Source of the DNA: Candidatus Bipolaricaulia bacterium
GTDB lineage: Bacteria > Bipolaricaulota > Bipolaricaulia > JBHIAT01
Length of the DNA stretch: 34,349 nt
Assembly (NCBI GenBank): GCA_046758705.1
Contig: JBHIAT010000016.1
Span: 1-34,349, forward strand
Reading direction: 5' to 3'
Positions within the stretch are counted from its first letter, which is position 1. Each line of letters opens with the position of its first letter. This document shows, piece by piece, positions 1-34,349 of the stretch. The translations under genes and the position numbers were made by a program. Below the pieces are notes generated by a model. That model saw only the letters and a list, made by a program, of their open reading frames with translations, was not told the DNA's origin and searched no databases.

Positions 1-1794
1 CTGGTATAGCCCGGCGGCGCCGTAGTCACGGCGGAAGAAGCCCATGATGAACGCCGAAGTCGCCTGGGAGGGCAGACCAAACAGGCCCTCCACCACGGGG
101 CGTGCCAAAGCTTGAAACGCCGCTAGAATCCCGATCTTCTCCAGTGTAAACAGCGCCACGGTGCCCAAGACGAACAGCGGCACGACCTCCTTGACGTACC
201 AGACTAGCCGCAGTCGGGTCTTGGCCGCGATGTTCTTCCATTGGGGCCAGCGCAGCGGCGGCAGCTCCATGACAAACGCGGAGGACTTCCCCGGCAGAAG
301 TTGGGCGGCCAGGCGACCCACGATCAACATCTGCACGCCCACGGTCCCCAGCACGCCGATCAACACCCAGGATGAGACCGCCGCTGACATCGCCAACAGC
401 ACGGCCAACTGCGCCGAACAGGGCACGCCCAAGGCCAACAGCAGTGTGGCGATCACTCGCTCTTTGCGCGTTTCCAAGGTGCGCGTCGTCACCGTGGCCA
501 TCGTGTCGCAGCCCAACCCCAGGATCATAGGCAGCACCGCCTGGCCGCTGAGGCCCATCTTGCGGAACAGGCGGTGGGCCATGACGGTCAGGCGGGGGAG
601 GTAGCCGGAGTCCTCCAGGAAGCCGAACGCCAGGAAGAACGTGATCACAATCGGCAAAATCAGCGCCAACGAGTACGTCAACGCCATCGTGAACACGCCG
701 TACTCTCCGACGAGCAGATCTTGCAAAAACGGGACAGGCACGTAGCGCTCGGTCAGGGCGATGAGCGTAGGGTTGATGTACTGGCCGAAGGCCGTCCCTT
801 CCAGCCAACCCACCAACACCTGCGCGCCCAGATACCCCACGAACTGGTACATTCCGTAAAGCACGCCGAGTAGGATGAAGATACCCCACAGAGGGTGAAC
901 CGTCCAGCGGCCGAGACGCTCACCCCAACGGGGAGCGACCTCGCCGGAGACGCTCGCTTGACCCGCTGGATCTTCGATCCGGCGGAGCGAGATTCCCCTC
1001 AGAACTCGGCCTACGGTCTGCTGGCGTGCCAGGGCGATTTCGTAGAAGAGCCGTGGGGTTTCAGCATGGGCTTCGGCTAACAAGCACTTGATTCTCTGCC
1101 GTCCCTCCGGGGATAGGCCTAACTTCCCCAGCAGGGCTTGGGCATCCTGAGGTGAGAGTGCCAGGAGCAAGGCGGCCAGGCCACGCGCTTGGATGTGAGC
1201 TGGCACCACGGCCATATCCTCCAGCGCCGCGATGGTCGGCTCCAGCTCCGGGCCGTAGTCCACCCTGAGCCGGGGGGCCTGTGCCTGGGGTACCACCTCG
1301 CGCAATGCTTCCAGGCCCTCTCCCGTAGTGGCCACCGTCTCCACCACCGGGACATCCAACTGCCGGGCTAGCTCCGCCACCGAGTAGTCCAGCCCGCGGG
1401 CGCGGCGTTCATCGGCCAAATTTAAATCGAGCACCAGCGGAAGACCCAGTTCAACGAGCAGGATCAACAGCGTCAGGGTGCGCTCCAAGTTCTTGGCGTC
1501 GGCCACCTGAATCACCGTGTCCACGCCGCTGAACAGCAGCAGATCGCGCGTCACCTGTTCGGCCTGCGAGGCCGAGGCCAGGTTCACCACGCCAGGGGTG
1601 TCCAGCACCTGCCAGGTTTGATCACCGATCTGAGCGCTTCCCCGGTAGAGTTCCACGGTGGTGCCGGGGTAGTTGGAGCAGCTCACATAGCGGCCTGTCA
1701 GCCGGTAGAAGATCAGACTCTTGCCCACGTTGGGCTGGCCCACCAGGGCCAACGTCTTCGTCGCCGTCGCCGGGATGTTGAGCGCCTCAAGCAT
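1..1794 (-). CDS. feoB: Ferrous iron transporter B (3' end runs off the window)
   Basis: Not in the ORF track because there is no stop in the window. Manual translation from ATG 1794 gives GTPase motifs LALVGQPNVGKS, SNYPGTTVE, DTPG, and C-terminal FVMELPPLRWP and GFFRRDYGAAGL. The start overlaps the Rrf2 stop (ATGCTTGA). Confidence 0.95.
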   Translation of the reverse strand, partial: MLEALNIPATATKTLALVGQPNVGKSLIFYRLTGRYVSCSNYPGTTVELYRGSAQIGDQTWQVLDTPGVVNLASASQAEQVTRDLLLFSGVDTVIQVADAKNLERTLTLLILLVELGLPLVLDLNLADERRARGLDYSVAELARQLDVPVVETVATTGEGLEALREVVPQAQAPRLRVDYGPELEPTIAALEDMAVVPAHIQARGLAALLLALSPQDAQALLGKLGLSPEGRQRIKCLLAEAHAETPRLFYEIALARQQTVGRVLRGISLRRIEDPAGQASVSGEVAPRWGERLGRWTVHPLWGIFILLGVLYGMYQFVGYLGAQVLVGWLEGTAFGQYINPTLIALTERYVPVPFLQDLLVGEYGVFTMALTYSLALILPIVITFFLAFGFLEDSGYLPRLTVMAHRLFRKMGLSGQAVLPMILGLGCDTMATVTTRTLETRKERVIATLLLALGVPCSAQLAVLLAMSAAVSSWVLIGVLGTVGVQMLIVGRLAAQLLPGKSSAFVMELPPLRWPQWKNIAAKTRLRLVWYVKEVVPLFVLGTVALFTLEKIGILAAFQALARPVVEGLFGLPSQATSAFIMGFFRRDYGAAGLYQ

Positions 1795-2248
1795 GGGTGG
1801 ACCTTTCCAACGTCAAGCTCCGGGCACGCACCTCCTCCAGCAAATCGGCCAGCGTGACCGTTTCCAGTGCGACGCGCACTCGGCGGTCCACGACCTTCCA
1901 GGCGGCGCGGGTGGGACAATCTGTCTCCACGAGCTCCACGGTGCATGGGGCTGTCTCAGATGGGATCTGCCGCAGGCAGCTCACCGGGGCCAGCTCTTCA
2001 AACGCCTCCAGAACCTCACGCAGTGAGATCTCATCAGGTCTCTTCTCCAAAACATATCCCCCACCACGCCCACGCAGCGACCGCGCCACGTTCGCGACGA
2101 CCAGTTGCTGCAGGAGTTTCTTGACGAACGGCTCCGGCAGACCGCTCCGTTTCGCGATCCGGTGCGCCGAAAGCGGCCCTTGATCATAGTGCGCCGCCAG
2201 CTCCAGCGCCGCCCTCAGCCCGTAATCGCTCCGCTTGGTCAGCGTCAT
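1787..2248 (-). CDS. Rrf2 family transcriptional regulator (IscR/NsrR-like, 3 Cys)
   Basis: LTKRSDYGLRA start, S.RGRGGGY wing, three C-terminal Cys (VSCL, APCT, TDCP). Confidence 0.92.
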   Translation of the reverse strand: MTLTKRSDYGLRAALELAAHYDQGPLSAHRIAKRSGLPEPFVKKLLQQLVVANVARSLRGRGGGYVLEKRPDEISLREVLEAFEELAPVSCLRQIPSETAPCTVELVETDCPTRAAWKVVDRRVRVALETVTLADLLEEVRARSLTLERSTHA

Positions 2249-2283
2249 GATCTCTCCAAAATGGGACTGATGAAGTCCTATTT

Positions 2284-2346
2284 AGGTTAGCATCCCCCCT
2301 GACCCAGTGCAATGACGCTCATCACGCCTCAAGCTGACTGTCGTCA
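2284..2346 (-). promoter_or_regulatory. Class II Crp/Fnr-type promoter of rrf2-feoB
   Basis: Boxes TGACgctcATCA 2313-2324 and TGACtgtcGTCA 2335-2346, 22 bp apart. Extended -10 TGcTAACCT on the minus strand (hexamer 2289-2284), 23 nt from the proximal box. Confidence 0.7.
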
Positions 2347-2375
2347 TATCACCGGAGGGATTCCTATAAGTTGTT

Positions 2376-2936
2376 TTATGCATTTATCCGATAAATTTTG
2401 CCCATTTCTTTCGCTTTTTCGATGAACTTCGCCGCTTTCACCGGTTCAAACGGCAAGATTTCGCACTCAATCCCTTCTAAAGCGGGCGAATCCACGGCAG
2501 TAGTGACCAGCGCCAATGTGCCAGGCAACGCCAGTGGAGGTTCCGTTGTGGCCTCGGGTCGATACACCTCGATTTTGGGAAAGGCTCGGCTTTTGAAACC
2601 TTCTAACAGCAGGAAATCAAGCTGACACCCTTGAAAGTAACGGTTCAGGATATCCTCTGCCTCCCAGGACTTTTCGAGCTGTTCAATGTAGGCGACTTTC
2701 GTCGGACCCACCACCCCGACCGCAATCGCCCCTGCCCGTTGAAATTTTCTGCTATCGGTATCGTCACGGTCCATCTGAAAGCCGTGGTGCGTGTGTTTCA
2801 ACGCCCCGACGCGCAGTCCCCGTTGGGTCCAATGCGAAATGAGCCCCTGCATGAGCGTCGTCTTGCCCATGTTCTTATGGCCGATGATGCTCACCACGGG
2901 GCATGGGAATTTCGTCAAGACCGAGTCCATATTCAT
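2376..2936 (-). CDS. mobB: Molybdopterin-guanine dinucleotide biosynthesis protein B
   Basis: GHKNMGKTT P-loop, LKHTHHGF, DSRKF..AGA, LLEGFK...PKIEV. Confidence 0.92.
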   Translation of the reverse strand: MNMDSVLTKFPCPVVSIIGHKNMGKTTLMQGLISHWTQRGLRVGALKHTHHGFQMDRDDTDSRKFQRAGAIAVGVVGPTKVAYIEQLEKSWEAEDILNRYFQGCQLDFLLLEGFKSRAFPKIEVYRPEATTEPPLALPGTLALVTTAVDSPALEGIECEILPFEPVKAAKFIEKAKEMGKIYRINA

Positions 2937-3086
2937 GAGCCCCCTTCCTCAGCTTTGATCCAGACCGCCGAGTCGTGATCTTTACCATCGATTTTAATGA
3001 AGTGGAGCGAAGTTTTCTATATCTTCATCTTCACCGATCGGTTCCGAAGACGCTGATCATGGTCTGGGTACCGTTGCCCCTCAAGC

Positions 3087-3194
3087 TGACGTGACTCATC
3101 TCCCTCTTCAACACCGATCAAATTTCTCAATGAATAAAACCTCTCTTTCTCCATGACTACTGTCATAGACCCTTGGGAAGTTTAAACGAATAAT
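3087..3194 (+). promoter_or_regulatory. Crp/Fnr-type promoter of the molybdoenzyme operon
   Basis: TGACtactGTCA 3154-3165, then 23 nt, then AATAAT 3189-3194. Extra box TGACgtgaCTCA 3087-3098. Confidence 0.65.
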
Positions 3195-3234
3195 AGAGAT
3201 GATATCGGCCTATTGAGGCAAGGAGGCTTTTGAT

Positions 3235-4005
3235 ATGGAATTAGCTCAAACCAAAGCTGCTGCGGACCCCTTGGTCCAAATGCGCCAGGACCTGCAGCGC
3301 GCCCTGGCCAAGCCTGTGGAACAACGCAGCTGGGCGATGGTCATCGATATTCGCAGATGTGTGGGTTGCCGCGCCTGCGAGGCAGCCTGCATTCTAGAGA
3401 ACGTGCTCCCGCCCGGCGTGGCCTACCGGACGGTCCCCAGCGTCGAGTGGACTCATCCCCGCCTAGGGGAAGTCCGGCCGGTCTTCATGCCGGCCAACTG
3501 CATGCAGTGTGCCCGGCCCCCCTGCGTGGCGGCAGCGAACGCGGTCGTCCCAGGGAGCTTCAAGCAGCGGCCCGACGGGATCGTAACGATCGATTACGAG
3601 AAGGCCTATGCTCAGGGGAGAGAGGTTTTCGAGGCTGCGGCCCGTGCTTGTCCCTACCGCCAGGCGCTCTACTACGACGACGGCCGCTCCTGGACCGACA
3701 AACCTGATTGGACCCGGCCCACCTACGAATACAATCGGAAGTGGACCCGGGAAGAGGTCAGCGGTTCCCCCAGGAAGTGTCACTTCTGCCTGCATCGGCT
3801 GGAGGCGGGCATCCTGCCGGCCTGTGTGACAACCTGCATCGGCCGGGCCATCTACTTCGGCGACCTTAACGACCCGGAGAGCTTCGTCTCCCAAACCCTA
3901 CGGGAGGAGCACGCCCAAGTCTTAAGGATCCGGGAATATCGGGGTACTGAGCCTCAGGTCTATTACCTGAGCGACACGCCCAAGGAGTGCCAACGTTGGC
4001 ACTGA
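3235..4005 (+). CDS. Fe-S electron-transfer subunit (DmsB/ArrB/PsrB-like) with one cluster's ligands missing
   Basis: CVGCRACEAAC, CMQCARPPC, ACPY, KCHFC-x11-CVTTC, FGDLNDPES, GTEPQVYYL. RBS AAGGAGG. No Tat signal. Confidence 0.93.
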   Translation: MELAQTKAAADPLVQMRQDLQRALAKPVEQRSWAMVIDIRRCVGCRACEAACILENVLPPGVAYRTVPSVEWTHPRLGEVRPVFMPANCMQCARPPCVAAANAVVPGSFKQRPDGIVTIDYEKAYAQGREVFEAAARACPYRQALYYDDGRSWTDKPDWTRPTYEYNRKWTREEVSGSPRKCHFCLHRLEAGILPACVTTCIGRAIYFGDLNDPESFVSQTLREEHAQVLRIREYRGTEPQVYYLSDTPKECQRWH

Positions 4006-4031
4006 TGCCAAGCGAAGAAGGAGGTACAACG

Positions 4032-6620
4032 ATGCTCACCACCAAGATCTCTCGGCGCGGCTTCCTGAAGGCCACGGGTTTTGCCACCGCCGCCGCCCTG
4101 ATGGGAGGTATGCTGAAGGATGGGTCTGTTTGGGCCTTCCAGGAGGCTCCCGTGTTGAAGGAGGAGCTGAAGGAGATCATCCCGAGCGCCTGCTGGATCG
4201 GCAAGCAGGACTGTGGACTCTTCGCCTGGAAGGCGGAGGGGCGCGTCATCAAGTTCGAAGGGCATCCGGATGAGCCGCGCACCCACGGAGCCCTCTGCCC
4301 CAAGGGCCAGAGCCAGATCGCTTCGCTCTACGACCCCTATCGGGTGAAGGCCCCCCTCAAGCGGACGAACCCCAAGGGCCAACCGGGCCAGTGGATCGAG
4401 ATCAGTTGGGATCAGGCATTGAGCGAGATCGCGGCCAAGCTCAAGGAGATCAAGGAGACCGACATTCGGCGCTTCATCTGGCAGGTCGGACGGAAGAAGG
4501 CGAAGTATTGGCACCACGAGGCCTTTAATAAAGCGTTCGGCACCGTCAACAAGTACGGTCACGGGGCGACCTGCTCCGATGCGGGCTACCGGGCGGAGGA
4601 GTTGATCTTCGACCAGCACGGCTGTGCCGAAGTGGACTTCAAGCACTGCGAGTATTTCCTCGCTTGGGGCTGGAACATCACGCAGGCTGGCGGGCCACAC
4701 CTCTGCCAGATCACCTGGCCCCAGCAGATCATAGAAGCAAAAAGACGGGGCATGAAGATCGTTGCGCTGGACCCCCTGATCCGCGGGGGCGCCCACCTGG
4801 TCGATGAGTGGGTGTCCATCAAGCCCGGAATGGACCTGGCCTTCTGGCTGGCCATGGCTAACGTCTTGGTCGAGAAGGGTTACCTTGACGAGCCGTATCT
4901 GAAGAAGTTCACGAACGCCCCGGTGCTCGTAGGGCCGGATGGGCTGTTGCTCATCCAGGACGGCAAGGAGCTGGTCTGGGATCCCGCAGCCGGGCAGGCC
5001 TGGCCCCATGAGGAGGTGGCCGACCCCGCGCTCACCGGCACCTATGCGATCAACGGGGTGGAGTACAAGACAGCCTTCCAGCTGTACCAGGAACACATTG
5101 CCAAATACACGCCCGAGTGGGCGGCCGAAAAATGTGGCGTGGCCGCGGAAAAGATCCGTCAAATAGCCACAGAGTTCGGCGAGAAGGCCCAGATCGGGAA
5201 GACGATCACCATCGAGGGCGTGGAGGTTCCGTATCGGCCGGTGGGCATTGGCTTCTACCACGTGGTTCAGCAGGAGCTGGGCGCGATCGTGGCCTACGCC
5301 GCCTTCCAGGTGACAATGCTGGTGGGCGCGGTGGATGTGGCTGGCAGCACGCGGCCGCGCAAGGGCAAGGACACAAAGCCCGACGTGAAGCACCGCAAGA
5401 AGTGGATCGATTTGGCTATGCATCCCGAAAAGGTCAAAGAGATCCCCGATGGCCCTTCCCTCGACGGTACCAAGTTCTTCCCGATCAGCAGCGGTGGCTA
5501 CACGATCACCCCGCTGGTGCTCGCCAACCCCGAGAAGTACGACCTGCCCTACCAGCCGGAGCAGATGGCCATGTGGGTGCAGATGGCCAACCCCGTCATG
5601 TCCTCGATGCCCCAAGATGTGGTTATCCGGGGCTTGAGCCGGCTGGGGCTGATGGTCGTGGTCGACCCGTTCATGAGCGAGACGGCCGACTACTGCGCCG
5701 ACTACGTGCTCCCCGCGGCCACCATCGACAAGTACGAGGGACCGCTGAGCGGCTTCACCGGGTATGAGAAGGTCTCGCTGCTGCGGTTCCCCGTGGTGCC
5801 CCCGATGTTCGATTCCAAGCCCGACGCCGAGATTTACATCGAGATGGCCGAGCAGCTCGGGATCCTGGAGCAGTACGTCGAGGCGCTCAACGGGCAACTC
5901 AAGCTGAAGGAGGAGTTGAAGCTCGATCCGGCCCAGAAGCCCAGCCTGGAGGATGCGCTCGACCGCTGGGCGAAGAGCCAGGGCAAAAGCCTCCAGTGGT
6001 TTAGAGAGCACGGGGTCTTGGTCAAATCGATGCCGGTTCAGCAGTGGTATGCGTATCTTTGGGACCCACCGTACGGCGGGGTCAAGCACGCCTTCTACTC
6101 TGAGGTCCTGCTCCGCCTGGGCCGAACCGTGCGGGAGCGGGGCGTGAACGCACCCTACGTGCAGGACTACAACCCATTTCCCACTTGGCGGAAGCCGGCG
6201 ATGATGCAGTCGCCGCCGGAGTACGATCTAACCCTGATCAGCTTCCATAAGATCGAGCACAAGCAGTCCCGCACGGCAAACAACGTCATCCTCAACGCGA
6301 TGGACCCCATCAGCTACGTCCGCCTGCACCCGGAGACGGCGAGGGCGAAGGGCATCAGAGATGGCGATGAGGTCTGGGTGGAATCCCACAACGCCGTGAC
6401 GGGTGAGACCCGCCGGGTCAAAGGACGGGCTAAGCTCACCGAAGGCCTCATGCCGGGGGTGATGGCAATCGCTCATCACCATGGAAACTGGAGCCACCCC
6501 ATCACGAAGGAAAGGGATCAAGGCATCTCGCCCAACGTGATCTTCCCCTCGGGCGAGGGCTACGTCGGTCTCACGGGCGACCAGGCTTTCCAGGTGAAGG
6601 TTAAGGTGTCCAAGGCTTAA
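4032..6620 (+). CDS. Tat-exported Mo/W-bisPGD oxidoreductase catalytic subunit (DMSO reductase family; Arr/Arx/Psr/Anr neighbourhood)
   Basis: SRRGFLK Tat motif. FS0 region CWIGKQDC-x27-CPKG. Predicted Mo-ligand region HGATCSDAG. DPFMSETADYCADYVLP. C-terminal LHPETARAKGIRDGDEV. RBS GAAGGAGG supports ATG 4032 over the track's 3987. Confidence 0.93.
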   Translation: MLTTKISRRGFLKATGFATAAALMGGMLKDGSVWAFQEAPVLKEELKEIIPSACWIGKQDCGLFAWKAEGRVIKFEGHPDEPRTHGALCPKGQSQIASLYDPYRVKAPLKRTNPKGQPGQWIEISWDQALSEIAAKLKEIKETDIRRFIWQVGRKKAKYWHHEAFNKAFGTVNKYGHGATCSDAGYRAEELIFDQHGCAEVDFKHCEYFLAWGWNITQAGGPHLCQITWPQQIIEAKRRGMKIVALDPLIRGGAHLVDEWVSIKPGMDLAFWLAMANVLVEKGYLDEPYLKKFTNAPVLVGPDGLLLIQDGKELVWDPAAGQAWPHEEVADPALTGTYAINGVEYKTAFQLYQEHIAKYTPEWAAEKCGVAAEKIRQIATEFGEKAQIGKTITIEGVEVPYRPVGIGFYHVVQQELGAIVAYAAFQVTMLVGAVDVAGSTRPRKGKDTKPDVKHRKKWIDLAMHPEKVKEIPDGPSLDGTKFFPISSGGYTITPLVLANPEKYDLPYQPEQMAMWVQMANPVMSSMPQDVVIRGLSRLGLMVVVDPFMSETADYCADYVLPAATIDKYEGPLSGFTGYEKVSLLRFPVVPPMFDSKPDAEIYIEMAEQLGILEQYVEALNGQLKLKEELKLDPAQKPSLEDALDRWAKSQGKSLQWFREHGVLVKSMPVQQWYAYLWDPPYGGVKHAFYSEVLLRLGRTVRERGVNAPYVQDYNPFPTWRKPAMMQSPPEYDLTLISFHKIEHKQSRTANNVILNAMDPISYVRLHPETARAKGIRDGDEVWVESHNAVTGETRRVKGRAKLTEGLMPGVMAIAHHHGNWSHPITKERDQGISPNVIFPSGEGYVGLTGDQAFQVKVKVSKA

Positions 6621-6642
6621 GGGCCGTGAGGGGGCTGCAGCG

Positions 6643-7308
6643 ATGGTGCTGACCATAGGGCTTGGCAGGCAGGCGGCCAAGGTCTACCGCTTCCTCAGCC
6701 GAGCCTACCTGCAGCCTCCGGATCGTCCCTATCTTGAGGCCGTCGCCGCCTGGAGCGCCGAGCTTCTCGCGTGCCGTGAGCCCCTTCCCGAAGGGATCGT
6801 CTCGGCACTCGAGCTCATTCAGGAGGCCCTTAAACCGGGCGTTGAGAGGCGGTTGCGGGAGCTCCAGCAAGAGTACGTGCGCCTCTTCCGCGGCCTCTCC
6901 CCACACTATTCGCCTCCACCCCCCTACGAGTCGGTTTACCGAGAGGGAGCTTTGTGGGGCTTCTCGACGGCCGCCGTTCGGAGGAGATACCGGGAGTTCG
7001 GCCTGGAGTCCGGTGGAGATTTCAGCCGCGAACCTCCCGATCAGCTGGGGCTCGAGCTGCAGTTCATGAGCCACCTATGCGAGCGAGGGGCCCATGAGCG
7101 CTCCCAACACCTGTTGCAGGCGCAACACGATTTCCTTGTGGAGCACCTGTCATGGGTTGGAGCGTTTGAGGAGCGGGTGCGCTCGCATCGGCCCCATCCC
7201 TTCTACGAGGGCTTCCTGCGACTGACGGGGGCATGGCTCAAGCTCCACCGGGAGCATCTTGCCGCGTTCCAGAAGACGACCCGGAGCCTGGAGTCGGAAT
7301 CGGGATAA
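6643..7308 (+). CDS. TorD/DmsD family redox enzyme maturation chaperone
   Basis: EYVRLF, PPPYESVY, EPPDQLGLELQFM, FLVEHLSW. Directly follows the catalytic subunit. Confidence 0.92.
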   Translation: MVLTIGLGRQAAKVYRFLSRAYLQPPDRPYLEAVAAWSAELLACREPLPEGIVSALELIQEALKPGVERRLRELQQEYVRLFRGLSPHYSPPPPYESVYREGALWGFSTAAVRRRYREFGLESGGDFSREPPDQLGLELQFMSHLCERGAHERSQHLLQAQHDFLVEHLSWVGAFEERVRSHRPHPFYEGFLRLTGAWLKLHREHLAAFQKTTRSLESESG

Positions 7309-7391
7309 TTTTTGAGCAGGGCCGGTGGATGGGTGGGTGATATCTGCTTACCTGAATCATACTGAGACCGATCCTAGATCAGCCAATAGGA

Positions 7392-7454
7392 TGTCAAAAT
7401 TCATAGTCGGGGGTGATTTAGAACATAGCGGTTGGAGACGTGTGAGTTTATAGT
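7392..7454 (+). promoter_or_regulatory. Class II Crp/Fnr-type promoter
   Basis: Degenerate boxes TGTCaaaaTTCA 7392-7403 and TGATttagAACA 7414-7425, then 23 nt, then TATAGT 7449-7454. Confidence 0.6.
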
Positions 7455-7491
7455 GGGTTTAGTAGATCAAATACAAATAAGGAGACTCATC

Positions 7492-8490
7492 ATGAACAGA
7501 AGAAGATGGTATCTTGCCGGGATCGTGGTGCTGCTCTTAGCCGCTATAGGACTGGGATTTGCTTCTCAATCCCAGCAGGCGGGGAACGTGCTCACTGTGG
7601 TCAGAGTCACCTCCCCTCCAACCCTCGACGGGCGGATGGACGATCTGTGGGCTCAGGCTGACGCCATTCAGGTGCCCGTCTTCGCCGGAGCCAACATGGG
7701 ATCGACTACGGTGGCTCTGAAGGCCGTTTATACGGACGATGCGATCTACTTCCTCGCCCGTTGGCAGGATCCAACCCTGAGCCTGAGGCGGTTCCCCTGG
7801 CAGAAACAGGAGGATGGGAGCTGGAAACAGCTCACAACAAGCGCCGAGCACGACGAGAACACCTACTATGAAGACAAATTTGCCATCCTGTGGAACATCG
7901 ATAACTCCATCGCAGGCTTCAACCAGAGCGGTTGCATGGTGGCGTGCCACGTGGGTGAGGGGAAAGCCTATGGCAACATGCGTACCGCCTCGGAAGGAGA
8001 GCTCGGAGATATGTGGCACTGGAAGTCCGTCCGGACCGGACCGGTGGGTCAGCTGGACGACAAGTACCTGAATAATACCTCCCCCTCAGGACGCCACGCC
8101 GATCCCAAACAGGAGGGAGGCTATTCCAACAACGTCAACCAGGCCGGAGACCGACCCGCCTTCACTGCCGCCAGTCAACCGGTACCTCCATACTGGATCT
8201 ATGACGACGAGAAGACCCCGTTCATGGATATCTACCAGGTCGGGGATGAGATCGCCGGCATCATCGTCTCTCCCTTCGTGGGGGACCGCGGGGATGTGAA
8301 GGCGGAAGCGTACTACGAGGATGGCCTGTGGACTCTGGAGATCGGTCGTAAGCTGGCCACAGGCAGTCCGTATGATGCTCAGTTCGATGACCTGTCCGAG
8401 AGTTACTTATTCGGTGTGGCCGTCTTCGACAATGCACAGGTGCGGCACGCCTTCTCCGGCGGTGTTTACGAACTGCGGTTTGGCAGATAG
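7492..8490 (+). CDS. Exported ethylbenzene dehydrogenase gamma-like (EB_dh/DOMON) heme-binding protein
   Basis: Signal peptide, PTLDG...W, IYFLARWQDPT, YYEDKFAILW, CMVACH (Cx3CH), DMWHWKS, W.LEIGRKL.TG, FGVAVFDN. RBS AAGGAG supports ATG 7492. Confidence 0.85.
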   Translation: MNRRRWYLAGIVVLLLAAIGLGFASQSQQAGNVLTVVRVTSPPTLDGRMDDLWAQADAIQVPVFAGANMGSTTVALKAVYTDDAIYFLARWQDPTLSLRRFPWQKQEDGSWKQLTTSAEHDENTYYEDKFAILWNIDNSIAGFNQSGCMVACHVGEGKAYGNMRTASEGELGDMWHWKSVRTGPVGQLDDKYLNNTSPSGRHADPKQEGGYSNNVNQAGDRPAFTAASQPVPPYWIYDDEKTPFMDIYQVGDEIAGIIVSPFVGDRGDVKAEAYYEDGLWTLEIGRKLATGSPYDAQFDDLSESYLFGVAVFDNAQVRHAFSGGVYELRFGR

Positions 8491-8507
8491 ATAGAGACAA
8501 CGACGAG

Positions 8508-8545
8508 AAGGGTCCCTGTCTCGCACTTGGAGCAGGGACCCTTTC
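8508..8545 (+). terminator. Stem-loop, probable intrinsic terminator
   Basis: AAGGGTCCCTG...CAGGGACCCTT inverted repeat just after the stop at 8490. The U tract is weak. Confidence 0.6.
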
Positions 8546-8566
8546 CATTCTGAGAAACGCTCTCGA

Positions 8567-8629
8567 TGACCAATATCACCCGCTTGGCTGAACTAAATCA
8601 TAGCGCATCGACCATGGAGCACCTAACAT
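8567..8629 (+). promoter_or_regulatory. Class II Crp/Fnr-type promoter of the ccm cluster
   Basis: TGACcaatATCA 8567-8578 and TGAActaaATCA 8589-8600, then 23 nt, then TAACAT 8624-8629. Confidence 0.7.
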
Positions 8630-8671
8630 AGAGATTGGGAGTATCCAGAGGCCAACGGAGGCCGAAGTAAG

Positions 8672-9017
8672 ATGGAAAGGGAGACAAGACCTAAGGAAGC
8701 GGAACATAATCCTGTACTCTGTCATCGGGTTTTTGGGTTTGGTGGTCATCCTGCTCGTCGTCGGCCTGTACAATCAAAACCGCAGGGAAGCACCCCCCAG
8801 CACGATTCAGCTGTCCCTGGATCAGGAGAAGGTTTACGTTCAGGCAATCAGCGAATACAAATGCACCTGCGACGCCTGCGATCTGGTCCTGATCGATTGC
8901 CACTGCCCGACGGCGCTGGACACCCAGAAGGACATCCGCACCCGGCTCGCGGACGGCGCCACCTATGAGGATATCGTCTTCCTGCTGGAGCGGATCTACG
9001 GCGCGCCCAAGGCATAG
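8672..9017 (+). CDS. Small membrane-anchored Cys-rich CcmH-like protein; 5' end uncertain (possible frameshift)
   Basis: YKCTCDACDLVLIDCHCPTA...IRTRLADG.T.EDI...L..IYG resembles the CcmH N-domain. The RBS-preceded ATG 8672 is out of frame with the body; the first in-frame canonical start is TTG 8733. Confidence 0.6.
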
Positions 9018-9025
9018 GGTAACAG

Positions 9026-9451
9026 GTGAATCCCATGGTTGCGAAGACCCGAAAGAAGCGCTACCAGATGGCCGTCGGGGTCACGGTGATCGTGATCGGA
9101 ATCGGGTACCTGCTGATCTCAAGCTTCTCCGGAACCACCGTCTACTACTATCAGGTCGATGAGCTAAGCGATCTGGAGATCCTCCCCACCGAGCGGATCC
9201 GGGTGAGCGGGCAACTGGTTCCGGGGACGGTCAACTACGACCCCACGATCCCGATGTTACGGTTCACCCTGGCGAGCGAGGGCAGCTCAGCACAACTTCA
9301 GGTCATCTATCGGGAGATCCAACCCGATAACTTCCTGAGGAGCACCGAGGTGGTGGTGACCGGTTACCTGGAGGGCGATCGATTCACCGCCGAGGAGATG
9401 TTGGTCAAGTGCCCGTCGCGGTATGAGTCCGTCCCAGAGGAGGGAAGCTGA
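9026..9451 (+). CDS. ccmE: Heme chaperone CcmE, CxxxY type
   Basis: N-terminal TM, IRVSG.LVPG, PDNF...EVVVTG, MLVKCPSRY. Confidence 0.93.
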   Translation: MNPMVAKTRKKRYQMAVGVTVIVIGIGYLLISSFSGTTVYYYQVDELSDLEILPTERIRVSGQLVPGTVNYDPTIPMLRFTLASEGSSAQLQVIYREIQPDNFLRSTEVVVTGYLEGDRFTAEEMLVKCPSRYESVPEEGS

Positions 9452-11415
<1,964 letters not shown>

Positions 11416-11419
<4 letters not shown>

Positions 11420-11892
11420 ACCTAAGCCTAAGCTCAAGCTCAGGCAAAGCGCTCCCGGTGACGTTGATCTTGCTGATCTTTCTGGCCTCGACCCCCGTCT
11501 CCGATATCGAGGACCAGCTGATCTGCCAATGCGGCTGCACCATGGTCGTCTCCTCCTGCCAGTGTAGCGTGGCCGATGAGATGCGCGCTGAGATCGCCGC
11601 CAAGTTGGAGATGGGAATCACATCTGGACAGATCATCCAGGGGTTTGTCGATCGCTACGGCGAGGCGGTCCTCTCCGCCCCCACCAAACGCGGGTTCAAT
11701 CTGACCGCCTGGGTGACCCCGTTCGTCGCCGTCGTCGCTGGCTTGGTCCTGCTTTATTTCATTGTGCGGGGACTTGTCTCGCGAGGAGGACAGTTGGTCG
11801 AGAACCGCCCTCCGGCCTCGGCAAATCTGGACGAGGAGACGCGAGCGCGGATCCGGGAGGAAATCGACGAGGAGCTCAAGGGCTACATGTGA
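11416..11892 (+). CDS. ccmH: CcmH-like cytochrome c biogenesis protein (CxCGC...CxC variant)
   Basis: LICQCGCTMVVSSCQCSVADEMRAEI, FVDRYGEAVLSAP...GFN..AW..P. ATGA overlap with ccmF. Confidence 0.8.
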
Positions 11893-11902
11893 GGTGTTCC
11901 CC

Positions 11903-12166
11903 ATGTTCGCAACCACCGTGGGTCTGCTGATCGCGGCGGCCGTCGGCCTTTATATCTTCCTCCCTTATTTCATCGGAGAGGAGAAACAGCGAGAGGAAGA
12001 CCCGATGGACCGGGAAATCAGACGGGAGGAGCTGATGAGAGAGCTCGCCGATCTGGAGTACGACCTCCAGACCGGAAAACTGAGGCAGGCGGACTACGAA
12101 GCGCTCCGGGCCGATCTGGAGAACCAGCTGGTACAACTCAAGGGGGAACCATCAGATGATCGGTGA
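11903..12166 (+). CDS. Small membrane protein resembling the CcmI N-terminal region
   Basis: TM followed by ELADLEYDLQTGKL..ADYEAL. RBS GAGGTG before ATG 11903. Confidence 0.65.
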   Translation: MFATTVGLLIAAAVGLYIFLPYFIGEEKQREEDPMDREIRREELMRELADLEYDLQTGKLRQADYEALRADLENQLVQLKGEPSDDR

Positions 12167-12893
12167 GGGCAACCACCCTGACCTGCTGGAGCTGGTCGAC
12201 GTCTCCAAGGTAATTGGAGACCGTAAGATTCTCAACCGAATCTCCTTCCGATTCAGACGGGGAAAGCGCTACTACCTGGCGGGCGCGAACGGCTCCGGCA
12301 AGACGACCCTGTTCAAGGTGATCGCCTCCCGCATGAGGGCAACCCGCGGACAGGTCCGATACGAAGGCCGCAACATCGCAGATCTCGATGGGCAGTATTT
12401 GAGAAAGGTCGCGTTTCTGTCGCACGAGCTGAACATGTACGAAGAGTTGAGCGGCCTGGACAACCTCGAATTCTTCGGCCAGGTGTACCGGGTTCCAAGA
12501 CCCTGGGAACGGGCCATGGAGTTGATCGAGCGGGTCGGCCTGAGACTGTTCGCAAACGAGCGGGTGAAATACTACTCGCGCGGGATGCGCCAGCGACTGG
12601 CGGTCGCCAAAGCCCTGCTCCACGATCCGACTGTGCTCCTGTTCGATGAGCCGTTCGCCGGGTTGGATCTGCGGGGTGTGGCCATGCTGGAGGAGATCAT
12701 CGACGAGATGCTGCCCAAAGGTCAAGGGCTGTTCATCCTGGCGACACACGATCCAGGGATCGCCTGGAGGTTAACAGATCACTATCTCTATTTGGAACGG
12801 GGCACGCTCCAATCCTATGGGGGCCAGGAACGGTACGTTCACCAGGATATCGAGCGCAAACTGAGGGAAGCGCGGGATGTGGGGGTGTACTGA
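12156..12893 (+). CDS. ccmA: Heme ABC exporter ATPase CcmA
   Basis: GANGSGKTT, YSRGMRQRL, LLFDEPFAGLD; ccm context. Confidence 0.9.
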   Translation: MIGEGNHPDLLELVDVSKVIGDRKILNRISFRFRRGKRYYLAGANGSGKTTLFKVIASRMRATRGQVRYEGRNIADLDGQYLRKVAFLSHELNMYEELSGLDNLEFFGQVYRVPRPWERAMELIERVGLRLFANERVKYYSRGMRQRLAVAKALLHDPTVLLFDEPFAGLDLRGVAMLEEIIDEMLPKGQGLFILATHDPGIAWRLTDHYLYLERGTLQSYGGQERYVHQDIERKLREARDVGVY

Positions 12894-13570
12894 TGGAGCT
12901 CATCACCGGAGCATGGCTGGTCTTCAAAAAGGACATCCGCTATGAGCTTGAGAACAAGGAGACGCTGATTATCCTGTTCGTCTTCTCGCTGACTGTCGCG
13001 CTCACCTTCAACTTCGCCTTCGACCTGTCCCGTACGGAAGCCCGCCGGTTCCTGCCGGGGTTGATCTGGATCACGGCGTTGTTTGCGAGCGTTTTGGGCT
13101 TCAACAAGAGTATGGCGTTTGAAAAACGGGGCGATGCCTACGGCGGACTGCTGATCGCCCCTATCCCGAAGACATCGATATTCTTGGGAAAAGTCTCGAG
13201 CTCGTTGGTCTTCCTGTGGGCCGTGGAGATGGTGGTGATCCCGCTGTTCTTCCTGTTTTTCAACGTCGAGCTGTCGGCCAAGATCTTCGGCTTCCTGGTC
13301 ATCGTATTCCTGTTGGGGAGCGTGGGGCTTTCGGTCATCGGCTCGTTTCTGACGAACCTGTGTCAGGGATCCAAAAACAGCGAGATCCTGTTCTCCTTGG
13401 GCTACTTTCCCCTGGTCGTTCCGATCTTGATATCGGGCACGAAGCTCTCTGCGGGCATACTAGACGGGAAGTCGATCGTCGCAGGTCCGTGGGTGAAGCT
13501 GTTGATCATCTTCGGTCTGGTCTACACGGTCATCTGTCTTCTGTTGTTTGAGTATCTGGTGGAGGAATGA
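12893..13570 (+). CDS. ccmB: Heme exporter protein B
   Basis: KKDIRYE, PGLIW, FE..G...GLLIAP, IFLGK, FPLVVPILI; multi-TM. Confidence 0.9.
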   Translation: MELITGAWLVFKKDIRYELENKETLIILFVFSLTVALTFNFAFDLSRTEARRFLPGLIWITALFASVLGFNKSMAFEKRGDAYGGLLIAPIPKTSIFLGKVSSSLVFLWAVEMVVIPLFFLFFNVELSAKIFGFLVIVFLLGSVGLSVIGSFLTNLCQGSKNSEILFSLGYFPLVVPILISGTKLSAGILDGKSIVAGPWVKLLIIFGLVYTVICLLLFEYLVEE

Positions 13571-14268
13571 AGGAGATGAACGGCATCATGAACCGAAGAA
13601 GGATCGCCTTGTTGCTGCTCACCGCCGTGTTGATGGGGGTGAACCTGTATCTGATCTTCATCTACGCACCGAAAGAGCAGATCATGGGGGATGTCCAGAG
13701 GATATTCTACTTCCACATGCCGTTGGCCATCATCAGTTTCTTGGCGTTCCTGCTGACCTTTGTGAGCGGGATCCTTTACCTGAGGAGCCGGGATGTGAGG
13801 CATGACCTTCGAGCTCGGGCCTCTGCCGAAGTCGGATTGGTCTTCCTCAGCTTAGCGCTCATCACCGGCTCCCTGTGGGCCAAGGCGACCTGGGGGGTCT
13901 ACTGGACCTGGGAGCCGCGGCTGACCACGACGTTTATCCTGTGGCTCATGTACGTCTTCTATCTGACCCTGAGGGGGTATATCGAAGATCGGGAGAAGAT
14001 GCGGACGATCACGGCCGCCTACGGCGTGATCAGCTTTATCAACGTCCCGATCGTCTTCATGTCGATCCGTTGGTGGAGGACACTCCATCCGGTGTTGATC
14101 GATACCAATGAGATCGCGATGGAGCCGCCCATGGTCGTTGCCCTGATCTTCTCGATCTTCACGTTCGTGGGTCTGTTCGCCCTGCTGTTGAGTGAACGGA
14201 CCCGACTGGCCAAACTGGAACATGAGCTCCAACGCGCCAAAGAGCGGATAAAGGAGGCATGGCGATGA
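13567..14268 (+). CDS. ccmC: Heme exporter protein C
   Basis: QRIFYFHMP, WAKATWGVYWTWEPRLTT, SIRWWRTLHP. Confidence 0.95.
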   Translation: MKEMNGIMNRRRIALLLLTAVLMGVNLYLIFIYAPKEQIMGDVQRIFYFHMPLAIISFLAFLLTFVSGILYLRSRDVRHDLRARASAEVGLVFLSLALITGSLWAKATWGVYWTWEPRLTTTFILWLMYVFYLTLRGYIEDREKMRTITAAYGVISFINVPIVFMSIRWWRTLHPVLIDTNEIAMEPPMVVALIFSIFTFVGLFALLLSERTRLAKLEHELQRAKERIKEAWR

Positions 14269-14411
14269 CTTCCTTGTATGCAGCGTTCTCGATCGTGTGG
14301 GCAGTGTTCTTCGCCTACAACGCTTATCTGATGCGGAGAACGAATGACCTCGAGAACGAGGTCCGATCTCTGAAGGATTTTCTCGCGAGCCCGGGGAATA
14401 GAGATGGCTGA
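14265..14411 (+). CDS. ccmD: CcmD-like small membrane protein (48 aa, not in ORF track)
   Basis: Manual translation MTSLYAAFSIVWAVFFAYNAYLMRRTNDLENEVRSL...; RBS AAGGAGG; ATGA overlap with the ccmC stop. Confidence 0.8.
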   Translation: MTSLYAAFSIVWAVFFAYNAYLMRRTNDLENEVRSLKDFLASPGNRDG

Positions 14412-14976
14412 ACAAAAGGGACAGCGGTTCGTTCTGCTGCTGCTCATCAGCTTCGCTGCGGTCGCGGTCGCCGCCACGGTGATCACCCCGGGGCTGGTCG
14501 ACGAACCTTCGCCCCAACCCCGACCTGCCGCCGAGCGTTCCGGGACGGAACAGGAGGGGCTAATCGAGATGCTCGAGATCTATGAGCATCTCGCCGAACA
14601 GAACCCTGAAAACCCGGATTACCGGGTCATCCTGGGGAACCTCTACTCCCAGCTCGGGGATTGGAGCAGAGCCGCGGAGAACCTGGTGCAGGCCGCGGAA
14701 CTGGAACCCGAGAACGCACATCTGCAGATTGACCTGGGGATCACCCTGTGGCACGCCGGACGTGAGGAGGAGGGTCTGGTCCATTTCGATGAGGCGCTGC
14801 GTCTGGATCCGTCCCTGATCTTCGCCCGCTATTACAAGGGGATGCTTCTCGGCGGGATGGCCGGACGAGAGGAAGAGGCAATCGCCGAGTTGGAACAGGT
14901 GCTCGCCGACGCTGAGGATCCGGAACTCATCGGTCAAGCCGGAGCGGTGTTGCGAACGTTGCTCGGTCGCCGGTAA
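14404..14976 (+). CDS. Membrane-anchored TPR protein (CcmI/NrfG-like)
   Basis: N-terminal hydrophobic anchor, TPR motifs (LGNLYSQLG, LGITLWHAG, ALRLDP); last gene of the ccm cluster. Confidence 0.75.
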   Translation: MAEQKGQRFVLLLLISFAAVAVAATVITPGLVDEPSPQPRPAAERSGTEQEGLIEMLEIYEHLAEQNPENPDYRVILGNLYSQLGDWSRAAENLVQAAELEPENAHLQIDLGITLWHAGREEEGLVHFDEALRLDPSLIFARYYKGMLLGGMAGREEEAIAELEQVLADAEDPELIGQAGAVLRTLLGRR

Positions 14977-15060
14977 GAAGGGATCCCAGAATAAGCCTTC
15001 CATCCACCTCCGCCACGTCCAGCAGAACGGCCCATCGAGAACTTAGATCATCGCTTTAAA

Positions 15061-15173
15061 TGACATAAATCATCGACTTATGTCATGATGATCCAAATTT
15101 ATACCATATAAGACCTATATTTTTTTTATAAATGACCAAAAACATTGACTTGTGCTCAGAAACGTGATATTTT
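15061..15173 (+). promoter_or_regulatory. Sigma70 promoter with Crp/Fnr-type boxes
   Basis: TTGACT 15145-15150, 17 nt, TATTTT 15168-15173. Box TGACcaaaAACA 15133-15144 abuts the -35. Upstream double box at 15061-15085. Confidence 0.65.
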
Positions 15174-15208
15174 TATGTGAGTTTGAAGAAGCAAGGAGGT
15201 GAGAAGCG

Positions 15209-16972
15209 ATGAAGACGGGCTTGATCATCACACTCGTTGCGGCCTTGGTGGTTGGGATAGGGGCAGCCGTGGTGCTCACCCAAGAGAGTAAGCAAACCCC
15301 TCCAGCAGCCAGGATCGAGCTTGAGGGCGAGATAGAGGGGGTGGTTGACGAGCAAGGTCATCCGATCAAGACTTCGGCCCTGTCCAACGTCGGGGTCGGC
15401 ACCTACGTGTTCCTCAAGGGCATCGGCGAGGGCGAAGAGATCATCGCCATGGCCTGGGAGTTCACCCCGCCCAGGGGTTCGGCGGCCACCCTGACCAAGG
15501 TAGACGACGGCCTGCCCACCCATGCCTACTTCATGGCTGACGTGGTAGGACAGTATAGGGTCAAGCTCACCGTTACCGACTCGCACGGTACCACGGGCGA
15601 GGCGACGCTGATGGTCAATGCTGGCACCTATGTCGGCGTCGGCAACGTTGCCGGGGCTCTGGCCCGCCCGCCTCAGTGTGCCATTTGCCATGCTGAACAG
15701 GCTGCAAGTTGGGCTGAGACCGATCACGCCAGCATGTTCACGCGTGGGGTAGACGGCATTGTCAGTAGCCACTATGGGGAATCCTGTGTTGCGTGCCACA
15801 CGGTGGGCTACGACGAGACGGCCGACAACGGCGGCTTCGACGACGTGGCTGCCCGAGTGGGCTGGACGTTCCCGGAGACCCTACAGCCGGGCAACTGGGA
15901 TGCTATCCCCGGCGAGCTGAAGCAACTGGGGAATATCGGGTGCGAGAACTGTCACGGTCCGGGCAGTGAGCACAGCAGCAGGCTGGAAGGCATTGCCACC
16001 TCCCTGAGTGCGGACAACTGCGGCTTCTGCCACAATGAGCCCTGGCGGCACATCAGGAACGTGCAGTGGGCGAACTCGGGCCATGCCGACACCACATCTC
16101 GCGCTTTCACCTATCCCATCGGCGAAGGACACGAAAGTTGCGTGAGGTGCCACTCCGGTGAAGCTTTCGTGGACATGGCCGAAGGCAAGGAAGAGCTTCG
16201 CCTGGGCTTCCAGACCATCACCTGTGCCGTGTGCCATGACCCGCATAGCGCGGAGCACGAGACTCAACTGCGCGTGGTGGACGAGGTCACCCTGCCCGAT
16301 GGCACTGAGGTCACCGGCGTTGGTGCCTCTGCCTTGTGTATGAGTTGCCACAATGGCCGCCGCGGCCCCGGCGAGGTTGCCGAGGCGGAACCGCACTATC
16401 CGCACTACAGCACGGCCGCGGAGATGATCACTGGCACCGGCGGCTTCGACTATGGCGAGTCGGTGGAGGACTCCATACACGTGACCATGACGCGTGTCGG
16501 CTGCGTGGACTGCCACATGGCCGCAACGCCAGGCTGGGCAGATAGGGAAAGGACCCAACCTCTGCCTGGCCACGACGAGGTCGGTGCCCATACCTTCAAC
16601 GTGACCTCGTCGGACGGTGTGGAGAACCTGGCGGCTTGCACTAGCTGTCACCTCGACCTGAAGAACTTCAACCGGACCGCGCGCGCCGACTACGACGGCA
16701 ACGGCACGGTAGAGGGCATTCAGGATGAGGTGCAGAGCCTGTTGGATCTGGTCTTCGATGCCATCCTGGCCAGCGGTGTCGAGTGGCTAGGGCACTATCC
16801 CTACTGGGACAATGTGACCACCGAAGCCCAGAAGGCTGCTATCTTCAACTGGAGCTTTGTCGATCACGACGGCAGTCTGGGCATCCACAACACTGCCCGT
16901 GCTGTACAGCTGTTGCAGCGGAGCTACACGGGCTTGACCGGTGAGGATGTGCCGGGAGCTGATCTGCGTTAG
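15209..16972 (+). CDS. Exported/anchored 9-heme cytochrome c with N-terminal PKD/Ig-like domain
   Basis: 9 CxxCH (CAICH, CVACH, CENCH, CGFCH, CVRCH, CAVCH, CMSCH, CVDCH, CTSCH), GQYRVKLTVTDS, C-terminal DGSLGIHN. RBS AAGGAGG. Confidence 0.9.
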   Translation: MKTGLIITLVAALVVGIGAAVVLTQESKQTPPAARIELEGEIEGVVDEQGHPIKTSALSNVGVGTYVFLKGIGEGEEIIAMAWEFTPPRGSAATLTKVDDGLPTHAYFMADVVGQYRVKLTVTDSHGTTGEATLMVNAGTYVGVGNVAGALARPPQCAICHAEQAASWAETDHASMFTRGVDGIVSSHYGESCVACHTVGYDETADNGGFDDVAARVGWTFPETLQPGNWDAIPGELKQLGNIGCENCHGPGSEHSSRLEGIATSLSADNCGFCHNEPWRHIRNVQWANSGHADTTSRAFTYPIGEGHESCVRCHSGEAFVDMAEGKEELRLGFQTITCAVCHDPHSAEHETQLRVVDEVTLPDGTEVTGVGASALCMSCHNGRRGPGEVAEAEPHYPHYSTAAEMITGTGGFDYGESVEDSIHVTMTRVGCVDCHMAATPGWADRERTQPLPGHDEVGAHTFNVTSSDGVENLAACTSCHLDLKNFNRTARADYDGNGTVEGIQDEVQSLLDLVFDAILASGVEWLGHYPYWDNVTTEAQKAAIFNWSFVDHDGSLGIHNTARAVQLLQRSYTGLTGEDVPGADLR

Positions 16973-17080
16973 CTTGAGCAGATGCAGGTAGAGATCGGTG
17001 GATCATCGCCGGCTTCCCTAAGTCCCCCTGCCGAGGGAGGACAGGGAGTAACCCTGGTAGTCCACTTTACAACGAGGTAG

Positions 17081-17126
17081 ACCGGGAGCCCGATGGCTTG
17101 AGGTCGTCGGGCTCCTGGTGCTTTTT
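17081..17126 (+). terminator. Long stem-loop between convergent genes
   Basis: ACCGGGAGCCCGATGGC-TTGAG-GTCGTCGGGCTCCTGGT followed by GCTTTTT. Confidence 0.7.
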
Positions 17127-17164
17127 AGCGCGCGAGGTTTTCGTAGATGCGAAATGTCCGTGGT

Positions 17165-17932
17165 TCACTCGCCAAGCCGCTCCAGCGCGGCTTTTGCCAG
17201 ATCGAATGCTCTGTCGATACCCGCTTCTATCTCGGCCAGTGCGAACGAGTGCCATTTCACCCGGACCGTCTCCATCTCCTCAACGGCCCTGACGAGCAAC
17301 GCCTTCGTCTCAGCAGTATCGAGGAAGCCCTGCACCCGCTCCTGCTCGATCAGCCTGTCTACCAGGTCGATCACCGTCTGGTTCCGGTTCATCATCGAGA
17401 GCAGGTAACGCGCCTGGATGGGCTTGTCGGGAGAGATGCCCAACCGCTCGTTGTGACACACGCTGCAGGTCGCCTGCAGTTCCTCCGGTTCCAGCACGTG
17501 GATTGCCATGAACCCGTGACAGGTCACACAGTTTGGCCCCCTCCCGGTGGTCTCAAGCTGGCGGTAGTGCAGGCTCTCCGAGAAGTTGCGGAACACCTCC
17601 CCGTGGCAACTCCCACAGGTTCTGGGAATGTTGGTGAAGTAGACCTTGCTTCTGGGATCCCGGGAGGAGTAGATGCCCTCATGGGCCGATTCCCGGTCCG
17701 TCGCGACCGGGTTCCCTCCATGGCAGGCTTCGCAGGTCACCCCGGCCTGTGCGTGGGAGGAGTCCTGCCACGGGAGAAATGTGTGAGCGACCAACGTCCG
17801 ATCGGGAAGCTCCCGATGACAACTCACACAGGTGTTCTCCGGCTCGGAAGAGCGGAGCGGCTGAGTTTGCAAGACCAACAAGGCTGCCACCAGGGACAGG
17901 GACAGAGACATAGCGATCAGTGTTCTCCTCAT
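17165..17932 (-). CDS. Periplasmic pentaheme cytochrome c
   Basis: Signal peptide MRRTLIAMSLSLSLVAALL; 5 CxxCH (CVSCH, CEACH, CGSCH, CVTCH, CSVCH). RBS GGGAG supports ATG 17932; the track's 18307 start overlaps the upstream gene. Confidence 0.88.
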   Translation of the reverse strand: MRRTLIAMSLSLSLVAALLVLQTQPLRSSEPENTCVSCHRELPDRTLVAHTFLPWQDSSHAQAGVTCEACHGGNPVATDRESAHEGIYSSRDPRSKVYFTNIPRTCGSCHGEVFRNFSESLHYRQLETTGRGPNCVTCHGFMAIHVLEPEELQATCSVCHNERLGISPDKPIQARYLLSMMNRNQTVIDLVDRLIEQERVQGFLDTAETKALLVRAVEEMETVRVKWHSFALAEIEAGIDRAFDLAKAALERLGE

Positions 17933-17952
17933 GACGCTCACTCCCGTGATCC

Positions 17953-18015
17953 ATTTTAACCGGGTTGCCGACGGTGTGCCATGATCAACATCATCGGACG
18001 GGATGCACATCATCA
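17953..18015 (-). promoter_or_regulatory. Class II Crp/Fnr-type internal promoter
   Basis: TGATcaacATCA 17982-17993, degenerate TGCAcatcATCA 18004-18015. TAAAAT on the minus strand (17958-17953), 23 nt from the box. Confidence 0.68.
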
Positions 18016-18057
18016 TGCCGGGATGTGATCGATACGGACAGGAGCGGGCGGTGATGG

Positions 18058-20379
18058 CTAGTGGACTTCCGACCGACGATCGCTCTCCTCCAGCTCTAAC
18101 GGATGCTCCTCCTCCATCCGTTCCAACGAGACCGTCCCGCTGATCCAAACCATGTCCATCGGGTAGACGTCGGGGTTGAAGATGACCCAGTAGAAGTGCC
18201 AGATCAGGATGGCCAACACGGCGAGGATCGCCTCGTAGAAGTGAGTGAGGATGAACAGGTCGATCCACCACTCGGGAAGGAACCTGAGCGTGATGTTCTC
18301 CAGCCAAAGGCTGAACCCGGTCAGTCCCATGACCATCGTTCCCCAGATCAGCGCCCAGTACTCGATCTTCTCGATGTAGCTGAACCGGTGGAATCTCGGG
18401 CGTTCGCTCAGCAGCCCCAGGTTGTAGCCGACGAGTTGGACGGCATCTCGAAGGTCTTGCATGCGGGGAAGCAGCGCCCTGAGCTGCTCCCTGCCTCGTT
18501 GGGTGAAGATGATGAGCAGGAGTTGGACGACGATGCTCGCCAGCAAGATCACAGCGGCGACCCTATGGATGAACCCCCTGACGGGATCCCCCCCCAGGCT
18601 CATCACCGGCGCGACCCACAGAGAGTCGGGATAGCGCCGGGCAAAGCCCGTATAGGCGAGGACGATAAACGAGACCAACATCGCCACGTGGAGAAACCGC
18701 TCCAGCCGGTTGAATCTGAGATAGAAAGCCTCAGACTCAGAGGGAGGGGACGCATGGGCGTGGGGGTGGGGGTGGGGATGGGGATGTACGTGTAGGGTTC
18801 CGCCCCGCTCCCCCATCTTCCTGAAGAAATCCACGACATTGTGGAGGAACATCCCCCCGACGGTGAAGCCGATCAACCCGATGTAGATGCGCCGGACCAG
18901 CCCGATGATCTGTCCCCCGGTTCCCGGTTCGTCTGTGTGGATCTTACCGACCAAAACGGTCTGCTCCCCAACACCGGGATGACACTGGCCACAGGTCTGC
19001 GGAAGGTTGTTGGGGTTCACCCAGGAAGCGGAGTCCGAAGACGGAAGGATCTTGTGTGCGCCGTGGCAGCTGGAGCAGTTGGCAACGGTCAGGTTACCAC
19101 CCCTCAGCGCGAGGCCGTGGTAGCTGGAGAGATAGGTCTCAAGCCGCATCGCCGGGATGCCATATCTTTCAGTAATTCTCACATTCCTGTGGCAGTCGGC
19201 ACAGGTGATAGGAATGTTGCGCGGGTAAACCGGGGAACCTGGGTCTTCAGGGGACAATATCGCATGCTCCAGATGGCAGTCGTTGCAGACCGGAGCCTCT
19301 CGGACCCCTGTTACATAACCCTTCCAGTGGATACTCTGGACGTAGTTCTCATAAACGGGCTCATGGCACTGGGAGCAGGTCTTCGGTATGTTTCCCTTGT
19401 GGATCGAGGACTTGAGCTCGGTCAGCGGTCTGATCTCGTGGCTTCCATGGCAATTGGTACAGGTGGCCACGTCGATGTTCCCCTGAGCGAGCGCTTGAGC
19501 ATGGACGCTTTTTTCATACAGTTCGTAGGGGTTTTCGATAGGGATCCCGTACTTCTGAGCCAGTTCAGGATCCGAATGGCACCTGCCACAGGTCGAGGGA
19601 AGGTTCTGGGGATAGATGAGAGAGCCCATCTCCCGCCCCGGAAGGATATTGTGCGTTCCATGACAATCCCAGCAGTGGGCGGCCTCCTCGATCCCTTCCC
19701 CGATGGCCTCCGCGTGGATACTTTCTTGGTAAAGTGCCTCAGCGCTCCGATGGCACAGGCCGCATCGGACCGATTCGAGTGTTGTGGCGTGGGGCAACCT
19801 GCCGATGCCTCGGTGACAATCGATACACTCCAGGTCTTTGTGGATGGATGCTTGATACATCTCGACGTCCACAAACGGAAACGGCCCACCCTGGATCCCG
19901 TGACATCTCTGACAGGTGTTGCGGTCGAACTGGGTCTCTACGTGATAGGTCTCCGAAGCGGCCACGTCCATATGGCAGGTGGAACAGAACCTCTCTATGT
20001 TCTGGGGATGGAGGGGGGACTCCGGGCTCGATCGGGGGTAGATCTCGTGCTCCCCATGACAGAGTGTACAGTCTGGAGCCTGCGTGTTTCCCCGCTCCCG
20101 CGCTCGGGCGTGAACGTCCAATTCGAAGCGCTGGGTCATATCCTGGTGACACAGCCCACAATCGATGCGCTTGGCGGGTACAGGATGGGGAAGCGCTTTG
20201 ATATCCTGGTGACAGTCGGTGCATCGGGTGCCCTCGTGAACGGTCGCGTTGAGATCCACATTCTGGTGGCAGATCATGCATGGCTCGTTGGGAAGCCCCT
20301 CGGGAATGCCCGGAACCTTCCAGACGAGCAGCAACCCGAGGAAAACTCTCAAGAAGATTCTTGTCTGCGAATCGCTCAT
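18058..20379 (-). CDS. CbcL-like fusion: 16-heme cytochrome c plus FdnI/HyaC-type cytochrome b membrane domain
   Basis: 16 CxxCH, then TM helices with ERFLH, FIHRVAA, RFSYIEKIEYWALIWG, THFYEAILA..AILIWHFY. Confidence 0.9.
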   Translation of the reverse strand: MSDSQTRIFLRVFLGLLLVWKVPGIPEGLPNEPCMICHQNVDLNATVHEGTRCTDCHQDIKALPHPVPAKRIDCGLCHQDMTQRFELDVHARARERGNTQAPDCTLCHGEHEIYPRSSPESPLHPQNIERFCSTCHMDVAASETYHVETQFDRNTCQRCHGIQGGPFPFVDVEMYQASIHKDLECIDCHRGIGRLPHATTLESVRCGLCHRSAEALYQESIHAEAIGEGIEEAAHCWDCHGTHNILPGREMGSLIYPQNLPSTCGRCHSDPELAQKYGIPIENPYELYEKSVHAQALAQGNIDVATCTNCHGSHEIRPLTELKSSIHKGNIPKTCSQCHEPVYENYVQSIHWKGYVTGVREAPVCNDCHLEHAILSPEDPGSPVYPRNIPITCADCHRNVRITERYGIPAMRLETYLSSYHGLALRGGNLTVANCSSCHGAHKILPSSDSASWVNPNNLPQTCGQCHPGVGEQTVLVGKIHTDEPGTGGQIIGLVRRIYIGLIGFTVGGMFLHNVVDFFRKMGERGGTLHVHPHPHPHPHAHASPPSESEAFYLRFNRLERFLHVAMLVSFIVLAYTGFARRYPDSLWVAPVMSLGGDPVRGFIHRVAAVILLASIVVQLLLIIFTQRGREQLRALLPRMQDLRDAVQLVGYNLGLLSERPRFHRFSYIEKIEYWALIWGTMVMGLTGFSLWLENITLRFLPEWWIDLFILTHFYEAILAVLAILIWHFYWVIFNPDVYPMDMVWISGTVSLERMEEEHPLELEESDRRSEVH

Positions 20380-20394
20380 CTTTCGCCTGGCTTC

Positions 20395-20456
20395 AGTGTA
20401 AATGATCCCGGATCAATTGCTATGATCCGGGTCACCGACCGGTATGATCCTCGATG
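20395..20456 (-). promoter_or_regulatory. Crp/Fnr-type internal promoter
   Basis: TGATccggGTCA 20423-20434; half site at 20445; TACACT on the minus strand (20400-20395), 22 nt from the box. Confidence 0.6.
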
Positions 20457-20468
20457 AGAAGCGATGGA

Positions 20469-22268
20469 CTAGAAGCGCGTGTGGCACTTCATACAGTTGG
20501 TCCCCTGGGGGGGCAGGTCGTTGGCGTGACAGGTGCTGCAGACTTCATGGCCAAGCTCCGGGACGGCCGTCTCCGATCGGGCGAACTCGAGGTGATCGAG
20601 GGTGTTCACATTCTGATGACACAGCTGGCACGGCAGACCGAACCCGATATGTCTCTCATGGGGGAAGGTGACGATCTCCGACACCGTTCCGATATCGGCC
20701 TCATGGCATGACAGGCAATCGGTCGGTGAGGCGGCACGCATCGCCTGCGCCCCGGGGTGACAGCGCTCACAGCTCTCCAGCGTCAGAGTCCCATGCTGAT
20801 CCAAATCCCCATGACAGATGGTGCATCGGATCCCGGCTTCCACAGCGTGGGGGCGGTGTTCAAACGTTCTTCCGAACGTCTCAGCCGCGATGTACTCGAT
20901 GCCATAGTGGCATTGGTTGCAGCTGATCTCGTAAGGGACCTGGAGCCAGGATTCCTCCAGGGTTTCCTCCACGCTGGCCTGCGTTAACGCGGCGTTCAGA
21001 GCCTCATGAGCCCTCTCCAACAGTGCCAGCGCGTAATCTGGGTTGTGGATGCCCCGTCCACGTTCCACCAGGTCGATATTCTTCCACGCCTCCTGCAAAA
21101 GCCCCTCGACCTCCCCCCCGATCCCGTCCAGTTTGCCCTTGACATGTACAAACTCCTCCTCTACGCCCCTCAGCCGGTTGTCCACCGATGCCTTCCAGCT
21201 CTTATAGATGGCGAAGTACCCGGTGTCGTGACAGTTCATACAGCTTACCTCATTGGCGACTCGGTGGGCCGCTTCGGGGAGGATATGACAACCCTCACAG
21301 CTGACACCGGCCAGATACATGGGACTGGGCTGGGGATTCACCCCCTTGCCTCCGATCCCGAGGTAAAGATCGCGGGTGGGGGAATGACCCAGCGAATGGC
21401 AGGTTTCACAGCTGGTTGCGATAATCTCCAGTTTCTCCGGGACCTGATGAGATATCTCCTGATGACAGTTCAGACACTCCACCTTATGCTCGGTGACATG
21501 GGTTGTATGCAGAAACTCGGTCTCGCCGTATCTCCGCAGTCTGGCCGGTTCGTTATGACAGGTATAACACCGATCGGTGGGGACGTCCCCCTCCCCTGTG
21601 ACCACCCCTTTATGGCAGAAGGTGCAGTCCATTCCGAACTGTCTCACGTCGTCATGGTCGAAGGCCAAGCCAGCGGTGGTGATGATCTGGCTGGGAACCT
21701 CATGGCACAGGGTGCAGCGGGCCGTCCCCTGGTTCAACGCCACCCCCTTGAAGTGGCACAGGGAACAGGTGCTGGTAGTGACGGTAATGTGCTGCCCCTG
21801 GACGATCTGCGAGTGGCAGCTGGTGCACCGGAGTTGCTTGCCCCGCCGGAGTTCGGTCAAGTGGGGACGGTGATCGAACAGGATCCCCTCAAAGACCTCC
21901 TTCCCCACGAGCAGGCGTTTTTCATGGCAACCAGCCCTGAGGCAGCTTTCATCAGATACCTCCGCCCAGGGGTTGGTGCCATAGGTCCCGGTCAGGTAGC
22001 TGACGACCATGGCGGAGGCCTCATACTTCTTTCTGAACGTGGAGACGATGCCCGGCGGGATATGGCACTCGACGCAGGCGACCTCGTTATGGCTGGAGGT
22101 TTTCCAGGACCGATAGTAGGGCTTCATAAAGTGACAGGTGTTGCAGAAGCCGGGGAGAGATGAGATCTCCATGCCGACGAACGCAAACGCAATCCCCAAC
22201 GGCACCAAGATGATGAGCACCATCCCGATCCGCTTCCCCCGCCGTCCCCTGATCCTGATCCGCCTCAT
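20469..22268 (-). CDS. Membrane-anchored multiheme cytochrome c with NapC/NrfH-like N-terminus (18 CxxCH + 1 Cx4CH)
   Basis: Basic N-terminus and TM, FCNTCHFM...SW..SSH..V.CVECH, CLRAGCH, further CxxCH motifs up to CMKCH. Confidence 0.9.
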   Translation of the reverse strand: MRRIRIRGRRGKRIGMVLIILVPLGIAFAFVGMEISSLPGFCNTCHFMKPYYRSWKTSSHNEVACVECHIPPGIVSTFRKKYEASAMVVSYLTGTYGTNPWAEVSDESCLRAGCHEKRLLVGKEVFEGILFDHRPHLTELRRGKQLRCTSCHSQIVQGQHITVTTSTCSLCHFKGVALNQGTARCTLCHEVPSQIITTAGLAFDHDDVRQFGMDCTFCHKGVVTGEGDVPTDRCYTCHNEPARLRRYGETEFLHTTHVTEHKVECLNCHQEISHQVPEKLEIIATSCETCHSLGHSPTRDLYLGIGGKGVNPQPSPMYLAGVSCEGCHILPEAAHRVANEVSCMNCHDTGYFAIYKSWKASVDNRLRGVEEEFVHVKGKLDGIGGEVEGLLQEAWKNIDLVERGRGIHNPDYALALLERAHEALNAALTQASVEETLEESWLQVPYEISCNQCHYGIEYIAAETFGRTFEHRPHAVEAGIRCTICHGDLDQHGTLTLESCERCHPGAQAMRAASPTDCLSCHEADIGTVSEIVTFPHERHIGFGLPCQLCHQNVNTLDHLEFARSETAVPELGHEVCSTCHANDLPPQGTNCMKCHTRF

Positions 22269-22278
22269 CGGCTCAGCT

Positions 22279-23478
22279 TCACCTCCGCCGCGGACCCCTT
22301 CGGTAGAGATAGATCACCAGGACGATGGACAGGACATAGACCCAGAAGATGGACAGTCCCACCAACCGGAACCGGGTGGCACCCTGCAGGCCGTGAATCT
22401 CCCCCCAAACCTGCTCGCCGATCGACCTCGCCTGCCGGGTCAGCTCTTCCACCCGGGCTTCATCCAGAGAATGCTGCATCGGGAGGGCCTGGGTGAGGGC
22501 CGTGTTCGCCTGGTAGAGTCTCGACCGGTAGGTGGAGGTGTCAAAGCCGAGCCGCTCCACCTCGGCGCGCTCCGCCTCCGCCCGATCCACCGCCGCCTCG
22601 GCCTCGACGAGCAGGGTCTTCAATCGCTGCCCCGCCGCGAACGCATCAGAGCCTCTGGCATGGCACCCGATGCACGCCGTTTCGAACAGCTCGTGGTTGA
22701 CCTCCCTTATTGCATGGTCGCCGTGGCAGCTGACACATTCGGGGATCGTCTCCTGATCCATTGCCTGCTTGTGGGGACCTTCACGAAGCTGCTGTCGTGT
22801 CCGCAGATGGCATTGATCGCACACCTCTGAGATCCCCTTGACATCCGGGAGGCCCGTCCCGTGGACACCATGACAGGTCGCACAGTTGGGCGCTTTGCGA
22901 TTCTCCTCCTTCAGGAGGGCGACCCCGTGGACGCTCTCCGTAAACTGCTCGAATGGGTCGCTGGAGATCCCGTGATACGCCATGAGGGTGGTATCCGCGT
23001 GGCACCGGGCACAGGTCTCGGGCACGTTCTCCGGATAGACACTGCTCCTCGGCTCCTCGGGGGACAAGATACGATGCGCCGTATGGCAATCTGTACAGAC
23101 CGCTACGTCGGTATCCCCGGCTGCAAGGCGAATCCCATGCTGAGAGGTTCGGTACTGTGCATATTGATCGGTGGGGATGTCATAGGATCTCATCGCCACC
23201 GGATCGGCGTGGCACGAGGCACACAGCTCAGGGATCCCCGATCGCTTCGGTCTTCCCTTGAATCCGGTCTCTGGGGCCATCGCCTCCATGCCTGTCACCG
23301 TCCCATCTCCCCCGTGACAGTCGACACAGGTGATGGCGAGGTTGGTGTGCACGCTCTCGCGGTACTCCACCCGGATCCGGCTGTGGCAGACACTGCAGGA
23401 GGTCCCTTCCTCGCCAACCGCCCCGAATGCTGATCCGATCACGATGGCGATCGCGATCCACAACACGGCTTTGATCAA
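22279..23478 (-). CDS. 9-heme cytochrome c with signal peptide and C-terminal membrane anchor
   Basis: 9 CxxCH, C-terminal TM followed by RRGPRRR. TTG start with GGAGGAGG RBS, coupled to the upstream gene. Confidence 0.9.
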   Translation of the reverse strand: MIKAVLWIAIAIVIGSAFGAVGEEGTSCSVCHSRIRVEYRESVHTNLAITCVDCHGGDGTVTGMEAMAPETGFKGRPKRSGIPELCASCHADPVAMRSYDIPTDQYAQYRTSQHGIRLAAGDTDVAVCTDCHTAHRILSPEEPRSSVYPENVPETCARCHADTTLMAYHGISSDPFEQFTESVHGVALLKEENRKAPNCATCHGVHGTGLPDVKGISEVCDQCHLRTRQQLREGPHKQAMDQETIPECVSCHGDHAIREVNHELFETACIGCHARGSDAFAAGQRLKTLLVEAEAAVDRAEAERAEVERLGFDTSTYRSRLYQANTALTQALPMQHSLDEARVEELTRQARSIGEQVWGEIHGLQGATRFRLVGLSIFWVYVLSIVLVIYLYRRGPRRR

Positions 23479-23888
23479 CGGCCTCCTCCTTCAAAGTAGC
23501 CCAGGATGGAGAAGAGCACCATCAAACTCACCGCCACCAACCCCAAAGTGATCGCTACGGGTCTCTTCTTAGGATGCCTCTCTGGATTTCGATCCAAGAA
23601 AGGCCACAGGAACAACAGCACGATGGCCAATATCCCCACGACAATCCCCAGGCCGTGGGGGAGATACACGAACAGTTGATGGACGGCGAGCAGATACCAC
23701 GGGGGGGTGGCGTCTTCGAAGCGGTGCAGCGGGTCGGCCTGATCCTGGAGGGAAGGAGAGAGGAGCACGGCCAACGAGACCAGGATCCCCAAGGCAAGGA
23801 GCAGGGCGATCGACAGATCGAGAATGAGATCCAGGAACCGTATATGGCCCTCGTTGCGACTCTGACCCTTACCCTTACCCTCGTCCAT
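23475..23888 (-). CDS. Cytochrome b C-terminal part (subunit IV, PetD/QcrC-like)
   Basis: ADP......TPPWYLL (PEWY-equivalent), LWPFLDR.PERHP.KRP. Confidence 0.88.
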   Translation of the reverse strand: MDEGKGKGQSRNEGHIRFLDLILDLSIALLLALGILVSLAVLLSPSLQDQADPLHRFEDATPPWYLLAVHQLFVYLPHGLGIVVGILAIVLLFLWPFLDRNPERHPKKRPVAITLGLVAVSLMVLFSILGYFEGGGR

Positions 23889-23901
23889 CGTCCCTCACAT
23901 C

Positions 23902-24540
23902 CTACTCCAGCGGCTCGCTGATCCCCAGCCGGCGGATCAGCAGCACATGGAGGAACAGGAACAGGATCATGATCCAAGGCAGGATGCCGACATGGAAGAC
24001 GTAGAACCGCAGCAGGGTCGCCTCGGTCACCTCGGTCCCGCCCCACAGGAGACGGAGGAAGAACCCTCCCAGGACCGGCAGATCGCCGATGATCCTCCTG
24101 AACGAGTCGATGACCCAGAACGCCCGTTGATCCCAAACGAGCAGATATCCCGTGAACGCGAAGATCCAAGTCCCCAGCAACAGAAACACTCCGACGACCC
24201 AGTTCAGCTCTCTGGGGGGTTTATAGGACCCGTAGAAGTAGACGCGCAGCAGGTGCAACAGCAGGGTCAGCATCATCAGGTCAGCCCCCCACTTATGAAC
24301 TCCCCGGATCAGCCAGCCCAGTCTGGCATCGGACATGATGAACCGCACGCTCTGATACGCCTCTTCGGTGGACGGGTGGTAATAGATCATCAACAGGACC
24401 CCGGTGACCACCTGGACCAGGAACAGGAGCAGGGTGATGCCACCGAGATAATAAAGGTAGTTGACGTGGGGGGGGATGATCCAGTTGATCTCGTCATCGA
24501 GGATCTCCCTCAGCCTGTCGACGACCCTTCCTTTTATCAT
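23902..24540 (-). CDS. Cytochrome b6-like subunit (PetB/QcrB-like)
   Basis: LGGIT..LF.VQVVTG, GWLIRGVHKWGA..M...LLHLLRVY, KPPRELNW, RFYVFH...LH. Confidence 0.93.
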   Translation of the reverse strand: MIKGRVVDRLREILDDEINWIIPPHVNYLYYLGGITLLLFLVQVVTGVLLMIYYHPSTEEAYQSVRFIMSDARLGWLIRGVHKWGADLMMLTLLLHLLRVYFYGSYKPPRELNWVVGVFLLLGTWIFAFTGYLLVWDQRAFWVIDSFRRIIGDLPVLGGFFLRLLWGGTEVTEATLLRFYVFHVGILPWIMILFLFLHVLLIRRLGISEPLE

Positions 24541-24551
24541 ATCTTAATATC

Positions 24552-25001
24552 TTAGAGCTTAGAGATGTAGAGATCACCGTTGACGATCTCGACCCGGAGA
24601 CGAGACAACGGTCGTGGTGGCGGTCCTGCGAGAACGTTGCCGTTCGTGTCGAAGAGCCCCGCATGACAGGGGCAGGAGAGCACTCCCCGAGTCTTGTCCC
24701 AGTCCACAATGCAACCTCTGTGAGTGCAGATCGCCGAGAGTGCGACAAACCCCCGTTTAAGGTGGAGCACCCAGACCGGCTCCCCGGCGAACAGGATCAG
24801 CTTGCCTCCGCCGATCGGGATCTCCGAACGTCCCCCCAGCTTCAGGGTCTTCTCGGCGATAACCCCCTCCCTCCCCTTCGACGGGAAGATGTAGGCAAAT
24901 ACGGTGCTGAATATCCCCAGGAGCCCGAGCACGACACCACCTCTGAGCAACCCTCTGAGGAACGACCTTCTCTCCGCCCGTCTCTGATCCTTACCCGCCA
25001 T
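24552..25001 (-). CDS. Rieske [2Fe-2S] subunit of a Rieske/cytochrome b complex
   Basis: Tat-like RRSFLRG plus TM; CTHRGC and CPCHAGLF; GPPPRPL. Confidence 0.93.
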   Translation of the reverse strand: MAGKDQRRAERRSFLRGLLRGGVVLGLLGIFSTVFAYIFPSKGREGVIAEKTLKLGGRSEIPIGGGKLILFAGEPVWVLHLKRGFVALSAICTHRGCIVDWDKTRGVLSCPCHAGLFDTNGNVLAGPPPRPLSRLRVEIVNGDLYISKL

Positions 25002-25026
25002 TCTAATCTCCCCTCAGTGCATCATC

Positions 25027-25220
25027 ATTGTAGTTGCCTCAGGGTCGGTAGGCCATGATCTTCATCAGCCGAAGAGACGGCTTTCGTCATTAAAAAGGAG
25101 TTTAACGAATCTATGACAAAGATCAGTCGAGAAATTGGCTATAGATCATTCTATGAGGTGACAATACTCATTGAATTTAACGATTGTGAAATTGACTTCC
25201 ACGAGAGAATCTTGCATGAT
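25027..25220. promoter_or_regulatory. Divergent control region with multiple Crp/Fnr-type boxes
   Basis: TGATcttcATCA 25056-25067 lies 23 nt from minus-strand TACAAT (25032-25027). Further boxes at 25114-25125 and 25159-25170. Plus-strand TTGACT-17-CATGAT at 25192-25220. Confidence 0.68.
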
Positions 25221-25240
25221 GGGACAGGGGTAAAGCATCT

Positions 25241-26605
25241 GTGGATGACCAAACCATGGAGGCGCTCCAGGCCGCCAAAAAAATCTACCAGGATAATAAG
25301 GCGATGACCCTGGTCTCCCGGTCTAACGGCGAGACCTGGGCAGGTAAGGTCTATTTCGCCGAGGACGACGGCTACATCTGGGTCGCTTTGGAACAGAGCC
25401 GGAATTACCGCAATATTGAAGAGAACCCCCGGGTCTTTTTCGTCATCGAACACGGGGTCCCCGACCGATTTATCCAGGGCGAGGGCGTCGCCGAGATGAT
25501 CGGCCCGATCGAGGACCGACCCGAACGGCATATGATCTTCCGCAAGGTCTTCGAACTGGTCCCTTTTGCCAAGGCGTTTCCCGGAGTGACCCTCATCCGG
25601 ATTCGCCCGATCCGGTTGTTTATCTCGGACTTTACGGGTGACTGGAAGCCCCGGGCCGAGGTCGAGGTTACCGACGATGTCCTCCAGGTGTTTCAGACGA
25701 CCCTGAAGACCCAATGGCCGGCGTGGCGGGTCTATCTCCAGGCAACCCGGTACTTTGCGTTTACGGTGACCTTGTTTTCCGTCCTGATAGGGGCTCTTCT
25801 CGCACCGTCACTGGACTGGGGACTCCTGGGGCTGACGCTGCTGGGCGCGTTGTTGTTGCACGCGGGGATCAATATCGTCAGCGATTATTTTGACTACCGA
25901 CGGGGCGCCGACACGTGGCAGGCTCTGGGTTCGAGCCGCGTCCTGGTCGACGGCCTCATGACACCGTCGACCCACATCCGGTTCGGGTTAACCCTCCTGT
26001 GGTTCGGCAGCCTCATCGGACTGACCCTGATCTACCTGCGCGGCCTGCCTGTCCTGTATCTGGGTCTGGCAGGCATATTCATCGGCCTGTTTTATACGGC
26101 CCCGCCCCTGGGATTCAAGTACTTCGCCCTGGGCGATCTGTCGGTATTCCTGGCCTTTGGTCCCCTGCTGCTACTGGGTTCGTACTACGTTCAGGCAGAG
26201 GCGTTCGCGGTCGTCCCGCTGGCCGTTTCGATTCCGCTGGGACTCCTGACGGCCGCCGTGCTGCATGGCAACAACTTCCGGGATATCGCCGAAGACAGCA
26301 AGGCGGGATATCGAACCCTGGCGGCGTTCCTGGGACCTCGAGGGTCAGGTTATTACTATCTGAGCTTGGTGGCGCTGGCCTATGTGCTGGTCCTGGTTTA
26401 TATCGGGCTGGACTGGCTGCCGTGGACCGCCGCCTTGGTCCTGATGACATTGCCTTCGGCCTGGCGGAACGTCCGAGTCGCCTTTCGGCCTGCCCGTGTG
26501 GCGTTCACGTTCCTGGACTTGATGACCGCCCAGCTCCATCTCTACTTCGGCCTGTTTCTCACCCTTGGCTACAGCCTCGACCGCTTTACGGGGTTGTCAC
26601 TGTAG
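25241..26605 (+). CDS. Fusion of a PNPOx-like split-barrel domain with MenA-type DHNA prenyltransferase (UbiA family)
   Basis: N-terminal ~155 aa: MTLVS..NGETWAGKVYFA, RNIEENPRV, IQGEGVAE. C-terminal part: ATR, HAGINIVSDYFDY..G.D, YTAPPLGFKY.ALGD, HGNNFRD..ED.KAG.RTLA. Confidence 0.85.
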   Translation: MDDQTMEALQAAKKIYQDNKAMTLVSRSNGETWAGKVYFAEDDGYIWVALEQSRNYRNIEENPRVFFVIEHGVPDRFIQGEGVAEMIGPIEDRPERHMIFRKVFELVPFAKAFPGVTLIRIRPIRLFISDFTGDWKPRAEVEVTDDVLQVFQTTLKTQWPAWRVYLQATRYFAFTVTLFSVLIGALLAPSLDWGLLGLTLLGALLLHAGINIVSDYFDYRRGADTWQALGSSRVLVDGLMTPSTHIRFGLTLLWFGSLIGLTLIYLRGLPVLYLGLAGIFIGLFYTAPPLGFKYFALGDLSVFLAFGPLLLLGSYYVQAEAFAVVPLAVSIPLGLLTAAVLHGNNFRDIAEDSKAGYRTLAAFLGPRGSGYYYLSLVALAYVLVLVYIGLDWLPWTAALVLMTLPSAWRNVRVAFRPARVAFTFLDLMTAQLHLYFGLFLTLGYSLDRFTGLSL

Positions 26606-26732
26606 GGTTTGGACCGGGTGATCGACTTTGATCTCGGGAGCCTGTTCCGTTGTAAAGACGGGCAAGAGTTTGACCGCGAGTGATGACACTGGCTTTGAGA
26701 AAATCTCTCCGCGTCATCTTGACCTTCATGGC

Positions 26733-27089
26733 TTACCCCTCCCCGACCAGCAAGGGATGAACGGTCAGAGCATAACGCTCTCCGTTGATGAGGATGTCTT
26801 CTTTCCCAATATGGTCGAATGGGAGGACAAATCTAACGGTTCGTGAACTCCCTGGAGGGACCTCCACTTTTTCGCGCCTCAACACCTGGTGTTCCTGTCC
26901 AATCTTCAAACTCAAAACCCTTTTGCAAGGAAGGATCCTGCGGGGGTTTGAGATATTGACTGAGATAGGAACGGCATCACCTCGACAAACTTCATTCGGC
27001 ATATCCACCTTGACCTCCACCTTGCGATAGCAATCCATCAACATGACGGCTATGATCCAAATTCCCAAAGCGACAAACATCAAGGTCAT
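26733..27089 (-). CDS. Hypothetical membrane-anchored protein with an Ig-like (CARDB-like) beta domain
   Basis: RBS GGGAGGG, N-terminal TM, then V..GD.V.ISVNISN and V.VPPGSSRTVRF. Confidence 0.6.
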   Translation of the reverse strand: MTLMFVALGIWIIAVMLMDCYRKVEVKVDMPNEVCRGDAVPISVNISNPRRILPCKRVLSLKIGQEHQVLRREKVEVPPGSSRTVRFVLPFDHIGKEDILINGERYALTVHPLLVGEG

Positions 27090-27395
27090 GATCTATCCCT
27101 CCCTATCACATCCTGTCTGACGGAACTCCATGGCAATGTTATTCATTCTGACATTATTATAGAGTCAATACCGATTAAAAGACCATGATTTACGACCTTT
27201 TCCGATATGAATGTGACTTAAATTTATAATGATTTTAATTAATTGCAAATATATTCATAAATAGTCAATTTTATCTCTCTAGGCATATGACTGTATGATC
27301 ATCCTGCCCCGATTATCAGAGAGAATTCAGCAGATTTTATGATGAAAAAGTGCAAATTTGATAGCAAATACCCAATAATACAAAGGGTCATTCAG

Positions 27396-28160
27396 ATGGT
27401 TGAACAGGTCAAAGATGTGAATTTAACGGATTACTTGTTGTTAAGTTGTACCAAGGAGCATTGCTCCCTGCTCTTCGCCGATCTCAGTGAGGAAGCATTC
27501 ACTGAGTTAATGGAGCTGATGCTGTTCATCGACTACAAAAAGGGCGAGTTGATCTTCCAAGAGGGCTCGCTCGCCTCCGGTATCTATATTATCTGCAGTG
27601 GTCAGATGAAGTATGGCAAGTACTCAGCCAACAAGAGGAAGAAGCGGTTGCTCAAAATCTTTGAACATAAGGAAATACTGGAATTGGAAACCGTTTGCCA
27701 GAAAGGTTCGCCCACTTATATCGGATATGCTAAGGCGTTAACCGACACCCGAGTCGCTTTCATCGAAAGAGAGGCGTTTAACACCTTTCTCAAAGCGCAC
27801 CCTCGCGCGCTCTTTAAGCTATGTGAGGAGGTCACCAGGGAGCTGCGTGTATTCGAATGCCGACTGGTAGAGCATGCCTATGGGACCATCGAAGAGAACA
27901 TGGCCAGGTTGTTCCTAATCTTAGGGGATAGATACGGTGTGGTCGATGAACTCGGATTACGTATCGATATAGAACTGAGTCGCTCCGATCTGGCGAGCTT
28001 GTTAGGCATCTCCATAGAAACTGCAATTCGTTTCTTAAGCCAATTGAAGGACAACGGGTTAATCTCTCTTAGAGATCGAGAGATCATCATCACAGATAGA
28101 CAGGGTCTGGAAAGCTTAGTGAGCCTTCCAACGACCTGTGTTGAAGAGTGCCTTGTATAA
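27396..28160 (+). CDS. Crp/Fnr family transcriptional regulator (paralog 1)
   Basis: YKKGELIFQEG cNMP-type domain; HTH SRSDLASLLGISIETAIRFL. Start 27396 inferred by alignment with paralog 2 (track gives 27339). Confidence 0.92.
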   Translation: MVEQVKDVNLTDYLLLSCTKEHCSLLFADLSEEAFTELMELMLFIDYKKGELIFQEGSLASGIYIICSGQMKYGKYSANKRKKRLLKIFEHKEILELETVCQKGSPTYIGYAKALTDTRVAFIEREAFNTFLKAHPRALFKLCEEVTRELRVFECRLVEHAYGTIEENMARLFLILGDRYGVVDELGLRIDIELSRSDLASLLGISIETAIRFLSQLKDNGLISLRDREIIITDRQGLESLVSLPTTCVEECLV

Positions 28161-28364
28161 CTTATTAAGCTAAACCCCTCCATTTGAACGTTTGTTCACT
28201 GCCTCAGGGCCAATGTGAGAGGCTGAGTCTAGGCTGTTTCTCTCTCACACGATGATGGCCCAGGTCAGGAACAGCAACTGACCTGATAGAGGTCTGTCAA
28301 TGAGATATCCTAAATCATAGCACCTGTTGAAAGTAGCGGTTTAGAATATAGGTGATGTGATATC

Positions 28365-29114
28365 ATGCCTGAGCAAGTTAAAGTAGTAGAGTTTAGAAAG
28401 TCTCCGTTGGCCGATTGTACCAAGGAGGATTGTTCCCCGCTCTTTGCCGGTCTCAGTGAGAAAGCGTTCGCTGAGTTAGCGGAGCTGATGCTGTTCATCG
28501 AGTACAAAAAAGGGGAACTGATCTTCCAAGAGGGCTCGTTCGCCTCCGGTGTCTATATTATCTGCAGCGGCCAGGTAAAATATGGCAAGTACTCAGCCAA
28601 CAGGAAGAAGAATCGCCTCCTTAAGATCATCAACCACGGGGGGATATTGGGGATGGAAGAGCTATTTGAGCCAATCCCTCGTATTGGATACGCTCGAGCA
28701 TTAAAGGACACCCAAGTGGCCTTTATCGAGAGGAGTCACTTCGTTAAGTTCATCGGGAAGCACCCGGCTATGCTTCTCCGTATTTGTAAGGAATTGTCAA
28801 GAGAGTTGATGATCTTCGAGTTTAAACTGGTAGAGGCTTCATATGAAACACTGGAGAAGAACATATCTCGGTTGCTGTTGAGTTTAGCAGCCCGTTACGG
28901 CGTTCAAAAGAAGTCTGGCCTATACATAGAAGCAGAGCTAAGCCGCACCGACTTGGCACAGATGCTTGGAATTAGTCTTGAGACAGCCATACACATGCTT
29001 GCCAGGCTAAAGAACAAAGGATTAATCGCTTCCGATAAACATAGAATCATCATTATCGATAAAGAAGGTTTAGAGAGCTTAGCTGAACCCTTACCCGCTT
29101 GTTACTTCATTTGA
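28365..29114 (+). CDS. Crp/Fnr family transcriptional regulator (paralog 2)
   Basis: Same domain layout; HTH SRTDLAQMLGISLETAIHML. Confidence 0.92.
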   Translation: MPEQVKVVEFRKSPLADCTKEDCSPLFAGLSEKAFAELAELMLFIEYKKGELIFQEGSFASGVYIICSGQVKYGKYSANRKKNRLLKIINHGGILGMEELFEPIPRIGYARALKDTQVAFIERSHFVKFIGKHPAMLLRICKELSRELMIFEFKLVEASYETLEKNISRLLLSLAARYGVQKKSGLYIEAELSRTDLAQMLGISLETAIHMLARLKNKGLIASDKHRIIIIDKEGLESLAEPLPACYFI

Positions 29115-29145
29115 CACTCCCCGTCGCTGAAACGGAGGTTGTAAC

Positions 29146-30897
29146 CTATTCGTTCCGTAACTCCTCCAGAGTTGTTAAATCGAAAGGATTCCGGCCCATC
29201 TCTAAGCCAGCAATCCATGCCTCTCGTCTGCGACCATACGGCTCGTACAGATTATTCTCCTTTGACCATTCCACATAGCATTGAAAGTCCTCAATGGCAC
29301 CCTCGATATCTCCAGTGAGGGCCCGGGCTAGGCCACGGCTATCGCGAATGGCGCCATTGTCCGGTGCCAACTCAACTGCGTGTTCACAGGCGGGCAAGAC
29401 GATCTCTGCAAACCCGTCAATGCTCCCGAACCAACAAATGAAATCATTGGAGAATGCGTCGTTTGTCTCGTTTGCCGCTTGGGTGGCTTGAGTGACATCG
29501 GTGCTGGCCCGGTCATACTCCCCCTTGTTTTTATAGGCAATCCCCCGAATCAAGTAGACCATTGTATCCTCAGGGATGAGCTCGATCGTCTGGGTGTAAT
29601 CGGCGATCGCCCGGCCGTACTCCCCTTGTTTACTATAGGCAAGTCCTCGACCCAAGTAGGCCTCAGCAGTTCCCGGCTCTAACCCGATCGCCTTGTCAAA
29701 GTCTGAGATGGCCCGATCATATTCCCCTTTGAGCAGATAGGCACTCCCCCGACTGACGTGAGCCTCAGTATACCGGGGGATGAGCTCGATCGCCTGGTTA
29801 AAGCTTGAGATGGCTCGCTCATACTCCCCCTGGTTCAAATAGGTAACCCCCCGATTGTAGAAGGTCTCAGCATCTCGCAGCACTTTGGTCAAGGCGGGAC
29901 CCACGTCAGGGTCGATCTTCTTAAGCGCCTCGGTGGCTGCCCGGCGCACATGCTCATCCGCATCCTGTAGCGCTTGGACCAAGGCAGAGACGGCATCCCG
30001 GGCGGCAAGCCCAATATTCCCAAGCGCCCAGGCGACGTTAGTGCGTACGCGCCAATCCTCATCTTGCAGCGCTTCAATCAAGGCAGGGACAGCGTCCTTG
30101 GCGTCAGGGCCGATCTTCTCAAGCGCCTCGGCGGCTGTCGCACGCACGAGCACGTCCTCATCCTGTAGCGCTTCGACCAAGACAGGGACTGCGGCAGAGC
30201 CGATCTCCCCCAGTACAAAGGCAGCTTCCTCGCGCACACCCGCATCCTCATCCCGTAGTGTTTCGACCAGAGCAGGAACTGCAGCAGGACCGATCTCCAC
30301 CAACGCAAAGGCGGCTCCAAAGCGCACGAACTCGTCCTCATCCCGCAGTGCTTCAGCCAGGACAGGAACTACCTCCTGAGCCTCAGGGCCGATGGCCCCC
30401 AGTGCAAAGGCAGCTTCCGCGCGCACGCCCGCATCCTCATCATCTTGTAACGCCTTGATGAGCTCGTCGATGCCTTGGCCCACCTTCGATGCGCTCAGGC
30501 TCTTGATGTAGGCGATAATCGTGTCGAGATCCTGTTCCAAGAGCTTATTACCGAAGTCAGGCATCAGGTTGGGTATAAAGCCCTGGACGACCTTGGCGGT
30601 TGGGTCCAGGATTGACTCTCTCAGGTAGGCTTCATAGGCGATGATCGTCTTCCCAGTGGTCAGCGTCCGCTTGCTGCCAAACAACCCCGTAAAGGTCGGT
30701 CTGTCAGACACCTCGCCGGTTGTCGCATGGCAGGCGGTACAGCCGAACTGCAGAGTCAGTTGGCGACCGCGCTCGACCACCGCCGAGATCATCTCTTCCT
30801 CTTCCACCTCTACCGCAAATAACAAAGCAGCAACTGCACTTGCTAAAATGGCTAATGCCACCAGTACCCCAGAAAGCGCTATTTTCTTCACCTTCAC
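29146..30897 (-). CDS. Exported monoheme cytochrome c - HEAT repeat - TPR repeat protein
   Basis: Signal/TM; CTACH...PTFTGLFGS...AYLRESILDP.AKVV.GF...MP; 31-aa AVPALxEALxDEDxxVR repeats; TPRs (YNRG..Y...GEY.RAI). GTG 30897 follows a purine-rich RBS. Confidence 0.85.
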   Translation of the reverse strand: MKVKKIALSGVLVALAILASAVAALLFAVEVEEEEMISAVVERGRQLTLQFGCTACHATTGEVSDRPTFTGLFGSKRTLTTGKTIIAYEAYLRESILDPTAKVVQGFIPNLMPDFGNKLLEQDLDTIIAYIKSLSASKVGQGIDELIKALQDDEDAGVRAEAAFALGAIGPEAQEVVPVLAEALRDEDEFVRFGAAFALVEIGPAAVPALVETLRDEDAGVREEAAFVLGEIGSAAVPVLVEALQDEDVLVRATAAEALEKIGPDAKDAVPALIEALQDEDWRVRTNVAWALGNIGLAARDAVSALVQALQDADEHVRRAATEALKKIDPDVGPALTKVLRDAETFYNRGVTYLNQGEYERAISSFNQAIELIPRYTEAHVSRGSAYLLKGEYDRAISDFDKAIGLEPGTAEAYLGRGLAYSKQGEYGRAIADYTQTIELIPEDTMVYLIRGIAYKNKGEYDRASTDVTQATQAANETNDAFSNDFICWFGSIDGFAEIVLPACEHAVELAPDNGAIRDSRGLARALTGDIEGAIEDFQCYVEWSKENNLYEPYGRRREAWIAGLEMGRNPFDLTTLEELRNE

Positions 30898-30934
30898 CAG
30901 CCCCCCTTCCTCCTCTTCAAAACTGGCATAATAA

Positions 30935-31043
30935 AAACTATAACATTTATGAGCAAAATTCAATGATTTTTATCATTCATTGCATATAGGTCATTAATAG
31001 TATAAATCTGAGTCATTACAACATAAATCAGTGATTTAAGTCA
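30935..31043. promoter_or_regulatory. AT-rich control region with Crp/Fnr-type boxes
   Basis: TGATttttATCA 30964-30975 with minus-strand -10 candidates TAGTTT/TATAGT at 30935-30942; TGATttaaGTCA 31032-31043. Confidence 0.6.
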
Positions 31044-31195
31044 TTTCAAACGATGATTCAAGTTCTCTCACTGCTTCTCCTATGGCTGCCACAACTACTG
31101 GAACCGGGGGAAGGATGTCCGCGATGCCAAGCTCATCAGTAAGGGACGGATTGAGGTGGACTCTCGTCCCAGGTGATCATTGATTACACTTTGGA

Positions 31196-31345
31196 TTTGA
31201 GTGACCTTGGCGTGTGACCACGGCCATTTCACCGTATGCCCGAAATCATAGGCATTCATTGGGTTTGAGTTAATTTGACGCGTGACCACTCGCATCGCGC
31301 AGTATGTCCCAGGTCATAGCCATTCGTCGGTTGAGTAACTAAGAT
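31196..31345 (+). repeat. Degenerate ~68 bp tandem duplication of the hdr promoter module
   Basis: TTTGAGT..GTGACCAC..GTATG.CC..TCATAG.CATTC occurs at 31196 and 31264. Each copy holds two boxes 22 bp apart. TAAGAT 31340-31345 is 23 nt after the last box. Confidence 0.75.
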
Positions 31346-31391
31346 AAGATTGGATGGATGAGGATTCAGAGCGTTCGAGAGGAGATATCCG

Positions 31392-31985
31392 ATGCAAATA
31401 GCTCGATATGTCAAGTACGAAGCGGAACTCGATCCAGAATTTGCCGAGCAGATCGCCTCCGTGCCCGGTGGTGAGGCACTCAACCGTTGCATACAATGCG
31501 GAACCTGTAGCGCGGCCTGTCCGTTGAGTATCTACATGGACTACACTCCACGAAGGATTATCGCGATGACCAAGGCCGGCTTCAAGGATGAGGTTCTGCA
31601 CAGCACGACGATATGGCTCTGTTCCTCCTGCTACGCGTGTACCGTTCGCTGTCCCAAGGAGATCAAGATCACCGATCTCATGTACGCTCTGAAACGGCGG
31701 GCAATCGAGGAGGGAGCTTATTCCAGGAGATTTCCCATTCCTGCCCTCGCGAAGCAGTTCTTCGGCATGGTCAGGAACGCTGGAAGAACCACGGAGAGTC
31801 GGTTGGTCGTTCATCTGTATCGGAATAACCCGGTCAAGCTGCTTCGGATGGCCCCGGTGGGATTCAAACTCTTCAGGACCGGGAGGCTCGGCCTGAGGAA
31901 GGAATCGATCAAGGCGGCCGGAGAAAGAAAGAAGATCGGTGCTATGTTGGATGCCGTAGAACGCACCCAGGAGACCCGATCATGA
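31392..31985 (+). CDS. hdrC: Heterodisulfide reductase subunit C-like 2x[4Fe-4S] protein
   Basis: CIQCGTCSAACP and IWLCSSCYACTVRCP. Confidence 0.92.
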   Translation: MQIARYVKYEAELDPEFAEQIASVPGGEALNRCIQCGTCSAACPLSIYMDYTPRRIIAMTKAGFKDEVLHSTTIWLCSSCYACTVRCPKEIKITDLMYALKRRAIEEGAYSRRFPIPALAKQFFGMVRNAGRTTESRLVVHLYRNNPVKLLRMAPVGFKLFRTGRLGLRKESIKAAGERKKIGAMLDAVERTQETRS

Positions 31986-32851
31986 GCTACAGCTACACTT
32001 ACTATCCAGGATGTGCTCTGAAGCGGACGGCCAGGCATTATGAGGAGTCCTTCCTGGCCGTTTTTGATGCCTTGGAGCTGGAGGTCGAGGAGCTTGAGGG
32101 TTGGAACTGCTGTGGGGCGACCGCCTACGCATCGATAGACGAGCTCAAGGCGTTTTCGCTCGCGGCGAGAAACCTGGCACTGGCCGAGGCGCAAGGGAAG
32201 GATGTCGTCGTTCCGTGCAGCGGATGTCATCTGGTCCTGAACAAGGCCAAACATTACATCCACGAATATCCGGAGATCGGTGACCCGGTTAACGCGTCGT
32301 TGAGATCCGTCGGTCTGGAATACCAGAACGGGGTTGCGATTCGACATCCCCTCGACATCCTGATCAACGATCTGGGCCTGGAGGAGATTGCAGCTCGGGT
32401 GAAACGGCCGCTGACCACACTGAAGGTGGCTCCCTATTACGGATGTCAGATCGTAAGGCCCTACAAGGAGTTCGGCGATCCCTGGAATCCAACCACACTA
32501 GATCGTCTGCTAAACACCTTGGGGGCGGATGTCGTCGATTATCCGTTCAAGACCCGATGCTGTGGGGGCTCACTCACCGGAACCCTGCAAGATGTCGGAT
32601 TAAAACTGAACCATACCTTACTAAAGGAGGCCAGGAAACGAGAGGCCAACGTCATGACCACCCTCTGTCCCCTGTGCCAGTTCAACCTGGAGTGCTACCA
32701 GGACAAGATCGAAAAGCGTTTTGAGGAGTCCGTCAGAATGCTGGTGGTCTTCTTTACCCAGCTCGTGGGTCTTGCCCTAGGGATTCCCAAGAAGAAGTTG
32801 GGGTTGAAGCGCCTGTTCACCCCGATCGAACCGGTTTTGGCCCGAACGTAA
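31982..32851 (+). CDS. hdrB: Heterodisulfide reductase subunit B-like CCG protein
   Basis: YYPGC, WNCCG, PCSGC, YYGCQ, RCCGG, LCPLCQFNL. Confidence 0.93.
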   Translation: MSYSYTYYPGCALKRTARHYEESFLAVFDALELEVEELEGWNCCGATAYASIDELKAFSLAARNLALAEAQGKDVVVPCSGCHLVLNKAKHYIHEYPEIGDPVNASLRSVGLEYQNGVAIRHPLDILINDLGLEEIAARVKRPLTTLKVAPYYGCQIVRPYKEFGDPWNPTTLDRLLNTLGADVVDYPFKTRCCGGSLTGTLQDVGLKLNHTLLKEARKREANVMTTLCPLCQFNLECYQDKIEKRFEESVRMLVVFFTQLVGLALGIPKKKLGLKRLFTPIEPVLART

Positions 32852-32866
32852 CGAGGGAGGGATGTT

Positions 32867-34349
32867 ATGGATATGGAAGAAGTGGAAGAAAAAGCGAACG
32901 GAAGAGCCAAGATCGGCGTTTACGTTTGCCATTGTGGTACCAATATCGCTGCCAAGGTGGACATCGATGAGGTCGTCGAGTTTGCCAAGACCCTTCCCCT
33001 GGTGACGGTCGCCAAGGAGTACAAGTTCATGTGCTCCGATCCGGGTCAGGATCTGATCAAGCAGGATATCAAAGCGGGCAAGGTCAATCGGGTCGTGGTC
33101 GCCTCCTGTTCCCCGCTTATGCACGAGATAACCTTCAGACGGGCCACGGAAGCAGCGGGTGAGAACCCATTCATGTTCCAGATGGCCAACATCAGGGAGC
33201 ACGTCTCGTGGGTGACGGAGAATCACGGCCAAGCAACCGAGAAAGCGAAGGTGATGATCGCCGCGGCGGTTCGCCGGGTCGCCCTCCATGAACCGTTGGA
33301 GCAGAGGCAGGTCCCTGTCCACCCCGATGTCCTGGTGGTAGGTGGTGGGATTGCCGGCATCCACGCTGCCCTGACGTTAGCAGATTCGGGGAAGAAGATC
33401 TACCTGGTCGAACGGGAGCCGACCATCGGCGGACACATGGCCAAGTTCGACAAGACCTTCCCCACCCTGGACTGTGCCGCCTGTATCCTGACGCCCAAGA
33501 TGACTTCGGTCACCGCCCATCCTAACATCGAACTCCTGACCTATTCGGAGGTTGAGTCGGTGGACGGCTATGTGGGCAACTTCAAAGTCAAGATCAGGAA
33601 GAAGGCGAGCTACGTGGACCCCGAGGCGTGCACCGCCTGTGCCGACTGCGTGGCGGTCTGCCCCGTCTCGCTCCCCTCAGAATTCGATGAGGGCCTCGGC
33701 ACGAGGAAGGCCATCTATCGCCCGTTTCCCCAAGCGGTTCCCAACGTGTTCACCATCTCGCAGTTGGGAGCCCCCGCCTGCGAAGCCGCCTGTCCGATCC
33801 ATCAGAACGCTCACGGATACGTCACACTCATCGCCGAAGGCAAGTACCAGGAAGCCCTGGATGTCATCCTGCACGATAACCCGCTGCCGTCGATCTGCGG
33901 CCGCGTCTGTGTCCATCCCTGCGAGGCCGCCTGCGTCCGTGGCGAGATCGATGAGCCGATCGGCATCGCTTCCCTCAAACGGTTTGTCGTCGATCAGGTC
34001 GGCGATTACGAGCTTCCTCGTCCCGATCCCGACCAGGAACGAACCGAACATATCGCCATCGTCGGCGCCGGGCCGGCCGGACTCGCTTGTGCTTACGACC
34101 TGAGACAACGGGGCTATCAGACCACCATCTACGAATCGCTCCCCGTCGCCGGTGGCATGCTCGCCGTCGGCATCCCCGAGCACCGCCTCCCTGAACGGAT
34201 CCTGAAACAGGAGATCGCCCGGATCGAGGCGACCGGAGTGGAGATCCAGCTCAACAGCCCGATCGGCAGGGACGAAAACACCACGCTGGAGGATCTGAGG
34301 GAAGAATACGATGCCGTCTTCGTCGGCATCGGGGCCCATCTGGGCTGGG
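32867..34349 (+). CDS. hdrA: Large HdrA-like flavoprotein with GltD-like insert (HdrL-type), partial
   Basis: Not in the track (no stop). Manual translation: KIGVYVCHCGTNIA, MCSDPGQ, ASCSP, GGGIAG, FDKTFPTLDCAACILTPKM, CTACADCVAVCP, then CEAACP, ICGRVCVHPCEAAC, GAGPAG, GGMLAVGIPEHRLP. Confidence 0.93.
   Translation, partial: MDMEEVEEKANGRAKIGVYVCHCGTNIAAKVDIDEVVEFAKTLPLVTVAKEYKFMCSDPGQDLIKQDIKAGKVNRVVVASCSPLMHEITFRRATEAAGENPFMFQMANIREHVSWVTENHGQATEKAKVMIAAAVRRVALHEPLEQRQVPVHPDVLVVGGGIAGIHAALTLADSGKKIYLVEREPTIGGHMAKFDKTFPTLDCAACILTPKMTSVTAHPNIELLTYSEVESVDGYVGNFKVKIRKKASYVDPEACTACADCVAVCPVSLPSEFDEGLGTRKAIYRPFPQAVPNVFTISQLGAPACEAACPIHQNAHGYVTLIAEGKYQEALDVILHDNPLPSICGRVCVHPCEAACVRGEIDEPIGIASLKRFVVDQVGDYELPRPDPDQERTEHIAIVGAGPAGLACAYDLRQRGYQTTIYESLPVAGGMLAVGIPEHRLPERILKQEIARIEATGVEIQLNSPIGRDENTTLEDLREEYDAVFVGIGAHLGW

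Follow-up and report, generated by a model that had tools for sequence, protein, structure and literature searches.

We propose, with a probability of about 0.6, that the genes between positions 3235 and 7308 of the DNA stretch analyzed here (34,349 nucleotides, hereafter the window) encode a soluble, periplasmic two-subunit oxyanion oxidoreductase that is wired to periplasmic cytochromes after the loss of its membrane anchor and of iron–sulfur cluster FS4. The operon itself, which encodes an exported molybdoenzyme, is real and consists of three forward-strand genes called B, A, and D. B (3235–4005) specifies a TtrB/DsrO-like Fe–S subunit of 256 amino acids without its own signal peptide (Fer4_11, 1e-18). 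A (4032–6620), assigned from its domains, motifs, and tree positions, is the catalytic subunit, which is exported by Tat, binds Mo/W-bisPGD, and has Cys as its metal ligand. Its ORF opens at a GTG at 3987, but the likely start is the ATG at 4032, from which the 862-amino acid product is identical to database record P0006. D (6643–7308) is a maturation chaperone of the TorD/NarJ family (Nitrate_red_del/TorD, PF02613, 2e-30). Gene calls and domain matches thus bear out the order Fe–S subunit, Tat catalytic subunit, and TorD that was given in a preliminary description of this DNA.

The genes located 5′ of the operon encode MobB, Rrf2, and FeoB, and the first of these (2376–2936, reverse strand; PF03205, 1e-36) serves bisPGD cofactor synthesis and is divergently oriented. 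On the other side, a forward-strand gene for an EB_dh-fold c-type cytochrome (7492–8490; PF09459, 147.6 bits) begins 184 nucleotides 3′ of D and was overlooked in the preliminary description, which ended at 7308. The genes for cytochrome c maturation system I (CcmE, F, H, A, B, and C; 9026–14268, forward strand) were recognized by Pfam and curated HMM matches. A reverse-strand set at 18058–25001, identified from Pfam matches and haem motif counts, comprises Rieske, split cytochrome b, and multihaem proteins, the latter including a 9-haem protein, an 18-haem protein with a NapC/NirT-like start, and a 16-haem/cytochrome b561 fusion. This set is a candidate quinol-side electron source. In total, the window carries four multihaem cytochromes.

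Control of the operon by Crp/Fnr, which had been suggested earlier, was not upheld. The Crp/Fnr genes (27339–28160 and 28365–29114) are about 20 kb away from the operon, and the sole FNR-like box upstream of B (2988–3001) carries two mismatches, in a window with 20 such sites where about 10 would be expected by chance. A weak sigma-70-like promoter match upstream of B (3166–3194, forward strand, 9 of 12 hexamer positions) is no evidence on its own because the region has three such sites versus 2.2 expected. Near the 3′ end of D, a weak hairpin resembles a terminator (7287–7304, forward strand; five pairs, an 8-nucleotide loop, and a T-rich tail), but it is equivocal because the region has eight such sites versus 5.0 expected.

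The catalytic subunit contains the Molybdop_Fe4S4, Molybdopterin, and Molydop_binding domains (Pfam) and a Tat motif, SRRGFLK (TIGR01409, 20.4 bits versus a cut-off of 16.7). As had been proposed, HGATCSDAG represents a Cys-type Mo-ligand region, since its Cys aligns with the corresponding region of Thermus PsrA and Shewanella ArrA. Likewise, GRKKAKY is indeed the segment equivalent to the ArrA RGRY loop, because R-G-R-Y of ArrA overlies V-G-R-K of A in the alignment. The residues common to A and ArrA at the loop and ligand are only Gly-Arg, His, and Cys (RGRY/VGRK; HSSVCAEAHK/HGATCSDAGY). At the ArrA positions that we take to be arsenate-binding residues (among them the (R/K)GRY loop and the Lys after the Cys ligand), Tyr is replaced by Lys, Ser by Gly, and Lys by Tyr in A.

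A falls below the threshold of every curated equivalog HMM. The best of these is PhsA (NF012032; 262.4 bits versus a cut-off of 694), and the scores for ArrA (NF041714; 125.3 versus 1600) and TtrA (NF011567; 99.2 versus 1750) are lower. For comparison, an Arr/Arx-like protein from a Burkholderiales MAG reaches 1068.7 bits on the ArrA HMM. Membership among the type II DMSO reductases (EbdABC, Nar, Nxr, and Ser) was rejected, as the ligand is Cys and not Asp and the alpha-subunit model TIGR03479 yields 141.8 versus 984.75.

Two trees place A in a clade of 8 to 14 rows (support 99) whose sister is a haloarchaeal clade (100), and both lie within a larger clade (99) of 37 rows in one tree and 157 in the other. 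This larger clade carries no curated name, and we call it family X, defined here by its motifs and its recovery in the trees. The phylogeny that was advised earlier found A not to be nested among the PhsA, Arr/Arx-like, or TtrA-like references, all of which fall outside its clade in both trees, with Salmonella PhsA lying outside family X as well. Note that the references comprised this PhsA, a single Arr/Arx-like protein that is itself below the ArrA cut-off, and two TtrA-like proteins that are themselves below the TtrA cut-off (415 bits), and that the trees contained no sequences of PsrA, SrrA, or haloarchaeal PsrA. An approximately unbiased (AU) test rejects a single clade of A and the Arr/Arx-like reference (p 0.0012). 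Identification of A as ArrA was thus not supported by its HMM score, both trees, the AU test, and the altered loop and Lys residues; as a member of PsrA/PhsA/SrrA, by its HMM score and the position of PhsA; and as TtrA/SrdA, by its HMM score and both trees.

The family X motifs are C-W-I-G-K-Q-D-C at FS0, G-R-x-K-[AS], and HGAxCSDAGYR, and they are present in A and in all family rows shown except the two deepest. The FS0 motif lacks the second Cys in all family X rows shown. Together, the trees and motifs support the assignment of A to a large, widespread, and uncharacterized clade of Cys-ligated MopB enzymes, whose hosts include Chloroflexota, Methylomirabilota, Acidimicrobiia, Nitrososphaeria, Halobacteria, and others.

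The preliminary description had offered two options, an Anr-like enzyme or a new clade, and it is the latter that both trees favor. The antimonate reductase operon anrXSRBAD of Geobacter sp. SVR, reportedly described by Kambara et al. in 2024, is said to have the order B-A-D with a TorD chaperone and to lack a gene for an anchor. The window operon shares these features and differs in the X, S, and R genes, which belong to the anr operon only. The absence of anrXSR-like genes had been noted before and is correct, as the window contains no PhnD-like binder, kinase, or sigma-54 regulator gene. We made the Anr comparison indirectly, through the sole retrieved operon with the anrXSRBAD layout (locus L195, from a Rokubacteria MAG), in which genes for a PhnD-like binder, kinase, and sigma-54 regulator precede B-A-D. 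Its B protein is 48% identical to that of the window, but its A protein is only 28% identical over 658 aligned columns (phmmer, 80.6 bits), forms a separate deep branch outside family X, and has neither the G-R loop nor the family X FS0 motif. Therefore, the B-first order and the type of B resemble an anr-like layout, whereas the catalytic subunit does not. Thus, although gene order, the relatedness of B, and the hydrothermal vent habitat of the source organism would all suit an Anr-type respiratory antimonate reductase whose anrBAD genes had split off from the anrXSR sensor genes, the divergence of A and the lack of X, S, and R genes in the window make this very unlikely.

The operon of the window departs from that of its anchored family X relatives, with which A shares the same three motifs and 43 to 55% identity over its full length, and to which D is also related. 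The usual family X operon is A-B-NrfD-TorD with a four-cluster B, whereas the window has B-A-D, a three-cluster B, and no NrfD. The B gene lies 3′ of A in 125 of 160 related loci and 5′ of A in only two, and these two belong to the closest relatives of the A protein in the window (81% and 78% identity). All four family X loci scanned for it (L039, L022, L056, and L018) have NrfD between B and D, as does an annotated Natronorubrum record. A polyferredoxin/FlpD-like gene occurs in 62 of 163 loci. Of the 70 family X loci with at least 3.5 kb of upstream sequence, 22 have a PhnD-like binder, 30 a kinase, and 27 a LuxR-type regulator, and 18 combine all three. Such a sensor module, which often accompanies anchored family X enzymes, is missing from the window.

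The B subunit has its best curated matches to TtrB (136 bits, cut-off 416) and DsrO (111, cut-off 200), and is 48 to 51% identical to B of Ttr-like operons. It contains 13 Cys residues. The fourth Cys of group II and Cys 1 to 3 of group III are replaced in B of the window and of loci L081 and L001, but these four FS4 residues are kept in all nine other B subunits aligned. Among the 120 best sequences of the B family, counting the query and considering B alone, the FS4 segment has no Cys in 119 and one Cys in the remaining sequence. Accordingly, B is predicted to carry three [4Fe-4S] clusters, with all four Cys ligands of FS4 replaced, and appears to be of another lineage than the usual four-cluster B of family X. 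The clade of the window is thus a derived form of family X in which B is TtrB-like, is encoded first, and has its FS4 ligands replaced.

This arrangement resembles several known systems in part. As in PsrABC and PhsABC (Thermus PsrA, PDB 2vpw; Salmonella PhsA), a ferredoxin-like B is paired with a bisPGD subunit that has a Cys ligand and an N-terminal Fe–S cluster and is exported by Tat. However, A is only about 24% identical to PsrA/PhsA, and the window lacks an NrfD/PhsC anchor, encodes a three-cluster B first, and has an FS0 without the second Cys. TtrBCA also has B encoded first, and TtrB is the best match of B, but A is not TtrA-like, TtrC is missing, and B has neither its own Tat signal nor the FS4 ligands. 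Like the enzyme proposed here, Shewanella ArrAB (PDB 6cz7) is a soluble A-B pair of the periplasm that has no anchor of its own, and ArrA has its Cys ligand and G-R loop at the same place as A, whereas an Arr/Arx-like B keeps all 16 Cys residues, which B of the window does not.

Consistent with the absence of an NrfD/PsrC gene noted earlier for the operon, profile searches of the window and of the entire 3.70-Mb genome (93.9% complete) gave no matches to NrfD (PF03916), DmsC (PF04976), or NarI (PF02665). Note that this genome is a 319-contig MAG with 4.7% contamination, such that an anchor could lie on an unassembled piece. Family X enzymes are usually anchored to an NrfD quinol-oxidizing subunit, and we suggest that in the clade of the window the anchor was lost, B was swapped for a TtrB-like subunit encoded first, and the distal FS4, the cluster that faces the membrane subunit in anchored enzymes, disappeared. 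TorD would retain A until the bisPGD cofactor is inserted, and A may then ferry the signal-less B through Tat by hitch-hiking. Because anchor and FS4 are gone, FS3 of B would be the point at which electrons come in or go out, through collisions with c-type cytochromes of the periplasm, along the putative path FS3-FS2-FS1-FS0-Mo. The cytochromes may in turn be fed by the neighboring Rieske/cytochrome b and multihaem quinol-oxidizing proteins, much as Shewanella ArrAB is fed by CymA, a membrane multihaem cytochrome. At locus L081, a multihaem cytochrome gene lies directly 5′ of B, and this cytochrome has no BLAST match in the genome of the window.

The EB_dh-fold protein, with its invariant C-x3-C-H and N-terminal membrane helix, could alternatively serve as a gamma subunit, the third of the enzyme, and tether it to the membrane, as known from ethylbenzene dehydrogenase and nitrite oxidoreductase. 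In fold it most resembles NxrC and EbdC, and its gene follows D closely on the same strand, but a terminator-like site precedes it and the type II gamma HMM TIGR03477 gives only 18.5 versus a cut-off of 169.85. Moreover, EB_dh is absent from all 160 related loci, was not found in any of five family X genomes searched, and does not follow D at L081, where a radical-SAM gene is present instead. The 15 Methylomirabilota EB_dh loci adjoin orthologs of the 9-haem cytochrome (10), cytochrome b (8), and Rieske protein (7) of the window, whereas a relative of B or of A scoring at least 60 bits occurs at one locus each and D at none. A gamma subunit is thus highly improbable. This c-type cytochrome travels with the Rieske/cytochrome b and multihaem module rather than with the enzyme, of which it is a neighbor and candidate electron relay but no dedicated subunit.

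For the proposed cytochrome-wired enzyme, we consider a small anion, namely an oxyanion of the S, Se, As, or Sb type, the most likely substrate and a reductive direction probable. The G-R-x-K loop of family X, which aligns with the ArrA RGRY loop, serves as a hint to the substrate. Upstream of the Natronorubrum homolog are genes for ArsR, a protein-tyrosine phosphatase, and an MFS transporter. Given the PhnD-like sensor modules and the haloarchaeal ArsR and phosphatase neighbors, the earlier reading of a metalloid or oxyanion reductase stays plausible, albeit unproven. On the opposite side, the window itself has no sensor module, and the closest structure and HMM matches of A are polysulfide and thiosulfate reductases.

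These matches raise the prospect of a polysulfide, sulfur, or thiosulfate reductase with Psr/Phs-type function that is soluble and cytochrome-fed. Thermus polysulfide reductase is, by sequence, the nearest of the solved structures (1.4e-38), atlas structure neighbors of A are named polysulfide reductase, and the hydrothermal vent habitat would fit. Furthermore, the sister clade is haloarchaeal, and psrABCD operons of haloarchaea, whose psrD is TorD-like, are reported to encode enzymes of sulfur respiration (PMC6176080). Nevertheless, we regard this function as unlikely, as the PhsA score is far under its cut-off, both trees exclude PhsA from the clade, and none of the three haloarchaeal loci inspected has a rhodanese or sulfurtransferase gene as a neighbor. 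In addition, PhnD-like sensors, judged by AioX/PtxB-type binders, suit an oxyanion better than polysulfide.

The FS0 of arsenite oxidase is a high-potential [3Fe-4S] cluster. The missing second Cys at FS0, which recalls this enzyme, could point to an oxidative direction, in which a reduced anion such as arsenite, antimonite, or sulfite would be oxidized as by Arx or Aio and electrons would pass via c-type cytochromes to Rieske/cytochrome b. The enzyme is uncoupled from quinol and adjoins cytochromes, and the same genome encodes an Aio/Idr-like enzyme, which indicates metalloid or halogen oxyanion chemistry in this organism. However, anchored family X enzymes have NrfD as Psr/Arr-type reductases do, and an Asp or Lys next to the FS0 motif could complete a [4Fe-4S] cluster, which leaves an oxidase quite unlikely.

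More tentatively, and with considerable doubt, family X may constitute a new class of respiratory oxyanion oxidoreductases with a noncanonical FS0, a substrate new to MopB, and frequent PhnD-based sensing, with the window encoding a quinone-independent form. If so, the class would be spread over more than a dozen phyla and hundreds of their MAGs, and its A subunit would here have moved onto a B-first scaffold of the Ttr/Anr type, whose three-cluster wire ends at FS3 in a periplasmic cytochrome network. In other respects, the phylum of the window is known for small genomes of fermenters or acetogens.

Open reading frames and domain matches bear out the B-A-D gene set put forward in the preliminary description, giving three genes on the same strand. 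The gene for B (3235-4005, + strand), a ferredoxin-like Fe-S protein of 256 aa, has a divergent mobB gene (2376-2936, − strand) as its upstream neighbour. The Mo catalytic subunit A (+ strand) is encoded by an ORF that runs from GTG 3987 with a likely start at ATG 4032, and the resulting 862-aa protein, which carries three MopB domains, is identical to database record P0006. D (6643-7308, + strand) is a chaperone of the TorD/NarJ family (PF02613, 2e-30). A fourth gene (7492-8490, + strand), located 184 nt past D and preceded by an AAGGAG ribosome-binding site, had been overlooked. The Tat motif of A, SRRGFLK, scores 20.4 bits on TIGR01409 (cut-off 16.7), and a signal peptide is absent from B, whose export from the cytoplasm would therefore need binding to A. 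HMMER alignments of A to Thermus PsrA and Shewanella ArrA place the Cys of HGATCSDAG at the Mo-ligand position, and the V-G-R-K of the GRKKAKY segment aligns under the R-G-R-Y of ArrA, (R/K)GRY in general form; the motifs had thus been read correctly.

The catalytic subunit misses every curated equivalog cut-off, scoring 262 bits on the PhsA model (cut-off 694), 142 on the type II alpha model (985), 125 on the ArrA model (1600), and 99 on the TtrA model (1750). The solved structures nearest to it in sequence are PsrA (1.4e-38) and ArrA (1.1e-29). Relatives are plentiful: in a 90%-identity collection, 899 of the 7997 candidates scored are matches, 664 clusters are found at E<=1e-30 in a 50%-identity representative library, and stretches that encode a relative number 198 among species genomes and 340 among metagenome contigs. 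Among the 120 relatives listed, 12 have 60-84% identity and the others 46-55%; the best genome match is a Bipolaricaulota MAG (81-82%). Named hosts include Chloroflexota, Methylomirabilota/Rokubacteria, Acidimicrobiia, Nitrososphaeria, Halobacteria, Tectomicrobia, Nitrospinota, and Bipolaricaulota. No NCBIfam cut-off is reached by any of the 18 relatives scanned, of which 16 are library representatives and two are close homologues within family X (defined below), and neighbours in the ESM Atlas bear generic names only.

Two trees were inferred, both rooted on the Fdh-like MopB protein of the window's own genome. The larger (FastTree, 167 rows) holds the window protein, 18 close and 21 further homologues, the 118 of 150 library representatives that are 720-1050 aa long, and references, and the smaller (IQ-TREE, LG+C20 PMSF) holds 46 of these rows. 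As references we used Salmonella PhsA from an annotated plasmid, one Arr/Arx-like protein (1069 bits on the ArrA model, cut-off 1600), and two TtrA-like proteins; the plasmid collection yielded PhsA and one haloarchaeal homologue, with no ArrA or TtrA. The window clade (14 rows in the large tree, 8 in the small, support 99) has a haloarchaeal clade as its sister (support 100) in both trees, and both are nested in a family (52 rows in the large tree, 24 in the small, support 99), hereafter family X. All PhsA, Arr/Arx-like, and TtrA-like references fall outside a still larger clade of 157 or 37 rows (support 96 or 98). Joining the window clade to the Arr/Arx-like reference, a group specified only after inspection of the tree, is rejected by the AU test (delta lnL 152, p 0.0012). 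The enzyme had been proposed to be Anr-like, after the antimonate reductase operon anr, or to represent a new clade, and the phylogeny upholds the new clade and gives no support to the Anr-like alternative. Unnamed Cys-type lineages are mentioned by Wells et al. (2020 and 2023), with nothing specific to the clade of the window protein. The haloarchaeal Psr described in the literature could not be linked to its haloarchaeal sister clade.

The Anr-like reading can be examined indirectly through a Rokubacteria operon (L195; MAG G191:C5:680-9146) that was found by searching a Rokubacteria genome with window B. This operon encodes a PhnD-like binder (680-1615), a Cache/HAMP/HisKA kinase, a sigma-54 response regulator, B, a 940-aa A, and TorD, an order that we take to be the anrXSRBAD layout cited in the preliminary description; it is Anr-like by layout only. 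Its A protein is only 28% identical to window A across 658 aligned columns (phmmer, 80.6 bits), forms a long separate branch as a deep-branching MopB protein, lacks the G-R loop, and differs in the stretch that binds the FS0 cluster. The B-first order is common to both operons. The L195 B protein, 48% identical to window B, has its own Tat signal and all four clusters, and window B has neither. These comparisons suggest that the window has its B-first scaffold in common with the L195-type operon and its catalytic subunit from another family. Papers citing anrA were found, and the portions available to us contained neither its sequence nor a phylogeny.

Rows of family X are distinguished by the FS0 motif C-W-I-G-K-Q-D-C, in which Gly replaces the second Cys of the usual C-x2-C-x3-C, and they also share a G-R-x-K-[AS] loop and the sequence HGAxCSDAGYR around the ligand Cys. 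The second FS0 Cys is missing family-wide (e.g., window 4170-4310 and related loci L001-L160), whereas C-x2-C-x3-C is kept in all other clades and references shown, with the exception of the L195 protein. Judging from these alignments, FS0 in family X may be a [3Fe-4S] cluster or may have a fourth ligand other than Cys.

The usual family-X operon is A-B-NrfD-TorD. Scoring of gene order across 160 related loci put B downstream of A in 125 and upstream of it in two, L001 (81%) and L081 (78%). The remainder comprise 23 loci that are cut downstream and hence uninformative, six that have no long A ORF, three that are cut on both sides, and one with B in neither position. The gene between B and D encodes NrfD in all four family-X loci scanned (L039, L022, L056, and L018) and likewise in an annotated Natronorubrum plasmid record, and in two Bipolaricaulota genomes with a 50%-identical A, the order A-B is followed by a 428-aa gene. 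After TorD, 62 of 163 loci encode a polyferredoxin with an MvhD/FlpD domain (e.g., L056:11584-13164 and L192:11961-14066); this conserved, cytoplasmic-looking protein is an unusual companion for a periplasmic, NrfD-anchored enzyme. Where 3.5 kb or more of upstream sequence was available (70 loci), a Cache/HAMP/HisKA_3 kinase is encoded upstream in 30, a LuxR-type response regulator in 27, a PhnD-like periplasmic binding protein in 22, and all three together in 18. The Natronorubrum homologue of A (38% identity) has genes for ArsR/SmtB, a protein-tyrosine phosphatase, an MFS transporter, and MobA upstream.

The claim that the window operon has no membrane anchor proved right. A domain search of the window detected no membrane-anchor family, and searches of the whole genome (3.70 Mb in 319 contigs, 93.9% complete, 4.7% contamination) gave zero matches each for NrfD, DmsC, and NarI, with control genomes giving matches. 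The B subunit makes the anchor-less reading sharper than it had been put, because this subunit has been swapped and has lost the ligands of one cluster. Window B is 71-75% identical to the B proteins of L081 and L001, its closest related loci, and 49-51% identical to those of Ttr-like B-NrfD-A operons, versus 31-38% for family-X B subunits; TtrB is its best curated model. On these identities, window B is judged to be of another lineage than family-X B. It has 13 Cys residues. When 12 B subunits are aligned, the window, L081, and L001 proteins have other residues in place of four Cys (the fourth of group II and the first to third of group III), all of which the remaining nine retain. We take these four residues to be the ligands of FS4, the distal cluster that sits beside the membrane subunit in NarH/PsrB-type subunits, so that window B would have three clusters. 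Among the 120 best B-family sequences, the query included, the FS4-ligand segment has no Cys in 119 and a single Cys in one, and three-cluster B subunits therefore form a sizeable lineage. The locus amounts to a natural wiring experiment, in which three changes coincide: the anchor is lost, exactly the four Cys residues of the cluster that would face it are lost, and the electron-transfer subunit is exchanged.

The overlooked fourth gene encodes a protein that matches Pfam EB_dh at 147.6 bits and scores 18.5 bits on the type II gamma-subunit model (cut-off 169.85). Its AlphaFold model (pLDDT 88) has an N-terminal helix at residues 3-22, and structure comparison places its fold nearest to NxrC and EbdC. 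A C-x3-C-H motif is invariant in all 120 homologues listed (50-79% identity, many phyla), which we read as a putative c-type haem site. Members of this EB_dh/DOMON-fold family (window 7492-8490 and L208-L222) are ~340 aa long, with many invariant Trp, Asp, and Arg residues and 50-60% identity across phyla. A literature search on C-x3-C-H EB_dh cytochromes found no description of the window protein in the portions of papers available.

That the EB_dh protein is a dedicated subunit of the enzyme was considered and rejected, because none of the 160 related loci has it; at L081 a radical-SAM gene follows D instead. Orthologues were found in none of five family-X genomes and, at E<=1e-40, in none of 301 Acidobacteriota genomes, and among 183 further genomes from the phylum of the window, one has a weak relative (34% identity). 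An orthologue is present in 65 of 251 Methylomirabilota genomes. In 15 Methylomirabilota loci fetched, the neighbours are orthologues of other window genes, namely those for the 9-haem cytochrome (10 loci), cytochrome b (8), the Rieske protein (7), and the 18-haem NapC-like cytochrome (7), and relatives of B and of A scoring at least 60 bits occur in one locus each and D in none. Its absence from the enzyme loci and this synteny together make the EB_dh protein part of a Rieske/cytochrome b and multihaem module, which is also present downstream in the window along with Ccm genes. At 18058-20379 (− strand), a multihaem domain with 16 CxxCH motifs is fused to a C-terminal cytochrome b561 membrane domain (PF01292), with an 18-haem NapC/NirT-like protein, a 9-haem protein, and a split cytochrome b plus Rieske protein as neighbours. 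The window's cytochrome genes include those at 7492-8490 (EB_dh), 15209-16972, 20469-22268, and 22279-23478. Adjoining the Rieske/cytochrome b genes, one gene (25241-26605, + strand) encodes a UbiA prenyltransferase with a PNPOx-like, flavin-binding domain fused at its N terminus.

In L081, which is the closest of the relatives whose operon is complete, a gene for a multihaem cytochrome immediately precedes B, and a BLAST search of the window's genome gave no match to this cytochrome. Electrons would be exchanged between periplasmic cytochromes and cluster FS3 of B. Shewanella ArrAB is paired with CymA, and the cytochrome-to-B wiring in the window would be alike. A small anion is the most likely substrate. 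An oxyanion of the As/Sb/Se/S type is hinted at by the PhnD-like sensors, by the ArsR context, and by the basic G-R-x-K loop, and sulfur species by PsrA and PhsA being the closest enzymes of known function; the FS0 variant does not fix the direction of the reaction. Because MopB enzymes decide which oxyanions can be respired, an unassigned MopB clade may represent a missing step of an element cycle, and the window locus is a pointer to one. Through the PhnD-like sensors of the anchored relatives (e.g., the binder at L117:4610-5563), the family-X substrate could be approached directly by experiment; if this substrate is a metalloid oxyanion, family X would bear on the mobility of arsenic and antimony at vents and in aquifers.

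Control by Crp/Fnr, as proposed in the preliminary description, is unfounded, since the Crp/Fnr genes lie ~20 kb away and the sole FNR-like box ahead of B contains two mismatches. The box scan gave a weak signal, with 20 such boxes across the window versus about 10 expected. Note that G+C is 0.43-0.46 across window positions 27001-29000 versus 0.55-0.65 elsewhere, a dip that exactly spans the two Crp/Fnr genes.

The host is from a hydrothermal vent (three DNA runs, one study), and a strong relative of A occurs in only three of 183 other genomes of its phylum; it may be that the respiratory island was acquired or that the contig is mis-binned. Nothing specific was found in the accessible portions of the literature on Bipolaricaulota respiration. 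At 3.7 Mb, the genome stands alone in its family code, and the 28 other genomes listed for the phylum are 1.1-2.1 Mb. Elsewhere in this genome (G000), contig C4:5395-10048 (L167) encodes a second, divergent EB_dh protein (54.7 bits) amid Crp/Fnr-type genes, three with cNMP and HTH domains and one with cNMP only, with a cytochrome c gene nearby. Contig C43:15592-21864 (L166:4093-10365) carries two di-haem cytochrome c peroxidase genes, a Rieske gene, and a MopB subunit with a Rieske-type 3Fe-4S domain (PF18465), presumably the layout of the iodate reductase IdrABP1P2 or of an arsenite oxidase with peroxidases.

Follow-up and report, generated by a model that had tools for sequence, protein, structure and literature searches.

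A TtrB-like beta clade without FS4 ligands or an adjacent NrfD anchor, and its pairing with a Psr-like molybdoenzyme in Bipolaricaulota

The stretch of DNA analysed here (the window; 34,349 nucleotides of Candidatus Bipolaricaulia contig JBHIAT010000016.1) encodes an iron–sulfur beta subunit that belongs to a widespread TtrB-like clade in which loss of the ligands of the distal cluster, FS4, is fixed. We put the probability that this is a true three-cluster, anchor-less beta subunit served by cytochromes at roughly 0.85. A fuller model, which combines a three-cluster beta subunit, no NrfD protein and cytochrome partners with a functional redox site in the C-terminal tail, stands at about even odds.

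Gene content of the window

The beta gene heads a plus-strand operon with the order beta-alpha-delta-gamma, in which the gene for an EB_dh-like protein comes last (table 1). A Shine-Dalgarno sequence (AGGAGG) lies 8 nt 5′ of the beta start, and 27 nt separate the beta stop from the alpha start; like other CISM betas, beta is thus encoded with a molybdopterin alpha subunit. The beta ORF has no room for an upstream extension, and beta therefore lacks a signal peptide of its own. Alpha contains the Pfam domains Molybdopterin, Molydop_binding and Molybdop_Fe4S4. Within 20 kb lie the ccm genes and four multihaem cytochromes; among the minus-strand cytochromes, one is fused to a cytochrome b561-like membrane domain (a protein of 773 aa) and another has an NrfH/NapC-like N-terminus.

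Table 1. Positions of the features discussed, numbered from the first letter of the window.
Feature	Coordinates	Strand	Details
Beta (Fe-S) subunit, 256 aa	3235..4005	+	Pfam Fer4_11, E 1e-18
Cys group I	3358..3390	+	CVGCRACEAAC (C42, C45, C48, C52), intact
Cys group II	3499..3537	+	CMQCARPPCVAAA; C89, C92 and C97 present, fourth position Ala101
Cys group III remnant	3595..3654	+	YEKAYAQGREVFEAAARACP; sole Cys left C139
Cys group IV	3778..3837	+	CHFCLHRLEAGILPACVTTC (C182, C185, C197, C201), intact
C-terminal tail of beta	3970..4002	+	SDTPKECQRWH, aligned with CxxCH of relatives; C252 kept, Trp255 at second Cys, His256 invariant
Alpha subunit, 862 aa, Psr/Phs/Arr-like molybdopterin enzyme	4032..6620	+	Tat signal (SRRGFLK)
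NarJ/TorD-type maturation chaperone (delta)	6643..7308	+	Pfam Nitrate_red_del, E 2e-30
EB_dh-like protein	7492..8490	+	Pfam EB_dh, E 8e-43; N-terminal hydrophobic segment; CMVACH at 7933-7950
Cytochrome c maturation genes (CcmE, F, H, A, B, C) and TPR protein	9026..14976	+	
Multihaem cytochrome c	15209..16972	+	9 CxxCH
Three multihaem cytochromes, split cytochrome b and Rieske genes	18058..25001	-	16, 18 and 9 CxxCH

The beta subunit retains the ligands of three clusters

A reading of the DNA made without database searches (the sequence-only reading) had claimed that Cys groups II and III of beta lack four Cys between them and that groups I and IV are intact. Positions 3499-3657 translate to CMQCARPPCVAAANAVVPGSFKQRPDGIVTIDYEKAYAQGREVFEAAARACPY, identical to the sequence given in that reading, and a phmmer alignment with Thermus thermophilus PsrB (2vpw_B, E 1e-27) upholds the claim residue by residue. 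In this alignment CMQCARPPCVAAA is matched with CLHCENPPCVPVCP, and EKAYAQGREVFEAAARACPY with KKCIACG-----ACIAACPY. The fourth Cys of group II therefore corresponds to Ala101 and the first three of group III to Ala124, Gln127 and Ala135, with Cys139 retained. We take the four missing positions to be the ligands of FS4, the distal cluster in NarH/PsrB numbering. The window beta thus has 12 of the 16 Cys that bind FS1-FS4 in four-cluster proteins; the FS4 ligands are absent and those of FS1-FS3 are all present. These 12 leave only one of its 13 Cys unaccounted for, Cys252 in the C-terminal tail.

The modelled structure of beta (AlphaFold2, mean pLDDT 83.8) has a helix at residues 121-138 in place of the group III loop. 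Foldseek returned ArrB, PsrB, ActB and FdnH as the best matches, each with probability 1.0, and the alignments with 6cz7_B, 2vpw_B and 1kqf_B (TM 0.5-0.75) identify the nested double-ferredoxin fold. We considered whether beta might be a degenerate protein or pseudogene and rejected this on the strength of the intact ORF, the confident fold model and a pattern of Cys loss that is kept in 120/120 homologs. Other ligands filling the FS4 site, which the sequence-only reading had named among the observations that would refute its claim, did not emerge: the window beta offers only Cys252 and His256 in addition, too few for an Fe-S cluster. Reconstruction of a cluster on tail ligands was rejected on the same grounds, and in 34/120 homologs the tail supplies a His alone.

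Loss of FS4 is inherited across a large clade

Conservation was assessed among the 120 nearest homologs (49-100% identity, query counted in). The column of residue 101 contains Ala in 117, Ser in two and Ile in one, and no Cys. The columns of group III Cys1-3 hold a single Cys in total, at the Gln127 column, which is a gap in 106/120; the group I positions are Cys in 119/120, with a gap in the remaining one. The nearest homologs of the window beta (P0002-P0008) are 70-79% identical to it, and the closest four-cluster relatives among 50%-identity representatives are approximately 50-52% identical.

A genome scan limited to one genome per species yielded 80 loci, the best of which, from a Candidatus Bipolaricaulota MAG, encodes a protein with 75% identity to the window beta. 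We took 85 beta ORFs of at least 180 aa from these loci, leaving out a 110-aa fragment (L060|1-330), and scored them as 3FS (without group III Cys1-3) or 4FS (all 16 Cys). This gave 45 3FS betas, 39 4FS betas and one intermediate (L076). The fourth Cys of group II is also missing from 42 of the 45 3FS betas and is retained by L035, L056 and L075. In a tree built with the trait columns and the tail excluded, the window beta and 42 other 3FS betas form one clade (SH-aLRT 95), and the three 3FS betas with the group II Cys form a separate clade. The trait therefore needs only two changes on the tree. The sequence-only reading had described FS4 as cleanly lost, and the loss itself is borne out; as a fresh, private event it is not, given that homologs, loci and tree all have the trait inherited across a large clade. 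Existing annotations of clade members are limited to '4Fe-4S dicluster protein' and 'TtrB'.

FS4 and the NrfD anchor are lost together

That loss of FS4 goes with absence of an NrfD anchor, a second claim of the sequence-only reading, agrees well with the wider sample. An NrfD gene, scored as adjacent when it started no more than 300 nt downstream of beta with all ORFs considered, accompanies 34/39 4FS betas and 0/45 3FS betas across the 80 loci, so that none of the homologs with the loss keeps an adjacent NrfD partner, the finding that would have counted against the claim. Fisher's test gives p = 1.6e-18 for NrfD against cluster type, a value that ignores kinship and reflects one or two events on the tree rather than dozens. 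NrfD mostly lies between beta and alpha in the 4FS loci, in a ttrBCA-like order. The five 4FS betas without an adjacent NrfD are L037, L040, L052|5135, L058 and L059.

Pfam assignments give the same picture: the membrane genes adjoining 4FS betas are NrfD in 29/29 cases, and NrfD was found in 0/10 of the nearest polytopic genes of 3FS loci, which instead encode ArsP permease, cytochrome b, SBF, TauE and similar proteins. An HMM built from 28 NrfD proteins of the loci matched 34 ORFs in the loci and returned nothing at E<=10 from the six frames of the 34-kb window; a Pfam scan of the window ORFs likewise found no NrfD. Within these 34 kb, the window beta thus has no NrfD/PsrC anchor of the kind that partners four-cluster CISM betas. 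In two 3FS loci (L018 and L023) an NrfD gene does lie nearby, and it belongs to a neighbouring 4FS module (NrfC/NrfD or PsrABC, within 2.5 kb).

A conserved C-terminal tail specific to three-cluster betas

The 3FS betas carry a tail of 11-30 residues beyond the conserved ...YYL strand, with a His near the end in 45/45 loci, whereas their 4FS relatives typically end one residue past YYL and have a CxxCH motif there in 0/39. The 3FS tails end in CxxCH in 39 loci, C-x3-H in five (L001, L002, L003, L005 and L007) and His only in L004; among the 120 nearest homologs the corresponding figures are 70, 16 and 34. The tail His is consequently present in every clade member examined (45/45 3FS loci and 120/120 homologs, 165/165 together). 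Just five positions separate the two types, with a residue present in 85% or more of the 3FS betas and in no more than 15% of the 4FS betas: N88, A100, C252, position 255 and H256. Position 255 is Cys in 87% of 3FS betas and Trp in the window. Where the window has ECQRWH, relatives that share 70-74% identity show a complete CxxCH (ECASCH, ECSRCH), and the subgroup to which the window beta belongs (70-79% identity) conserves C...WH; together these observations indicate that the tail is under selection. The tail is not disordered in the AlphaFold2 model (pLDDT 79-91, with 79 for residues 251-256), which includes a short helix at residues 249-253. A CxxCH or His tail is missing from the other three-cluster lineages among the representatives (P0144, P0147, P0152 and P0255).

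The tail of the clade resembles a haem-binding site, and haem binding is putative. Because a terminal CxxCH that recurs across many phyla is a signature of covalent haem, we infer a distal haem that substitutes for FS4. The window itself departs from this pattern: its tail, CQRWH, lacks the CXXCH that, on an exported polypeptide, defines a c-type cytochrome. The Ccm system normally requires CXXCH, and with the second Cys gone, covalent attachment of haem in the window beta is doubtful. Haem c is not known to be attached to a signal-less passenger that leaves folded with a Tat-dependent alpha subunit. A distal haem ligand that is both universal among 3FS betas and specific to them was not found; Met85 (78% of 3FS against 10% of 4FS betas; Met in the window) and Met206 (67% against 0%; Ile in the window) are candidates only. 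Met at residue 124, the former group III Cys1, was also considered as a distal ligand and rejected as a phylogenetic effect: it accompanies CxxCH in 60/70 near homologs but in only 10/39 loci.

A Psr-like alpha subunit joined with a beta of another lineage

The closest solved chains to the window alpha are PsrA (2vpw_A, E 1e-38) and ArrA, and its best NCBIfam match is PhsA, at 262 bits against a cut-off of 694. Compared with the alpha subunits of the loci, it scores 867, 785 and 619 bits against those of L080, L049 and L001 (a partial ORF in L001) and only 75-120 bits against the approximately 1050-1090-aa alphas found behind other 3FS betas. In L049 and L080, a 4FS beta and NrfD come after the orthologous alpha, with a chaperone also present in L049; L018, whose alpha is more distant (205 bits), has the order alpha-beta(4FS)-NrfD-chaperone. 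The 4FS betas of the L049/L080 type are not part of the clade (SH-aLRT 96) formed by the 3FS betas and their ttrBCA-like sisters. Since the alpha orthologs are paired with a 4FS beta and NrfD, and those betas belong to another lineage, the window beta must have been swapped in. In the window and its Bipolaricaulota relative L001, a Psr-like alpha is joined with a beta of foreign lineage, placed upstream and without NrfD. The two subunits are not habitual partners: orthologs of the alpha occupy alpha-beta(4-cluster)-NrfD operons. The swap lends independent support to the idea that the type of beta sets the electron partner.

Comparison with characterized enzymes

The window beta has the same fold as betas of the PsrB/TtrB/NrfC type (PsrABC, 2vpw; ArrAB, 6cz7), shares with them groups I and IV, Cys1-3 of group II and Cys4 of group III, and is likewise encoded beside a Tat-dependent molybdopterin alpha. 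It differs from them in having neither FS4 ligands nor an NrfD/PsrC partner, and in its extra tail with the invariant His. It falls below all NCBIfam equivalog cut-offs: 136 against 416 bits for TtrB (NF011569, matched in two stretches), 95 against 450 for ArrB, 96 against 378 for NrfC and 111 against 200 for DsrO.

Desulfovibrio FdhAB is an earlier example of a periplasmic enzyme that combines a three-cluster beta with the lack of an anchor. The phmmer alignment with the D. gigas formate dehydrogenase beta (1h0h_B) shows the same four Cys positions missing as in the window beta, and neither the soluble W/Mo formate dehydrogenases of Desulfovibrio (D. gigas, 1h0h_B; D. vulgaris FdhAB, 6sdr_B) nor the window enzyme has a membrane anchor. 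The partners of FdhAB are periplasmic cytochromes. The FdhAB beta is only approximately 24% identical to the window beta and has no CxxCH/His tail, and the window alpha is Psr-like rather than a formate dehydrogenase. Neither window subunit scores as an FdhB/FDH ortholog, with beta at 52 against 240 bits for FDH3_beta and alpha at 175 against 666 for Fdh-alpha. As the sisters of the window clade on the tree are four-cluster TtrB-like betas, its loss of FS4 is independent of that in FdhAB. What is new is not the loss of FS4 alone but the tail specific to FS4-less betas and the swap of such a beta onto an alpha of the NrfD-linked type.

Ethylbenzene dehydrogenase (EbdABC, 2ivf) offers a second comparison, as the window operon likewise combines a NarJ-type chaperone with a protein of the EB_dh fold. 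The electron path described for EbDH leads through FS0-FS4 to the gamma haem (PMC8840923); the window beta has no FS4 to face such a haem. The subunits also score far below the cut-offs for type II DMSO reductases (alpha on TIGR03479, 142 against 985 bits; beta on TIGR03478, 76 against 481; gamma on TIGR03477, 18.5 against 170), and the fourth gene passes only Pfam EB_dh, at 148 against 33 bits. In the EB_dh-like protein, C148-x3-C152-H153, H176, H319 and three Lys are all invariant in 120/120 homologs. The invariant Cx3CH suggests a haem c, in contrast to the haem b of EbdC with its Met/Lys ligation.

Its position in the operon makes the EB_dh-like protein a candidate haem c partner of beta. 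Neither phmmer nor an HMM built from 120 homologs (E<=1) found an EB_dh-like gene in any of the 80 loci, so the link to beta comes from one operon and does not generalize. With FS4 absent from beta, either the tail site or FS3 would have to face the haem of this protein. The nearby multihaem cytochromes are likely further electron partners, and the multihaem, cytochrome b and Rieske genes of the minus-strand cluster are a candidate electron source or sink on the quinol side. Literature searches, with subscription journals and supplementary files outside their reach, returned nothing that describes the gene cluster of the window, an EB_dh-like protein bearing Cx3CH or a beta of this kind with CXXCH in its tail.

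Proposed electron path and alternatives

In our model, beta would transfer electrons for a periplasmic Psr/Phs-like molybdoenzyme exported by Tat; it would leave the cytoplasm folded with alpha and bind three [4Fe-4S] clusters (FS1-FS3) with no FS4. Throughout the clade, beta immediately precedes alpha, no NrfD gene separates them, and a tail ending in His has been acquired. This tail, which we would place at the former FS4 end, may provide the wire with another distal redox site, in all likelihood a haem, in the role towards the membrane subunit that FS4 once had. Electrons would be exchanged with cytochromes instead of with quinol via NrfD; any direction assigned to the flow is presumptive. 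In the window, the partners would probably be the EB_dh-like Cx3CH protein together with multihaem, NrfH-like and Rieske/cytochrome b proteins encoded nearby. The most specific form of the model, in which FS4 is replaced throughout the clade by a haem on the 11-30 residue tail, an Fe-S protein becomes a cytochrome c after Tat export and the window subgroup has a C-x3-H variant with one thioether or none, is offered tentatively.

The sequence-only reading had ended the wire at FS3. Its cytochrome-linked, anchor-less wire remains likely, but it is incomplete, as it overlooks a conserved tail with an invariant His and, in most cases, CxxCH. A wire of the DvFdhAB type, with FS3 as a surface exit straight to a cytochrome and a vestigial, docking or structural tail without a cofactor, is nevertheless possible, if short of probable. 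The second tail Cys is gone in the window, and the homologs with a His-only tail have no tail Cys at all; other three-cluster lineages and the D. gigas formate dehydrogenase beta do without such a tail, and the window, unlike the 80 loci, separately encodes an EB_dh-like protein with Cx3CH, which might provide the haem instead. Three clusters suffice in D. vulgaris FdhAB, described as having a three-[4Fe-4S]-cluster beta and soluble partners (PMC11134731). The universal conservation of His256, together with the C...WH of the subgroup, is however hard to square with a functionless end, and the tail is confidently placed in the AlphaFold2 model.

An anchor might also exist out of sight, if an unlinked NrfD, or the b561-like domain of the 773-aa multihaem protein, docked beta to quinol. 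Our view of the genome covers 34 kb, NrfC/NrfD or PsrABC modules do lie close to the 3FS betas of L023 and L018, and cytochrome b561-like genes lie upstream in L015 and L016. Against this, not one of the 45 3FS betas has an adjacent NrfD and, judging from the structures of Psr and Fdn-N, the last cluster of a beta without FS4 would be too far from the membrane quinol site; we therefore regard a distant anchor as very unlikely. Less probable still is a non-respiratory enzyme with a structural beta and no net redox chemistry, as in pyrogallol-phloroglucinol transhydroxylase. The beta of that enzyme holds three clusters, and it (4v4c_B) matches the window beta in both sequence (E 4e-12) and fold (Foldseek E 2e-9). 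Yet the window alpha carries a Tat signal, has PsrA and ArrA as its nearest solved chains and finds its closest orthologs in alpha-beta-NrfD operons linked to quinol; the window operon, moreover, is set among ccm, multihaem cytochrome and Rieske/cytochrome b genes.

Implications

Beta subunits determine which electron network a molybdoenzyme joins. The widespread and so far unnamed clade described here has lost FS4 jointly with the quinol anchor and acquired a motif of the haem type, and a beta of this kind can take the place of the usual beta plus NrfD in a Psr-like enzyme that is otherwise ordinary. Should the tail bind haem, it would represent an unusual c-type haem attachment on a Tat passenger and a new way to end a cluster wire, and would explain how an NrfD/quinol enzyme could be re-plugged into a cytochrome network by a swap of beta alone. 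The clade also bears on metagenome annotation. In one Acidobacteriota MAG, TtrAB without TtrC was ascribed to a contig end (bioRxiv 10.1101/2020.10.01.322446); 'TtrAB without TtrC' calls in MAGs may instead represent complete anchor-less enzymes.

FS4 loss and methionine positions in the beta subunit

More distant beta lineages (proteins P0144, P0147, P0152 and P0255) also lack the FS4 cysteines but have unrelated C-termini, so FS4 was lost in several separate events, and the C-terminal extension with its invariant His is specific to the window's clade. Methionine occupies beta residue 85 in 78% of three-cluster betas versus 10% of their four-cluster relatives, and residue 206 in 67% versus 0%. 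The window beta has Met85 and carries Ile at 206. Methionines at these two positions are possible haem ligands.

Variant cofactor motifs in the alpha subunit and the EB_dh-like protein

PsrA has a C-x2-C-x3-C arrangement at FS0, the alpha subunit's own Fe-S cluster, whereas the window alpha has Gly in place of the second Cys, giving C-x6-C...C (CWIGKQDCG...ALCP). Because this altered form is kept in the alpha orthologues of L001, L080 and L049, the cluster may be of the [3Fe-4S] type or be bound in part through a non-Cys ligand.

The EB_dh-like protein contains CMVACH. Its homologues, approximately 342 aa long and annotated as ‘ethylbenzene dehydrogenase-related’, come from many phyla, and the C-x3-CH motif is invariant in 120/120 of them, which suggests an EB_dh fold that binds its haem covalently. 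Two proteins, P0062 and P0304, are a beta from Armatimonadota whose tail keeps only the His and an EB_dh-like homologue; both have 196963 bases as the length of their longest contig and may lie on one contig; if so, degenerate tails would be tied to EB_dh-like partners.

Genomic context

The window encodes a dense quinol-to-cytochrome module adjoining a full ccm cluster. Molybdenum cofactor genes flank the operon both here and in L001, consistent with an active bis-MGD enzyme.

Positions of the genes and motifs discussed
Feature	Locus	Position	Strand
Beta residue 85	window	3487-3489	+
Beta residue 206	window	3850-3852	+
Alpha FS0 motif	window	4191-4301	+
CMVACH (EB_dh-like gene 7492-8490)	window	7933-7950	+
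Quinol-to-cytochrome module	window	18058-25001	minus
773-aa protein, 16 CxxCH, cytochrome b561-like membrane domain	window	within 18058-25001	minus
599-aa protein, NrfH/NapC-like N-terminus, 18 CxxCH	window	within 18058-25001	minus
Split cytochrome b and Rieske genes, after the two preceding genes	window	within 18058-25001	minus
MobB, beside operon	window	2376-2936	minus
MobA-like gene, beside operon	L001	1206-1850	
Sensor-regulator genes before beta-alpha pair	L022	4562-9059	
NrfC-like and NrfD genes and beta-alpha pair	L023	7283-13949	
Alpha ORF with NrfD match	L069	10704-15173	

Elsewhere, genes for ArsP_1 (L006, L014), SBF-family (L033, L034) and ArsR (L009) proteins lie near three-cluster beta-alpha pairs, and hint at an oxyanion substrate, perhaps arsenic, for the alphas of approximately 1060 aa. 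In L022, the genes ahead of such a pair encode a periplasmic protein of the phosphonate-binding type together with a histidine kinase and a sigma-54 response regulator, a set that resembles AioXSR; gene sizes are similar in L027, L035, L056 and L075. In L023, the genes directly upstream of the three-cluster pair encode a four-cluster NrfC-like protein and NrfD, which may supply the anchor-less enzyme as a quinol module of their own. The 1489-aa alpha ORF of L069, with an NrfD profile match (E 2e-140) and nine predicted membrane helices, appears to be an NrfD-alpha fusion adjoining a four-cluster beta.

Follow-up and report, generated by a model that had tools for sequence, protein, structure and literature searches.

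Why should a prenyltransferase of the MenA/UBIAD1 type carry a small PNPOx-like split-barrel domain at its N-terminus? The question is raised by one gene in a stretch of 34,349 nucleotides from a Candidatus Bipolaricaulia bacterium (contig JBHIAT010000016.1), referred to here as the window. Menaquinone is the main respiratory quinone in most anaerobes and in many archaea, and we know of only two routes by which its head group is made. An earlier note on this DNA had described a single continuous reading frame which joins the split-barrel domain to a full MenA/UBIAD1-like membrane domain, runs divergently from a Rieske gene and has no other men gene in the window. These observations hold. Both domains are recognised by Pfam within the one frame, which gives a confident whole-chain model; the coordinates place the Rieske gene on the opposite strand (Table 1); and a scan of 31 non-overlapping ORFs of at least 90 aa detected no men or mqn gene in the window. 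Genes for cytochromes and for Ccm proteins are abundant in the window.

Table 1. Features of the fused gene and its upstream region, in positions of the window
Feature	Positions	Strand	Basis or remark
Rieske gene	24552..25001	-	Divergent from the fused gene
Divergent intergenic region, common to the fused gene and the Rieske/cytochrome b operon	25002..25240	.	239 bp
Whole fused gene, 454 aa	25241..26605	+	GTG start at 25241; range includes the stop codon
PNPOx-like split-barrel domain, about residues 1–140	25241..25660	+	Pfam, AlphaFold2 model, Foldseek, alignments, predicted homodimer
Linker, about residues 141–170	25661..25750	+	Short helices 145–152 and 161–168 in the model
MenA/UBIAD1-type UbiA-family membrane prenyltransferase, about residues 171–454	25751..26602	+	Pfam, NCBIfam, invariant columns, Foldseek

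The reading frame itself appears sound. Contigs from three sequencing runs, possibly those from which the assembly was built, match positions 25001–26800 with 0 differences and no indels, so that the continuity of the frame is not an accident of assembly; a contig of a related strain from a fourth run spans 25621–25919 without gaps. Among the runs listed as containing the gene, none is of RNA. A GGGG stretch lies 12–16 nt upstream of the GTG start, while an identical database protein (P0002, 449 aa) begins at the in-frame ATG of position 25256. A promoter and terminator scan of 24900–27400 returned matches at chance level only, among them a single weak sigma-70-like match per strand in the intergenic region.

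The C-terminal domain belongs to the UbiA superfamily. UbiA (PF01040) matches residues 178–413 with 121.1 bits against a cut-off of 34.2, and both Asp-rich motifs (N211/D215/D218/D224 and N344-N345/R347-D348/D352) are intact and invariant in 33 sequences, the second having the MenA-type form H-G-N-N-x-R-D-x-x-x-D. The best ten NCBIfam models are all of the MenA type: TIGR00751 is passed (107.7 against a cut-off of 102.15), and the other nine of the ten listed score below their cut-offs (NF004751, 154.9/264; NF004749, 143.1/277; TIGR02235, 107.4/225), the PRK06080 sub-models being among those below cut-off. The best Foldseek match is human UBIAD1 (8djk_B; 33% identity, TMt 0.81, E 1.2e-10); since no bacterial MenA chain is among the matches listed, this match indicates membership of the MenA/UBIAD1 family rather than of a UBIAD1 subtype. 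For the full-length chain, AlphaFold2 gives a model with a pLDDT of 93.6 and a pTM of 0.88.

The N-terminal domain is a split barrel, as the earlier note had supposed, with Pfam and Foldseek in agreement. PNPOx_N (PF01243) covers residues 10–125 with 30.6 bits, barely above its cut-off of 28.1, and the structure-atlas entries which match the domain are also PNPOx_N. Its Foldseek matches are split barrels (2i02, TMt 0.78; 6vna, 0.74–0.83; 3ec6, 0.77), and profile comparison links it to split barrels of solved structure that bind flavin or deazaflavin (1rfe, E 5.5e-6; 3ec6, 1.8e-4; 3f7e, 9.7e-4). The PNPOx_N family also includes heme binders and members without a ligand. Conservation was assessed in two alignments, one of 33 homologues with 38–66% identity (A1) and one of 41 sequences (A2). 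Across the 33 homologues the domain shows the same degree of conservation as the prenyltransferase part, with W33, E51, N58, N62, F67, P74, F77, Q79, G80, G88 and E95 invariant; W33, K36, N58, F67, P74, Q79, G80, G88 and E95 are conserved in both alignments, and nearly every sequence retains K36 together with a basic residue at 54 or 57. Within residues 1–160, no His, Cys or Met is invariant, or even 90% conserved, in either alignment. In the linker, R170 is invariant in 33 of the 33 proteins of A1.

Two copies of the N-terminal domain are predicted to form a homodimer, with an ipSAE of 0.92 in three of three runs against 0.13 for the best control, consistent contacts and a partner pLDDT of at least 91. 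Of 30 solved pairs, 20 attain the ipSAE mark used, as does 1 of 23 single chains; FMN was included in the prediction and left unscored. This pass may stem from resemblance to solved split-barrel dimers. The predicted interface contains six of the most strongly conserved positions (W33, K36, F67, P74, F77 and Q79), and in split barrels the dimer interface is the cofactor site. F420 is unlikely to be the cofactor here, because the organism's own genome (93.9% complete) yielded no match to CofD or to a CofG/H- or MqnC-type radical SAM protein.

The fusion is genuine, conserved over a wide range of organisms and so far unstudied. The matches listed include about 100 fused homologues of full length, with 38–67% identity, and both domains are present in 74 of 80 fetched loci, which belong to Thermoplasmatota archaea and to bacteria of many phyla; an internal stop codon occurs in only one of the 80 (L029). 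The architecture, with its two folds and intact catalytic motifs, is a conserved one with a broad phyletic pattern. In a tree of the C-terminal domain the fused forms make up one clade (74 rows, SH-aLRT 97) separate from 18 unfused MenA-like rows; the fusion has a single origin. The earlier note had allowed that the fusion might result from a lost stop codon, which is at odds with its recurrence in many phyla, at 74 of the 80 loci; an artefact of a lost stop, a frameshift or mis-assembly, the chance of which we regard as negligible, is ruled out by these loci together with the roughly 100 homologues listed, the identical run assemblies and the pTM of 0.88 for a single-chain model. A literature search, with supplements outside its scope, returned no paper on a fusion of MenA/UbiA with a PNPOx or split-barrel domain.

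Relatives of the N-terminal domain outside the fusion are distant. A word-based search for short relatives of residues 1–160 gave six matches which resemble truncated fused genes, four being too short for the whole domain and three overrunning it by 54–73 residues, and no close stand-alone relative; an exhaustive profile search detected stand-alone split barrels of 138–160 aa that are only distant relatives. For one stand-alone protein (P0139), no MenA-like ORF was present in three usable loci, which have little flanking sequence. Around 12 unfused MenA-like genes from relatives of the same class, the nearest 5 kb or so likewise contain no N-domain-like ORF.

The surroundings of the fused gene vary from lineage to lineage. 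ORFs of 81 loci were clustered all against all, and Pfam was run on the 19 most widespread clusters and on 101 neighbours from 21 diverse loci; no neighbouring gene was common across lineages in either set, which suggests that the fused enzyme is a self-contained unit. Neighbours confined to one lineage do occur: Thermoplasmata have FMN_red, an aldo-keto reductase, DUF6015 and a weak MqnA/D-like gene, Kryptonia an aldo-keto reductase together with an MBL-fold gene, and Kapabacteria an Rce1-like gene. No obvious electron donor emerges: an NADPH-dependent FMN reductase gene adjoins the fusion in Thermoplasmata only, where all 12 related loci have it. Proximity to the Rieske operon is local too, being absent from the other loci examined.

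Where, then, do the carriers obtain a head group? Strong MqnA/D matches (100 bits or more) occur in 11 of the 56 fusion-bearing genomes, MenB above its cut-off in two and neither in 43, one of the 43 (G057) having a borderline MenB match of 255 bits. Genomes with a full route possess a separate prenyltransferase beside the fusion; in one (G036) MqnE, MqnC and MqnP are clustered with two PF02621 (MqnA/D) matches, and in another (G003) MenB adjoins an unfused MenA. In the organism's own genome no MenB match exceeds 101.8 bits (cut-off 342.7) and no MenD match exceeds 73 (cut-off 244.2). Searches of this genome for early futalosine genes, by HMMs and by tblastn with mqn cluster proteins of three relatives, returned nothing but an MqnP-like gene on another contig (C21), where it adjoins MqnL (TIGR03701, 596.9 against 495.9). 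UbiX is present as well, and because of these three genes the genome may hold a head-group source that went undetected.

These absences are soft evidence, since the genomes are metagenome-assembled and of unknown completeness; the early mqn genes of relatives lie together in a single cluster, which the loss of one contig could remove. An unfused MenA-like gene is found in 14 of 30 relatives of the same class, with MqnA/D or MenB in none of those 14 genomes; MenB is absent from all 31 relatives examined, contrary to what would be expected of carriers of an unfused MenA-like gene. A MenA without a known head-group route is therefore not peculiar to the fused form.

The reading we favour, though with rather less than even confidence, is that the fusion is a self-contained enzyme which reduces and then prenylates naphthoquinone head groups. 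The C-terminal domain would attach an isoprenoid tail to a reduced head group of the 1,4-naphthoquinone type, while the N-terminal domains, on the cytoplasmic side, would pair as a homodimer whose interface groove most likely holds a flavin (FMN or FAD rather than F420). The N-terminal domain would then probably deliver a two-electron reduction, converting an oxidised head group to the quinol for electrophilic prenylation. Candidate head groups are oxidised DHNA, menadione-like compounds or other free naphthoquinones, scavenged or recycled. Another option is that the N-terminal domain maintains the product, once prenylated, in its reduced form for methylation by MenG; methylation of the product is possible in this organism, as its genome has a MenG/UbiE gene. 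Such an enzyme would be independent of both the de novo Men and the futalosine routes, and may be the sole entry to menaquinone in most hosts and an extra salvage route in the remainder.

The earlier note had proposed just such reduction and prenylation of scavenged head groups, and that proposal finds partial support: it fits the absence of both known routes from most carriers, the separate MqnP or MenA in genomes with a full route and the substrate requirement of UBIAD1. It is otherwise conjectural, in that we infer the cofactor, the reductase activity, the substrate and the salvage role from architecture, conservation and genomic pattern. Canonical MenA acts on DHNA, which is a quinol from the outset, and hence requires no reductase; this counts against our reading, as does the lack of an obvious electron donor. 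UBIAD1, a menadiol prenyltransferase, offers the closest functional analogy. It prenylates a salvaged head group and is inactive without DTT, which led the authors of that study to conclude that prenylation requires menadione in reduced form (PMC4398444). It is eukaryotic, has no fused reductase-type domain and uses other reductants. That MenA might have a redox helper has a precedent in phylloquinone synthesis, where a dedicated reductase of the naphthoquinone ring, NdbB/NDC1, is required between MenA and MenG (PMC5299476). NdbB/NDC1 is, however, a type-II NAD(P)H dehydrogenase of unrelated fold, a separate protein, and acts after prenylation. Precedent for salvage comes from known quinone auxotrophs, which retain only prenylation genes and draw on exogenous DHNA (PMC10746273).

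Comparison with other members of the two families defines what is distinct here. MenA has the same UbiA-family fold and both Asp-rich motifs but lacks the 160-residue split-barrel domain; the fused form has its own clade, is unlinked to MenB–F and occurs mostly in genomes without them. MqnP, which prenylates a naphthoate, is also of the UbiA family; the MqnP-like protein of this organism is nevertheless a separate gene product, and the fusion matches no MqnP model among its NCBIfam matches. The PF01243 split barrels general stress protein 26 (3ec6), Rv2991 (1rfe) and NPUN_R6570 (2i02) share with the N-terminal domain the fold (TMt 0.64–0.78), profile similarity and a homodimeric state, predicted in its case, whereas the fused domain is tethered to a membrane enzyme and its cofactor is putative.

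Other roles for the N-terminal domain have to be weighed against reduction. It may be a cofactor-less or ligand-binding barrel with no redox function, and instead dimerise the prenyltransferase, bind and hand over an aromatic substrate such as DHNA, or sense a metabolite and so regulate quinone synthesis. This is unlikely on balance but deserves serious consideration: the predicted homodimer is strong, the Pfam score marginal, the most conserved polar residues (E51, N58, N62, Q79 and E95) differ from the classic Arg/Lys-rich set that binds the flavin phosphate, and the Foldseek neighbours include the non-flavin, heme-binding 5bnc, 6m09/6m0a and 3tgv, and CREG (1xhn). Against it, the best profile matches are flavin or deazaflavin binders, K36 and the basic residue at 54/57 are kept in almost all sequences, and conservation as strong as that of the interface groove is more usual where catalysis or cofactor binding takes place than where two chains simply dimerise. 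The same heme-binding neighbours (5bnc, 6m0a, 3tgv), with 9bl1, and a window rich in cytochrome and Ccm genes would suit a HugZ/HutZ-like heme binder through which heme or the redox state gates the making of quinones. The earlier note had raised such a gate, which finds no support, because the domain has no invariant His or Cys; as no Met is even near-invariant in the 33 or 41 sequences, and the cytochrome neighbourhood is not conserved at other loci, we consider it very improbable.

Two further readings concern the pathway or the substrate. The fusion might belong to a third, undescribed head-group route, its N-terminal domain catalysing a last flavin-dependent oxidation or aromatisation and channelling the product into the prenyltransferase. 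The lack of both strong MqnA/D and MenB in 43 of the 56 carriers points this way, as does the occurrence of MqnL without strong MqnA/D in the organism's own genome and in G058, G081 and G084; the fusion is also carried by Thermoplasmatota, and one paper cites the use of menaquinone and thermoplasmaquinone by Thermoplasma (PMC4122944). Such a route is distinctly unlikely, given that no conserved neighbour could supply the earlier steps, that 13 genomes pair the fusion with a complete Mqn or Men pathway, and that making a naphthalene ring is beyond one small domain. Less probable again is prenylation of a different aromatic acceptor, bound by the N-terminal domain, to give a distinct second prenylated cofactor or quinone. 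Scores below the cut-offs of nine of the ten MenA-type models listed and barely above that of TIGR00751, the separation of the fused clade from unfused MenA-like proteins and the presence of the fusion as an additional copy in genomes that have MqnP or MenA would be in keeping with this; the ten best NCBIfam models are nonetheless all MenA-type, the second motif is invariant, and the best structural match, at 33% identity, prenylates a naphthoquinol.

Returning to reduction followed by prenylation, a broader form of this reading holds that a self-sufficient reductive prenyltransferase defines a widespread, undescribed menaquinone salvage route, whose carriers are head-group auxotrophs and whose clade has spread by horizontal transfer. 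This broader form is doubtful as a whole. If true, many uncultured thermophilic bacteria and Thermoplasmatota would take free naphthoquinones from their community, with one protein reducing them through its flavin domain and prenylating them, and the single clade across phyla and both domains of life would record horizontal transfer of a one-gene solution.

In most carrier genomes the fusion is the only recognisable naphthoquinone prenyltransferase and neither head-group route is visible. Two questions therefore become testable: how quinones are supplied in these organisms, Thermoplasmatota included, and whether quinones are commonly cross-fed in hot-spring and vent communities. A reductase built into a UbiA-family enzyme would be a new answer to the reduced-substrate requirement of the UBIAD1 type, and the fusion may let microbes reuse quinone head groups beyond those of their own synthesis.

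The gene is read from a GTG start; P0002, an identical database protein, begins instead at an in-frame ATG at 25256. In Pfam, residues 10-125 match PNPOx_N (30.6 bits, cut-off 28.1) and residues 178-413 match UbiA (121.1 bits). All ten best NCBIfam models for the protein are MenA-type; TIGR00751 is narrowly passed (107.7, cut-off 102.15), and the PRK06080 sub-models fall below their cut-offs. Both Asp-rich prenyltransferase motifs are invariant in an alignment of 33 homologues. The full-length AlphaFold2 model is confident (pLDDT 93.6, pTM 0.88). The best Foldseek match of the C-domain is human UBIAD1 (8djk_B; 33% identity, TMt 0.81), and the N-domain matches the PNPOx-like split barrels 2i02, 6vna, 3ec6 and 1rfe (TMt 0.64-0.83). 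The earlier note had proposed one reading frame joining a split barrel to a MenA/UBIAD1-like domain, and the ORF, the Pfam matches and the folds bear this out. A 41-sequence N-domain profile run against the PDB found Rv2991 (E 5.5e-6), general stress protein 26 (1.8e-4) and 3f7e (9.7e-4).

About 100 proteins among the homologue matches listed are ~440-480 residues long, with query coverage of 91-100% and identity of 38-67%; many phyla appear among the source names of fused homologues, and two clusters of fused proteins (60 and 263 members) are present in the ESM Atlas. Profiles built for this analysis found both domains in 74 of 80 loci from species-representative genomes, the remainder being five unfused loci and one interrupted by a contig end. 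The fusion thus does not come from a lost stop codon, as the earlier note had considered. The stretch 25001-26800 recurs without differences or indels in contigs of three runs labelled as hydrothermal vent metagenome, which all belong to one study and are possibly the source of the window's DNA, and a related strain's contig from a fourth run crosses 25621-25919 gap-free. That the fusion is an artefact is hardly credible. The sole broken copy among fused loci lies in a Kryptonium MAG, where an internal stop splits the gene.

In a quick IQ-TREE phylogeny of 94 C-domains, in which unfused sequences were few, all 74 fused rows form one clade (SH-aLRT 97), separate from the 18 unfused MenA-like rows. 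Fused forms that group with the window's protein carry the labels Chloroflexota, Tectomicrobia and Acidobacteriota, and Thermoplasmatota form a long branch within the clade. The distribution is patchy, since the fused form is absent from 30 same-class relatives of the source genome and is confined to one genome, G045, in a sample of 301 from that genome's phylum; this is compatible with horizontal spread. An unfused MenA-like gene is found in 14 of the 30 relatives (G006-G035; loci L100-L111), at 32-40% identity to residues 163-449.

To judge from the alignments, the N-domain is strongly constrained. W33, E51, N58, N62, F67, P74, F77, Q79, G80, G88 and E95 are invariant in 33 sequences; with Thermoplasmatota added (41 sequences), N58, F67, P74 and G88 remain so, and at least 90% of the sequences retain W33, K36, Q79, G80, G82, E95, K111, P123 and D130. 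Two copies with FMN are predicted to form a homodimer (ipSAE 0.92 in three runs against 0.13 for the best control), with agreeing contacts and pLDDT of at least 91. Among the benchmarks, 20 of 30 solved pairs attained the same ipSAE mark, as did one of 23 single chains; since many split-barrel dimers are already solved, passing it shows a likeness of the model, not proof. The predicted interface (residues 21-36, 64-79 and 109) includes W33, K36, F67, P74, F77 and Q79, and lies in the region where split-barrel proteins hold their cofactor. F420 is an unlikely cofactor in the source genome: searches there found neither CofD nor any radical SAM protein of the CofH or MqnC type. The same genome has a stand-alone 182-aa PNPOx-like gene (PF01243, 40.1 bits) directly upstream of UbiX on the same strand, whose product only distantly resembles the fused domain (11.5 bits against the N-domain profile).

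The source genome (3.70 Mb, 319 contigs, 93.9% complete, 4.7% contamination) has three clear UbiA-family genes: heme O synthase, an MqnP-like gene and the fusion. The MqnP-like gene adjoins MqnL (TIGR03701, 596.9 vs 495.9), and UbiX and MenG/UbiE are also present. HMM searches of this genome found no MqnA/D, MqnC or MqnE type proteins, nor MenB or MenD over cut-off. In three relatives MqnE, MqnC and MqnP are clustered with two PF02621 (MqnA/D) matches; tblastn with these cluster proteins matched only the MqnP-like gene in the source genome. Such clustering means that one missing contig could hide the early genes, so their true absence is likely but not certain.

Among 56 fusion-bearing genomes (the source genome, five and a further 50), 11 have a strong MqnA/D match (at least 100 bits) and two have MenB over cut-off. 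Neither strong marker occurs in 43; one of them, G057, has a borderline MenB match (255 bits), and 11 have only weak PF02621 matches (30-53 bits). One caveat on these counts is that the carriers are metagenome-assembled genomes listed with no completeness values, the source genome apart. MqnL occurs in 12 of the 50: all nine strong-MqnA/D genomes of that set, and G058, G081 and G084, which, like the source genome, have it without strong MqnA/D. Genomes with a complete route carry a separate prenyltransferase—MqnP inside the mqn cluster in G036, unfused MenA adjoining MenB in G003—and there the fused enzyme is thus an additional one. In most other carriers no second naphthoquinone-type prenyltransferase was found. 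A further caveat is that neither MenB (E 1e-70 or better) nor MqnA/D was found in the 31 genomes of the same-class set, which includes carriers of the unfused MenA-like gene.

The window annotation confirms that the gene is divergent from the Rieske/cytochrome b6/subunit-IV/multiheme operon, and the scanned window ORFs include no men or mqn genes; the earlier note had correctly read the divergence from the Rieske gene and the lack of other men genes. No neighbour conserved across lineages was found in the fetched loci, and the Rieske neighbourhood is specific to this window. In some other loci the neighbours are related to respiration or quinones: L020 has genes for chorismate synthase and cytochrome c, L054 has polyprenyl synthase with Nqr-type genes, and L039 has CtaG and cupredoxin genes. 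Thermoplasmata show lineage-local neighbours, namely genes for an NADPH-dependent FMN reductase and an aldo-keto reductase, together with a weak MqnA/D-like gene; the FMN reductase gene is convergent with the fused gene, within 25 bp, in 12 related loci, 11 of which have the MqnA/D-like gene ~1.5 kb upstream. An aldo-keto reductase gene adjoins the fused gene in each of two unrelated lineages; it lies upstream and divergent in one, and downstream on the same strand in the other. The window itself reads as a respiratory gene island.

Positions of features in the window and, where prefixed, in fetched loci (L) or source-genome contigs (C)
Feature	Position	Strand	Remarks
Complete Ccm (system I) cluster	9026-14976		CcmE, F, H, A, B, C + TPR protein; cytochrome c maturation; between molybdoenzyme operon and multiheme genes
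Rieske operon	18058-25001	-	Rieske, cytochrome b6-like, subunit-IV-like (PPWY in Qo motif position), three multiheme cytochromes c
773-aa protein	18058-20379		Multiheme c modules + cytochrome b561-type membrane domain
Fused gene	25241-26605	+	454-aa single ORF
Low-G+C stretch	27000-29114		G+C 43-46% vs about 55-63% elsewhere
Two paralogous Crp/Fnr-type regulators	27339-28160, 28365-29114		Just downstream of fused gene, in low-G+C stretch
605-aa protein	29146-30963	-	Cytochrome c domain + HEAT and TPR repeats
Late futalosine genes, source genome	C21 (L002; L099:7337-9625), C117 (L120), C88 (L118)		MqnP-like + MqnL on C21; also UbiX and MenG/UbiE
Stand-alone PNPOx-like gene	L120:938-1483 (C117:4587-5132)		
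UbiX	C117:5150-5695		
Broken fused gene	L029:5977-7356		293 + 166 aa parts
Second, distant UbiA-family gene, some Thermoplasmatota	L080:2086-2904, L087:341-1159, L089:586-1404, L077, L094		~273 aa; directly adjoins fused gene
Aldo-keto reductase	L024, L026, L029, L079 (Kryptonia); L081-L093 (Thermoplasmata)		

The protein combines a UBIAD1-like catalytic domain with a flavoprotein-like domain that is tightly conserved, is predicted to dimerise and would lie on the cytoplasmic side. These two domains, together with a single self-contained gene that is found whether or not de novo routes accompany it, lead to our best, though tentative, reading, in which a free naphthoquinone head group would be reduced by the fused enzyme and then prenylated by it; cofactor, donor, substrate and physiological role are what we infer here. 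Its chemical logic draws on three published sources: UBIAD1 is inactive without DTT, and its authors concluded that menadione must be reduced ahead of prenylation (PMC4398444); in phylloquinone synthesis the MenA and MenG steps need a dedicated reductase of the ring between them (PMC5299476); and quinone auxotrophs with prenylation genes alone exist, living on exogenous DHNA (PMC10746273).

The predicted dimer would also suit an N-domain with a non-redox binding or dimerisation role, which, set beside the PDB matches of the N-domain profile, we consider rather unlikely. The many carriers with neither marker would fit a fusion that marks an unknown head-group route; carriers with a complete route fit this poorly, and we doubt it more. 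That the C-domain prenylates a different aromatic acceptor would sit with the failed sub-models and against the MenA-type and UBIAD1 matches, and is improbable. Heme gating is very improbable. The heme-binding split barrels 5bnc, 6m09 and 3tgv also match the N-domain in Foldseek (TMt 0.46-0.69), but the 41-sequence alignment has no conserved His or Cys.

Automated database names for fused proteins are '1,4-dihydroxy-2-naphthoate octaprenyltransferase' or 'prenyltransferase', and full-text searches of the literature found no published work on a MenA/split-barrel fusion. The fused protein belongs to the MenA/UBIAD1 family and bears an uncharacterised split-barrel module at its N-terminus.
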